Part shown: positions 1 to 32,000 of the stretch, in pieces | Layout: each line of letters begins with the position of its first letter | How positions within the stretch are numbered: position 1 is the stretch's first letter | DNA from: Candidatus Scalindua sp. | GTDB lineage: Bacteria; Planctomycetota; Brocadiia; Brocadiales; Scalinduaceae | Reading direction: 5' to 3' | DNA: 32,000 bases | Assembly (NCBI GenBank): GCA_031316235.1 | Contig: JALDRA010000001.1 | Location: 150,001-182,000, forward strand | Made by a program: the position numbers and the translations under genes | The notes under the pieces: generated by a model | Told to the model about the DNA's origin: nothing | What the model saw: only the letters and a program-made list of their open reading frames with translations | Database searches by the model: none

Positions 1-1
1 A

Positions 2-373
2 AATGTCACGATAGACAGAGCAACTCTTGACAAAACGATCATTGGTTCCGGTGTAAAGATTGACAATCATTCCCACGTAGCCCATAACGTCATTATCGGG
101 GAAAACAGCATGCTTATTGCATATGCAAAAATTGCGGGAGGAGCAAGAATTGGTAAAAATGTCATGATTGCTGAAGATGTAGGCATCACAGATCATGCAG
201 TCATTGGCGACAACTGTATTATCGGCGGAGGTTCAAATGTGTATAAGAGCCTTGAACCAGGCTCTGTAGTCTGGGGTTCTCCAGCCAAACCAATTAACCA
301 GGAAAAAAGAATACAGATAATACTGAAGAAGCTCCCGGCAATTTATAAGAAGATAAAAGATATTACTCATTAA
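2..373 (+). CDS. lpxD: UDP-3-O-acylglucosamine N-acyltransferase LpxD, C-terminal part (5' end outside window)
   Basis: Frame open from the window edge. Translation [36 protein letters not shown]...[13 protein letters not shown] shows hexapeptide beta-helix repeats plus the KIDN..AHNV.IG and GSPA.P tail pattern of LpxD. Stop TAA at 371-373. Confidence 0.8.
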
Positions 374-385
374 TATCAAGACAGG

Positions 386-446
386 TATACTCATCTCATA
401 CTGGATTTCGGATAAAATCCGAGATAAAATTGAGCGAGTAAAGTCC
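386..446 (-). repeat. Repeat family copy A: module M2 (long form) in inverted orientation
   Basis: 61/61 nt identical to the reverse complement of 1264-1324. Contains the TCGGAT-N3-ATCCGA palindrome. Followed by CCCCGGACAAAAAAGGGG. Confidence 0.9.
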
Positions 447-656
447 CCGGACAAAAAAGGGGTCAGAATGATGAAAGAATAAAGCTGAACCAACCGTTTC
501 TCTCTTCTTACCTATAATTCCGGCATTTGCAAAAAAACAGTTCTCTTTAAAATAGTACTTGACATTATCTGAATATTTTTATTACCATCTTGCCGAATGG
601 TATTCAGTAGAATTATCCCCGTTGATTTTCTCTGTCGACGTAACATTTCAGATTTT

Positions 657-1022
657 ATGATTATAGATACGAAATTAAAGCAAGTGCATTTCACGAAAGC
701 ATGCTTAGTTTTACTATTATGCTTCTCAATTCTTTCGGAAGCTGTTTTCTCGTTTGAAGACACTTTCGATAGAGGAGAAATAGGTTCTGCTTCCTCAGAA
801 GGCACGAGCACCTGCAATGAACACCACTGTCCTGTTGTCCCCAATCAACCCTGCCAGCATTGCCCGGTCTGTTGTACCGTTTCTCATCATTTTACAAATC
901 AGTCAACCGGAATTACTTTCCATTTTAACAATTCATCTCAACCTTTTTCACTTGCTGAAGAGGTTCTTGACAAAGAACTCTTTGCAAAAACACTCTTTCG
1001 TCCTCCACAATCAATTCTTTAA
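657..1022 (+). CDS. Small putative secreted Cys/His-rich protein upstream of the OMF gene (hypothetical)
   Basis: ORF 597-1022. The internal ATG at 657 gives a signal-peptide-like N-terminus (MIIDTKLKQVHFTKACLVLLLCFSILSEA), followed by CNEHHCPVVPNQPCQHCPVCC. No clear SD. Occupies the position held by czcI in classical czc operons. Confidence 0.35.
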   Translation: MIIDTKLKQVHFTKACLVLLLCFSILSEAVFSFEDTFDRGEIGSASSEGTSTCNEHHCPVVPNQPCQHCPVCCTVSHHFTNQSTGITFHFNNSSQPFSLAEEVLDKELFAKTLFRPPQSIL

Positions 1023-1185
1023 TTCTTCCATTTTTATTCAAGTGTTCCCCTGTTTCATTGATGACTCAATACACAATAGAGTTTGTTTGTGAAAAACAAG
1101 ACTTGCAGTCGGTCATGTGGTCCAATTACGTTCATAGAAAACTATTTTGTAGCTCAAGTATTAGTCAGCAATCAGTGATACAGGA

Positions 1186-1324
1186 TATACTAAAACCGAT
1201 TTGGTTTTCGATTTTACCGGAAACCAAATCCTGGTGAAGGTATCCCCGGACAAAAAGCGCCGAGGACTTTACTCGCTCAATTTTATCTCGGATTTTATCC
1301 GAAATCCAGTATGAGATGAGTATA
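1186..1324 (+). repeat. Repeat family copy B: modules M1+M2 with a 27-bp internal insert
   Basis: M1 (1186-1243) has a 10-bp perfect stem, GATTTGGTTT (1198-1207) / AAACCAAATC (1221-1230). The insert CCCCGGACAAAAAGCGCCGAGGACTTT (1244-1270) is absent from copy D. M2 spans 1271-1324. Otherwise 3 mismatches to 20004-20115. Confidence 0.9.
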
Positions 1325-1428
1325 TCACTGACGAGTACGTGTTTTCATGCATAAACCATCCATTATGGGAATTGCACTTTTATACGTATGCAACACTTCA
1401 GTAAACAATTTCTAACAAGAGGTAATAC

Positions 1429-2709
1429 ATGATCTATCCGGTACATCATTTTAAGTATGTAACTGTTGTAACATTATTAGCGTCTATACTCTTTTTGACT
1501 TCTCATGTGTCAATTGCTCGGGAAGAGACAGATGCTGAAACTGTCAATCTCGAAGAATGTATCACAAGAGCATTTGAGAACAATTTACAGATCGCTGCTG
1601 CAAGAAACAGATTAGGTACATCAGAGGCTGACCGCATTAAGTCGTCATTGCTTTTTCCTTCAAATCCTAAATTGAATACCAGAATAGGAACAAGAAATTC
1701 ACCATCACCTGCAGACAGACATACGGACTATTCGGTTTCACTATCTCAGGAGTTTCAGGTTTATGGCCAGAGACGAAAAAGAATAAACGTATCTGATAAA
1801 TTGATTGAAAGGGTGAAATTTGAAATTTCTGATGTGGAAAGAAACGTTATTGCGAAGGTCAAGACTAATTTTTATGAGGCGTTAACTGCCTTGGAAATTT
1901 TAAAGCTTCGCGAATATGTCGAAAGTATTTTCGAAAAGTTATGGGATGCTTCCAGTGAGCGATTCAAAGCCGGTGCAATATCCTCACTTGAACTCAATTC
2001 AATACAGATAGGTTATGGGCAGGCAAGACAACAGCTTCTTGTCGCAAAGAGTAACTATCAAAACAGTCTCTTAAATTTGAAACTCCTTCTGGGTATGTCC
2101 AGGGAGGAACAATTAAATATCGTTGGCAGACTGTCTTATGAGAAATTTCAAATAAGTATGGAAGACATTTTGGACTCTGCCTACAAGATAAGGCCTGACC
2201 TGAAGGCAATAGAGTTTGAGAAAGAAAGGGCCTCTCAGGAAATATCACTCCGTAAGGCGGAGATTATTCCAAATCCCAGTGTATCAGGATTTTTCAGCAG
2301 AGAAGAAGGGGATGATGATATCGTTGGCGGGCAGGTGTCCGTTTCAATACCTGTATGGGATAGAAAACAGCCTGAACTTAAAAGGGCTCGGACTGCGAAA
2401 GGCACAGCAAACATAAATATCAAAAATAAGCGACTGGAGATACAAAAGGAAGTGGCTGTTGCATATCGTACTTTTATGGCAGCAAAAGGCAGTTTAGCAA
2501 TCTATACTGATGAAATTATACCGAAGGTCGACGAAAATCTGACACTAAACGAAATATCATATAAAGAAGGTAAGATTGATTTTATCGGATTCCTCACTGT
2601 ACAAAGGAATCTTTTAGAAGCCAGAGCTGCTTATTTAAGCGGATTGTTTGATTACAATAATGCCATTATCAACCTGGAGACCGTTTCGGGAATGAAATTA
2701 ATGCCCTAA
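1429..2709 (+). CDS. TolC-family outer membrane efflux protein (CzcC/CusC-like OMF), cluster 1
   Basis: 426 aa with N-terminal signal sequence and two-repeat OMF architecture (LEECITRAFENNLQIAAAR..., ...LLEARAAYLSGLFDYNNAIINLE). SD AGAGG upstream. Immediately precedes the adaptor and RND pump genes. Confidence 0.85.
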   Translation: MIYPVHHFKYVTVVTLLASILFLTSHVSIAREETDAETVNLEECITRAFENNLQIAAARNRLGTSEADRIKSSLLFPSNPKLNTRIGTRNSPSPADRHTDYSVSLSQEFQVYGQRRKRINVSDKLIERVKFEISDVERNVIAKVKTNFYEALTALEILKLREYVESIFEKLWDASSERFKAGAISSLELNSIQIGYGQARQQLLVAKSNYQNSLLNLKLLLGMSREEQLNIVGRLSYEKFQISMEDILDSAYKIRPDLKAIEFEKERASQEISLRKAEIIPNPSVSGFFSREEGDDDIVGGQVSVSIPVWDRKQPELKRARTAKGTANINIKNKRLEIQKEVAVAYRTFMAAKGSLAIYTDEIIPKVDENLTLNEISYKEGKIDFIGFLTVQRNLLEARAAYLSGLFDYNNAIINLETVSGMKLMP

Positions 2710-2774
2710 TTAAGAGCGGTCAATCGATAACGTTATCATTAGCAGATTAAAGAGTCAGAAACGGAGAAGAAATT

Positions 2775-3983
2775 ATGAGTATACGATTATCTGGAATTTT
2801 ACTCGTGTTGTTGCTGCTTTTTTCTCAGATTTCATGCAAGAAACCAACAACGGGCGTGACAGGCACCGGGGAACATGGAGAACATGCTCACGAGGAGCAT
2901 AGCGAGGGAGAACATACCGGAGAGCAGAGAGTACAAATTTCTCCACAGGAAATGGAGGAGTTTGATGTAGAGGTGGCAGAAGCGCTTCCCGGCAAAATAC
3001 TTATCGACTTGCACTTGCCCGGTGAGGTTGTTTATGATCCAGCCAGGGTGGTGCACATTGTACCGAGAGTCCCGGGTATTGTAACAAAAGTGCACAAAGA
3101 AATTGGTGATCAGTTGAGGGAAGGAGAAGTCATGGCGGTCTTAGAAAGCAGAGAACTTGCATCCGCTAAGGCGAATTACCTTGCGGCCATTGAAATCCTT
3201 TCTCTGGCCGAGGCAACTTATAACCGTGAAAAAAAACTGTGGGATAAAAATATTTCCTCCGAACGCGAATATCTGGATGCCCAGACAAGGTTGGCAGAAG
3301 CCAGGATTCAGTTACATAAATCCCAACATCAACTCATGGCTCTTGGTTTCACGAAAGAATATGTAGATGAACTCAAGCACGGTTCAGAAGATATGTCACA
3401 CTTCGAAATAACATCACCGTTCAGTGGGGCCATTGTCGAAAAGCATATTACACTGGGTGAAAAAGTGGATGACCAAAACCCGGTGTTTACCGTTGCAGAT
3501 CTCAGTACTGTCTGGGTTTATTTGACGGTCTACCAGAAAGATCTGGAATCAGTTCGTGTTGGCCAAACTGTTACCATACGAGAGCAACAAGGCCTGCACA
3601 GCACTAAATCCAGGCTTGATTATATAACTCCCTTTGTGGAAGAATCCACACGTACCGCGACCGCCCGGGTGGTCCTGGATAATTCTAAAGGAGAGTGGCA
3701 TCCCGGTGCCTTCGTATCGGGTGAGGTTATTATCGATGAATTTGAAGTGAAAATTGCAGTGCCTCGTACCGCTTTGTTAGTCGTTCAGGAAAAAAATATT
3801 ATTTTTGTGAAGATCAAAGACGGGTTTGAACCTCGCCAGGTAACTCTAGGCAGAAAGAACGAAGCAAACCTGGAGATTTTATCAGGCCTGGACAGGGGTG
3901 AACAGTACATTAGCAGAGGAGGATTTACCCTCAAGTCAGAACTTGGAAGAAGCAGTCTTGAAGGAGGAGGACATGCACATTAA
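2775..3983 (+). CDS. Efflux RND periplasmic adaptor (MFP, CzcB/CusB-like) lipoprotein with His-rich N-terminal tract
   Basis: 402 aa. Lipobox-like FSQISC. GEHGEHAHEEHSEGEHTGE tract and C-terminal GGGHAH. HlyD/MFP core motifs (ITSPFSGAIVEKHITLGEKV, VFTVADLSTVWV). SD GGAGA. Confidence 0.9.
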   Translation: MSIRLSGILLVLLLLFSQISCKKPTTGVTGTGEHGEHAHEEHSEGEHTGEQRVQISPQEMEEFDVEVAEALPGKILIDLHLPGEVVYDPARVVHIVPRVPGIVTKVHKEIGDQLREGEVMAVLESRELASAKANYLAAIEILSLAEATYNREKKLWDKNISSEREYLDAQTRLAEARIQLHKSQHQLMALGFTKEYVDELKHGSEDMSHFEITSPFSGAIVEKHITLGEKVDDQNPVFTVADLSTVWVYLTVYQKDLESVRVGQTVTIREQQGLHSTKSRLDYITPFVEESTRTATARVVLDNSKGEWHPGAFVSGEVIIDEFEVKIAVPRTALLVVQEKNIIFVKIKDGFEPRQVTLGRKNEANLEILSGLDRGEQYISRGGFTLKSELGRSSLEGGGHAH

Positions 3984-4001
3984 AATATTTGGGAGATTAA
4001 C

Positions 4002-7000
4002 ATGGAAAGATTAATTGATTTTTCTCTCAGGAACCGGCTGTTGATGATTGTTCTTACAATAATAGTCATTGCCGGTGGATACTACAGTTACAGGAAGCTT
4101 CCCGTTGACGCCTTTCCGGACGTTTCTCCGAACCTGGTGCAGATATTTACAGTCACCGAAGGATTGGCTCCGCAGGAAGTAGAGAAATACGTTACCTTTC
4201 CTATTGAGATGGCCATGACCGGGCTGCCAGGGCTGGAGAAGATCAGGAGTGTTTCCAACTTTGGACTCTCCGTGGTGAATATCTATTTCGAAGATGGTAT
4301 GGACATCTATTTCTGCCGTCAGGTGGTCAACGAACGATTGCAGGAAGCCCGTGATCAGATCCCGGAAGGATTTGGTGAGCCGGGAATGGGCCCCATATCT
4401 ACAGGTATGGGACTGGTTCTCTTTTATTATCTCGAAGATACAACGGAAAAATACTCCCTTGAGGAACTCCGCACCATCCAGGACTGGGTAATCAAATTAA
4501 ACCTGCAGACCGTGCCCGGTGTAACGGAGGTGTTGGGTATTGGTGGATATGAAAGGCAATACCATGTCGTTGTTCAACCTGAAAGTTTGCTGCGCTATCA
4601 TGTCACTCTCCAGGAAATTGTAGAACGTGTAAAGGCTAATAATCTTAACGTTGGCGCACAATTCATCGAGAAAAATCGTGAAGAATTCATCGTACGTTCC
4701 GTGGGACTGGCTGATGGAATTGATGACCTTCAAAGAATTATTATTAAAACGGTAGATGGCCGTCCAGTATATCTCGATAGTATTGCCGATATACAGATCG
4801 GAGGAGCAGTTCGACGTGGTTTGCAGACGAGAAACGGGCAAGGGGAAGTGATCGCAGGCATGGTTATCAAGCTATTCGGAACAAATGCCTCGACCATTAT
4901 CGGACGTGTGGAAGAAAAGATAAAGGAGGTAAATAAAATCCTGCCTGATGGTATTCGAATTGTACCTTATTACCAGCAGAAAGATATCGTGGAGGCATCA
5001 GTCAGTACCGTGAGAAATGCCTTAATACAAGGCATTGTACTGGTAGCCCTGGTCTTGCTTGTTTTCATGGGTGGCTTTCGCCCCAGTCTCGTGGTTGCTA
5101 TGGCCATTCCCTTTTCCGTCATGTTTGCGTGTATTGCCATGTATTACTACAATCTTTCAGCAAACTTAATGTCTCTGGGAGGGCTGGCAATTGCCATTGG
5201 CATGATGGTGGATGGTACCATTGTTATGGTGGAAAATGTAGACAGGCTTCTTCGTGAAGCAGCTCCAGATGAGTCGAGGATACACGTGGTAGCCCGGGCG
5301 TGCAAAGAAGTTGCCCGCCCTATTACGTTTGCCATATGTATTATTGTCATAGTCTTTTTGCCCCTTTTCACTCTCCAGGGAGTTGAGGGTAAGACTTTCA
5401 AACCACTGGCTTATACTGTCTCCCTGGCAATGCTGGGTTCGCTGGTTTTTGCTATACTGATGGCTCCCCTCTTGAGCAGTTATTTAATGCGCAGGCCTGG
5501 ATCAAAGAAGGGCAAAAAGGAAGGGAGTGAATCATTCGTTGTAAAGATATTGCTGATCCCTTATCGGCCACTTGTCGTGTTTTTTGTTCAAAGACGCATC
5601 TATGCCATTATTCTGGCAGTGGTGCTCCTTTTACTTGGTGGTCTGGTTTACCCCAGGCTCGGTTCAGAATTCACCCCTAAACTCAAGGAAGGGACTGTGG
5701 TCGTACGTCTAACTATGGCCCCGTCAATCGCTTTGACAGAGAGTAAACGTATGACCATGGTAGTTGAACGTAAACTGCTCAACATACCGGAGGTCAGGGA
5801 GGTAGTCACTCGAATTGGGAGGGGTGAAGTGGGTGCACATTCAGATCCGATCAATTCCGCGGAAATCTATGTGCTTCTGAAGCCAGAAAAAGAGTGGCGG
5901 AGAAAAGGAGATCAGGAATATATCGAGGAACTCATCAGGGAAGAACTCGGGGTAATGCCGGGTATTCTGAGTAACCTGACTCAGCCGATCGAGATGACAG
6001 TGGATGAGTTGTTGGAAGGGGTAAGGGCCGAACTGTCTATTAAACTATTCGGGCGTGATCTCGACACATTGAAAAGCAAGGCCGATGAAATAGCCAGCGT
6101 GATACAAACTATTCGTGGAGCAGCAGATGTTCAGGCAGACCAGGTCAGCGGAAAACACCAGCTTCTCATTCGACCTAAACGTGAAGCTATCGCCCGCTAC
6201 GGCATTAATCTTGAAGATGTACAGAAGGTGATAAGGTCAGCCGTTGGTGGTGAAATTGCCGGTCAGATATTTGAGGGAATCCGTCGTTTTGGTATATTGG
6301 TACGCTACGAACCTGATGCACGACGCACACGTGAAGATATCGAAAACCTGTTGATCGAGGCTCCAGGTGGTACAGTCGTACCTCTGGTGGAATTGGCGGA
6401 GATACAGGAGATAGTGAGCCCACGCCAGATTATGCGGGAAGATACTCAAAGATTTATTACGGTCCAGTGTAATGTCGTGGGCAGGGATATCGGGTCATTT
6501 GTGGAAGAGTCACAACAGGCAATTGATGATACGGTGGATCTTCCACCCGGTTATCTCATGACATGGGGTGGGCAATTTCGGCTCCAGCAGGAGGCAAACA
6601 AACGATTTTCCGTGGTGATCCCGGCCACAATCCTTATCGTAAGCCTGTTATTATTCAGTAATTTTGGCTCACTCAAGAACACTCTGCTTATTCTTCTCAA
6701 TATTCCTCTGGCGCTGGTAGGAGGTATAATAGCTTTGTGGATAACAGGTCAGAACCTCTCCGTGCCGGCTTCAGTTGGTTTCATCGCGTTATTTGGAATT
6801 GCACTTGAAAACGGCATGGTGCTGCTGACTTATTTAAAACAACTCATCCGTGATGGTCTTTCAATAGATGAAGCCTCAATCAAGGGTGCATGCCTTCGAT
6901 TGCGCCCTGTTCTGATGACGGCGGTAACCACCGCATTGGGACTTATACCCCTACTCCTTGCATCAGGCACCGGCAGCGATGTGCAACGGCCGCTTGCCAC

Positions 7001-7130
7001 GGTAGTTGTCGGCGGATTGGTTACCTCTACAGTCTTGACACTCCTGGTTATACCAGCGCTTTTCAAATGGTTTTCTGTTCCGTTAGAGACAGAAATTTCG
7101 CATAATAATAAAATAATCAGGGAAGGTTAA
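4002..7130 (+). CDS. CusA/CzcA-family heavy-metal efflux RND pump 1
   Basis: 1042 aa, 12-TM RND layout. N-terminus MERLIDFSLRNRLL. TM4 signature AIGMMVDGTIVMVEN (5193-5237). C-terminal SDVQRPLATVVVGGLVTST. Confidence 0.93.
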   Translation: MERLIDFSLRNRLLMIVLTIIVIAGGYYSYRKLPVDAFPDVSPNLVQIFTVTEGLAPQEVEKYVTFPIEMAMTGLPGLEKIRSVSNFGLSVVNIYFEDGMDIYFCRQVVNERLQEARDQIPEGFGEPGMGPISTGMGLVLFYYLEDTTEKYSLEELRTIQDWVIKLNLQTVPGVTEVLGIGGYERQYHVVVQPESLLRYHVTLQEIVERVKANNLNVGAQFIEKNREEFIVRSVGLADGIDDLQRIIIKTVDGRPVYLDSIADIQIGGAVRRGLQTRNGQGEVIAGMVIKLFGTNASTIIGRVEEKIKEVNKILPDGIRIVPYYQQKDIVEASVSTVRNALIQGIVLVALVLLVFMGGFRPSLVVAMAIPFSVMFACIAMYYYNLSANLMSLGGLAIAIGMMVDGTIVMVENVDRLLREAAPDESRIHVVARACKEVARPITFAICIIVIVFLPLFTLQGVEGKTFKPLAYTVSLAMLGSLVFAILMAPLLSSYLMRRPGSKKGKKEGSESFVVKILLIPYRPLVVFFVQRRIYAIILAVVLLLLGGLVYPRLGSEFTPKLKEGTVVVRLTMAPSIALTESKRMTMVVERKLLNIPEVREVVTRIGRGEVGAHSDPINSAEIYVLLKPEKEWRRKGDQEYIEELIREELGVMPGILSNLTQPIEMTVDELLEGVRAELSIKLFGRDLDTLKSKADEIASVIQTIRGAADVQADQVSGKHQLLIRPKREAIARYGINLEDVQKVIRSAVGGEIAGQIFEGIRRFGILVRYEPDARRTREDIENLLIEAPGGTVVPLVELAEIQEIVSPRQIMREDTQRFITVQCNVVGRDIGSFVEESQQAIDDTVDLPPGYLMTWGGQFRLQQEANKRFSVVIPATILIVSLLLFSNFGSLKNTLLILLNIPLALVGGIIALWITGQNLSVPASVGFIALFGIALENGMVLLTYLKQLIRDGLSIDEASIKGACLRLRPVLMTAVTTALGLIPLLLASGTGSDVQRPLATVVVGGLVTSTVLTLLVIPALFKWFSVPLETEISHNNKIIREG

Positions 7131-7262
7131 ATTATGTAACGAGTTATTGATTACATTGATTAAGGGAAAGTGGTGTAAGTAGTAACGTATTCATTTAACT
7201 GTACACCTTCAAAGTCTGATCGATCTGCATGGTTAAAATTTATTCACACAGGTATTAATATA

Positions 7263-8663
7263 ATGGAAAAACAACAACGTATGATAAACCGGTTATTTCT
7301 GTTGTCAGGAATATTTTTTTCAGCATTTCTTTTTATTCAAATTATATGTATGAGCTGTTACGCAAATGAAGTTCATACCAAGCAGACGGAAAGTGTTGTT
7401 AGGGATGCAAATCGATTGTGGTGTAATGAACACGGTGTCTATGAAGACGAATGTTTTATTTGCCATCCTGAATTAAAATCCGATAACAGCGAAGTACCAT
7501 CAGTGGAACTTTATTGTGAAGAACACAGGGTACTGGAAAAAGAGTGCGGAATATGTCGCCCTGAGTTAACATCTTCACTTTTACCTGGCAAAGGTCTAAA
7601 GGTGAGACTGGAGTCTCCAGAGTCTGCGGCAAAAGCAGGTGTAGTCACTGCTTTTCCAGATGAAGATAAACACCCTGCCACTCATAGTGTTCTGTGTCAA
7701 GTTTCTTACAACATGAATTTTTTTGCCCGCATAACGCCTTTAACTTCAGGAGTTGTTCGGAGAGTCCTTGCAGATGTGGGTGCATATGTGTCTAAAGATG
7801 ATGTCCTGGTAGAGATTATCTCATCTGAAATTGCAAGCGCAAAAGTCGATTATTTAACTGCTCTGGTAAATGAAACATTAAAGGAGCTGGTTTATGAACG
7901 GGAAAAAGGGCTTTTTGAAAAAAAAATCTCTTCACAGCGTGAGTATCAGCAGGCACGGGCAGAATACCAGGTCGCTACACACACCACGAATACAAGACGT
8001 CAACAACTTCTCAATTACGGATTTACAGAAGCTGAAGTTAAAAAGATTGTTGAAACCCGTTCAAGCTCTTCTATTCTTCCTATCCGCGCTCCATTTTCAG
8101 GAACGATTATTGAGAGAAATGCCGTTCTGGGAGAAGCAGTTGAACTGGGCGACACTCTTTTTTCTCTGGCAGACCTGTCTACAATGTGGCTTGAGCTTTC
8201 TATTCCAGAATACCTGTTGTCTTTTTTCAGGGTGGGTAATACTGTCGAAGCAAATTTTCATAGTCTTCCCGGGAAAAGACTGCATGGGAACTTAATCTGG
8301 TTGGCATCTGGCATAGAAGAAAAAAGTCAGATGTTAAAGGGGCGTGCAATTGTGGAAAACCCGGAGTTTCTGCTAAAACACGGAATGTTTGGAAAAAGCT
8401 CACTCTTGTCTGAGCAGCCTGATAAAGGGCTGTATGTTCCTCTTGAGTCCATACAACGATTTGATAACAAGTCTTTCCTGTTTGTTAAGCTGTCAGACGA
8501 TCTTTACGAAATTCGCAGGGTTGTACCGGGTAGCAGAAACGATGATAAGATTGAAATTATTGAAGGAGTATCGCTTCATGAAAAGGTAGTTGTCGAAGGG
8601 AGTTTTACCTTGAAATCAGAATTCCTCAAATCTCGTCTTGGGGAGGGGTGTGTCGATGAATAA
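7263..8663 (+). CDS. Efflux RND periplasmic adaptor 2 with twin N-terminal C-x2-H-x6-C-x2-C modules
   Basis: 466 aa. TM/signal segment, then WCNEHGVYEDECFICHPEL and YCEEHRVLEKECGICRPEL, then the MFP core (IRAPFSGTIIERNAVLGEAV, LFSLADLSTMWL). Overlaps the next gene by 8 nt. Confidence 0.9.
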   Translation: MEKQQRMINRLFLLSGIFFSAFLFIQIICMSCYANEVHTKQTESVVRDANRLWCNEHGVYEDECFICHPELKSDNSEVPSVELYCEEHRVLEKECGICRPELTSSLLPGKGLKVRLESPESAAKAGVVTAFPDEDKHPATHSVLCQVSYNMNFFARITPLTSGVVRRVLADVGAYVSKDDVLVEIISSEIASAKVDYLTALVNETLKELVYEREKGLFEKKISSQREYQQARAEYQVATHTTNTRRQQLLNYGFTEAEVKKIVETRSSSSILPIRAPFSGTIIERNAVLGEAVELGDTLFSLADLSTMWLELSIPEYLLSFFRVGNTVEANFHSLPGKRLHGNLIWLASGIEEKSQMLKGRAIVENPEFLLKHGMFGKSSLLSEQPDKGLYVPLESIQRFDNKSFLFVKLSDDLYEIRRVVPGSRNDDKIEIIEGVSLHEKVVVEGSFTLKSEFLKSRLGEGCVDE

Positions 8664-11600
8664 AATCATTGAATTCTCTCTGAAAAACAGGCTGGTTATC
8701 CTGATACTATTTGCCGTATTTATTGGTATTAGCGTTCGTGCTGTCATGCACATACCCATAGACGCATTTCCCGACACCACCCCTGTACAGGTTCAGATTA
8801 ATACCGTTGCGTCTAATCTTAATCCCTCGGAGATAGAACAACAAATAACACTGCCAATTGAACTCTCCATATCTGGTTTTTCAGGTCTTATTAACGTGCG
8901 CTCCATATCAAAGTTTGGTCTATCTCAGGTTATTGCAACGTTTGATGACAACACCAACATTTACGATGCTCGTCAATTCATTATAGAACGACTTATAAGT
9001 GTTGATCTGCCTGAAGATATAGATCGACCGCAATTGGGTCCTATCTCCACCGGTCTTGGAGAGGTTTTCCATTATATTCTACGATCTTCAAATCCTGATC
9101 GGACACTTGATGAACTCAGAACCATTCATGACTGGATTATAAAACCAGAACTTCGCAAGGTGTCCGGGGTGGCTGAAGTTAATTCGTGGGGCGGTTTTGA
9201 ACGTCAATACCAGGTAATCGTCTCGCCCGAGTCCCTGGTAAAATACACTTTGACGCTGAACAAGGTATTTGAAACGCTTGCCCAGAATAATCAGAATGTG
9301 GGTGGTGGACGAGTCGTATCAGCAGGGCAATCTCTGCTTGTGCATGGACTGGGCCGTGTCAGCACAATTGAACAGCTAGAAAACATAGTACTGAAGGCCC
9401 ACAAAGGCGCTCCCGTTTATATCAAGGATGTTGCTGATGTGGTAATAGGACACGAAATCCGTCGAGGAGCAGTAACTTCCGGTGGGCAAGGAGAGGTTGT
9501 TCTGGGCCTTGGTTTTGCCTTAATGGGTGAAAATAGCAAAAAGGTAACTGAAGGGTTGAAAAAGAGTCTTGATGTTGTTCGTAAATTCTTACCCGATGAT
9601 GTAGAGGTGGAAATTGTTTACGACCGCACTGATCTTATAACTAAGGTAATCAATACGGTAAAGCATAATTTAGTTTACGGGGCAATACTTGTAGTTCTCG
9701 TATTATTCCTGATATTGGGCAATTTACGAGCTGGGTTACTTGTCGCAATTGCAATTCCAATTTCAATGCTTTTTGCTATTTTCGGTATGTATGAATTTTC
9801 TATAGCTGCCAGTCTATTAAGCATGGGGGCTATTGACTTTGGTATTATTGTAGACGGATCTGTGGTAATGACAGAAATAAATATGCGAAAACTAAACGAC
9901 AGGCAGCGGCATTTAGGAAGACCATTGACAAATACGGAACGTCTGCAGAGCATATCTGAATCCAGTAAAGAGGTTATCCGTCCCATTATTTTCGGCATGG
10001 GTATTATCATAATTGTCTTTCTCCCTATCCTGGCACTGGAAGATATTGAAGGAAAGATGTTCAGACCAATGGCATGGACATTTATCTATGCAATGATTGG
10101 GGCGCTGACAATTGCCCTATTACTTTCGCCCATATTGTCTTATTATTTTTTACCAGGAAAAAGAAGAGAAAAAGAAGGTTTTATAGAACGCATCATAAAA
10201 GGAGGATACACAACTTCACTTTCACTGATACTCCGATGGAAATACACACTATTTGGTATTGTGTTTTTTCTCCTATTAGGGACGATCATTATCGCAACCA
10301 GGCTGGGAGGTGAATTTATACCAAAACTTAAAGAAGGTTCCATCGTCATTAACACCATACGCCTGGCAGGAGTATCAATTGAGGAAGCAGTTGCCTACAA
10401 CTCCCGCATTGAGAAACTCCTGCTTGGTCTCTTTCCAGACGAAATCAAAAACATCTGGAGTCGGGTAGGAACAGCTGAAGTTGCCACAGATCCTATGGGT
10501 ATAGAACTGACAGATATTTTTATCACACTGAATACCAGAGACCAGTGGAAACAAGCGAGAACGCAGGCTGAACTAATCAAGCAAATGGAAGAAGAACTTG
10601 AAGACTTGCCCGGTGTAAACATGATCTTTACCCAACCCATTGAAATGCGCTTGAATGAGATGGTTACCGGCATCAGATCAGACGTGGGTATTAAGATTTA
10701 TGGTGACAACTTTGAAGAACTGGTTCGTCTCAGCAATAGGGCACAGGAAATTCTCAAGAGCGTCAAAGGCGTTTCAGATATTGCCGGAGAGCAGATTACA
10801 GGGCAACCTACCCTTCAAGTAATTGTGAACCAGGATCAGATTGCAAGATACGGCATCACGGCAAGTAACGTGCTTAATCTCGTCAAAACGGTTGGCGCTC
10901 ATCAGGTAGGCGACATCTTTGAAGGGCAGAGGAGTTTTCCGCTTGTAGTCAGGTTACCCGAAAAACAACGTACCGATGTAGATGCTCTGGCTAAAACACT
11001 CATTCCAACTGAATCAGGACAAATTTTGCCGCTTCGTAATTTAGCTGAAGTCAGGGAAACAGAAGGTTATTCAACTATAAATCGGGAATGGGGACGTCGT
11101 TTAATAAAGATACAATGCAATGTCAGGGACAGGGATATAGCCTCTTTTGTGCAGGAAGCACAAACTCGCATTGAGAACGAAATGAGTCTGCCTGACGGAT
11201 ATGTAATCGAATGGGGAGGTCAATTTGAACATCTGAAACGTTCCAAAATACGTTTTATGATTGTTGTGCCCATAGCGCTTTTACTAATATTTTTAATGCT
11301 GTACTTCAGCCTGAAAAACCTTGTTGATGTATTCATTATTTATACAGGTATTCCATTTGCGTTTATAGGAGGTGTTTCTGCTCTATGGGGACGAGGCATG
11401 CCTTTAAGTGTAAGCGCTGCTATTGGGTTTATAGCCCTCAGTGGTATTGCTGTTCTTAATGGTCAGATTCTGGTATCTACTATCAGAGTGCTAAGGAAGG
11501 AAGGTCTTGTTTTTGGTGAAGCTGTCAAGGCAGCAGCCAATCAACGTTTGCTTCCTGTAATGGCAACTGCAATCACTGATGCTGTAGGATTTATACCAAT

Positions 11601-11802
11601 GGCTATTTCAACCAGTGTTGGAGCCGAAGTTCAGCGACCGCTTGCTACCGTGGTAATTGGTGGTGTAACTACTTCTACTCTGCTAACCTTATTTGTACTT
11701 CCAGCACTGTATCTCACCATGGGAAAGAAAATGGCGAAAACCAGCAATAAAAGTGTCCCCAGGCCAAATCCTGAGAAAAGTGTCAGGCATGACGCAATAT
11801 AG
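8656..11802 (+). CDS. CzcA-type heavy-metal efflux RND pump 2
   Basis: Start moved to ATG 8656 (MNKIIEFSLKNRL, matching the other pump N-termini; ATGA-type overlap with the adaptor stop). TM4 signature DFGIIVDGSVVMTEIN (9835-9882) keeps the D/D/E triad of CzcA. Confidence 0.92.
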   Translation: MNKIIEFSLKNRLVILILFAVFIGISVRAVMHIPIDAFPDTTPVQVQINTVASNLNPSEIEQQITLPIELSISGFSGLINVRSISKFGLSQVIATFDDNTNIYDARQFIIERLISVDLPEDIDRPQLGPISTGLGEVFHYILRSSNPDRTLDELRTIHDWIIKPELRKVSGVAEVNSWGGFERQYQVIVSPESLVKYTLTLNKVFETLAQNNQNVGGGRVVSAGQSLLVHGLGRVSTIEQLENIVLKAHKGAPVYIKDVADVVIGHEIRRGAVTSGGQGEVVLGLGFALMGENSKKVTEGLKKSLDVVRKFLPDDVEVEIVYDRTDLITKVINTVKHNLVYGAILVVLVLFLILGNLRAGLLVAIAIPISMLFAIFGMYEFSIAASLLSMGAIDFGIIVDGSVVMTEINMRKLNDRQRHLGRPLTNTERLQSISESSKEVIRPIIFGMGIIIIVFLPILALEDIEGKMFRPMAWTFIYAMIGALTIALLLSPILSYYFLPGKRREKEGFIERIIKGGYTTSLSLILRWKYTLFGIVFFLLLGTIIIATRLGGEFIPKLKEGSIVINTIRLAGVSIEEAVAYNSRIEKLLLGLFPDEIKNIWSRVGTAEVATDPMGIELTDIFITLNTRDQWKQARTQAELIKQMEEELEDLPGVNMIFTQPIEMRLNEMVTGIRSDVGIKIYGDNFEELVRLSNRAQEILKSVKGVSDIAGEQITGQPTLQVIVNQDQIARYGITASNVLNLVKTVGAHQVGDIFEGQRSFPLVVRLPEKQRTDVDALAKTLIPTESGQILPLRNLAEVRETEGYSTINREWGRRLIKIQCNVRDRDIASFVQEAQTRIENEMSLPDGYVIEWGGQFEHLKRSKIRFMIVVPIALLLIFLMLYFSLKNLVDVFIIYTGIPFAFIGGVSALWGRGMPLSVSAAIGFIALSGIAVLNGQILVSTIRVLRKEGLVFGEAVKAAANQRLLPVMATAITDAVGFIPMAISTSVGAEVQRPLATVVIGGVTTSTLLTLFVLPALYLTMGKKMAKTSNKSVPRPNPEKSVRHDAI

Positions 11803-11857
11803 AGTATAGATATTGATATTGGAAGTGTTTTTACAGGTAATTAATGGAGCAACAAAA

Positions 11858-11983
11858 ATGGGCGAACAAACATTACGGGACTTCTTCCTTGGATTCATTA
11901 AAATCCATATTCTTTATCACGCAGCAAAAGAGCCCATTTATGGGCAGGAATTTTCAGAGGAATTAACTGATGAATATGAATAG
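11858..11983 (+). pseudogene. Truncated PadR-family regulator stub (41 codons)
   Basis: MGEQTLRDFFLGFIKIHILYHAAKEPIYGQEFSEELTDEYE* matches only the first helix region of ~100-aa PadR-type wHTH proteins. It ends at TAG and overlaps the start of the next ORF in another frame. Confidence 0.45.
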
Positions 11984-13397
11984 AGATACTCAGAAACACA
12001 ATGGATTTGATTTATTACGAATTAATCTGATTAGAAAATTGATCTTATGGGCAGGCTTTCCTTATGTTTTTCAAATTCTCACCTTACTTGTTTTTTTGGC
12101 ATTGGCAGTCATTGGATCGGGTTTGTTTCCTCCTAATGGTGTGGATGACAAATTATTCGCCAAAACCAATCTTACGAATTTAACTATCTGGGGGCTCTGG
12201 TGGCCATTGATGATATGGGTTACTGTGCTGTTCGGACGTGCATGGTGTTTTATCTGCCCAATGGAAATTATTTCTAATTTCAGTGAACGGTTAGGGAGGG
12301 TAATAGGTATCAGGCAAAAACCTTTGAAGAAATGGCTGTGTTCCGGAGTATTAATTGTTGCTCTTTACGCTGTTATTCAGTTGTTAGTCGCAGGAGTGCA
12401 TCTTCATAGAATACCGGCATATACATCAATTTTTTTATTTACACTTTTGACTATTGCAATGTGTACCGGTTTGTTTCTTAAAGACAGGGCCTTCTGCCGT
12501 GGGTTTTGTCCGGTTGGCATGCTCTTGAATGCCTATGGGCGTGGTAGTATGCTGGCGGTTCGTCATGCCTCTGACCAGGCTTGTGCTTCCTGCACAAGCA
12601 GAGACTGCGTATTGGATTCTAATCGCAAAAAAATAGTTGGACGGAGTTGCCCCAGTTTGCTCAATCCTGCAAAACTAAATAGTACGAGCGATTGTCTGGT
12701 TTGTGGACAGTGTATTAAATCATGCACTCCATTCAACATGACGCTATTGCTCAGACGTCCTTTCCATCCTGCTGATTACCGGGAACCTCTGACTTCCTGG
12801 CCTCTCACACTATTCATCATGTTGGTTTCCGGATTTGTTACGTATGAATTATGCACAGAATGGGATCAGGCAAAACATGTTTTTTTGTGGATTCCACAGC
12901 AGTTATCTTTGGTTATTGGTTTGAGCACCAATAACGGTTGGATCAAAGGTTTTTGGACTTTGTTTCTATTTCCGTTCTTACTCTGGTCATTCTTTGGCGC
13001 TATCGTGAAAATATTTGAGTTCAACACTGACCTTACCACAATTTGGAGGCGTCTTGCATTACCGTTGGTGATCGTTATTTCAGCTGGTCATTTGGTTAAG
13101 GGAATAGCTAAATTAATTTCATGGATTGGTTTCTTGCCTTATGCGATACGTGATCCTTTTGGTTTTAAAACTGTTCATCAATTTACTTCCGGTATATTAC
13201 AAATTCCGGCTCCTTTGATTGATAAATTTGTTGTTTCGATAATAGGAATAGTCATAATGCTTATCGGCATATATTATGCAATTCGTGAATTCAGATTAAC
13301 ATATAATGAATCGCATGTGTATTGGTTAATACCAAAATTCATTTTAGGAATCATCTTTTTGTTCATCGTATTTGGTAAAGAATTGTCTTTTTTTTAA
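11970..13397 (+). CDS. Integral-membrane 4Fe-4S polyferredoxin (NapH/MauN/CcoG-like)
   Basis: 475 aa, multiple TM segments. Membrane CxxCP motifs (WCFICP, FCRGFCPVG). Two ferredoxin-type clusters (CASCTSRDC...SCP; CLVCGQCIKSCTP). Confidence 0.7.
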   Translation: MNMNRDTQKHNGFDLLRINLIRKLILWAGFPYVFQILTLLVFLALAVIGSGLFPPNGVDDKLFAKTNLTNLTIWGLWWPLMIWVTVLFGRAWCFICPMEIISNFSERLGRVIGIRQKPLKKWLCSGVLIVALYAVIQLLVAGVHLHRIPAYTSIFLFTLLTIAMCTGLFLKDRAFCRGFCPVGMLLNAYGRGSMLAVRHASDQACASCTSRDCVLDSNRKKIVGRSCPSLLNPAKLNSTSDCLVCGQCIKSCTPFNMTLLLRRPFHPADYREPLTSWPLTLFIMLVSGFVTYELCTEWDQAKHVFLWIPQQLSLVIGLSTNNGWIKGFWTLFLFPFLLWSFFGAIVKIFEFNTDLTTIWRRLALPLVIVISAGHLVKGIAKLISWIGFLPYAIRDPFGFKTVHQFTSGILQIPAPLIDKFVVSIIGIVIMLIGIYYAIREFRLTYNESHVYWLIPKFILGIIFLFIVFGKELSFF

Positions 13398-13445
13398 TCC
13401 TGCTCAGTAGCGTCCGGTTAGGAATTTGCACGTGCGGCTTTTGTC

Positions 13446-13518
13446 ATACCCGAGTGCTTTTATCGGGTATCCAGAGAGTCTCATTCATCCTAGATTCCCG
13501 CTAAAAACATGCGGGAAT
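13446..13518. terminator. Pair of 8-bp-stem hairpins between convergent genes (REP-like / bidirectional terminator candidates)
   Basis: ATACCCGA-9nt-TCGGGTAT (13446-13470) and ATTCCCGC-9nt-GCGGGAAT (13494-13518). The second is followed by GACATCTTTT. Sits between the + gene ending at 13397 and the - gene ending at 13598. Confidence 0.5.
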
Positions 13519-13597
13519 GACATCTTTTGAACAATAAATTAAATACGCAAAAATCTAACCGGACACTACTGAATCTTGCTACAATTTTTATATTCTG

Positions 13598-13951
13598 TCA
13601 AGCATTCCTCGGCCAGTACATAATTACAGATACACCGACAAGGCATATTATGCCGCCAATGATGTCATATTTGTCAGGATTTATTTTGTCTATCTTCCAC
13701 CCCCACAAGATGGACAGGATTACAAATACACCACCATATGCAGCATAAACCCTGCCAAAGTTTGCGTGCTGAAGAGTAGGAATAATTCCGTAAAGCACCA
13801 AGATTACACCACCAAATACACCGATCCATATACTCTTGCCTTCCCGAAGCCAGAGCCATACAAGGTACCCACCGCCTATCTCGCAAAAACCGGCAAGTAT
13901 GAATAGTATGATTGATTTAGTAATAAAGAGTGATGAATGCTGTGATATCAA
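13598..13951 (-). CDS. ynfA: YnfA-family (UPF0060) small membrane protein
   Basis: 117 aa, 4 [22 protein letters not shown] and [20 protein letters not shown] closely parallel E. coli YnfA (CEIIGCFLPWLWLK..., [12 protein letters not shown]...). Confidence 0.85.
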
Positions 13952-14106
13952 TCAGGTTAAAATGGATCGGATAAAAAAGATTGCCCTGTGGGTAATAACT
14001 GCTGTTAATGAATAAAAAGAACTTCCTAATCTCATGTATAGACAAATTAAAGCTTGGCAATTTGAGGGAAATAAGAATTGGATTGGCTATCTCCACTCTA
14101 CATATT

Positions 14107-14427
14107 TTATGGAAACAGCTTTAGAATAGTAACCGCAACGCCTGTGGTTCCTACAATAATGCCGAAGATTTTAATAAGCAGGTCTTTGAGTTCCCTGCTT
14201 ATTTCAACGCGCAGATCGCTGATTGTATCGCTTAATTTATTATCAAGGCCGATTATTTGTTTACTGAGCTCGTTGCGGAAATATTCTTTCAGGTCACTCT
14301 GGCTGTCGACGTGTGACCTCTCGATAACATCTGTCAGGGTCTCTGCCTGTTCGTGGCTGAAGCCGGCCGATTCTAATTTTTTTACATTTTCAAGCTCTCT
14401 GGTAATTGGCATTGCCGTTTTCCTCAT
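14107..14427 (-). CDS. DUF1640-like coiled-coil protein with C-terminal TM anchor
   Basis: 106 aa. KKLESAGFSHEQAETLTDVIERSH..., coiled-coil middle and hydrophobic tail IFGIIVGTTGVAVTILKLF, the pattern of bacterial DUF1640 proteins. Start codon uncertain (M1 or M6). Confidence 0.6.
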   Translation of the reverse strand: MRKTAMPITRELENVKKLESAGFSHEQAETLTDVIERSHVDSQSDLKEYFRNELSKQIIGLDNKLSDTISDLRVEISRELKDLLIKIFGIIVGTTGVAVTILKLFP

Positions 14428-14598
14428 CTACAGAAGGCATATCGAAATAGTCCTGTTCTTTATATTTCTAAAGAAATGCAGGATCTTAAGTCATTTGTTT
14501 GTAAAGGACACCTCTTTGAAAATTGACTTTTCCTCTAGTTACCTGCAGCGGAGCATGTGCTATTAAAATCTGTTTAATAATAATTGTCAATTAAATTC

Positions 14599-17538
14599 TT
14601 ACGGGTATTTCTCAATGCTTTTGGTCAATTCATGGGCAATGTTTCCGCTTACAAGACGCATGATACTCTCTTCCGCCGTTCCAAAACTTAATAAGTTTAT
14701 GCTTCCATACCAGACTATTTTCTGATCAATAATCGCGAATTTCTGATGAATATTTGACTTAAAGAGAACATTAATTCCCGTTTCCTTCAAGGCATTAAAT
14801 ATCTGTACCAGGTGTGATCTCCTGGTATCTTTAAAATCTTCAGCAGGCCTTGTCATTACTGTTACTTTCACTTTATTTTTTAAGATAGTGTGGAAGTATT
14901 GCATCATTCGAGGAACACGCCGGTTTGTTACAAATGGGCTGACAATCAATACCTCTCTGGCTGCGTTAACGATATCGCTGGTATAAACAGGGAAAAAGCT
15001 GTGTTTATCAAAAATAATCTCAGTAGGTATCTCAGTAACAATTTCTCCCTTTGCCCTATAACCGATAGATGCATAGCCTCCTAACCTTCTTCCATACATT
15101 TTCTCAAGTATTCTTACCTGAATATCCACATAGTCGTATATCCGTATTTCATTTTTATTTTCATATACTCTATGCAGTCTTCCGGCGTACTGCTGCAATG
15201 TGCCTTTCCAGGAAACAGGCATGGCTAAAAATAAAGTATCAAGGCGAGGCTCATCAAATCCTTCGCCAACATATTTACCGGTAGCAACCAAAGTCAATGG
15301 CTTATTTGCAGGTGTTGCAGATATTCTTTCAAATATCTCTCTCGTCTCTTTAACGCCCATACTTCCCACTAATGCTATTACATCCGGTATTCTCTCCCTG
15401 AGTTTATTTGTAAGGGATTTAACATGTGCAGTCCTTTCTGTTAAAATGAGAGAGTTCCTGCCGTTTTCATAACAACTTACAACATCATCCACGATTACCT
15501 GATTGCGTATTTCGTCTTCTATTAATTCCGAATAGATTTCTTGAATAGTTAACTCTTTTTCATTTTTGCCGGCTGAAATTCTAAAATATGAAAACCTCGG
15601 TATGACATAGTGGTCAAAAGGCATCTTTTCCGCCTGTTTTTTTGCATCGACTGTGAACCTTATCGGACCACAATATAAAAAAATAATCGGATGGTGTCCA
15701 TCCTGCCTTTCCGGTGTTGCCGTTAAGCCGTATATAAATTTTGCATTTGATTCTTTTACTATTTGTTCAAACCTAAAAGCTGGAATATGGTGACACTCAT
15801 CAACAATAATCATGCCATATTTCTTGACACTTTCCTTTACTTCACCTGCCGTATTTAATGATTGCATAATTGCAACATCAATGATGCCACTCAACCGGTC
15901 TTTTCCCGCTCCTAATTGTCCAATCAGACTTTGTTTCCTTTTTCTCCCTCGCTTTTCAGGCTGTTCCGGAAGCTGTTCATTAATAATCAAAAATTCTGAT
16001 AACCTGGTCATCCATTGTGATAGTAATTGTTGCCTATGCACCAGTATTAATGTGCTTACTTTGCGTTCAGCGATCAAACTTGCTCCAACAACTGTTTTTC
16101 CAAAAGCTGTTGTAGCGGATAACACCCCATTTTCATAACGTATTAATTCATCTACTGCACTGCGCTGTTCGTCTCTGAGCGCTCCATTAAATTCAACATC
16201 TATGGCCTTGCCATGATTTGTTTCATCAATCCAATTAGCATCTACATTATATTCATTTAAAAGATTACGGACATCGTCTTCACACCCTCGCGGCAAACAT
16301 AGGTACTTCTCTAAATCATCAGAACACGATATTACTCTTGGCTTGTTATAAGTAGGCATTCTCATCGCTTGAGATTTATAAAAGTCAGGATTTCTAAAAG
16401 CAGCTAATCGTTTTAAAGCATTTAACGCCCTGGAAGAAAATCCGGTTTTCCAGATATAGTGCATACCGGATTTAACTATTTTGACATTATCGGGAACATC
16501 TTCTTTCCGCAGTTTGACAGGAGTTGGTACCCATGGCGTATCTACCTCGACATCATCTTTTTTTAATGTACCCAATTCATTACCAGCACAAAGCCTGGTA
16601 ATTAAACAGGTCAAGTTCGTCTCGGAAAGCCTTTGAATACCAGCCAGAAATTCCCACTGATCTGCGTATGGGTCAAATTTTCCATCTACAAAGACACTAT
16701 TCCCATTTTGCCTTGCTGACATTTGAAGTGGCAGCGCTATTAAATTTCCAAATCCCCCTTTTGGCATAGTATCTTGATTAGGAAAAAATCGATCATAGGA
16801 CTTAAATGAAATTGCATGCCTCTTATTCATTGAATATGTCAGTAAAGATGTCCCGAATTTTCTGACAAGCGCCGCCGATACCCTATCCTCGAAGAAAAAC
16901 CAGGCATGTGCTCCATCACCTGATCTTGAACGCTCGACAGCAATAGGGATTTCAAATTTCCTACAGACATCACGTATAACAGAAACATCTTTTCCCCATT
17001 CATCATCGTCAAAATCAATCACTAAAAAAAAACAGGTTTCATCAGGAAACATCGGATAAATGCCAATAACAGATTTACCTCTAAGATGTTCTTCAACGGT
17101 ATTCACGTTTAATTGAGCATATAATTTCTGTGTGCATTTGGAGCATTTGATTTTTGGCTTTGCACAGACTCCCGGTTTCCACTCATTCAAACACACAGGA
17201 GAATATCCAGACACGCCTTTTTTATCTTGCCATCTTTTCGCATATACATCTTCCCTGCCCTTAAAAAGAGACATAAAAAGAATTATTTTATTTTTTGTGT
17301 CAGAAAAATTATTAAGAGGTTCAGCCTCAGCCTCTGTTTCTATAGATTCAATTCTGGGTATATTCTCACAGATATCCATGCTTGTTTCCTCAAAAGGTAG
17401 ATCTTCTACCGAGGTTGATTCCACCTGCAAAATACCGCTATTGAACTCAAGCATATTTATTTTATCTCTAAGTTTCGTGTTCTCTTCAAGTAGCGACTGA
17501 TATCTTCTGTATAATTCTTTGTAGCTGAATTTTTTCAT
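14599..17538 (-). CDS. Fusion protein: AEP/prim-pol-like domain + SF2 (DEAD/DEAH-type) helicase + C-terminal PLD/HKD nuclease domain
   Basis: 979 aa. AEP-like motifs VIDFDDDE, SRSGDGAHAWFFF, GGFGNLIALPLQ (aa 86-272). Helicase motifs AFGKT, DECHH, LTATPER, QYAGRLHR (aa 452-815). HKD motif HQKFAIIDQKIVWYGSINLL (aa 931-950). Confidence 0.85.
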   Translation of the reverse strand: MKKFSYKELYRRYQSLLEENTKLRDKINMLEFNSGILQVESTSVEDLPFEETSMDICENIPRIESIETEAEAEPLNNFSDTKNKIILFMSLFKGREDVYAKRWQDKKGVSGYSPVCLNEWKPGVCAKPKIKCSKCTQKLYAQLNVNTVEEHLRGKSVIGIYPMFPDETCFFLVIDFDDDEWGKDVSVIRDVCRKFEIPIAVERSRSGDGAHAWFFFEDRVSAALVRKFGTSLLTYSMNKRHAISFKSYDRFFPNQDTMPKGGFGNLIALPLQMSARQNGNSVFVDGKFDPYADQWEFLAGIQRLSETNLTCLITRLCAGNELGTLKKDDVEVDTPWVPTPVKLRKEDVPDNVKIVKSGMHYIWKTGFSSRALNALKRLAAFRNPDFYKSQAMRMPTYNKPRVISCSDDLEKYLCLPRGCEDDVRNLLNEYNVDANWIDETNHGKAIDVEFNGALRDEQRSAVDELIRYENGVLSATTAFGKTVVGASLIAERKVSTLILVHRQQLLSQWMTRLSEFLIINEQLPEQPEKRGRKRKQSLIGQLGAGKDRLSGIIDVAIMQSLNTAGEVKESVKKYGMIIVDECHHIPAFRFEQIVKESNAKFIYGLTATPERQDGHHPIIFLYCGPIRFTVDAKKQAEKMPFDHYVIPRFSYFRISAGKNEKELTIQEIYSELIEDEIRNQVIVDDVVSCYENGRNSLILTERTAHVKSLTNKLRERIPDVIALVGSMGVKETREIFERISATPANKPLTLVATGKYVGEGFDEPRLDTLFLAMPVSWKGTLQQYAGRLHRVYENKNEIRIYDYVDIQVRILEKMYGRRLGGYASIGYRAKGEIVTEIPTEIIFDKHSFFPVYTSDIVNAAREVLIVSPFVTNRRVPRMMQYFHTILKNKVKVTVMTRPAEDFKDTRRSHLVQIFNALKETGINVLFKSNIHQKFAIIDQKIVWYGSINLLSFGTAEESIMRLVSGNIAHELTKSIEKYP

Positions 17539-17593
17539 AAAACTTTATAATCCAATTAGACAAAATTGTATTATATTTAGAATCAAGAAAAAC

Positions 17594-18646
17594 CTACCCC
17601 CGAAGTGCAAAAAATTGGTTGAAGGGATTTTCAATAGAAAGTTTCTCAAAACAGGAGTAACCTGCTTCTTCTGCAAGTTTTCTTGCCCCACTTTCACCGA
17701 TAATTGTACCAAGCCCTTTGCCACGGTGAGCCATGGATACCGTAAGACAATGGAAAGGGCTAAGGGATGAGAACGTTTTACCCACCGGATTTCTACAATC
17801 GAGTGGATTATCTGAGGCGTTGGGCTCAGACCAAAAAAGAGTCCCATTGTCCGTAAGAGCTTCACGGATTGCCTTCAGTGCTGAGAGTGGGTCTGCCATA
17901 TCGTGAATGCAATCCAATGTGCAAATCAGGTCATAGAATTTCTTTCCAGGGATCGCGCTGGCAGATGCTTCAAGAAACTCAATGTTGGTTAATCCTTTAG
18001 ACTCCGCAAGTTTTCTTGCTCGATCAATACTCGATCCGTGGTAATCAATTCCCAAAACCTTTGATTTCGGGAATGCCTTCGCTATTGCCACTGAGGACTG
18101 TCCGCAGCCACAACCGATATCCGCTATATTTATCCCTTTTTCCAGCTTATCTGTCAGACCGGGTACCGTGTTCAGCCAGTCCCTGGCGAGAAAGTGCAGG
18201 TAGCCCGGGCGAAAAAAACGCTCAATCGCTTCCGGAATTTCTTCACCTATATCCGAATAAGAAATTCCTCCTCCATTTCGGAAGGCATTCATAATTTTCT
18301 GTACATTCAAAATCGTGGGAGTAGTAAAATGAAACGCACCTCCGGCAAACATCTGACTATCTTCGTTGGCCAGTACGCATGCCTGTTCATCGGTCATGAT
18401 GTATCGGTCAGAAGATGGGTCGTAATCTAAGTACTCAGCCGCCACCATAGCCTTAGCCCACTCCCTGATATAGCGCTCATTGAGTTTTGTTTTTTCCGCG
18501 AGTTCTAAACTTGTAAGCAGCCCTGTGCCTTCCATAGCTTTGAAAATCCCCAATCGGTCTCCGATGTATCCAAGAGCCATGGTGAAAGCGCCTCCCATAT
18601 CACCAACAATACGAAACGCCAGTTCTTCTGCTTTACTATTACCCAT
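17594..18646 (-). CDS. Class I SAM-dependent methyltransferase with N-terminal winged-helix dimerisation domain (Rv2258c-like)
   Basis: 350 aa. SAM motif I IADIGCGCGQSSVAIA. N-terminal wHTH-like LLTSLELAEKTKLNERYIREW. SD GAGGAG overlaps the arsR stop, 10-nt gap (operonic). Confidence 0.8.
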   Translation of the reverse strand: MGNSKAEELAFRIVGDMGGAFTMALGYIGDRLGIFKAMEGTGLLTSLELAEKTKLNERYIREWAKAMVAAEYLDYDPSSDRYIMTDEQACVLANEDSQMFAGGAFHFTTPTILNVQKIMNAFRNGGGISYSDIGEEIPEAIERFFRPGYLHFLARDWLNTVPGLTDKLEKGINIADIGCGCGQSSVAIAKAFPKSKVLGIDYHGSSIDRARKLAESKGLTNIEFLEASASAIPGKKFYDLICTLDCIHDMADPLSALKAIREALTDNGTLFWSEPNASDNPLDCRNPVGKTFSSLSPFHCLTVSMAHRGKGLGTIIGESGARKLAEEAGYSCFEKLSIENPFNQFFALRG

Positions 18647-18656
18647 TTTGATCTCC

Positions 18657-19031
18657 TCACAATAAAAGATTAATTACTTTTGGTTTTTTTACCTTTTTTG
18701 CCTTCAGTCTTTTGCCTTCCTTCCGAACCTCTTCACACGAACGGCGTTCAATTGGATAGTTTCCTGAAATGAATGTAAAGAGTGCATCTACCATTCGGGG
18801 GCGTATGATGTAATAACAACGTAGTACTCCAACCTCGTAAAAATCAATTACCTTGAGATTGCGCAGCATTGAAAGATGTTGAGAGAGGTTAGATTGCTCA
18901 ATTTCAAGTAAATCCTTGATATCAGTTACACATTTAGCTCCCTTAACAAGCTCTTCTAAGATCAATAGTCGAGTTGGATGTCCCAGGAGCTTTAGAACCT
19001 CTGCTTTATCTCTCATGTCTAATTTGTTCAT
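18657..19031 (-). CDS. ArsR/SmtB-family transcriptional regulator
   Basis: 124 aa. LKLLGHPTRLLILEELVKGAKCVTDIKDLLEIEQSNLSQHLSMLRNLKVI is the canonical ArsR wHTH. Lys-rich C-terminal tail. Confidence 0.88.
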   Translation of the reverse strand: MNKLDMRDKAEVLKLLGHPTRLLILEELVKGAKCVTDIKDLLEIEQSNLSQHLSMLRNLKVIDFYEVGVLRCYYIIRPRMVDALFTFISGNYPIERRSCEEVRKEGKRLKAKKVKKPKVINLLL

Positions 19032-19035
19032 TTGT

Positions 19036-19062
19036 CAACCATATTTTCAGAAAATATAGTTG
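19036..19062. promoter_or_regulatory. 12-3-12 imperfect inverted repeat, candidate ArsR operator in the divergent promoter region
   Basis: CAACCATATTTT-CAG-AAAATATAGTTG (11/12 arm complementarity), 5 nt from the arsR start codon. TATAAT on the + strand at 19081-19086. Confidence 0.45.
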
Positions 19063-19178
19063 TTGATTGTATGATAATATTATAATATAGTCAAGTTTGT
19101 CTTTAACGCTTCAGTTTTTTGCGGCAAATAGTAGTTCGCACGTAATACTCAGGTGTTATTTCATTACGCGTCCAAAGT

Positions 19179-19233
19179 TATACTCATCTCATAATGATTT
19201 TCGGATAAAATCCGAGATAAAATTAAGCGAGTA
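19179..19233 (-). repeat. Repeat family copy C: module M2 in inverted orientation
   Basis: TATACTCATCTCATAATGATTTTCGGATAAAATCCGAGATAAAATTAAGCGAGTA; 4 mismatches to copy A and ~6/54 to the reverse complement of M2 in copy D. Confidence 0.85.
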
Positions 19234-19261
19234 TATTAAGAAAAATCAGGGAGACAAAGCG

Positions 19262-19927
19262 ATGAGTTTTAATCGCAAGCAACATTGGGAAAATGCCTAT
19301 GGCCAGAAAAATCCGGTTGAAGTCAGCTGGTATCAGGTTGAACCTACCGTATCGCTGAAGTTTATCGCTTCAACTGAAATAGACCATGCAGCGAAAATCA
19401 TTGATGTCGGAGGCGGCGCATCTGTTCTTGTGGATAAATTATTAGATCAGGGATTTGAGAATTTAACTGTTCTCGATATTTCATCAAAAGCGATTCATTA
19501 TGCTCAAGCGAGGCTGGACAAGCGTGCTGAAAACGTAAGTTGGTTTGAGGCTGATGTAACAGAGTTTGAATCTTCAGTCCAATACGACTTCTGGCACGAT
19601 CGTGCAGTTTTTCATTTTCTTACTGATGCAGAAGATAGAACTAAGTATGTGCGAAGGTTGGAAGATGCGGTAAAACCTGGGGGGCATGTTGTCATCGCAG
19701 CCTTTGACATTGATGGCCCTTCTCAATGCAGCGGTCTTGATGTCGAACGATACAGCCCGGAGAAAATGAAAAACGAGCTTGGTGATTCTTTTGAGCTCGT
19801 CAATAGCGTTAGCGAAGCACATATAACACCCTGGAATAAACAACAGAAGTTCATTTACTGTTTTTTCAAGAAGATGTTAAATGATAGAGTTGAGAAGAGT
19901 CCTGAGTGTGATTCCCGAGATAAGTAG
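19262..19927 (+). CDS. Class I SAM-dependent methyltransferase (small, ~221 aa)
   Basis: Start moved from TTG 19097 (which would translate the repeat) to ATG 19262, which has SD GGGAGA. MSFNRKQHWENAYG...SWYQ, SAM motif IIDVGGGASVLV, post-I LDIS. Confidence 0.8.
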   Translation: MSFNRKQHWENAYGQKNPVEVSWYQVEPTVSLKFIASTEIDHAAKIIDVGGGASVLVDKLLDQGFENLTVLDISSKAIHYAQARLDKRAENVSWFEADVTEFESSVQYDFWHDRAVFHFLTDAEDRTKYVRRLEDAVKPGGHVVIAAFDIDGPSQCSGLDVERYSPEKMKNELGDSFELVNSVSEAHITPWNKQQKFIYCFFKKMLNDRVEKSPECDSRDK

Positions 19928-20003
19928 CGCTGTTTTAGGTTGACTCAAACATTTCCTGTCCATGTATTTGTTGCTCTCGCATTATATAAATACATTTAAT
20001 ATT

Positions 20004-20115
20004 TATACTAAAACCGATTTGGTTTTCGATTTTACCGGAAACCAAATCTTGGTGAAGGTATACTCGCTCAATTTTATCTCGGATGTTGTCCGAAATCCAG
20101 TATGAGATGAGTATA
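20004..20115 (+). repeat. Repeat family copy D: modules M1+M2 (short form, no insert)
   Basis: 112 bp. M1 stem GATTTGGTTT (20016-20025) / AAACCAAATC (20039-20048). M2 spans 20062-20115, with the palindrome degraded to TCGGATGTTGTCCGA. Confidence 0.9.
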
Positions 20116-20140
20116 TTTCTTTACATTAAAAAGTTGTGCA

Positions 20141-20890
20141 ATGAGTAATTCAGTACAGACAATACCGTTTACAAATCTGGCGCTGGCTTTCATCCCGGTT
20201 ATCGCTGTTATTGCGATTATCTGGAAATGGGGACTTGGTTATAAACGATCACTTTACGCTGTCTTTCGAATGCTTATTCAGCTTCTCCTTATCGGGTATT
20301 TTTTATCCTTTATTTTTGAATCTGACAGCTCACTGATCGTTATCGCTGTTCTGGCTGTTATGCTTTTTACCTCAAGCTGGATCGCTTTGCATACAAAGCA
20401 TATCCCCAGAAGGATATTATATCTGAAGTCCCTCTGGTCTATTTCGCTGGGTGGAGGCGTAATTTTATTACTTATAACACAATGTGTCCTCAATCTGCAA
20501 CCATGGTATCTGCCAAGTTATGTTATTCCTCTTGCAGGAATGATTTTTGCTAACGCAATGAACAGCGTCAGCCTTGCTGTTGAAAGGCTGGAGGCAGAGA
20601 TTGAGAGGAACATCCCCTATGATCAGGCACGTATTATAGCCTTTCGCGCTTCTCTGATTCCTGTTATAAATTCTCTGTTTGCAGTAGGCATCGTTTCCCT
20701 TCCCGGAATGATGACCGGACAGATATTATCAGGAGTTTCACCATTCATAGCCGCACGATATCAGATCATGGTTATGTGCATGATATTTGGTTCGGCGGGG
20801 ATTTCATCAGCATTTTTCCTGACATTAGTCAGGTCTGATTTCATGACGAAAGAGAATCTTGAATCCACTGACACAAAAACACTGAAATAA
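20141..20890 (+). CDS. fetB: FetB/YbbM-family (UPF0014) ABC-type permease, iron-export-like
   Basis: 249 aa. QLLLIGYFLSFIF, IPLAGMIFANAMNSVSLAVERL and VSLPGMMTGQILSGVSPFIAARYQIMVM parallel E. coli FetB. No adjacent ATPase gene. Confidence 0.75.
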   Translation: MSNSVQTIPFTNLALAFIPVIAVIAIIWKWGLGYKRSLYAVFRMLIQLLLIGYFLSFIFESDSSLIVIAVLAVMLFTSSWIALHTKHIPRRILYLKSLWSISLGGGVILLLITQCVLNLQPWYLPSYVIPLAGMIFANAMNSVSLAVERLEAEIERNIPYDQARIIAFRASLIPVINSLFAVGIVSLPGMMTGQILSGVSPFIAARYQIMVMCMIFGSAGISSAFFLTLVRSDFMTKENLESTDTKTLK

Positions 20891-21225
20891 GAGATCCAGG
20901 AAAGAGCAATGCTATGCACAGGAGCGGAAAATCTTATATTACGGACAGGACAAAAGAAATAGCGATGGAGAATATCTTAGCGTGCAGAACGTTCTCACCC
21001 CTTAGCCCTTTCCATTATAGAGTAAATATTTTTTATTGACAAAAAGCATCCTTATGTTATTTTTAAAATGATAGGTTACGATAGGCTGTCCTGGCTGACT
21101 TTTCCAAATCTCCTGAAACTGCCGTCTCTGGTAGTTTTTACGAAATTTTACATTTGTCCATTCAGGGCATAGCATAAGTAACTAGTGAATTTATTCATAA
21201 ATTTAGACTACTCTTGCCCTTAACT

Positions 21226-21621
21226 ATGCTGAGAAAAACAATCAAGAACAGATGCTCTATGATCCTGATCGTATTCGCATTCTGCTTATCAAGTGCGACC
21301 TGGAGCAGTTCCCTGATATTTGGATCTGAAGTACATTTTCATCAAGATCATATGCATGTGCATCACACGGATAAGGATCATGGTCCTGGAGGTTCAGACC
21401 ATCAAGATGCAAACACTATTTTGTATCTTGATTATGTAGTGACGAATCCTGCCAGCCATTTTAAAACACTCTCATGCCTCAACATTTTTTCATCTACTCA
21501 TAATTCACCGACTTACTGTTGCATTTTGAATAAAACCCTATCTGTACTGTCTCATTATGAAAACAAAAAAGGTTATTGTTTTCATAGTCTGTATCAACGC
21601 AAATCATCATATCTGATTTAG
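21226..21621 (+). CDS. Small putative secreted His-rich protein upstream of OMF 3 (hypothetical)
   Basis: ATG 21226 gives MLRKTIKNRCSMILIVFAFCLSSATWS (signal-like), then HFHQDHMHVHHTDKDHGPGGSDHQD. No SD. Same relative position as the 657-1022 ORF. Confidence 0.3.
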   Translation: MLRKTIKNRCSMILIVFAFCLSSATWSSSLIFGSEVHFHQDHMHVHHTDKDHGPGGSDHQDANTILYLDYVVTNPASHFKTLSCLNIFSSTHNSPTYCCILNKTLSVLSHYENKKGYCFHSLYQRKSSYLI

Positions 21622-21843
21622 GCAATTTATTCTGCCATTTTCCGCTTCTCATAAATTAACCGCTTACATGATCCACTTGTGCTGATGGAATCCGTCTGTT
21701 CATTCCTGCATAGTATCTGAAGAGATTTTTCGGTGCCGGATTGTGTTCTATGTGACAAATACCACAGGAAGAGGAGGCACATCAACCTCTATGTACTACA
21801 ACCGGTATCCAACTGTTTTTATCATTAACGAGAGGTAATTATA

Positions 21844-23136
21844 ATGAACGTGATGAAAATTTTATCTAGTAGCACATTTATTCTCGCAGTCTGTTATTTT
21901 ACGATATGTTCCAATAAGGCCCTGTTGGTGTCTCATGCACAGGAATCAAATACAAAGACTGAATATCTGACACTGGAAGATGCTGTTGAGATTGCCATTA
22001 ATAATAATCCCTTAATAAAGTCTAAAAAACATACTATGGGTACTTATGAAGGGAGAATAAAACAGGCAGGTCTGCTGCCAAACCCTAAGATTTTATTCTT
22101 CACACAGGAAATACAAACTAATGATGTAGGTTTTGATCAGAGTCAGAACTCTGTTGACGTAATCCAGAAACTAGAGACAGGAGGAAAGAGAAAACTGAGA
22201 GTTAGAGCAGCCGAAAAAGAAAAAAAGGTAATGGAATTTGATCTTCTCACTACAATAGCTGATATTACGGCAAACGTCAAAAAATCTTTCTTCAACGTGC
22301 TTACCAAACAGGATGAATTGAAATTTGCAGAAGAAACCTTGGTGATTGCTAAGAGTTTGATGTCTATTGCAAGTGAAAGATTTGAATCTGGAGACATAGC
22401 AAAGATTGAAGTTATCAAAGCTAAAATAGAATTGTCCAATGCTAAAATGAGGGTACAGGATGTTGAAAGGAAACATCTTAATTCGGTAAAAATGCTCAAG
22501 ACAGTCATGGGTGTACCAAACATTGTATTGCATAACCTGTCACCAATCTCAACTGCTGATACACCGTCACTAAATATGGACAAACTAAATGATCTGCTTT
22601 TAAACCGCCATCCCGCACTGAAAGCCCGGAAGAAAGCTGTGGATCTCTCACTCATAAAGATTACCGAGGCAAAGAGAATGGCCATCCCTGACATTAACGC
22701 GACTATTGGATACAAGAGGCTGACTGAAATAGACGTCAATACTATTCAGGCAGGAATAGAGTTTCCGTTACCAATTTTCAACAGAAATCAGGGCAAGATC
22801 ATTGAAGCCAGGGCATTTTCATTTAAGGCAAAAGACGATGTAGAGGTTGTCAGGAATCAATTACTACTTCAGTTGAACAATGCATTTAATTTATATATTT
22901 CTACCCGTGAACAGGTTAGTTTCTACGAAGACAGCATACTGCCACAGGCAGAAGAATCCCTGAAGATTGCAAGACAGGGATATAAGCAAGGTGAATTTGA
23001 TTATCTTGAGGTCCTGGATGCCCAACGAACGTTAGCAAACACAAGGATTTCATATTTGAAGATTTCAAATGAGTTTTTTTCTTCGATAACGGAAATAGAA
23101 AAGCTTGTTGGAGTGAAGATCTCTGATATTAAATAA
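21844..23136 (+). CDS. TolC-family outer membrane efflux protein, cluster 3
   Basis: 430 aa, signal sequence. LTLEDAVEIAINNNPLIKS and ...LDAQRTLANTRISYLKISNEFFSSITEIEKL are OMF repeat hallmarks. SD GAGAGG. Confidence 0.85.
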   Translation: MNVMKILSSSTFILAVCYFTICSNKALLVSHAQESNTKTEYLTLEDAVEIAINNNPLIKSKKHTMGTYEGRIKQAGLLPNPKILFFTQEIQTNDVGFDQSQNSVDVIQKLETGGKRKLRVRAAEKEKKVMEFDLLTTIADITANVKKSFFNVLTKQDELKFAEETLVIAKSLMSIASERFESGDIAKIEVIKAKIELSNAKMRVQDVERKHLNSVKMLKTVMGVPNIVLHNLSPISTADTPSLNMDKLNDLLLNRHPALKARKKAVDLSLIKITEAKRMAIPDINATIGYKRLTEIDVNTIQAGIEFPLPIFNRNQGKIIEARAFSFKAKDDVEVVRNQLLLQLNNAFNLYISTREQVSFYEDSILPQAEESLKIARQGYKQGEFDYLEVLDAQRTLANTRISYLKISNEFFSSITEIEKLVGVKISDIK

Positions 23137-23198
23137 TTCATGTTCAGCGCTGAAAATCACTGTACAATTAAGAACATTTTTTGCATAAGGATATTTAT

Positions 23199-24821
23199 AT
23201 GACAGGAGCATCTCTCTTTTATCAGCTCTGTAGAGTTAAACATTTGTATTTTCGTAAGCAAATTTTTGATCATGTAAAATCATCCGTGGTGAACAACGCA
23301 GTTATTTTATTCGTCACCGTTGCAGGTTTATTAGGAAGTTGTAACAGTGACATCCATAAACACGCTAATACCGAAAACGGGTATCCACACGCAGATGAAA
23401 TACATACCGGTGGAGCGGTCGAACCTCTTTCCTACACCCTTTACACGGATAAAGCAGAACTGTTTGTAGAGTTTAAACCTTTGATTGCAGGAGAAGTCTC
23501 AAAATTAGCTGCCCATTTTACCCAATTAGGAGAAAACTTCAAAGCCGTTACCGATGGCTTGGTAACGGTAAGCCTGATCGGAAGCAAGGAACAATTAATT
23601 GATAAAGCCGAACAACCATCATCTCCAGGGATATTTCGACTGGCTTTAAAACCAGAAATACCTGGTACCTATCAGTTGATTTTCGACATTCAGGCCAGAG
23701 AATTCTCTGACACAATCACGATAGATGACATGACTGTGTATCCTGACACAAAAACTGTTTTGGCAAATGAACGAGAACAAACAACCGGTGAAGAAATTGT
23801 TTATACAAAGGAACAGGCATGGAGGGTAGAGTTTGCCAACAGGGAAGTACAAAGACAGCCCTTTACTGAAATCATAAAAACTACGGGACAAATCGTACCT
23901 GCCCATGGAGACGAGACAACCATAACAGCAACAAGCAAAGGCATCATAACATTTGAAAACACTAAAATACTGTCCGGCTCTGCGGTAAATGAAGGCGAAA
24001 CCATATTTATAATATCAGGAGCCGGCCTGACAGAAGGCAATCTGGACGCAAAATACAAAGAAGCAGAAAACAACTATGAAAAAAGCAAAATAGATTTTGA
24101 AAGAGCCGAAGGTCTGGTAAAAAATAATATCATTTCACAGAAACATTTCCAGGAAATAGAACTTCGATACAAAAACGCTCAATCAACTTTTCATACTATT
24201 GAAAGAAATTATACTGCCGGTGGGCACCAAATCACATCACCAGTTGACGGGTTTATAAAAAATGTGATGGTACGAGAAGGAGAGTATGTTGAAATCGGCC
24301 AGTCGATCGCCAGCATCTCCCAAAACCGTAAACTCATCCTAAAAGCCGAAGTGCCTCAAAGGTATTTCTCAAAACTCAAGAGCATATCATCGGCGAATTT
24401 CATAACCGCTTACGACAGTAAAGTATACAGCACTGACAGCTTGAATGGCAGGCTCATCTCATATGGAAAAAGCGTAGAAAGTAACGCCTATTATATTCCG
24501 GTAAATTTTGAGATCAGTAATAATGGAGAAATCATTCCCGGTTCTTTTGTAGAAGTGATGCTAAAAACAAACGTTATTAAAGAAGCTTTGGTAATACCGT
24601 ACTCGGCACTTCTGGAAGAACAGGGCAATTATTTCGCCTATGTGCAGACATCAGGCGAAAGGTTCCAGAAGCGTGAATTAAAAATCGGCGCCAGTGATGG
24701 TATGAATGTACAGGTATCAGCAGGTATAAAGGAAGGTGAAAGAGTTGTCATGAAAGGTGGCTACCAGATAAAACTGGCAACAATGTCAGGTAAAATGCCT
24801 GCTCACGGGCACGAACATTAA
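23199..24821 (+). CDS. Efflux RND periplasmic adaptor 3 (lipoprotein) with ~150-aa extra N-terminal beta-rich domain
   Basis: Lipobox LLGSC. N-domain ...LYTDKAELFVEFKPLIAGE...GIFRLALKPEIPGTYQLIFDIQ. MFP core ITSPVDGFIKNVMVREGEYV. C-terminal MPAHGHEH. Start uncertain (ATG 23199, or an internal GTG near 23286). Confidence 0.85.
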   Translation: MTGASLFYQLCRVKHLYFRKQIFDHVKSSVVNNAVILFVTVAGLLGSCNSDIHKHANTENGYPHADEIHTGGAVEPLSYTLYTDKAELFVEFKPLIAGEVSKLAAHFTQLGENFKAVTDGLVTVSLIGSKEQLIDKAEQPSSPGIFRLALKPEIPGTYQLIFDIQAREFSDTITIDDMTVYPDTKTVLANEREQTTGEEIVYTKEQAWRVEFANREVQRQPFTEIIKTTGQIVPAHGDETTITATSKGIITFENTKILSGSAVNEGETIFIISGAGLTEGNLDAKYKEAENNYEKSKIDFERAEGLVKNNIISQKHFQEIELRYKNAQSTFHTIERNYTAGGHQITSPVDGFIKNVMVREGEYVEIGQSIASISQNRKLILKAEVPQRYFSKLKSISSANFITAYDSKVYSTDSLNGRLISYGKSVESNAYYIPVNFEISNNGEIIPGSFVEVMLKTNVIKEALVIPYSALLEEQGNYFAYVQTSGERFQKRELKIGASDGMNVQVSAGIKEGERVVMKGGYQIKLATMSGKMPAHGHEH

Positions 24822-25182
24822 GGAAATGTTAAATTTTAGATTTTGCATTTTAAATTAAGGATAACAACAATCAAAAAAGACAATATCATACTTGAGAAAT
24901 CCTTTGATTTTGCTTTAAGCATTATTGAGCTGTATAAGAATATGACTGAACAAAAGGAATATATTCTGTCGAAACAGATTCTCCGAAGTGGAACGAGCTG
25001 TAAGGAAATGTTAAATTTTAGATTTTGCATTTTAAATTAAGGATAATAACAATCAAAAAGGACAATATCATACTTGAGAAATCCTTTGATTTTGCTTTAA
25101 GCATTATTGAGCTGTATAAGAATATGACTGAACAAAAAGAATATATTCTGTCGAAACAAATTCTCCGAAGTGGAACGAGCAT
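24819..25182 (+). repeat. Two-copy 182-bp tandem direct duplication (24819-25000 / 25001-25182)
   Basis: The copies differ by 4 substitutions. The unit starts at the adaptor stop codon and covers the 5' part of the four-helix-bundle gene. The first copy yields a truncated ORF ending ...SGTSCKEMLNFRFCILN*. Confidence 0.92.
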
Positions 25183-25405
25183 TGGGGCAAATGTTGAGGA
25201 GGCTATTGCTGCGCATTCCAGAAAAGATTTTGCAGCTAAAATGATAATTGCCTCCAAAGAAGCAAGAGAAACTCGCTATTGGTTAAGGTTACTCCAAAAG
25301 AGCCAGCTGGTCAAATTAGAATTTACAATTCAATTAAATGATATTGAAACTATAATCAACATTATTACCGCTATTGTTAAAACTACTCAATCAAATTCTA
25401 AATAA
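25025..25405 (+). CDS. Four-helix-bundle protein (23S rRNA intervening-sequence protein family)
   Basis: ...KDNIILEKSFDFALSIIELYKNM..EYILSKQILRSGTSIGANVEEAIAAHSRKDFAAKMIIASKEARETRYWLRLL is the family signature. No in-frame ATG before MTEQ; a TTG start at 25025 is assumed. Confidence 0.8.
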   Translation: MHFKLRIITIKKDNIILEKSFDFALSIIELYKNMTEQKEYILSKQILRSGTSIGANVEEAIAAHSRKDFAAKMIIASKEARETRYWLRLLQKSQLVKLEFTIQLNDIETIINIITAIVKTTQSNSK

Positions 25406-25441
25406 TTTAACATATAAAATTCATCATTTAAAATTTCTATC

Positions 25442-28400
25442 ATGTTAAATAACATTATACAATACGCCCTGCATAATCGCCTGATGATTATCGCGGCATC
25501 GGTGCTGCTTTTAACGGCAGGCATCTACACAGCTTCCAGAATGGAAATTGATGTGTTTCCCGATCTGACCGCACCGACGGTAGTAGTGTTAACCGAAGCG
25601 CATGGAATGGCCCCGGAAGAAGTCGAAAAACTGGTAACTTTTCAGATTGAAACGACTGTCAATGGCGCCACCAATGTACGCCGGGTACGCTCATCATCAG
25701 CGGCAGGCATATCAATTGTCTGGATAGAGTTTGAGTGGGGAACCGATATTTTCAAGGCCAGGCAAATAGTCAGCGAAAAACTGTCAATCATTGCCGAAAA
25801 ACTGCCGCTGGGAGTAGGGAACCCCACACTTGCTCCTCAATCATCCATCATGGGTGAAATCATGCTTATCGGTTTATCATCAGACAGCGCAACCCCAATG
25901 GATTTAAGAACCATTGCCGACTGGAATATCCGGCCAAGGTTATTGGCAACAGGAGGGGTGTCTCAGGTCATTGTAATTGGAGGAGAATACAAGCAATACC
26001 AGATACTCGCGTCACCTCAAAAAATGAACTATTACAAAATTTCGCTAAATGACTTGTTGAAAGCAAGTAAAGAAAGCAATCTTAATGCTTCGGGCGGTTT
26101 TATGAATGAATTTGGCAACGAATACATCATAAGGGGCATAGGAAGAACAAACAAGGTGGAAGAAATAGGCAATGCCGTAATCAGGGTTGTCAATAATGTT
26201 CCGATAAAAATAGAGGATGTTGCAGAGGTTACAATTGGTGGAGCAGTCCCTAAAATCGGAGACGGTTCACTCAATGCAAGCCCGGCAATTATTATGACCG
26301 TAGCAAAACAGCCGGGAACCAATACCCTGGAACTCACAGAAAAAATAGACAGTGCCATCATAGAGATTACCAAAACGCTACCATCCGACATTGAAATCAA
26401 CACCAATATATTTCGTCAGGCAGATTTTATTCAAGCCTCCATAAGCAATATTCAAAAAGCGCTCATTGAAGGTTCCATCTTTGTAGTTATCATTATGTTC
26501 CTGTTCCTGATGAACTTTCGAACTACTATTATTTCCCTTGTTGCCATCCCCCTTTCACTTATCGTTTCCATCATTACCCTTAAATTATTGGGATTAACCA
26601 TCAATACCATGTCCCTCGGCGGAATGGCAATTGCCATTGGCTCTCTGGTAGATGATGCGGTTATTGATGTGGAAAACGTCTTTAAACGTCTAAAGGAAAA
26701 TGCACAAAAAAACAGTGAAGCGAGAGAAAGTACTCTTGTTGTAGTGTATGATGCCTCAAAAGAGATCCGTTCATCAATATTTAAGGCAACCCTTATCATC
26801 ATCGTAGCCTTTCTCCCCCTGTTTTTCCTCAGCGGAATGGAGGGTAGAATGCTGAGGCCTCTTGGAATCTCCTTTATCGTTTCCCTGTCTGCATCTTTGA
26901 TTGTAGCATTAACACTTACCCCTGTGCTGTGCAGTTTCATGCTTACCAATGATAAAATGCTTTTGAAACAGGCAAAAGGAAGTTGGCTGGAAAGACGGCT
27001 TAACCGATATTATCGTTCTGCATTAGAAAAAGTAATGAAAATCAAAAAGACAGTCCTTGGATTATCGATCGTGTTGTTCATTGCAGCGTGTTTTCTACTG
27101 TTTGGTTTGGGGAGAAGTTTCTTGCCTGAATTTAACGAAGGAACCTTGACAATAAACACGGTAAGTATGCCGGGCATATCACTCGAAGAATCAAACAAGA
27201 TTGGAAACAGGATTGAAAATATCCTGCTTTCAATTCCGGAAATCTCAATTACTTCACGCAGGACAGGAAGAGCCGAATTAGACGAACATGCTCAAGGGGT
27301 AAATGCCGCAGAAATTGATGCCCCTTTTGTTTTGGCAGAAAGAAGCAAGGAAGAATTCATGAGGGAAGTTCGGAGAAAACTAAGCAAAGTTTCTGAAGCT
27401 GATATCACCATCGGGCAGCCCATAGGACACCGTATTGACCATATGCTTTCAGGTACAAGAGCCAGCATAGCCATTAAACTTTTTGGAACAGACTTGTACA
27501 CAATGTTTACTCTGGCCAACCAAATAGAGCGCAGCATTGAAGGTATAGAAGGACTTGTAGATATCAGTGTGGAGCAACAGATTGAAATTCCTCAATTGCA
27601 GATAAAAGCAAGACGGAATATGCTTGCCAAATATGGTATTTCTATAGGTCAATTTACCGAATTTATTGATGTTGCCTTTGCAGGTGAAAAAGTATCTCAG
27701 GTTTTTGAAAGCAACAAAAGTTTTGACCTGGTATTGCGGTTTAATGAAGAAAACAGGGGAAAAATAGAAAATATCCGCACCGTTTTAATTGATACCAATA
27801 TAAAACCAAGTCAACAATCCAGAATTCAAAATCTAAATTTGAAAATTCCTCTGCATTATGTGGCCGATATTGTTTCAACAACAGGCCCCAGCACTATTAA
27901 CCGGGAAAATGTACAGCGGAAAATTGTTGTTTCAGCCAATGTGTCCGGGCGTGATTTAAAGAGCGTAGTAAACCAGATTAAAGAGACAATAGATGATACT
28001 ATTCAGTTACCGGAAAACTACCGTATTCAATATGGCGGCCAATTTGAAAGCGAAGCTAAGGCTTCGAAAATATTATTCCTTTCCTCTCTCATGGCTCTGC
28101 TCATTATAGTAATTTTGCTTTACCAGGAATTTAAAGATATCACGGTTACGGGAATAATTTTTCTCAATTTACCTCTGGCGCTGATAGGCGGAGTCTTAAG
28201 TATCTGGTTTACATCAGGAGTCATAAGCGTACCTTCTATCATTGGATTCATTACCCTGTTTGGAATAGCTACACGTAACGGGATATTATTGGTTTCACGT
28301 TATCAGGCCCTGCAAAGCCAGGGTATTGCTTTGCATGAAACTGTTATTAAGGGCTCTCTAGACAGGCTGAACCCGATCCTGATGACTGCTTTAACTACCG

Positions 28401-28564
28401 CTTTGGCATTAATTCCACTGGCAATAACAGGTGACTTGCCGGGAAATGAAATACAGAGTCCAATGGCAAAAGTGATATTGGGAGGCTTGCTCAGTTCTAC
28501 CCTTTTAAATTTATTCATCGTTCCGGTTGTTTTCTACCTGACACATGTTAAAAAAGTAAAATAA
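25442..28564 (+). CDS. CusA/CzcA-family efflux RND pump 3
   Basis: 1040 aa. N-terminus MLNNIIQYALHNRLMII. TM4 signature AIGSLVDDAVIDVEN (26633-26677). C-terminal NEIQSPMAKVILGGLLSST. No SD. Confidence 0.92.
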   Translation: MLNNIIQYALHNRLMIIAASVLLLTAGIYTASRMEIDVFPDLTAPTVVVLTEAHGMAPEEVEKLVTFQIETTVNGATNVRRVRSSSAAGISIVWIEFEWGTDIFKARQIVSEKLSIIAEKLPLGVGNPTLAPQSSIMGEIMLIGLSSDSATPMDLRTIADWNIRPRLLATGGVSQVIVIGGEYKQYQILASPQKMNYYKISLNDLLKASKESNLNASGGFMNEFGNEYIIRGIGRTNKVEEIGNAVIRVVNNVPIKIEDVAEVTIGGAVPKIGDGSLNASPAIIMTVAKQPGTNTLELTEKIDSAIIEITKTLPSDIEINTNIFRQADFIQASISNIQKALIEGSIFVVIIMFLFLMNFRTTIISLVAIPLSLIVSIITLKLLGLTINTMSLGGMAIAIGSLVDDAVIDVENVFKRLKENAQKNSEARESTLVVVYDASKEIRSSIFKATLIIIVAFLPLFFLSGMEGRMLRPLGISFIVSLSASLIVALTLTPVLCSFMLTNDKMLLKQAKGSWLERRLNRYYRSALEKVMKIKKTVLGLSIVLFIAACFLLFGLGRSFLPEFNEGTLTINTVSMPGISLEESNKIGNRIENILLSIPEISITSRRTGRAELDEHAQGVNAAEIDAPFVLAERSKEEFMREVRRKLSKVSEADITIGQPIGHRIDHMLSGTRASIAIKLFGTDLYTMFTLANQIERSIEGIEGLVDISVEQQIEIPQLQIKARRNMLAKYGISIGQFTEFIDVAFAGEKVSQVFESNKSFDLVLRFNEENRGKIENIRTVLIDTNIKPSQQSRIQNLNLKIPLHYVADIVSTTGPSTINRENVQRKIVVSANVSGRDLKSVVNQIKETIDDTIQLPENYRIQYGGQFESEAKASKILFLSSLMALLIIVILLYQEFKDITVTGIIFLNLPLALIGGVLSIWFTSGVISVPSIIGFITLFGIATRNGILLVSRYQALQSQGIALHETVIKGSLDRLNPILMTALTTALALIPLAITGDLPGNEIQSPMAKVILGGLLSSTLLNLFIVPVVFYLTHVKKVK

Positions 28565-28905
28565 TGATACATAAAACTCCCGGAATATCCAAACACTGGA
28601 GTCTAAGCCATGCTCATGCCAACGGCGCTGTAGATCCATCAATTTTCACTACTCAAAGAGGATTCTGGACTATCAAATGGTCTTTCACTGGATAGTCTGT
28701 TACCGTCATGTTTCAGATTGCTATTATCCTGCTTTCCGGGAGCGTGGCACTTCTTGCTGATACGATTCAAGACTTCGGCGATGCCGCTACCGCTGTTTGT
28801 TATGGTTTGCTTTTACGCTTGCTCGAAAAAATCCCACCAGTGGGTTTATCTATGACTACGAGCGGATCGAAGACCTCGCAGGTGTAGTTATCGTGCTCAT
28901 GAATA
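28564..28905 (+). pseudogene. Decayed cation diffusion facilitator (CzcD-like CDF) gene
   Basis: The ATG overlaps the pump stop (TAATG). MIHK...SHAHANGAVDPSIFTTQRGFWTIKWSFTG, in-frame TAG at 28693-28695, then SVTVMFQIAIILLSGSVALLADTIQDFGDAATAV. Frameshift near 28795-28800, then LWFAFTLARKNPTSGFIYDYERIEDLAGVVIVLM. The rest of the gene is missing. Confidence 0.8.
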
Positions 28906-28912
28906 AACCACA

Positions 28913-28949
28913 GTCTCCTTCTGGATTTGTGGTAATCACAGAAGGAGAC
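28913..28949. terminator. 11-bp perfect-stem hairpin, candidate bidirectional terminator
   Basis: GTCTCCTTCTG-15nt-CAGAAGGAGAC followed by CATTTCTTT. Lies between the end of + strand cluster 3 and the end of the - strand operon. Confidence 0.5.
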
Positions 28950-29086
28950 CATTTCTTTAAATAATACTGAATGGCATATACCGATCTCCTCCCTATAGTG
29001 GCCTGAGTGCTGAAGTCAGAAAGATGTATTACTATAGCAGGAGTATTTCGCATAAACTGTCACTATCAGTTTAAAACCATTTAATT

Positions 29087-29656
29087 TCAGGACTTCTGCT
29101 TCTCCTGTCCCTTTTTGCAAAGTGGACAGGCTATGAAGTCTATATCACAGGTATCGCAGTGTTGATCAAGCCAAACCTCTGACTTTTTTCCACAATCTGG
29201 GCATTTCATTTCCCACACTACAGGAGGCGCTATTGTTCCCTTAATACGTCTTGCAAGTACGTTCTTACACTTGGGACATCTACTCTCCATCGTTGCGGGT
29301 TCTAAATCTACCGATGCCTTCTGGCACAACACGCATACCATGACATCGTTTCCGCACTTGTCACAATGATGAACAGCAAGCTCCTTTACCCCGCCCTTAC
29401 AATGCGGACATTCCATTTTTTTTCCAGCTACTATACCCCTTTTGGTATTTGAAGTTAAACGCACTTCTTTACAGTGAGGGCATACCGGATACTCCATAGT
29501 CGGTTTTTCTGATGGCGATGCTGCCTCAACACTTCTGTGCGGTACCTTATGTTCGTGTTCTTCTTCTTTGGCATAAGCAAAATCACCCATTAAGATCATT
29601 AAGCTGACAAATGCAGTTACAAAAGCAAATGTTCCTATAAATTTTTTTTCCAACAT
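29087..29656 (-). CDS. Secreted protein with two tandem 4xCxxC modules (16 Cys), unknown family
   Basis: 189 aa. Signal peptide ending FAYA. KEEEHEHKVPH. CxxC pairs at C59/62, 83/86, 98/101, 108/111 and 127/130, 152/155, 167/170, 177/180 with matching spacing. Strong SD AAGGAGG. Confidence 0.75.
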   Translation of the reverse strand: MLEKKFIGTFAFVTAFVSLMILMGDFAYAKEEEHEHKVPHRSVEAASPSEKPTMEYPVCPHCKEVRLTSNTKRGIVAGKKMECPHCKGGVKELAVHHCDKCGNDVMVCVLCQKASVDLEPATMESRCPKCKNVLARRIKGTIAPPVVWEMKCPDCGKKSEVWLDQHCDTCDIDFIACPLCKKGQEKQKS

Positions 29657-29671
29657 CTGTTTTTACCTCCT

Positions 29672-30097
29672 TTAAAATGATTTAAATAAAGTATTTATTT
29701 CCAGGATAGTTTCACTGGTTATATCTTTATCACGATATTCATCATCACTCAATTGACCTGTGACTGTTAATTTTTCATTATTCTTCTTCGCTTCTTCAGC
29801 CAGATTTGCACATATTGCGATAACGTTTGTTTTATAACCATTTTTGTAGCAGTACATACGCTTACCGTCTTCTTCCAGAACCAATTGCCAGGTTGCGTAC
29901 TTATACCTTCACCAAGATACTCATTTCTTACTACATATCCTGAAATCTCTACTTTCTTGTTTCTATACAAAGATGGTGTATCAACAAGATTGGATATTCC
30001 ATTTTCTCATTGGTTGGTCATAGACACATCCGTCAAATGTTGTTATGACAAAAACAATTTTGATAGTAATTGAAATTTTTCTCATTTCCCCGTCCAT
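29672..30097 (-). pseudogene. Hypothetical lipoprotein gene disrupted by two frameshifts
   Basis: Three consecutive frames. (MDGE)MRKISITIKIVFVITTFDGCVYDQPMRKW shifts at an A-run near 29990 to ...GISNLVDTPSLYRNKKVEISGYVVRNEYLGE, then shifts near 29905-29915 to ...YKYATWQLVLEEDGKRMYCYKNGYK...LFKSF*. Start at 30097 or 30085. Confidence 0.6.
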
Positions 30098-30245
30098 GCA
30101 TCACACACCCTCCTTTACGCATCTTTACTAAACGATGGTTTGGGAGGGTGGAGGTGGAAAGAAATTGTATTAAAAAGTTCAATCAATGATGATGCCCTTC
30201 TTCCTCATGCATATGCCCATGGCCGTGTCCGTCATCATGTTCCCC

Positions 30246-30575
30246 TCAATGAGATACTGCTTGGGCTTCTGCACATTCGCATGGAACACCTTTTCCCGCA
30301 CAGTGACCACAGTCACGTTTTTCATGAAGTTGTGGGCATATACATGCATACTTGTCCGGATTCTTTGCAAAGGTGGTTTTACAGTTGCTAGAACAAAAAT
30401 AATACGTATATCCCTCCTTAGTCAATGTCTCTGCATTATCCTTATCAATCTGCATCGTGCAGACACGGTCTGTTACCTTTCCGCCTTCACCTGCGAGTGT
30501 CAGGTTCTCTGCATAAGTAATTGATAAACCAAGTAAAAGGATAAAAATAAGTCCAGGTGTAAAAATCTTTTTCAT
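30246..30575 (-). CDS. Secreted YHS-domain metal-binding protein with Cys-rich C-terminus
   Basis: 109 aa, signal peptide. YHS core DRVCTMQIDKDNAETLTKEGYTYYFCSSNCKTTFAKNPDKY, then CICPQLHEKRDCGHCAGKGVPCEC. SD AAGGAGG. The TGA stop is followed in frame by a His-rich tail (see findings). Confidence 0.85.
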   Translation of the reverse strand: MKKIFTPGLIFILLLGLSITYAENLTLAGEGGKVTDRVCTMQIDKDNAETLTKEGYTYYFCSSNCKTTFAKNPDKYACICPQLHEKRDCGHCAGKGVPCECAEAQAVSH

Positions 30576-31146
30576 TTATTTGCCTCCTTAAATAAAATTA
30601 CCAGAAATTAGTATTCTTTATAATTTTTATAAATAATATGTCCTAAATCACGCATCCATATTAATCACCCCCCTTGAAACTTCTCATTTCATCCCCTGAT
30701 AAAGATATGCCCTTTTTCCTGACTGAAATCATCTGCAAAAATTCTCTTCTTCACTGAGATTTTCTTTATTGTATCAGTATTCAGTTTTATGTATTTTCCG
30801 GCATGAGATTAAAAAAAAGATTTCGTCACAATATTCCTTTTGTTAATGAAATAAGTATGTTGTTTTAATAACAACTTTGATGCCAAAAGGTTAAAGAAGG
30901 TAACAATAATTACTCATCATACAGAGATACAACAAGTTAAATTAGATTTTTCATTGTTATTTTGAGTATGAAAGAATGGTATGTTCAATTGATTGATGGA
31001 TTTCAAGCAGTGAGATGGGGGAAATGAAACTTTGGATTAATTGATTTGGAATAGGCAGATGAATACTTCATAGTATAATTTACGTATTAAAAAAACAATT
31101 TAAAGAAAATAGGCATTCACACCATACTGCTCTAACATCCTGTGTG

Positions 31147-31182
31147 TATACTAAAACCGATTTGGTTTTCGGTTTTAGTATA
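31147..31182. repeat. Repeat family copy E: M1-related perfect hairpin
   Basis: TATACTAAAACCGA-TTTGGTTT-TCGGTTTTAGTATA (14-bp perfect stem). The first 26 nt match M1 of copies B and D with one substitution. Lies 29 nt past the ATPase stop codon. Confidence 0.85.
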
Positions 31183-31210
31183 ACAATCAAAATTTTGCAG
31201 GCTGGTAACA

Positions 31211-32000
31211 TTATACAAGTTTTACCCGTCTGAGCCTTAACGAGTTGGATATCACCGAGACCGAGCTGAAACTCATGGCGGCCGCTGCTATCATCGGGCT
31301 GAGCAACAACCCAAACACCGGATAGAGAGCGCCCGCGGCAATCGGAATACCAAGCGCATTATAGATAAAGGCAAAGAACAGGTTCTGTTTAATATTTCCC
31401 ATGGTAGCGCGGCTGAGCTGCCTGGCCCGAACGATCCCACGCAAGTCACCCTTAACCAGGGTTACGCCTGCGCTCTCCATGGCAACATCTGTTCCCGTGC
31501 CCATTGCGATGCCAACCTGTGCCTGTGCAAGTGCCGGAGCATCATTGATGCCGTCACCGGCCATAGCGACGATAAACCCCTCACTTTGAAGCCGTTTGAT
31601 TTCATCAGCCTTCTGGTCGGGCATCACTTCAGCGATAACCTTGTCTATGCCGAGCTTCGCCGCTATGGCCTTTGCGGTGGCATAGTTGTCACCGGTCAGC
31701 ATGACAATTTCCAAACCTTCATCGTGCAGTTTCTGAACAGCCTCAACGGTATTTTCTTTAATAAGATCAGCTACGCTGACAAGACCCGCCGGTTTACTAT
31801 CCACCGCAATGTACATTACGGTTTGACCCTGGGAGCGCAATGACCCTGCTTGAGAATCAAAGTCACCGAATTCGACACCAAGATCTTCCATCAGGGAATG
31901 GTTGCCGAGAGCAACTGGTAATCCATCAACAATACCCTTGACTCCTTTTCCCGTGATAGACTCGAAAGATTCAGCGTTTGCAAGCTTGACTTTACGCTCT
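31211..32000 (-). CDS. copA: P1B-1 type Cu(I)/Ag(I)-translocating P-type ATPase, C-terminal part (5' end outside window)
   Basis: Frame open to the window edge. [19 protein letters not shown]7 N-x6-YN-x4-P ([14 protein letters not shown]) and TM8 P-x6-M-x2-SS-x5-N ([18 protein letters not shown]) are the Cu(I) subgroup signatures. Confidence 0.88.

Follow-up and report, generated by a model that had tools for sequence, protein, structure and literature searches.

The two inverted arms that enclose the 939-bp segment at positions 386–1324 of the analysed DNA (hereafter the window, i.e., the whole stretch of 32,000 nucleotides from Candidatus Scalindua sp.) are very probably independent copies of a small, non-coding, mobile MITE-like repeat, and the bracket formed by them would be a by-product rather than a functional unit. 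Since two separate repeat copies appear to have landed around an old resident gene, the 939-bp stretch should not be regarded as a mobile or invertible cassette. The repeat represents an ordinary kind of element and belongs to a MITE-like family that is confined to one clade of Scalindua (anammox Planctomycetota). Literature searches combining Scalindua with MITE, repeat, palindromic or transposase retrieved no relevant paper, and the family therefore seems to be undescribed.

Inverted Arms in the Window

The following repeat-derived features were located at the ends of the segment:

386–450, minus strand: left arm, a 5'-truncated repeat copy consisting of M2 (55 nt) and about 10 nt of M3
444–466, plus strand: fragment of an M3-like hairpin (TCCCCGGACAAAAAAGGGGTCAG) on the inner side of the left arm
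1186–1324, plus strand: full 139-nt repeat copy consisting of M1 (1186–1242), M3 (1243–1269) and M2 (1270–1324)

Perfect 61-bp inverted repeats had been described in a first-pass annotation of this DNA, and this description was borne out: positions 386–446 correspond to the reverse complement of 1264–1324 at 61 of 61 bases. The 61-nt sequence occurs exactly twice in the window (plus strand at 386–446, minus strand at 1264–1324, 0 mismatches), and no match was obtained in 100 dinucleotide-preserving shuffles. With one mismatch (98% identity), the arms stretch to 65 nt (386–450 and 1260–1324), with 809 nt between them. The TCGGAT-AAA-ATCCGA palindrome and the TATAC(T) ends, both listed in the same annotation, were also seen in the sequence.

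The right end had been interpreted as a composite of M1, a 27-bp insert and M2. The order of these parts was confirmed, but they do not constitute a composite, as together they form one canonical full-length repeat copy. That M1, 27 nt and M2 make up the standard unit of a large family had escaped the earlier inspection. Within this copy, M1 forms a hairpin with the stem GATTTGGTTT/AAACCAAATC, and the final 61–65 nt represent the right arm. The left-arm copy is located downstream of an lpxD-like gene in the orientation opposite to that of the full copy; it was assigned to model positions 75–138 by nhmmer, and its BLAST alignments with family copies end at window position 450. According to a by-eye comparison with the M3 variant of L097, the fragment at 444–466 carries its A-rich loop opposite to the orientation expected beside an M2 so oriented. 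Together with the start of M3, this fragment forms the direct repeat D1 (444–457/1243–1256).

Copy Number and Uniformity of the Family

A 19-base M2 pattern was scanned across GTDB representative genomes in 8-kb blocks and was found in at least 116 blocks; among the matches listed, 110 originated from Scalindua/Scalinduaceae MAGs. Applying nhmmer with positions 1186–1324 as query to the retrieved blocks, 168–185 family copies were identified, at least 180 being present in the blocks overall, and 116 of 168 matches were of full length. RBC_AMX3 accounted for at least 96 copies (59 blocks) and SCAELEC01 for at least 73 (42 blocks). Such numbers of dispersed copies per genome are those of a MITE. 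The M2 pattern had no match in viral contigs. Rfam returned no match for the whole window at gathering score, and permissive thresholds yielded only a chance-level miRNA match (E = 2.7) within 300–1500. The copies are predominantly intergenic (104 of 116).

Furthermore, the family is very uniform. Consensus-identical M2 sequences were observed in 37 of 147 copies, and two copies taken at random agreed at all 55 nt in 6.4% of cases and at all 61 nt in 1.8%. The perfect identity of the two arms is thus not exceptional for such a family. Of the four M2 copies in the window, three carry a variant (AATCCAGT) that was found in none of 147 copies elsewhere.

Anatomy of the Repeat

Full copies comprise 111–201 nt, consist of hairpin modules only and possess no coding capacity, in accordance with the MITE limit of 300–500 bp. 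They fall into length classes of 111–113, 130–146 and 161–201 nt with common ends, starting with TATACTAAAACCGA and ending with GAGATGAGTATA; TATAC starts 108 and GTATA ends 104 of 115 full copies. A bipartite terminal inverted repeat, TATACT-N10-TGGTTTTCGG, is present at both ends, with TATACT and TGGTTTTCGG placed equidistant from the tip at the 5' end and at the reverse-complemented 3' end. The consensus ends match at 18 of 26 positions, as is characteristic of MITE termini. Left flanks of the copies are variable apart from TA.

Elements are built from the hairpin units M1 and M2, complemented by the optional hairpins M3 and X1–X3 at the junction or in hairpin loops. M3, the 27-bp insert of the first-pass annotation, was found in 61 copies. 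The optional GC-rich hairpins were encountered 121 times inside elements versus five times 'outside', at least three of these five being located in remnants missed by nhmmer. Their interpretation as a separate dispersed REP family was rejected, as they are essentially confined to elements; they could represent second-order mobile hairpins parasitising the element. Copies of 56–57 nt (L002) consist of the two terminal repeats alone, and these deletion derivatives point to the terminal repeats as the essential part. Two very short sequences related to the repeat were also recorded in the window:

31147–31182, no strand assigned: 36-nt perfect palindrome in which the family's 5' terminal repeat folds back upon itself (TATACTAAAACCGA-N8-TCGGTTTTAGTATA)
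29902–29918, minus strand: 17-nt fragment (TCTTGGTGAAGGTATA...), identical to the 3' part of M1 (blastn-short, 17/17, E = 8e-5) and probably an element remnant

Insertion Site and Empty Sites in Relatives

The filled site in the window reads CAGGA-TA[TAC...GTA]TA-TCACTGACGAG. Corresponding empty sites were identified in three relatives, namely AAGGA-TA-TCACTGACGAG in L117 (flanks 92–97% identical), CAGGA-TA-TTACAGACGAG in L118 and CAC-TATA-TCACTGG in L057. The single TA at the relatives' empty site (GGA-TA-TCACTG) implies that the copy at 1186–1324 was inserted at a TA, which would have been duplicated; judged from the sequence alone, a non-duplicative insertion beside a TA would also be compatible with these sites. 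A second filled/empty pair (L035/L073 versus the paralog L091) is one base off, its empty site showing A and not TA. Target duplication and polymorphism as known for MITEs are accordingly represented by one clean insertion versus three relatives and by this second case. The conserved OEP leader (GTACGTGTTTTCAKGCATAAWC) was used in a metagenome scan for filled and empty alleles and gave no matches. Recent activity, proposed in the first-pass annotation, is supported by the clean empty site in the closest available relative and by the AATCCAGT variant of M2, which was not seen outside the window.

The Bracketed Interior as Part of the Efflux Locus

The DNA between and downstream of the arms encodes the following features, the operon genes being assigned by Pfam and NCBIfam:

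559–588, plus strand: predicted promoter TTGACA-18-TACCAT of the small ORF and the efflux operon, sigma-70-like, 10 of 12 positions matching the consensus
657–1022, plus strand: small Cys/His-rich ORF of 121 aa, within the mechanical ORF 597–1022
1429–2709, plus strand: OEP gene
2775–3983, plus strand: MFP gene
4002–7130, plus strand: RND pump gene, CusA/CzcA-type
7263–8663, plus strand: second MFP gene
8638–11802, plus strand: second pump gene, CusA/CzcA heavy-metal family

Both the TTGACA hexamer at 559–564 with TACCAT 18 nt downstream and the Cys/His-rich ORF upstream of an RND operon (OEP-MFP-RND) are present as initially reported. Of 29 orthologous loci, 27 have the motif (TAGTA)CTTGACA ahead of the small ORF. 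Homologs of the small ORF form 62 clusters, of which the named ones all belong to Scalindua, and searches of the ORF against Pfam and NCBIfam gave no match. Invariant positions in the protein alignment are C53, C58-P59, C72-C73, H77 and PPQ. The product is predicted to be a secreted, Cys/His-rich protein of a conserved, Scalindua-only family.

In none of the 29 orthologous loci is the small ORF flanked by the repeat; the sole copy lies about 1.5 kb upstream, in L118. The OEP gene follows directly after the small ORF, and in the same direction, in 20 of 20 orthologous loci with a contig reaching that far, with a gap of 146–308 nt. The corresponding gap in the window measures 406 nt, equivalent to approximately 267 nt plus the 139 nt of the repeat copy. 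As deduced from these comparisons, the predicted promoter and the small ORF are ancestral residents, the ORF being the first gene of the heavy-metal RND locus and the promoter lying outside the repeat.

A Second Bracket and the Cassette Interpretation

A second pair of inverted repeat copies encloses a gene further downstream in the window; neither this bracket (19179–20115) nor the 36-nt mini copy at 31147–31182 had been noticed in the first-pass annotation:

19179–19235, minus strand: solo 57-nt M2 unit (TATACTC...GAGTATA), left arm
19262–19927, plus strand: SAM-dependent methyltransferase gene (Pfam Methyltransf_25/12/31/11)
20004–20115, plus strand: complete 112-nt repeat copy, M1 and M2 sharing TATA, no M3, right arm

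In L007 (96% identical), the left M2 and the methyltransferase gene are kept and the right element is absent; synteny breaks shortly before the position of the 20004–20115 copy. Based on this sequence comparison, the second bracket is not considered to be a unit. Both window brackets have a truncated M2 facing a full copy in a tails-out arrangement, and their arms are 809 and 823 nt apart, respectively, a mild coincidence. The interiors of the two brackets share no similarity, and no homology was found between the small metal-type ORFs at 657–1022 and 21214–21621. Exact-protein look-ups of the homolog P0008 and of the window methyltransferase gave no record.

MITE pairs mobilise enclosed DNA in other systems, and the 939-bp segment might accordingly be a composite mobile cassette, with the inverted M2 ends serving as long terminal repeats and a transposase moving the whole unit. 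Both outer ends are intact family 3' terminal repeats (TATACTCATCTCATACTGGATTTCGG), hence recognisable, and the second bracket has a like layout. The TA outside both arms is uninformative in this respect because every copy has TA. Several observations speak against the cassette: 29 orthologous loci without arms show the same synteny of its interior with the efflux operon, the right arm belongs to a full element with its own empty site, L007 holds only one arm of the second bracket, and the unrelated interiors of the two brackets do not suggest a common unit. Moreover, adjacent copy pairs in the retrieved genomes were direct in 32 and inverted in 25 cases (15 tails-out, 10 heads-out), so that tails-out pairs (15 of 57) and inverted brackets in general are not enriched. 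The composite cassette is thus already largely refuted and extremely improbable. Of the first-pass interpretation, the structured MITE-like repeat family was retained and the composite, excisable or invertible cassette was abandoned, given the ancestral interior in 29 orthologous loci without flanking repeats. A known MITE/REP family without cassette behaviour had been named there as the outcome that would contradict a cassette; a family of this nature is essentially what was found, although it is not an annotated one.

MITE-bracketed integrons of Acinetobacter likewise feature two inverted MITE copies around a gene-sized segment. They differ in their foreign interior and in a target duplication outside the pair, whereas the Scalindua bracket has an ancestral interior and goes back to two separate events. 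An integron gene cassette was also considered and discarded. The attC sites of such cassettes have GTTRRRY cores and all point the same way at the cassette 3' ends, with intI adjacent; the arms in the window are in opposite orientations, their sequences show no GTTRRRY core, and the ORFs scanned yielded no integrase domain.

Possible Inversion of the Bracketed Segment

As a by-product, the bracket might act as an invertible switch, with homologous recombination between the 61–65-bp repeats occasionally flipping 447–1263 and uncoupling the promoter and the small ORF from the efflux operon. The required inverted identity of 61–65 bp is present and exceeds the shortest length generally cited for RecA-dependent recombination. 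With regard to a fimS-type inverton, inverted repeats around a promoter are present; no recombinase gene was detected among the window ORFs scanned, in which no transposase domain was found either. The window shows the ancestral orientation, as do all orthologs (20 of 20 OEP-bearing loci co-directional), and the family shows no excess of inverted brackets. Inversion as a by-product is therefore rated as improbable. That chance bracketing has created a working switch or mobilisable unit, in which the 809-bp segment with the promoter and the metal-binding-protein gene is occasionally flipped or excised by recombination or by the family's transposase acting on the intact outer ends, appears slightly more doubtful still; if true, the heavy-metal efflux operon of this anammox bacterium would be under phase-variable control.

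Folding of the Repeat and a Possible Role in RNA

A function at the RNA level, with the arms pairing over a long range to insulate the leader, or with the element serving as an RNase III site or as a terminator/attenuator downstream of the small ORF and ahead of the pump genes, would be consistent with the fold of 1186–1324, which is far better than that of shuffled sequences on both strands (z = -4.9 and -5.0). Furthermore, a full copy lies in sense orientation within the operon, after the small ORF and ahead of the OEP gene. The upper M1 stem is mixed; a number of compensatory changes occur there, together with numerous G-U pairs. Hardly any variation was seen in the lower M1 stem, and with this combination covariation says little about RNA function; it was not retained as proof thereof. 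Wobble pairs were initially regarded as a guide to the functional strand, since on the plus strand G-U pairs outnumber A-C pairs overall (188 versus 12). This argument was dropped: many such pairs are located in doubtful helices, and the asymmetry favours the plus strand in M1 and the minus strand in the M3 hairpin, so that no single strand is favoured.

The distribution of the copies also argues against a role in RNA. No orientation bias relative to neighbouring genes was apparent (26 copies co-directional, 31 opposed, 22 divergent, 11 convergent). No terminator-like site was detected in 300–1500, in addition to the lack of Rfam matches described above. Because the conserved predicted promoter is situated inside the bracket, the main transcript would include the right arm only, and relatives manage without an element at this site. 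An RNA-level function is accordingly viewed as improbable, in favour of a mobile repeat that bracketed the gene by two insertions.

Proposed Mechanism and the Mobilising Enzyme

For the two-insertion origin of the bracket, the following course of events is proposed. A full copy was inserted at a TA between the small Cys/His-rich gene and the OEP gene, with apparent duplication of the TA, and a truncated copy lies in opposite orientation downstream of the lpxD-like gene. As copies of the family hardly differ from one another, the M2 parts of these two are identical, resulting in a perfect 61–65-bp inverted repeat around pre-existing DNA. Movement may be mediated in trans by a DDE transposase binding the terminal inverted repeats, as in the TA-targeting MITEs derived from IS630/Tc1-mariner elements. 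Within the 0.9 Mb of retrieved sequence, no transposase with matching ends was found, and none of the 589 ORFs of at least 180 aa was multi-copy. Additional matches to the terminal repeats outside the nhmmer copies were all mini or variant copies and did not include an autonomous element; a lone 5' terminal repeat in L088 adjoins TPR and radical-SAM genes.

Apart from its bipartite motif, the element has short terminal repeats and consists mainly of hairpins, which leaves room for an enzyme recognising hairpins in single-stranded DNA, such as a REP/RAYT or IS200/IS605-type Y1 transposase, as the engine spreading the family copies. Subterminal hairpins near both ends, the existence of mini palindromic derivatives, and the occurrence of the GC-rich X1–X3 hairpins only inside elements, in loops and after TTAC/TTGC-like sequences, are in line with such an enzyme. 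REP elements are 20–40-nt palindromes with a conserved GTAG-type head, and their insertion causes no target duplication. Elements of the IS200/IS605 type have no terminal inverted repeats and are inserted 3' of a fixed tetra- or pentanucleotide, also without duplication. In the Scalindua repeat, an inverted motif of 26 nt is common to both ends, one TA at the empty site contrasts with two at the filled site, and left flanks are not conserved. Assignment to REP/REPIN-RAYT elements was rejected, as the heads are TATAC instead of GTAG and TA is present on both sides of the insertion; assignment to an IS200/IS605-derived PATE was rejected on account of the inverted terminal motifs and the left flanks that vary apart from TA. 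A single-strand-specific engine is therefore regarded as unlikely, and a transposase of the DDE type is preferred.

Comparison with Known Repeat Families

RUP of Streptococcus pneumoniae, Nezha of cyanobacteria and other IS630/Tc1-mariner-derived MITEs are, like the Scalindua repeat, non-coding, high-copy, intergenic elements of approximately 110–140 nt. Terminal inverted repeats, TA insertion with an apparent TA duplication and a presence that varies between close relatives are common to them and the Scalindua family. In contrast to RUP and Nezha, the Scalindua repeat features a bipartite terminal inverted repeat with a variable 10-nt spacer and mosaic hairpin units, and no parent IS was found within the sequence retrieved; the likeness is one of description, and a relation in sequence would not be expected. 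Correia elements (CREE/NEMIS) of Neisseria resemble the Scalindua repeat in TA duplication, TATA ends, a size of approximately 100–155 nt, length classes caused by internal segments, hundreds of copies, location near or inside operons and the lack of a known transposase. They belong to a different phylum and differ in sequence, and an IHF site, promoter elements and RNase III processing are Correia features. A modular build from a few short hairpin units that are variably combined, and insertions at fixed sites within the element (ERIC), are shared with the BIMEs/REP of enterobacteria, BOX and ERIC/IRU. However, REP/BIME differ in their GTAG-type heads, the missing target duplication and their association with RAYT genes, and the pneumococcal BOX modules are arranged as A-B(n)-C, features that were not seen in the Scalindua repeat.

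Implications for Scalindua Genomes

For genome annotation, these results mean that long perfect inverted repeats around Scalindua genes should not be taken for cassettes or switches; they are misleading because the mobile repeat is very abundant and very uniform. With at least about 100 copies per genome, polymorphism between close relatives and frequent location at synteny breaks and inside operons, the family is a likely driver of rearrangement and of assembly fragmentation in anammox MAGs. Moreover, it provides a ready strain marker in Scalindua.

Inverted Repeats of the Window

The first-pass annotation described a 939-bp module bracketed by perfect inverted repeats, and its structural observations were confirmed. 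All 61 positions of 386-446 agree with the reverse complement of 1264-1324; the 61-nt arm pattern occurs twice in the window and has no match in 100 shuffles, and a repeat finder gives arms of 65 nt that differ at one position and lie 809 nt apart. In the right end, M1 with its hairpin is followed by a 27-nt piece and then by M2. The palindrome TCGGAT-AAA-ATCCGA, the TATAC(T) ends, the promoter-like site and the small Cys/His-rich ORF are likewise present, the latter preceding an OEP-MFP-RND operon whose pumps belong to the CusA/CzcA heavy-metal family.

Copies of the repeat family in the window and features between them
386-446, left arm of the first bracket
559-588, promoter-like site TTGACA-18-TACCAT
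657-1022, small Cys/His-rich ORF
1264-1324, right arm of the first bracket
19179-19235, left M2 of the second bracket
19262-19927, SAM-methyltransferase gene in the second bracket
20004-20115, right end of the second bracket, M1 directly joined to inverted M2
29902-29918, 17-nt family fragment
31147-31182, 36-nt palindromic mini copy

The left arm (386-450) consists of M2 and roughly 10 nt of M3, so that arm identity passes the M2 border by 4-10 nt. Next to this arm stands an M3-like hairpin with its A-rich loop in the 'wrong' orientation, which gives rise to a 14-nt direct repeat (444-457 and 1243-1256); the hairpin is regarded as a probable local rearrangement within the palindrome.

A Modular Repeat Family of Scalindua

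A 19-base M2 pattern was scanned against viral contigs, where no match was found, and against representative bacterial genomes, where it occurs in at least 116 eight-kb blocks. At least 110 of these originate from Candidatus Scalindua/Scalinduaceae MAGs, with RBC_AMX3, SCAELEC01, CBDCUS01, OFTM1 and the Planctomycetota bin MFD09964 among the sources. Six blocks from other taxa, among the matches listed, were dismissed as chance hits, showing no similarity beyond the pattern.

Window positions 1186-1324, used as query, yielded 168 hits in the fetched blocks, and with a family profile 185 copies were reached. Since 116 of the 168 hits span the whole query, M1, the 27-nt piece and M2 form the standard unit; the right end, previously read as a composite with a '27-bp insert', is thus a single copy of it. 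Full copies start with TATACTAAAACCGA and end with GAGATGAGTATA.

Length classes of the element
111-113 nt, M1 and M2 with a common TATA (example 20004-20115)
130-146 nt, M3 hairpin present, i.e., the supposed 27-bp insert (example 1186-1324)
161-201 nt, with additional GC-rich hairpins (X1-X3) placed in the linker or in the loop of M1 or M2

A few copies of the 130-146 nt class carry an X hairpin instead of M3, and both M3 and X1-X3 were found essentially only within elements. About one fifth of the hits are 5'-truncated, beginning at module borders, and both left arms of the window are of this kind.

Some copies with a total length of approximately 190-245 nt, commonly about 193 nt, in blocks L006, L014 (e.g., 7785-7978), L031, L033, L034, L080 and L084, possess a longer M1-loop insert, a further module type of the mosaic. 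Furthermore, orthologous copies with the same flanks in SCAELEC01 (L017:4498-4609) and RBC_AMX3 (L079:6827-6939) differ only by a swapped linker block, GGTGAAGGTA versus GGTTGCAGTTA. Both linker types are scattered throughout the family, and the swap suggests conversion between copies. Block L111 contains two direct copies (7034-7104 and 7871-7945) of another repeat, about 70 nt long (TATATCACGCCAAGAC...AAATCGGTTTTAGTATA), whose sole common part with the family is its 17-nt 5' terminal motif; they enclose a segment of about 770 bp, apparently with minus-strand small ORFs.

Insertion Sites and Signs of Mobility

Of 26 terminal positions, 18 are the same in the consensus 5' end and the reverse complement of the 3' end, and both ends carry TATACT on the outside and TGGTTTTCGG further in, at equal distance from the tip. 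Deletion derivatives of 56-57 nt represent just the two terminal repeats joined as a hairpin. Mini derivatives were located at L002:2557-2613 and 2897-2952, L056:6119-6147 and L113:154-182; the 29-nt forms seem to stem from deletion between AAAACC repeats near each end. Most full copies (104 of 116) lie between ORFs. Element flanks are not conserved, an A-rich base ahead of the element being the sole trend.

The closest available relative is the JGI metagenome contig L117 (small ORF protein 90% identical, flank DNA 92-97%). Its empty site is AAGGA-TA-TCACTGACGAGTACG; the filled site of the window is CAGGA-TA[TAC...GTA]TA-TCACTGACGAGTACG. Further empty sites were found in CBDCUS01 (L118; CAGGA-TA-TTACAGACGAG) and SCAELEC01 (L057; CAC-TATA-TCACTGG). 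Together, these indicate that element 1186-1324 is a discrete insertion at TA, with TA on either side. In a second filled/empty pair, L035/L073 versus the paralogous locus L091, the junction is precise within one base and the empty site is A, not TA. Evidence for TA duplication thus comes mainly from one event, and insertion beside a TA without duplication would fit the same sequence.

Identical arms are unremarkable, since 37 of 147 M2 copies equal the consensus and random copy pairs are identical in 6.4% of cases over 55 nt and 1.8% over 61 nt. The variant AATCCAGT occurs in three of the four window M2 copies, and the 147 copies of other genomes all lack it. This sharing, along with the empty site of L117, supports the earlier suggestion of recent activity or gene conversion; recent movement and conversion among local copies both fit.

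Origin of the Bracketed DNA

The small ORF family comprises 62 protein clusters, and those with a named source are all from Scalindua. Its members feature a signal peptide and a C-terminal LFRPPQSIL motif; C53, C58-P59, P62, P65, V71-C72-C73, H77 and F114-x-P116-P117-Q118 are invariant in alignment A3, and no Pfam or NCBIfam match was obtained. Orthologous loci (27 metagenomic ones, L117 and L118; 29 in total) were compared. CTTGACA is kept upstream of the ORF in 27 of the 29, and in every one of the 20 loci with a sufficiently long contig the OEP gene comes next, 146-308 nt further on. The lpxD-like gene directly precedes the ORF in none of the 29, and no element adjoins it there, the only copy lying about 1.5 kb upstream in L118. 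Moreover, the 406 nt of the window spacer correspond to a spacer of ordinary length with the 139-nt element added. Conserved synteny without flanking elements and the spacer length imply that promoter and ORF predate both arms, and the bracketed DNA is resident rather than imported.

In every ortholog whose contig reaches far enough, the small ORF is the first gene of the heavy-metal RND locus, a position like that of czcI in the czc operon, and its product may be a periplasmic metal-binding accessory protein. The second CusA/CzcA-type operon is likewise preceded by a small ORF (21214-21621; HFHQDHMHVHHTDKDH), a His-rich one whose N-terminus has a hydrophobic segment resembling a signal peptide; in position it corresponds to the 657-1022 ORF, to which it is not homologous, and it had no Pfam or NCBIfam match.

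The Second Bracket

The second bracket behaves like the first. Bin MFD09964 (L007), 96% identical to window 17585-19955, contains the solo M2 and the methyltransferase gene and lacks the right-hand element. Gene order diverges just past the methyltransferase stop, within about 50 nt of element 20004-20115, and RBC_AMX3 has no element upstream of its UPF0014 gene. Family copies seem to mark synteny breakpoints. At the breakpoint (window 19928-20003 versus L007:918-945), the window continues into UPF0014 and L007 into unrelated sequence.

In both brackets a truncated M2 is paired with a full copy in tails-out arrangement, the arms being 809 and 823 nt apart; this shared layout is regarded as coincidence. 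The fetched blocks contain 57 adjacent copy pairs: 32 direct, 15 tails-out (two being the window's own) and 10 heads-out; inverted brackets are not special in the family. The idea of an invertible or excisable cassette is not supported, as brackets are ordinary and the interior of the first is syntenic in 29 loci without adjoining elements.

Several further features were noted nearby. A 29-nt inverted repeat (17749-17777 and 20988-21016, 97% complementarity) falls in the 3' part of an HTH-methyltransferase ORF and just downstream of the UPF0014 gene; the latter copy is conserved in RBC_AMX3 (L078), where it abuts a family element. The HTH-methyltransferase and an ArsR regulator adjoin what looks like a defence or conflict gene (14599-17538, minus strand); its 979-aa product combines a ResIII/DEAD helicase and a PLD nuclease domain with an archaeo-eukaryotic primase domain of the TOTE-conflict-system type (E = 7e-101). 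A 182-bp tandem duplication (24808-25171; two copies, 96% identical) spans the junction of an MFP gene (ending at 24821) and a 23S-rRNA-intervening-sequence-protein gene (25025-25405), and this latter gene separates MFP from RND in the second heavy-metal efflux operon.

Mode of Action and Relation to Known Elements

Long-range RNA pairing insulating the operon leader had also been proposed. Both element strands fold far better than shuffles (z = -4.9 and -5.0), as expected of a chain of palindromes. A role at the transcript level is argued against by unbiased orientation relative to neighbouring genes (26 co-directional, 31 opposed, 22 divergent, 11 convergent), by wobble-pair asymmetry favouring opposite strands in M1 and M3, and by the lack of a terminator-like site within 300-1500 and of an Rfam family match. 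Because the conserved promoter lies between the arms, the principal transcript would hold the right arm only; the arms could pair solely in read-through from the lpxD-like gene. The insulator reading is not supported.

No transposase or recombinase domain was detected among the window ORFs scanned, and no multi-copy ORF in 0.9 Mb of fetched sequence; a lone terminal repeat in block L088 adjoins unrelated genes. A hairpin-specific single-strand enzyme as engine would suit an element dominated by hairpins, with optional ones placed in loops, but REP and IS200/IS605-type elements have neither inverted terminal motifs nor TA duplication, making this the weaker explanation. TA-duplicating MITEs derived from IS630/Tc1-mariner are mobilised by a DDE transposase in trans.

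The element agrees with the general MITE features compared and lacks those defining REP/RAYT, IS200/IS605 PATEs, integron attC cassettes and Rfam families. It resembles the TA-targeting bacterial MITEs RUP, Nezha and Correia in the way it works, and its modular build recalls BIME, BOX and ERIC mosaics; no paper linking Scalindua with such repeats was found in the searched library. Of the proposed MITE-like composite, the MITE-like character of the repeats is retained, whereas a composite mobile cassette is contradicted by the resident interior and the separate insertion of the right arm. With dispersed copies, inverted terminal motifs, one precise TA insertion, presence/absence differences and truncated or mini derivatives, the family would move by cut-and-paste, through a TIR-binding DDE transposase supplied in trans.

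Follow-up and report, generated by a model that had tools for sequence, protein, structure and literature searches.

A widespread, laterally spread fusion of CAPP-like primase-polymerase, SF2 motor and PLD-family domains in Candidatus Scalindua sp., with a probable role against foreign DNA

The stretch of Candidatus Scalindua sp. DNA analysed here (32,000 nucleotides, hereafter the window) carries on one strand an open reading frame of 979 codons that begins with ATG and ends in a stop (Table 1), while translation of the plus strand over the same interval is riddled with stops. The product is 100% identical to an NCBI protein of a Candidatus Scalindua sp. MAG (P0001). The original prediction had read this frame as a primase-like domain joined to an SF2 helicase and a PLD nuclease, and the reading stands: the frame exists, every motif quoted for it was found, and the Pfam families AEP-TOTE, ResIII/Helicase_C and PLDc_2 all match far beyond chance. 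The neighbours had also been named correctly, with ArsR and class-I methyltransferase genes upstream and CCDC90-like/DUF1640 and YnfA genes downstream. These surroundings comprise metal-resistance genes and no defence genes, and at one other family locus, too, an ArsR regulator precedes the gene, with metal-stress genes around it. Neither an integrase, a transposase nor a tRNA was found in the window, and no repeats bracket the gene. A link to CRISPR was considered and rejected, as the window holds no cas genes and no CRISPR array. Rfam gave no match in the window, promoter-like sites are no commoner than in shuffles, and terminator-like sites are slightly commoner (8 versus 4.8 +/- 2.0). No terminator separates the methyltransferase from the gene, so that the gene may be co-transcribed from the promoter region of arsR.

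Table 1. Features of the open reading frame, with positions counted from the first nucleotide of the window.
Feature	Residues (aa)	Position	Strand	Evidence
Whole ORF, AEP Prim-Pol + SF2 motor + PLD fusion	979	14599..17538	-	ORF call, Pfam
N-terminal helix, heptad pattern	4-33	17440..17529	-	predicted structure, conservation, weak Pfam matches
Variable acidic linker, predicted disordered	34-79	17302..17439	-	low pLDDT, no conservation
AEP Prim-Pol domain, CAPP-like	80-320	16579..17301	-	Pfam, PADLOC, PDB sequence search, Foldseek
Cys4 cluster, predicted zinc ribbon within AEP domain	C116, C125, C132, C135	17134..17193	-	conservation, CAPP alignment
Conserved alpha/beta domain ahead of motor	~345-450	16189..16506	-	pLDDT, conservation, Foldseek
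SF2 helicase/translocase	452-825	15064..16185	-	Pfam, PDB sequence search, Foldseek
PLD-family domain, single HKD motif	841-976	14611..15018	-	Pfam, PADLOC, conservation

The AEP domain is matched by the Pfam model AEP-TOTE (PF22548) at aa 84-310 and over profile positions 2-228 of 230 (E=6.9e-101; 337 bits against a gathering cut-off of 27), and by the PADLOC PrimPol model PDLC01465 (E=1e-89); the label of a conflict-system AEP, which the original prediction had mentioned, does exist as this Pfam family. The closest PDB entry by sequence is CAPP (7nqd, E=5.6e-13), and Foldseek with an AlphaFold model (pLDDT 81.6) likewise returned CAPP first (7p9j, 7nqf and 7nqd; E~1e-13, TM 0.75-0.78 on the target, 25% identity), followed by Prim-PolC and LigD PolDom, with the replicative primases distant (NrS-1, E~6e-3; pRN1, E~0.2). 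The expected AEP is therefore strongly matched in profile and in structure alike. Catalytic motifs I (D175xD177), II (S204..H211) and III are all present, the candidate for motif III, D249, being assigned from its position and conservation only; D175, F176, D177, S204, S206, G207, G209, H211 and D249 are invariant among the 118 homologues on which we judged conservation throughout. The DxD aspartates had earlier been numbered D174/D176, one residue too low. By its motifs and fold the domain is assigned to the Prim-Pols of the archaeo-eukaryotic primase superfamily, and priming and polymerase activity is predicted. The four cysteines of the Cys4 cluster, all invariant, had been placed in front of this domain; they lie inside it, in a segment of ~38 residues that forms an insertion in the alignment with the structure of the CAPP Prim-Pol, and would probably bind zinc.

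The motor is recognised by Pfam as ResIII (aa 453-611, E=7e-23) and Helicase_C (aa 687-791), and it carries Walker A (G480-K481-T482), DECHH (580-584), TAT (606-608) and motif VI (QxxGRxxR, 783-790), of which G480, K481, T482, D580-E-C-H-H584, T606, A607, T608, Q783, R787 and R790 are invariant. Its matches in the PDB by sequence are XPBII (6p4f, E=5.7e-18), Rad25 (2fwr) and UvsW, and by structure UvsW (2oca, E=4.5e-18) and XPB-Bax1 (6p4o, E=2.7e-17). On these matches the motor is classed as an SF2 translocase of the XPB/UvsW type and not a hexameric replicative helicase (SF3/MCM/DnaB).

Two conserved regions had been missed in the first reading, an N-terminal helix resembling a leucine zipper and the domain of aa ~345-450. 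The helix is modelled at aa 6-33 with a pLDDT of ~85 and presents L9, Y13, L16, N20, L23, I27 and L30 in a 3-4 heptad pattern; L9, K12, Y13, E19 and N20 are conserved in 90% or more of the homologues, with Asn20 near-invariant and L23 invariant, Pfam gives weak HALZ/bZIP matches, and nuclease-less forms have a shorter L..EN..L version. We predict a dimerising leucine-zipper-like coil, through which two chains may pair. The linker behind it has a pLDDT below 50 at aa 35-71 and no conservation across homologues. The middle domain is modelled well (pLDDT 82-92) and has invariant L372, N373, R377, F381, N383, Q390, C405, P416 and G418; a PDB sequence search with it gave no match. Foldseek alignments to archaeal XPB, reported by length and not by residue range, run to ~500 columns against targets of ~440 residues, which tentatively suggests that this domain is the likely counterpart of the DNA-structure-recognition domains at the N-termini of XPB and UvsW.

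At the C-terminus, Pfam PLDc_2 matches aa 854-976 (E=1e-10), and each chain holds one HKD motif of the form HxK(x)4D(x)6GSxN. The HKD residues are conserved among the homologues, as the proposal of a nuclease had presupposed: H931, K933, D938, G945 and S946 are invariant and N948 is conserved in at least 90%. The closest profiles all belong to nucleases (MkoC, DrmC and NucT), with PADLOC scoring the PLD region of MkoC from Mokosh type II at E=1.4e-12, a match confined to aa 857-958 and profile positions 1002-1112 of 1136, and DrmC at E=1e-5. A PDB sequence search with the domain gave marginal results only, with weak matches to MitoPLD/Zucchini (4ggj). Single-HKD PLD nucleases need dimerisation; given the conserved N-terminal zipper, a homodimer with one centre built from two HKD halves is plausible. 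Across the family the nuclease is not always present: on a constant core, the C-terminus varies between PLD, a DUF559/Vsr-like nuclease and none. Since nuclease-less relatives are common, DNA cutting cannot be the core function, and the conserved core would rather be priming or synthesis coupled to DNA opening, with the nuclease as an exchangeable add-on.

The sequence family is already catalogued and widespread, and the protein is not new as a family, contrary to the novelty that the original prediction implied. Proteins with the same domains at ~60-67% identity number more than 8000 and come from Planctomycetota, Desulfobacterota, Bacillota, Bacteroidota and further phyla. A relative is encoded in no fewer than 596 species genomes, and a search of 1.84 billion representatives with the AEP domain alone returned 7581 cluster representatives. 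Among the 150 AEP-only matches listed there were no new architectures, all being the same family or fragments of it. Our literature search on AEP-TOTE/PF22548 found nothing, nor any experiment, phenotype or mechanism for a family member, which places these among the most widespread predicted defence proteins that lack a published phenotype or mechanism.

The family is accessory and laterally spread, occurring in four anammox genomes in four unrelated contexts, and the window gene is an ordinary member of it, inserted among metal-resistance genes. In agreement with the original observation that no partner adjoins the gene, no partner is conserved across 80 related loci, the best neighbour cluster being present at 9 of them. 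The idea of a self-contained enzyme holds in this respect, but at 13 of 65 loci AbiEi/AbiEii lie within 2 kb of the gene. At ~9 loci (~15%), which include all C-terminal variants, they immediately precede it in the same orientation, separated from it by -27 to +67 bp. Further neighbours include DNA methylases, XhoI/XamI/type I restriction genes, JetD, RhuM, MNT, HipA, SLFN_AlbA_2 and PADLOC candidate systems, and defence, toxin-antitoxin and mobile-element genes are altogether frequent, by raw count, around family loci. Y-family polymerase (UmuDC/DinB-like) and LexA/S24 genes lie near the gene in S. japonica, D. autotrophicum and at two further loci. No TPR-CSD/OB, TBP or cas family recurs among the top 25 families listed for 291 neighbours at 58 loci, and no ligase or Ku partner occurs in this census. 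The whole architecture was not found in phages, where only the helicase part matches D10/T5-type phage helicases (~26% identity); a phage origin was rejected. The nuclease-less form occurs on 119 PLSDB plasmids, of which 50 are conjugative. It adjoins transposase or recombinase genes there (transposons, recombinase trios) and lies near leading-region-type genes (ArdC-like, DUF736, strawberry notch and ParB), not beside rep genes or in RepA/RepABC modules. With an SF2 motor, a fusion absent from phages and plasmid copies outside replication modules, the earlier view that this is not a replication architecture gains weight.

Escherichia coli offers a further view of the family, one homologue there being WP_000233452.1. 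About a third of complete genomes, O157:H7 included, have the nuclease-less form or its remnants: a near full-length copy is present in 684 of 5426, and ~1150 more have a 5' stub only. The gene always follows a YfjJ/Gp2-like (rolling-circle initiator-like) gene and DUF3987/YfjI, on an island with the backbone integrase/HTH/YfjI/YfjJ in which the slot directly after YfjJ varies between strains. In O157:H7 this slot holds the AEP-TOTE/helicase gene, in strain N1083 a complete Mokosh type I system (MkoA, E=0; MkoB, E=2e-151), and in K-12 CP4-57, where the backbone lacks the family gene, RnlAB and AbpAB ('anti-bacteriophage protein'), the latter described in phage defence (PMC10732053). A paper on E. 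coli defence islands makes no mention of the YfjJ slot or of the family gene (PMC10121019). We did not retain the notion that every short E. coli match marks a replaced cassette, as sampling gave one replacement by Mokosh and also plain decayed pathogenicity-island stubs; the stub count is thus evidence of erosion and not, in every case, of cassette exchange.

The analysis shows what the domains are, that their catalytic residues are intact, how the family is distributed and in which genomic contexts it occurs, and an interpretation can be built on these observations. We hypothesize, with a probability of roughly 0.6, that the gene stands alone, moves horizontally and belongs to the AEP-TOTE, SF2 helicase and nuclease family, its product most likely being a single-polypeptide enzyme that acts against foreign DNA of phages or plasmids. 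Two copies would pair through the N-terminal zipper, and pairing would join two half-site HKD domains into one nuclease centre, as single-HKD PLD nucleases require. The motor and the recognition domain might then load on branched, bubble or single-strand/double-strand junction DNA, such as an invader forms on entry or during replication, and the motor, judging by its closest structures, would open the DNA or translocate along it using ATP. The CAPP-like Prim-Pol, aided by the zinc ribbon, could prime on and copy the exposed single strand, and the PLD centre would presumably cut the DNA. A defence role is favoured by the lack of a fixed partner and the unrelated contexts in close relatives, by AbiE toxin-antitoxin genes upstream at ~15% of loci, by the swapping of the C-terminal nuclease (PLD, DUF559 or none), by an E. 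coli slot that in other strains holds AbpAB/RnlAB or Mokosh, and by the lack of the family in phage genomes and in the replication modules of plasmids; neighbourhoods and island slot together point to the defence context first suspected. Against it stand the metal-resistance neighbours in the window, the lack of an integrase, tRNA or flanking repeat there, the frequency of nuclease-less members, and the lack of an evident reason for a primase-polymerase in immunity.

Template-dependent DNA synthesis by the Prim-Pol might itself be the immune step. Loading and priming on foreign replication or entry intermediates, the enzyme might lay down a new strand that flags the DNA to a nuclease, either the fused one or one of the host, or that blocks the replisome of the invader. 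This is a speculative proposal that we consider doubtful; if true, such 'prime-to-restrict' immunity by one polypeptide would be distinct from restriction, CRISPR, RT-based and signalling systems.

A different account, to which we likewise give a low probability, would make the protein an enzyme of DNA-damage tolerance or break repair that travels on mobile islands. Its motor would open DNA that is damaged or stalled, in the way of XPB with its partner nuclease Bax1, the Prim-Pol would re-prime, fill gaps or join microhomologies in the manner of Pol theta and AgaPP, and the PLD domain would trim ends. The closest structures of the motor (XPB-Bax1, UvsW and RadD) are indeed repair factors, and the AEP matches that follow CAPP, Prim-PolC and LigD PolDom, are repair polymerases; the metal-stress genes behind ArsR point the same way, and the nearby Y-family polymerase and LexA/S24 genes fit a repair role, as does the damage-tolerance role of DRT7. 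UmuDC-like genes are, on the other hand, common cargo of mobile elements anyway. Precedent exists in a PrimPol and helicase pair that performs translesion synthesis and microhomology-mediated end joining (PMC11724360) and in the DRT7 Prim-Pol, which bypasses 8-oxo-G (PMC12439943). Repair is nevertheless poorly reconciled with a patchy, laterally transferred distribution and frequent pseudogenisation in E. coli, with the operon-like fusion to AbiE, with restriction-modification and other defence neighbours and a slot common to Mokosh and AbpAB, and with a neighbour census that lacks a ligase or Ku partner.

Less probable still is a replication or establishment factor of the carrier mobile element, which would prime the complementary strand of an excised island or of an incoming conjugative strand. 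Non-CRISPR CAPP homologues with a helicase typically reside in mobile and transposable elements (Zabrady et al., PMC8211822), the plasmid copies, many conjugative, lie near leading-region-type genes and recombinase trios, and the constant position directly after DUF3987/YfjI and a Gp2-type gene in E. coli means that the gene could belong to the island's replication backbone. The same backbone exists without the gene in K-12 CP4-57, however, and in the window and at most chromosomal loci no integrase, rep or transfer genes adjoin it; the motor is of the non-replicative SF2 type, a fused PLD or Vsr-like nuclease would be unexpected in a replicase, phages lack the protein, and the plasmid copies lie outside RepA/RepABC modules.

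Action against foreign DNA is our preferred reading, and the feature that makes the protein unusual is a primase-polymerase whose catalytic residues are intact. If DNA synthesis helps to stop invaders, this would be a new principle in bacterial immunity and would also inform the view of DRT7 and of CRISPR-associated Prim-Pols. With copies occurring naturally in E. coli, and with a slot common to Mokosh and AbpAB, the question can be addressed at little cost.

Among known systems, TOTE, reportedly described by Aravind, Iyer and Burroughs in 2022, gives the N-terminal domain its name through a full-length, very strong Pfam match. Like the window protein, TOTE systems are predicted conflict systems, defined in a 2025 preprint as 'TPR, OB, TBP, Effector' (PMC12458937), and AEP, SF2 and PLD with intact motifs would, in these terms, be nucleic-acid-targeting effector domains. 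It is nonetheless very improbable that the protein, for all the Pfam/NCBI family name and this definition, serves as effector in a TOTE system of several genes, with the TPR-OB and TBP sensor genes elsewhere in the genome, as the defining TPR-CSD/OB and TBP partners are absent from the 32-kb window and do not recur at 58 related loci, 80 loci have no conserved neighbour cluster, and the gene moves alone between genomes, all of which describes a solitary gene.

Among proteins of solved structure, CAPP of Marinitoga (7NQD/7NQF/7P9J) is nearest to the AEP domain in sequence and fold and has the same catalytic motifs. It differs in lacking the Cys4 insertion, in being joined to TPR/PriCT regions instead of an SF2 motor and PLD, and in its CRISPR setting, there being no cas1/cas2 or array at the window gene. 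Its association with Cas1-Cas2 is a precedent for a CAPP-type Prim-Pol in immunity, and the commonest architecture among non-CRISPR CAPP_A homologues is a Prim-Pol with a helicase (Zabrady et al. 2021, PMC8211822). DRT7/UG10 (PPRT), an E. coli PrimPol-reverse transcriptase with a reported phage-defence and damage-tolerance role, is a second such precedent and likewise a single large polypeptide, whose Prim-Pol was compared with CAPP by the authors (PMC12439943), but there the Prim-Pol is combined with an RT-like domain and a C-terminus that is long and helical, instead of helicase and nuclease, and the window protein had no DRT match in PADLOC.

Mokosh MkoC and DISARM DrmC share the PLD match and the combination of helicase and PLD nuclease in phage defence; beyond the PLD region, however, the MkoC profile is unmatched, and the window protein has no MkoA/MkoC-type helicase. 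Mokosh helicases are SF1 Upf1-like RNA helicases and have no AEP domain. The replicative primase-helicases of plasmids and phages (pRN1 ORF904, NrS-1 PrimPol, P4 alpha and BcMCM) also carry an AEP fused N-terminally to an NTP-driven motor, but theirs are hexameric SF3 or MCM helicases, and they have no nuclease where the window protein has PLD. The best structural matches of the motor, archaeal XPB-Bax1 and T4 UvsW, with alignments long enough to take in the preceding domain, serve in repair or recombination and have no polymerase, at an identity of only 17-20%, and Bax1 is not a PLD nuclease; yet XPB acts together with a nuclease where a DNA bubble or fork has been opened, a parallel to the fusion of motor and nuclease described here.

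We propose, with a probability of roughly 60%, that the 979-aa fusion of an AEP primase-polymerase, an SF2 motor and a PLD domain is an anti-invader conflict enzyme acting alone. Its 979-codon ORF occupies the interval named in the original prediction, 14599-17538, and is read from the minus strand, plus-strand translation of the same interval containing many stops. All of the motifs quoted in that prediction were found in the protein, which confirms the observation, with corrections of detail: the DxD aspartates are D175/D177 rather than D174/D176, and the Cys4 cluster, described as preceding the AEP domain, lies inside it as an insertion of ~38 residues relative to the structure of CAPP (CRISPR-associated Prim-Pol).

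The AEP domain falls within the Pfam AEP-TOTE family. NCBIfam matches to the protein were all sub-threshold (CRISPR-associated Prim-Pol, XPB, RadD, DrmC, and NucT). The PADLOC model 'PrimPol, CAS-associated' matched at E=1e-89, as did the Mokosh MkoC PLD region at E=1.4e-12, and PbeA-type helicases also matched. In a fold comparison the AEP domain matched the CAPP Prim-Pol best (7P9J, 7NQF, and 7NQD; E~1e-13, 25% identity, TM 0.75-0.78 on target), followed by Prim-PolC and LigD PolDom, a structural match that bears out the earlier AEP reading. For the motor, the best fold matches are T4 UvsW (E=4.5e-18) and archaeal XPB complexed with the nuclease Bax1 (E~1e-16 to 1e-17), with TFIIH XPB and RadD next, and sequence comparison points to the XPB/UvsW group too; the fold alignments span ~500 columns and should cover the preceding domain as well. 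Enzymes of the XPB/UvsW type are SF2 proteins that open DNA or remodel branches, not hexameric replicative helicases. For the PLD domain, comparison with solved structures by sequence gave marginal matches only (FAM83B and MitoPLD/Zucchini), and its nearest profiles are nucleases.

Positions of features in the protein, the window and related loci
Feature	Position	Basis or remark
AEP-TOTE (PF22548)	aa 84-310	Pfam, E=6.9e-101, 227/230 profile positions
ResIII	aa 453-611	Pfam, E=7e-23
Helicase_C	aa 687-791	Pfam
PLDc_2	aa 854-976	Pfam, E=1e-10
N-terminal long helix	aa 6-33	AlphaFold model
Acidic linker, disordered	aa 35-71	AlphaFold model
AEP domain	aa 80-320	AlphaFold model
Short linker	between AEP and alpha/beta domain	AlphaFold model
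Alpha/beta domain, well folded	aa ~345-450	AlphaFold model
Motor, two lobes	aa 452-825	AlphaFold model
Flexible linker, then PLD domain	PLD aa 841-976	AlphaFold model
RND efflux operons	window 1429-11802 and 21844-28564	
Second methyltransferase ORF	window 19097-19927	divergent from arsR
Inverted repeat, 57 nt	window 19179-19235 and 20059-20115	89% complementary
Tandem duplication, 182 bp	window 24819-25180	2.0 copies, 97% matches
23S rRNA intervening sequence protein gene	window 25025-25405	
CxxC protein, 189 aa	window 29087-29656	minus strand
YHS-domain protein	window 30246-30575	
P-type ATPase, C-terminal part	window 31211-31891	
GNAT-AEP-SF2-PLD ORF, 1100 aa	L036 9464-12763	
LexA/S24-peptidase and IMS genes	L086 14038-16459; L099 14409-16099	
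Homologue beside metal-resistance cluster	L101 14299-18955	PLD form
Nuclease-less gene with recombinases	L084 5209-15796; L085 7836-14232	Yoonia plasmid pSMR4r-1; R. etli plasmid
AbiEi-AbiEii directly upstream	L016, L018, L024, L054, L064, L069, L077	
AbiEi-AbiEii nearby	L012, L020, L057, L063, L065, L072	
E. coli island loci examined	L091, L092, L093, L094, L096	

In alignments of 118-119 homologues, invariant residues include the four cysteines (C116, C125, C132, and C135), the AEP motifs D175-F-D177, S204/S206/G207/G209/H211 and D249, the motor motifs G480-K481-T482, D580-E-C-H-H584, T606-A-T608 and Q783..G786-R787..R790, and H931, K933, D938, G945 and S946 of the PLD domain, the first three of these being the HKD residues, a lack of whose conservation the original prediction would have counted against itself. 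Two AlphaFold models (whole protein, mean pLDDT 77; aa 75-452, pLDDT 81.6) together divide the protein into seven segments. The N-terminal helix has a strict 3-4 hydrophobic spacing (L9, Y13, L16, N20, L23, I27, L30) in which Asn20 is nearly invariant among homologues, a pattern suggestive of a dimeric leucine zipper; relatives without a nuclease keep a shorter version, L..EN..L. The protein has three intact catalytic centres, together with the conserved zipper-like helix and a zinc-ribbon-like insertion.

Single-HKD PLD enzymes build each active site from two chains, as established for Nuc and BfiI, and because of this requirement and the conserved zipper we infer that the protein would be a dimer. 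We hypothesize that the XPB/UvsW-like motor and N-terminal domain would recognize and open branched or junction DNA, whereupon the Prim-Pol would prime and then copy the exposed strand and the PLD centre would cut; our confidence in this particular order of steps is far lower than in the conflict-enzyme reading itself. Among relatives, the AEP-SF2 core ends in a PLD domain, as in the window, in DUF559/MTES_1575 (a Vsr-like PD-(D/E)xK domain), or in nothing, the nuclease-less core being 785-870 aa long; cultured hosts of the PLD form are Desulfofarcimen acetoxidans and Desulforapulum autotrophicum. Since the nuclease is missing from many relatives, what is conserved must be priming or synthesis coupled to the opening of DNA, and the nuclease is an exchangeable output. 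One further relative carries a GNAT acetyltransferase domain in frame at the N-terminus of AEP-SF2-PLD; this could be a genuine fusion, or two genes read through as one.

On one side the gene is accompanied by ArsR and a class-I methyltransferase with a Rv2258c-like wHTH (55-bp gap, same strand), and on the other by a CCDC90-like gene and YnfA, in agreement with the ArsR-methyltransferase pair and DUF1640/ynfA first described. Three RND metal-efflux operons (OEP / HlyD-CusB-like / AcrB-CzcA-like) surround it within 32 kb, in the company of ArsR, two small-molecule-type methyltransferases, a YHS protein, and a P-type ATPase fragment; the window is a dense metal-resistance region. In the third efflux operon, a gene annotated as '23S rRNA intervening sequence protein' lies between the membrane-fusion and RND pump genes, and a tandem duplication crosses its start. 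An inverted repeat flanking the second methyltransferase gene may serve as a pair of regulatory sites or mark where a small mobile cassette ends on either side. Adjoining the YHS protein is one whose N-terminus is hydrophobic and which has some eight CxxC pairs in multiple zinc-ribbon-like repeats; its Pfam matches are weak only, and it is possibly metal-binding. The window scan found no tRNA, integrase, gene-bracketing repeat, Rfam match or CRISPR-like array, promoter-like sites showed no excess over shuffled expectation, and no trace of the gene's arrival route is visible in the window.

In each of four anammox genomes the gene has a different, unrelated setting: metal resistance (the window and closely related samples), TopoVI/MurL/LexA/DinB (S. 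japonica), an XhoI restriction-modification pair with an Opp transporter (S. rubra), and metabolic genes (a Brocadiaceae MAG). A second instance of the metal-island setting is seen at L101, where a homologue adjoins zf-HC2 anti-sigma, Metal_resist, sigma-70, OEP and CzcB-like genes and a Fic-like_C gene overlaps its start by 4 bp. Of the 65 loci with enough upstream sequence, 13 have AbiEi/AbiEii no more than 2 kb away, and in about 9 of those 13 the pair immediately precedes the gene in the same orientation (gaps of -27 to +67 bp). The association spans at least six phyla and every C-terminal variant, and has the look of a recurring cassette of three genes, not of a chance meeting on islands. 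Other recurrent neighbours are DUF4143 ATPases (PADLOC PDC-S01), SLFN_AlbA_2, MNT nucleotidyltransferases, HipA, DNA methylases, type I, XhoI and XamI restriction genes, JetD, RhuM, HNH and Fic-like genes, integrases, and transposases. LexA/S24-peptidase and Y-family polymerase (IMS) genes occur a few kb away at L086 and L099, and near the gene at two further loci of one homologue alignment (A5), in unrelated genomes; they could reflect a DNA-damage link or just common mobile-element cargo.

The foremost alternative, that the protein is a repair or damage-tolerance enzyme, finds support in structural relatives of repair type, the AgaPP and DRT7 precedents, LexA/UmuDC-like genes nearby in several loci, and the metal-stress setting of the window gene; we consider it unlikely. 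What surrounds the gene on plasmids and in E. coli islands favours a replication or establishment factor of the carrying mobile element, a role that fits poorly with an SF2 motor, with fused nucleases, and with solitary chromosomal copies such as the window's, and that we regard as improbable. The AEP-SF2 fusion was absent from the phage genomes searched, where only the helicase part finds matches (D10/T5-type helicases, ~26% identity). The nuclease-less core is present on 119 plasmid records (~44% identity), and the copies sampled are passengers, lying beside recombinase trios, leading-region-type genes or a Tn3-like remnant. None of them is part of a rep module, a location that the original prediction had counted against itself. 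On two plasmids the gene stands beside three tandem tyrosine recombinases, and in Yoonia an insertion of ~6.4 kb, consisting of just these four genes, apparently separates the N-terminal from the C-terminal part of a strawberry-notch gene, which suggests a recombinase-in-trio element carrying the AEP-SF2 gene.

NCBI holds a 100% identical protein from a Candidatus Scalindua sp. MAG, and more than 8000 database proteins from several phyla share the domain set at ~60-67% identity; relatives are encoded in at least 596 GTDB species genomes, and the AEP domain alone has 7581 cluster representatives. The architecture read in the original prediction stands, though it is not a newly discovered one, and the defence interpretation is supported in part: the gene belongs to a family that already had a name, though it is uncharacterised. 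Some relatives are named 'TOTE conflict system archaeo-eukaryotic primase domain-containing protein', TOTE denoting 'TPR, OB, TBP, Effector', the predicted conflict systems of Aravind, Iyer and Burroughs (2022), according to a definition carried in PMC12458937. Zabrady et al. (PMC8211822) had noted that among CAPP_A homologues outside CRISPR loci a Prim-Pol joined to a helicase is the commonest arrangement. The literature searched contained neither the term 'AEP-TOTE' nor a phenotypic or biochemical study of an AEP-SF2-PLD fusion. No TPR, CSD/OB or TBP gene is present in the 32-kb window or recurs among 291 neighbours (+/-3 genes) at 58 related loci, and clustering of neighbours across 80 loci gave no partner in more than 9. 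The window gene thus stands alone as an 'effector-type' protein and does not make up a complete TOTE system; that it acts in trans with distant TOTE partners, for which the family name is the sole argument, is very improbable.

The conflict-enzyme reading draws most on E. coli. Enterobacterial homologue DNA matches 1836 of 5426 complete E. coli genomes, in 684 of which, O157:H7 (WP_000233452.1) included, the copy is near full-length (786 aa, without nuclease; 757 residues align with the window protein at 43% identity); ~1150 complete genomes keep only a 5' stub of 229-349 nt. Further short matches represent decayed stubs within pathogenicity islands. The gene lies on an integrase-borne island adjoining ycdU, immediately behind HTH/DUF3987-YfjI/YfjJ (Gp2-type) genes. 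Strains differ in what fills the slot after YfjJ: the AEP-SF2 gene in O157:H7 and others, a 5' stub followed by complete Mokosh type I (MkoA E=0, MkoB E=1.9e-151) in strain N1083, and, on the homologous backbone of K-12 CP4-57, abpB-abpA ('anti-bacteriophage protein') and rnlAB, AbpAB being known for phage defence (PMC10732053). No other single argument speaks as strongly for a defence role as this slot, which two known defence systems also occupy; given its constant place after YfjJ, the gene may instead serve the island itself. The family is a very widespread and easily testable candidate that would put a primase-polymerase to use in a likely immune role. Prim-Pols of the same clade have precedents in immunity: CAPP, with Cas1-Cas2, and DRT7/PPRT, which has a second role in damage tolerance.

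Follow-up and report, generated by a model that had tools for sequence, protein, structure and literature searches.

The gene at the centre of this analysis encodes a small exported protein, here called the CXXC protein, in which eight CxxC motifs are arranged in two tandem, related units. It lies in the window, that is, the whole stretch of 32,000 nucleotides of Candidatus Scalindua sp. DNA that was analysed. The gene is real and conserved, and the family to which it belongs, which has no description in Pfam or NCBIfam, is nearly confined to anammox bacteria. Because it combines this restriction to anammox bacteria with repeated eight-Cys modules and a position that is nearly always beside metal-export pumps, the protein is a good candidate for a new extracytoplasmic metal-binding helper. 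We read it, with a confidence that falls a little short of even, as an extracytoplasmic thiolate metal buffer or chaperone that would serve efflux systems. The genomic case for the family is solid, and it is from the sequence pattern and the synteny that we infer the function. The features of the gene and its product are as follows:

29087..29656, minus strand, stop codon included: CXXC gene (exported protein of 189 aa, eight CxxC motifs), from the open reading frame list, the Cys map and homologues
29666..29670, minus strand: Shine-Dalgarno sequence GGAGG, 9 nt 5' of the ATG, from direct reading of the sequence
29570..29656, minus strand: signal peptide, residues 1-29 (MLEKK, hydrophobic core, DFAYA), with predicted cleavage before K30, from KD and AxA
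29537..29566, minus strand: His/Glu patch EEEHEHKVPH, residues 31-40, at the start of the mature N-terminus, from the Cys/residue map
29303..29500, minus strand: Unit 1, residues 53-118, CPHC-x20-CPHC-x11-CDKC-x6-CVLC, from the Cys map and unit alignment
29090..29302, minus strand: Unit 2, residues 119-189, CPKC-x21-CPDC-x11-CDTC-x6-CPLC followed by a Lys/Glu-rich tail, from the Cys map and unit alignment

The initial annotation of this DNA had proposed the open reading frame at 29087-29656, its signal peptide and the EEEHEHKVPH patch, all of which were confirmed on the minus strand, behind a strong ribosome-binding site. The spacing that it gave for the two repeats (x20/x11/x6 and x21/x11/x6) is exactly that of the Cys map, in which the pairs fall at residues 59/62, 83/86, 98/101, 108/111, 127/130, 152/155, 167/170 and 177/180, and the "several" CP.C knuckles to which it drew attention are five of the eight motifs, these having the form CPxC. 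At the N-terminus, MLEKK is followed by a 19-residue hydrophobic core with a mean Kyte-Doolittle value of 2.1 and then by DFAYA/KE. All the features of a Sec substrate are present (Lys in the n-region, a core of at least 15 residues, AxA and no RR), and, because a twin arginine is absent, this N-terminus looks like a Sec/SPase I signal with a predicted site at AYA/KE; the destination could be the periplasm or the anammoxosome. The signal peptide and the AxA site are kept across the homologues; lipoprotein relatives also exist, one member of the family having a lipobox in place of the signal. The mature protein was computed to have around 160 aa, a mass of 17.9 kDa and a pI of 8.3, with 10% Cys and 13% Lys. 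At its start, the Brocadia and Scalindua subgroups share a recurrent E-x-HKH motif that the "EKEPKGPE" subgroup lacks.

The two halves of the protein, each of some 65 aa, are related beyond their Cys. Unit 1 aligns to unit 2 with a score of 94, compared with 28 ± 6 for full shuffles (z = 11) and 44.5 ± 10 for shuffles in which the Cys are held fixed (z = 4.8), only 1 in 2000 of the latter reaching 94. In 35 aligned homologues, all 16 Cys, P60, M81 and M150 are invariant. Within the unit, an alignment of 55 units shows no variation at the eight Cys, at the Pro that belongs to the first CPxC, or at a Met placed two positions ahead of the second CxxC. This Met and the second CxxC form an MxCxxC motif (M-x-C-P-x-C) in 55 of 55 units. 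A His before the third CxxC and an Asp inside it are near-invariant in both alignments. The selection on the gene was estimated at a dN/dS of 0.22-0.25 in comparisons with distant Scalindua orthologues and of 0.62 in the comparison with its closest orthologue (L007).

The number of units in the family ranges from two to three. The protein of Scalindua SCAELEC01 has a duplicated unit 1, the copies being near-identical, that of Jettenia has a duplicated unit 2, and those of the deep Brocadiia have three units. Judging from these sequences, extra units were gained independently at least twice (in L011 via unit 1 and in Jettenia via unit 2), which fits a modular binder.

The family is very small. 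A word-seeded search found 44 homologues of the protein, and when 1.84 billion representative proteins were searched exhaustively with an HMM, only 35 relatives came up at E ≤ 1e-3. The closest are from Candidatus Scalindua, at 82-90% identity. All the named members belong to the Brocadiales/Brocadiia and are labelled either hypothetical or "putative heme protein". The hosts comprise Scalindua, Brocadia, Jettenia, Kuenenia sp./hertensis, Bathyanammoxibius, Hypogeohydataceae, Subterrananammoxibius and "Planctomycetota" MAGs. A scan of 185,579 species-representative genomes gave 48 loci, 47 of which have titles of the Brocadiales type or of unclassified "Planctomycetota" MAGs; the sole other locus is on a 3.3-kb contig that is binned as Thermodesulfobacteriota but has a Scalindua-like sequence, and this contig is probably mis-binned. 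The gene was not found by the pattern scan in the representative genome of K. stuttgartiensis and is, therefore, not universal in anammox bacteria.

In a set of weak relatives (E of 3e-8 to 1e-4), this 4xCxxC repeat is also present, but a signal peptide is absent and the composition is Asn-rich and eukaryote-like. Since these relatives share the repeat without the signal peptide, the repeat unit itself is probably an ordinary intracellular module of the zinc-ribbon type. The unusual feature of the anammox family is the export of this module.

The initial annotation could not assign the protein to a named family and had suggested a sensitive profile and structure search. That search was run, and its outcome was the same: with the single protein and with the profile, nothing lay above the thresholds of Pfam, NCBIfam or PDB, and the sub-threshold matches were of the zinc-ribbon type. 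Zn_ribbon_6 (PF07191) matches the window protein with 19.9 bits (E 7e-4; gathering threshold 25) and 18 of 35 members at E < 0.01, the best at 1.3e-5. DZR_2 (PF18912) matches the window protein with 14.7 bits, compared with a gathering threshold of 27, and 15 of 35 members at E < 0.01; the TFIIS ribbon gives 17.2 bits for the window protein (threshold 21). Further sub-threshold matches are to CRIPT (15/35 members) and HypA (10/35). Sequence searches of the PDB gave marginal matches to zinc-ribbon or LIM proteins only, 2jrp_A among them at E = 0.28.

AlphaFold2 models were of low confidence, both for the full protein (35 sequences; pLDDT 58, pTM 0.30) and for unit 2 taken singly (55 unit sequences; pLDDT 59). 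Beta-hairpins predominate in both low-confidence models, and a short helix begins at the fourth knuckle. Foldseek gave no match at E < 0.1 in the PDB for either model, and the top-ranked, non-significant matches are zinc-ribbon proteins (Rpb9/RPA12, NrdR and MqsA).

These matches bear on the possibility that the Cys4 sites simply hold the fold together, the protein being an extracytoplasmic adaptor, regulator or scaffold for the efflux system, the ATPase or an octahaem cytochrome rather than a carrier or buffer of metal. Zinc ribbons are typically structural interaction modules, and they are the only families that were matched; the positions other than Cys evolve fast (the dN/dS of 0.62 at short range), as in mini-domains of the scaffold type, and the cytoplasm-like 4xCxxC relatives without a signal peptide (P0065, P0066, P0069 and P0072) are in keeping with such a role. 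However, the variable number of units and the diversity of the partners (P2A, P1B, RND and YHS) fit a single docking partner poorly, and zinc would still have to be acquired outside the cytoplasm. We consider this explanation unlikely.

In many bacteria, exported proteins rich in Cys are disulfide-bonded, and the even, invariant number of Cys in the CXXC protein is compatible with eight disulfides. It might thus be a disulfide-knotted protein of the envelope or the exterior, with no metal or redox role, whose synteny with efflux genes reflects nothing more than co-regulated envelope stress. This we regard as improbable: the CPxC/CDxC knuckles, the ribbon-like spacing and the sub-threshold Zn-ribbon matches are what one expects of metal sites and not of disulfide knots, the bacteria concerned are strictly anaerobic, and the persistent embedding of the gene in cus-like operons would be left to explain.

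Several more specific identities were also considered. The UniRef/NCBI name "putative heme protein", which is attached to the Jettenia caeni and Scalindua brodae members, would make the family c-type haem proteins. None of the eight CxxC motifs in the window protein is followed by His (CPHCK, CPHCK, CDKCG, CVLCQ, CPKCK, CPDCG, CDTCD and CPLCK), and no cytochrome family was matched; since CxxCH is absent, the protein is not a c-type haem protein, and the label has next to no chance of being right. An origin from the HMBD modules of the neighbouring CusB-like adaptors was likewise rejected, hhalign giving a probability of 13.8% over 12 aligned columns; HMBD (PF19335) has no Pfam match in the window protein, and the HMA domain has none there at E ≤ 1. 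Profiles of CusF/OB-fold, rubredoxin and thioredoxin-fold proteins matched neither the window protein nor the 35 members. The CxxCxGxG repeats of the DnaJ Cys-rich domain (PF00684) are missing from the window protein, and three of the 35 members match that domain weakly. In the literature on anammox metal handling and on periplasmic zinc ribbons, no description of the family was found. Periplasmic metal-binding accessories of efflux systems and Cys4 ribbons are already known; what is new is a putative ribbon-type protein that is Sec-exported, tandem, clade-specific and encoded in efflux operons.

The genomic context was studied in 52 non-redundant loci (51 fetched loci and the window), in which open reading frames were called and then clustered. 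The CXXC gene is nearly always on the same strand as, and downstream of, cation-export genes. A gene for a P-type ATPase, an HME-RND, an MFP or a YHS protein lies within 6 kb of it in 39 of the 52 loci; most of the remaining 13 are on contigs that end 0.6-3.2 kb upstream of the CXXC gene, with the octahaem gene still visible. The link with metal handling made in the initial annotation is much strengthened by these loci, the gene recurring beside P-type ATPases, HME-RND pumps and YHS genes in most of the loci and in different anammox lineages. Five arrangements were distinguished (optional genes in parentheses):

Arrangement a, Brocadia, Jettenia and other Brocadiaceae: (radical SAM) - P2A-type ATPase - exported octahaem cytochrome c - (YHS, ~100 aa) - CXXC
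Arrangement b, L012: ATPase - CXXC - CusB-like adaptor with four HMBD domains - RND
Arrangement c, Kuenenia L049-L051, and similarly L008, L045 and L052: ATPase - CusB - RND - CXXC
Arrangement d, deep Brocadiia L056 and L057: CopA - one or two three-unit CXXC genes - OEP - MFP - RND
Arrangement e, Scalindua and the window: YHS - small lipoprotein - CXXC, near RND and copA genes

The partners themselves are varied. The neighbouring ATPase in most Brocadiaceae is of the P2A type, PMR1/SERCA-like and with an IPEGL motif, and the CopA of the deep Brocadiia is a P1B ATPase with a CPC motif and a CopZ-like N-terminus. The neighbouring MFPs have up to four HMBD Cys-rich metal domains, exported His-rich DUF5666 proteins are also found among the neighbours, and in one locus of the Kuenenia-like arrangement (L008) ars and mer genes come after the CXXC gene. 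YHS domains have been proposed to be transition-metal, probably copper, modules (PMC4626032).

The cytochrome of the Brocadiaceae raises a different possibility. It has eight CxxCH motifs and a signal peptide, and its gene lies directly upstream of the CXXC gene, on the same strand, in 21 of the 52 loci (Brocadia, Jettenia and other Brocadiaceae); a radical-SAM gene is in the same block in 12 loci. The CXXC protein might, then, be an extracytoplasmic redox protein that works with the octahaem cytochrome c, either as a rubredoxin-like Fe(Cys)4 carrier or as a multi-CxxC thiol-disulfide relay. CxxC is the classic redox-active motif, and the knuckles of the protein (CPxC and CxxCG) are compatible with rubredoxin, whose knuckles are inseparable from those of zinc ribbons by sequence, as is Fe from Zn. 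Yet there is no adjoining cytochrome in Scalindua (including the window), Kuenenia or the deep Brocadiia, where efflux pumps are found instead, and the family has the negative rubredoxin and thioredoxin-fold results given above; moreover, Sec export means that any cofactor must be assembled outside the cytoplasm. We judge a redox function to be distinctly unlikely.

The neighbourhood of the gene in the window is itself instructive, and its main features are the following:

31211..32000, minus strand: 3' part of a copA-type P1B ATPase gene that runs off the window (NCBIfam CopA 4e-82, profile positions 613-835)
30183..30575, minus strand: exported YHS/TRASH-type protein of 109 aa up to an in-frame TGA at 30246-30248, then 20 in-frame codons (Pfam YHS 4e-11)
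29672..30085, minus strand: decayed gene for a small lipoprotein ("lipo18") in three reading frames, from three-frame translation compared with intact orthologues
21844..28564, plus strand: convergent efflux operon, OEP - MFP - (23S_rRNA_IVP gene) - CusA/CzcA-type RND (Pfam, TIGR00914)

The initial annotation made the CXXC gene the last of an operon with a YHS gene and placed it next to copA and RND genes. The YHS gene does lie upstream on the same strand, but it is interrupted by a premature TGA, and a frameshifted lipoprotein gene, absent from the initial annotation, comes between the two. Both copA and the RND gene are present, but the latter (25442-28564; TIGR00914 with 794.7 bits, cutoff 701) is on the opposite strand and convergent. 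Taken as a whole, the window is a metal-efflux island: it contains copA, a regulator of the ArsR family and three RND systems of the CusA/CzcA family, each of these systems scoring above the curated cutoff. The CXXC gene is followed directly by a fragment of a CDF transporter gene. A sigma-54 promoter upstream, which the sigma-54 regulator of related loci had brought to mind, gained no support, the pattern giving 11 matches where 16 were expected by chance.

The YHS protein contains a C-x21-C-x3-C motif, and the 20 in-frame codons past its TGA encode a His-rich tail (GEHDDGHGHGHMHEEEGHHH). Three orthologues (L011, L032 and L045) have Ser at the position of the TGA and keep the tail. Selenocysteine at the TGA was considered and, on the simplest reading, rejected: the residue in the orthologues is Ser and not Cys, and in the closest relative (L007) the tail is lost through a frameshift. 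The lipoprotein gene (cluster 18) is the conserved upstream partner of the CXXC gene in Scalindua, and intact orthologues were found in L005 (7185-7511) and L011 (7102-7602). The YHS and lipoprotein genes upstream are damaged both in the window and in its closest relative, and the window would hold either assembly errors or a module that decays around an intact CXXC gene. On account of this damage and of the dN/dS of 0.62 relative to L007, the YHS-lipoprotein-CXXC module may be decaying in the lineage of the window and L007.

To return to the metal buffer or chaperone, the evidence in its favour is the invariant Cys/Met pattern, the modular architecture, the export signal and the tight synteny with cation-efflux genes, to which may be added that the sub-threshold family matches and the top PDB and fold matches are Zn-binding ribbons. 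Each module of around 65 aa, with its four knuckles, would most likely fold in the manner of a double zinc ribbon and provide two tetrathiolate sites for metal, which gives four predicted sites in a two-unit protein and six where there are three units. Outside the cytoplasm, in the anoxic periplasm or the lumen of the anammoxosome, the thiols would remain in the reduced state and could capture the thiophilic cations (Zn2+, Cd2+, Cu+ or similar) that are pumped out by the adjoining P-type ATPases. Metals captured in this way would be buffered by the protein or handed on to the CusBA-type RND pumps and the YHS proteins, a role that would be analogous to that of CusF or MerP but achieved via a different fold. 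Metal binding itself, which metal is bound and at how many sites, the hand-off to partners and the compartment are what we infer from these sequences.

Against this reading is the fact that in most Brocadiaceae the neighbouring pump is a P2A ATPase of the Ca/Mn type and not a heavy-metal P1B ATPase. The combination of P2A ATPase and octahaem cytochrome in these bacteria does not clearly point to Cu or Zn. Moreover, the zinc in Cys4 sites usually has a structural role and is exchanged slowly, which is a poor fit to a chaperone role. There is also a more far-reaching proposal, which we advance tentatively and regard as rather doubtful: the protein would be a chain of double Cys4 ribbons that is the Brocadiia's own, Sec-exported and loaded with metal after export, and would act as a tetrathiolate buffer or chaperone between the P-type ATPases and the CusBA-type pumps (the role of CusF); in the Brocadiaceae, it would instead possibly be a rubredoxin-like Fe(Cys)4 partner of the dedicated octahaem cytochrome, possibly inside the anammoxosome.

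A close parallel to the proposed function is CusF, the periplasmic Cu(I)/Ag(I) chaperone encoded in the cusCFBA operon of E. coli, which has an OB-fold and a Met2-His-Trp site without Cys. Like CusF, the CXXC protein is small, exported and encoded in or beside an operon for a CusCBA-type HME-RND system, and in two loci (L056/L057), where the order is copA-CXXC-cusC-cusB-cusA, its gene occupies a CusF-like place. This similarity is one of operon position only: unlike CusF, the CXXC protein has its 16 Cys in ribbon-like knuckles and no match to the CusF family. MerP provides a precedent for a periplasmic metal binder based on CxxC thiolates, and the MxCxxC that is invariant in every unit of the CXXC family is a motif shared with the HMA domains of MerP and CopZ. 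The CXXC models, in contrast, are predicted to be mostly beta-hairpins rather than beta-alpha-beta-beta-alpha-beta, and there are four CxxC per unit where the HMA domain has one.

The likeness to Zn_ribbon_6 (YfgJ, PDB 2JRP) and DZR_2 lies in the four CxxC within some 55 residues. The proteins of these two families are cytoplasmic and have a single unit, whereas those of the CXXC family are exported, carry their units in tandem and occur in one clade only, and their scores are below the gathering thresholds. The HMBD, which is N-terminal in CusB-like adaptors, is a precedent for extracytoplasmic Cys-knuckle metal modules in efflux systems, but the CXXC protein has no profile-profile relationship with it. 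Csp1, the copper-storage protein of methanotrophs, is exported via Tat and is a four-helix bundle around a Cu(I)-thiolate core; metallothioneins are cluster-forming proteins. The CXXC protein resembles Csp1 and the bacterial metallothioneins, which buffer or store thiophilic metals, in being rich in Cys, and Csp1 also in being exported; unlike them, it has regularly spaced CxxC knuckles and a Sec-type signal, and it has no sequence similarity to them.

Anammox bacteria account for a large share of the removal of fixed nitrogen, in the oceans and in wastewater, and depend to a great extent on metalloproteins; Cu, Zn and Cd are metals to which anammox reactors are sensitive. To our knowledge, the handling of metals outside the cytoplasm of these bacteria, including in the anammoxosome, is poorly known. 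The CXXC protein is a small, easily expressed target for biochemistry, and it bears on whether Cys4 sites can assemble and stay reduced in the periplasm or an organelle of an anaerobe. If the proposed function is true, the family would add a new component to bacterial metal homeostasis, a zinc-ribbon fold put to use outside the cytoplasm.

Beside the CXXC gene, two of its upstream neighbours on the same strand are damaged in the window:

window 29672-30085, minus strand: small lipoprotein gene, frameshifted, with a signal carrying a lipobox (...FDGC)
window 30183-30248, minus strand: 3' end of the YHS gene and its tail, comprising an in-frame TGA followed by tail codons

Beyond its TGA, the YHS gene continues in frame for 20 His-rich codons (GEHDDGHGHGHMHEEEGHHH) before a second stop. 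In the orthologues at loci L011, L032, and L045, a Ser occupies the TGA position, and the His-rich tail is intact; in L007, the closest relative of the window, the tail has been lost through a frameshift. The TGA most likely arose by nonsense mutation or reflects a base-calling error; selenocysteine is the less likely reading. The small lipoprotein gene, which is kept immediately 5' of the CXXC gene in Scalindua, is disrupted here by two frameshifts, and intact copies exist in L005 (7185-7511) and L011 (7102-7602); its product matched no family in Pfam or NCBIfam.

The wider setting is one of metal efflux, with three CusA/CzcA-family HME-RND systems in 32 kb (window 1429-13397 and 21844-28564, plus strand), accompanied by the following:

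window 11970-13397, plus strand: NapH/MauN-like ferredoxin-type membrane protein, after one HME-RND system
window 14599-17538, minus strand: 979-aa multidomain protein with TOTE-conflict-system AEP primase, ResIII/DEAD helicase, and PLD nuclease domains
window 18657-19031: ArsR regulator, near the HME-RND systems
window 20141-20890: FetB-like permease, near the HME-RND systems
window 24808-25171, plus strand: 182-bp tandem duplication, copies 96% identical
window 28708-28964, plus strand: two short overlapping ORFs (Cation_efflux E 9e-4, below threshold)

The last two ORFs sit between the CXXC gene and an RND gene and resemble the remains of a gene for a cation diffusion facilitator. The duplication copies the 5' part of a gene for a "23S rRNA-intervening sequence protein" (a four-helix bundle) lying within an efflux operon, with the MFP gene on one side and the RND gene on the other. 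The gene for the 979-aa protein appears to be a defence-type insertion amid these operons.

In Brocadiaceae (loci L001, L004, L013-L018, L025, L029, and L047), the CXXC gene closes a conserved run of genes in the order [radical SAM] - P2A ATPase - exported octahaem cytochrome c - [YHS] - CXXC, where the bracketed genes are those for the radical SAM and YHS proteins. The ATPase is PMR1/SERCA-like (IPEGL), the cytochrome has eight CxxCH motifs, and an exported His-rich DUF5666 protein is sometimes encoded 5' of the block. The sole non-Planctomycetota record with a CXXC gene, L034 (a 3.3-kb contig binned as Thermodesulfobacteriota), is probably mis-binned, since its sequence is Scalindua-like.

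More distantly, four metagenomic proteins (P0065, P0066, P0069, and P0072), which are Asn-rich, eukaryote-like, and without a signal peptide, match the CXXC family profile at E 3e-8 to 1e-4; they carry three to five copies of a repeat, CxxC-x17-CxxC-x10-CxxC-x5-CxxC, whose 4xCxxC layout is shared with the family. Within the family, unit 1 has undergone a near-identical duplication in Scalindua SCAELEC01 (L011 8001-8765), unit 2 is duplicated in Jettenia (P0006), and three-unit proteins are found in deep Brocadiia (L056 6907-7614, L056 7902-8591, and L057 7878-8594), the two L056 genes being tandem paralogues. The number of units in the CXXC protein has been altered independently in these cases.
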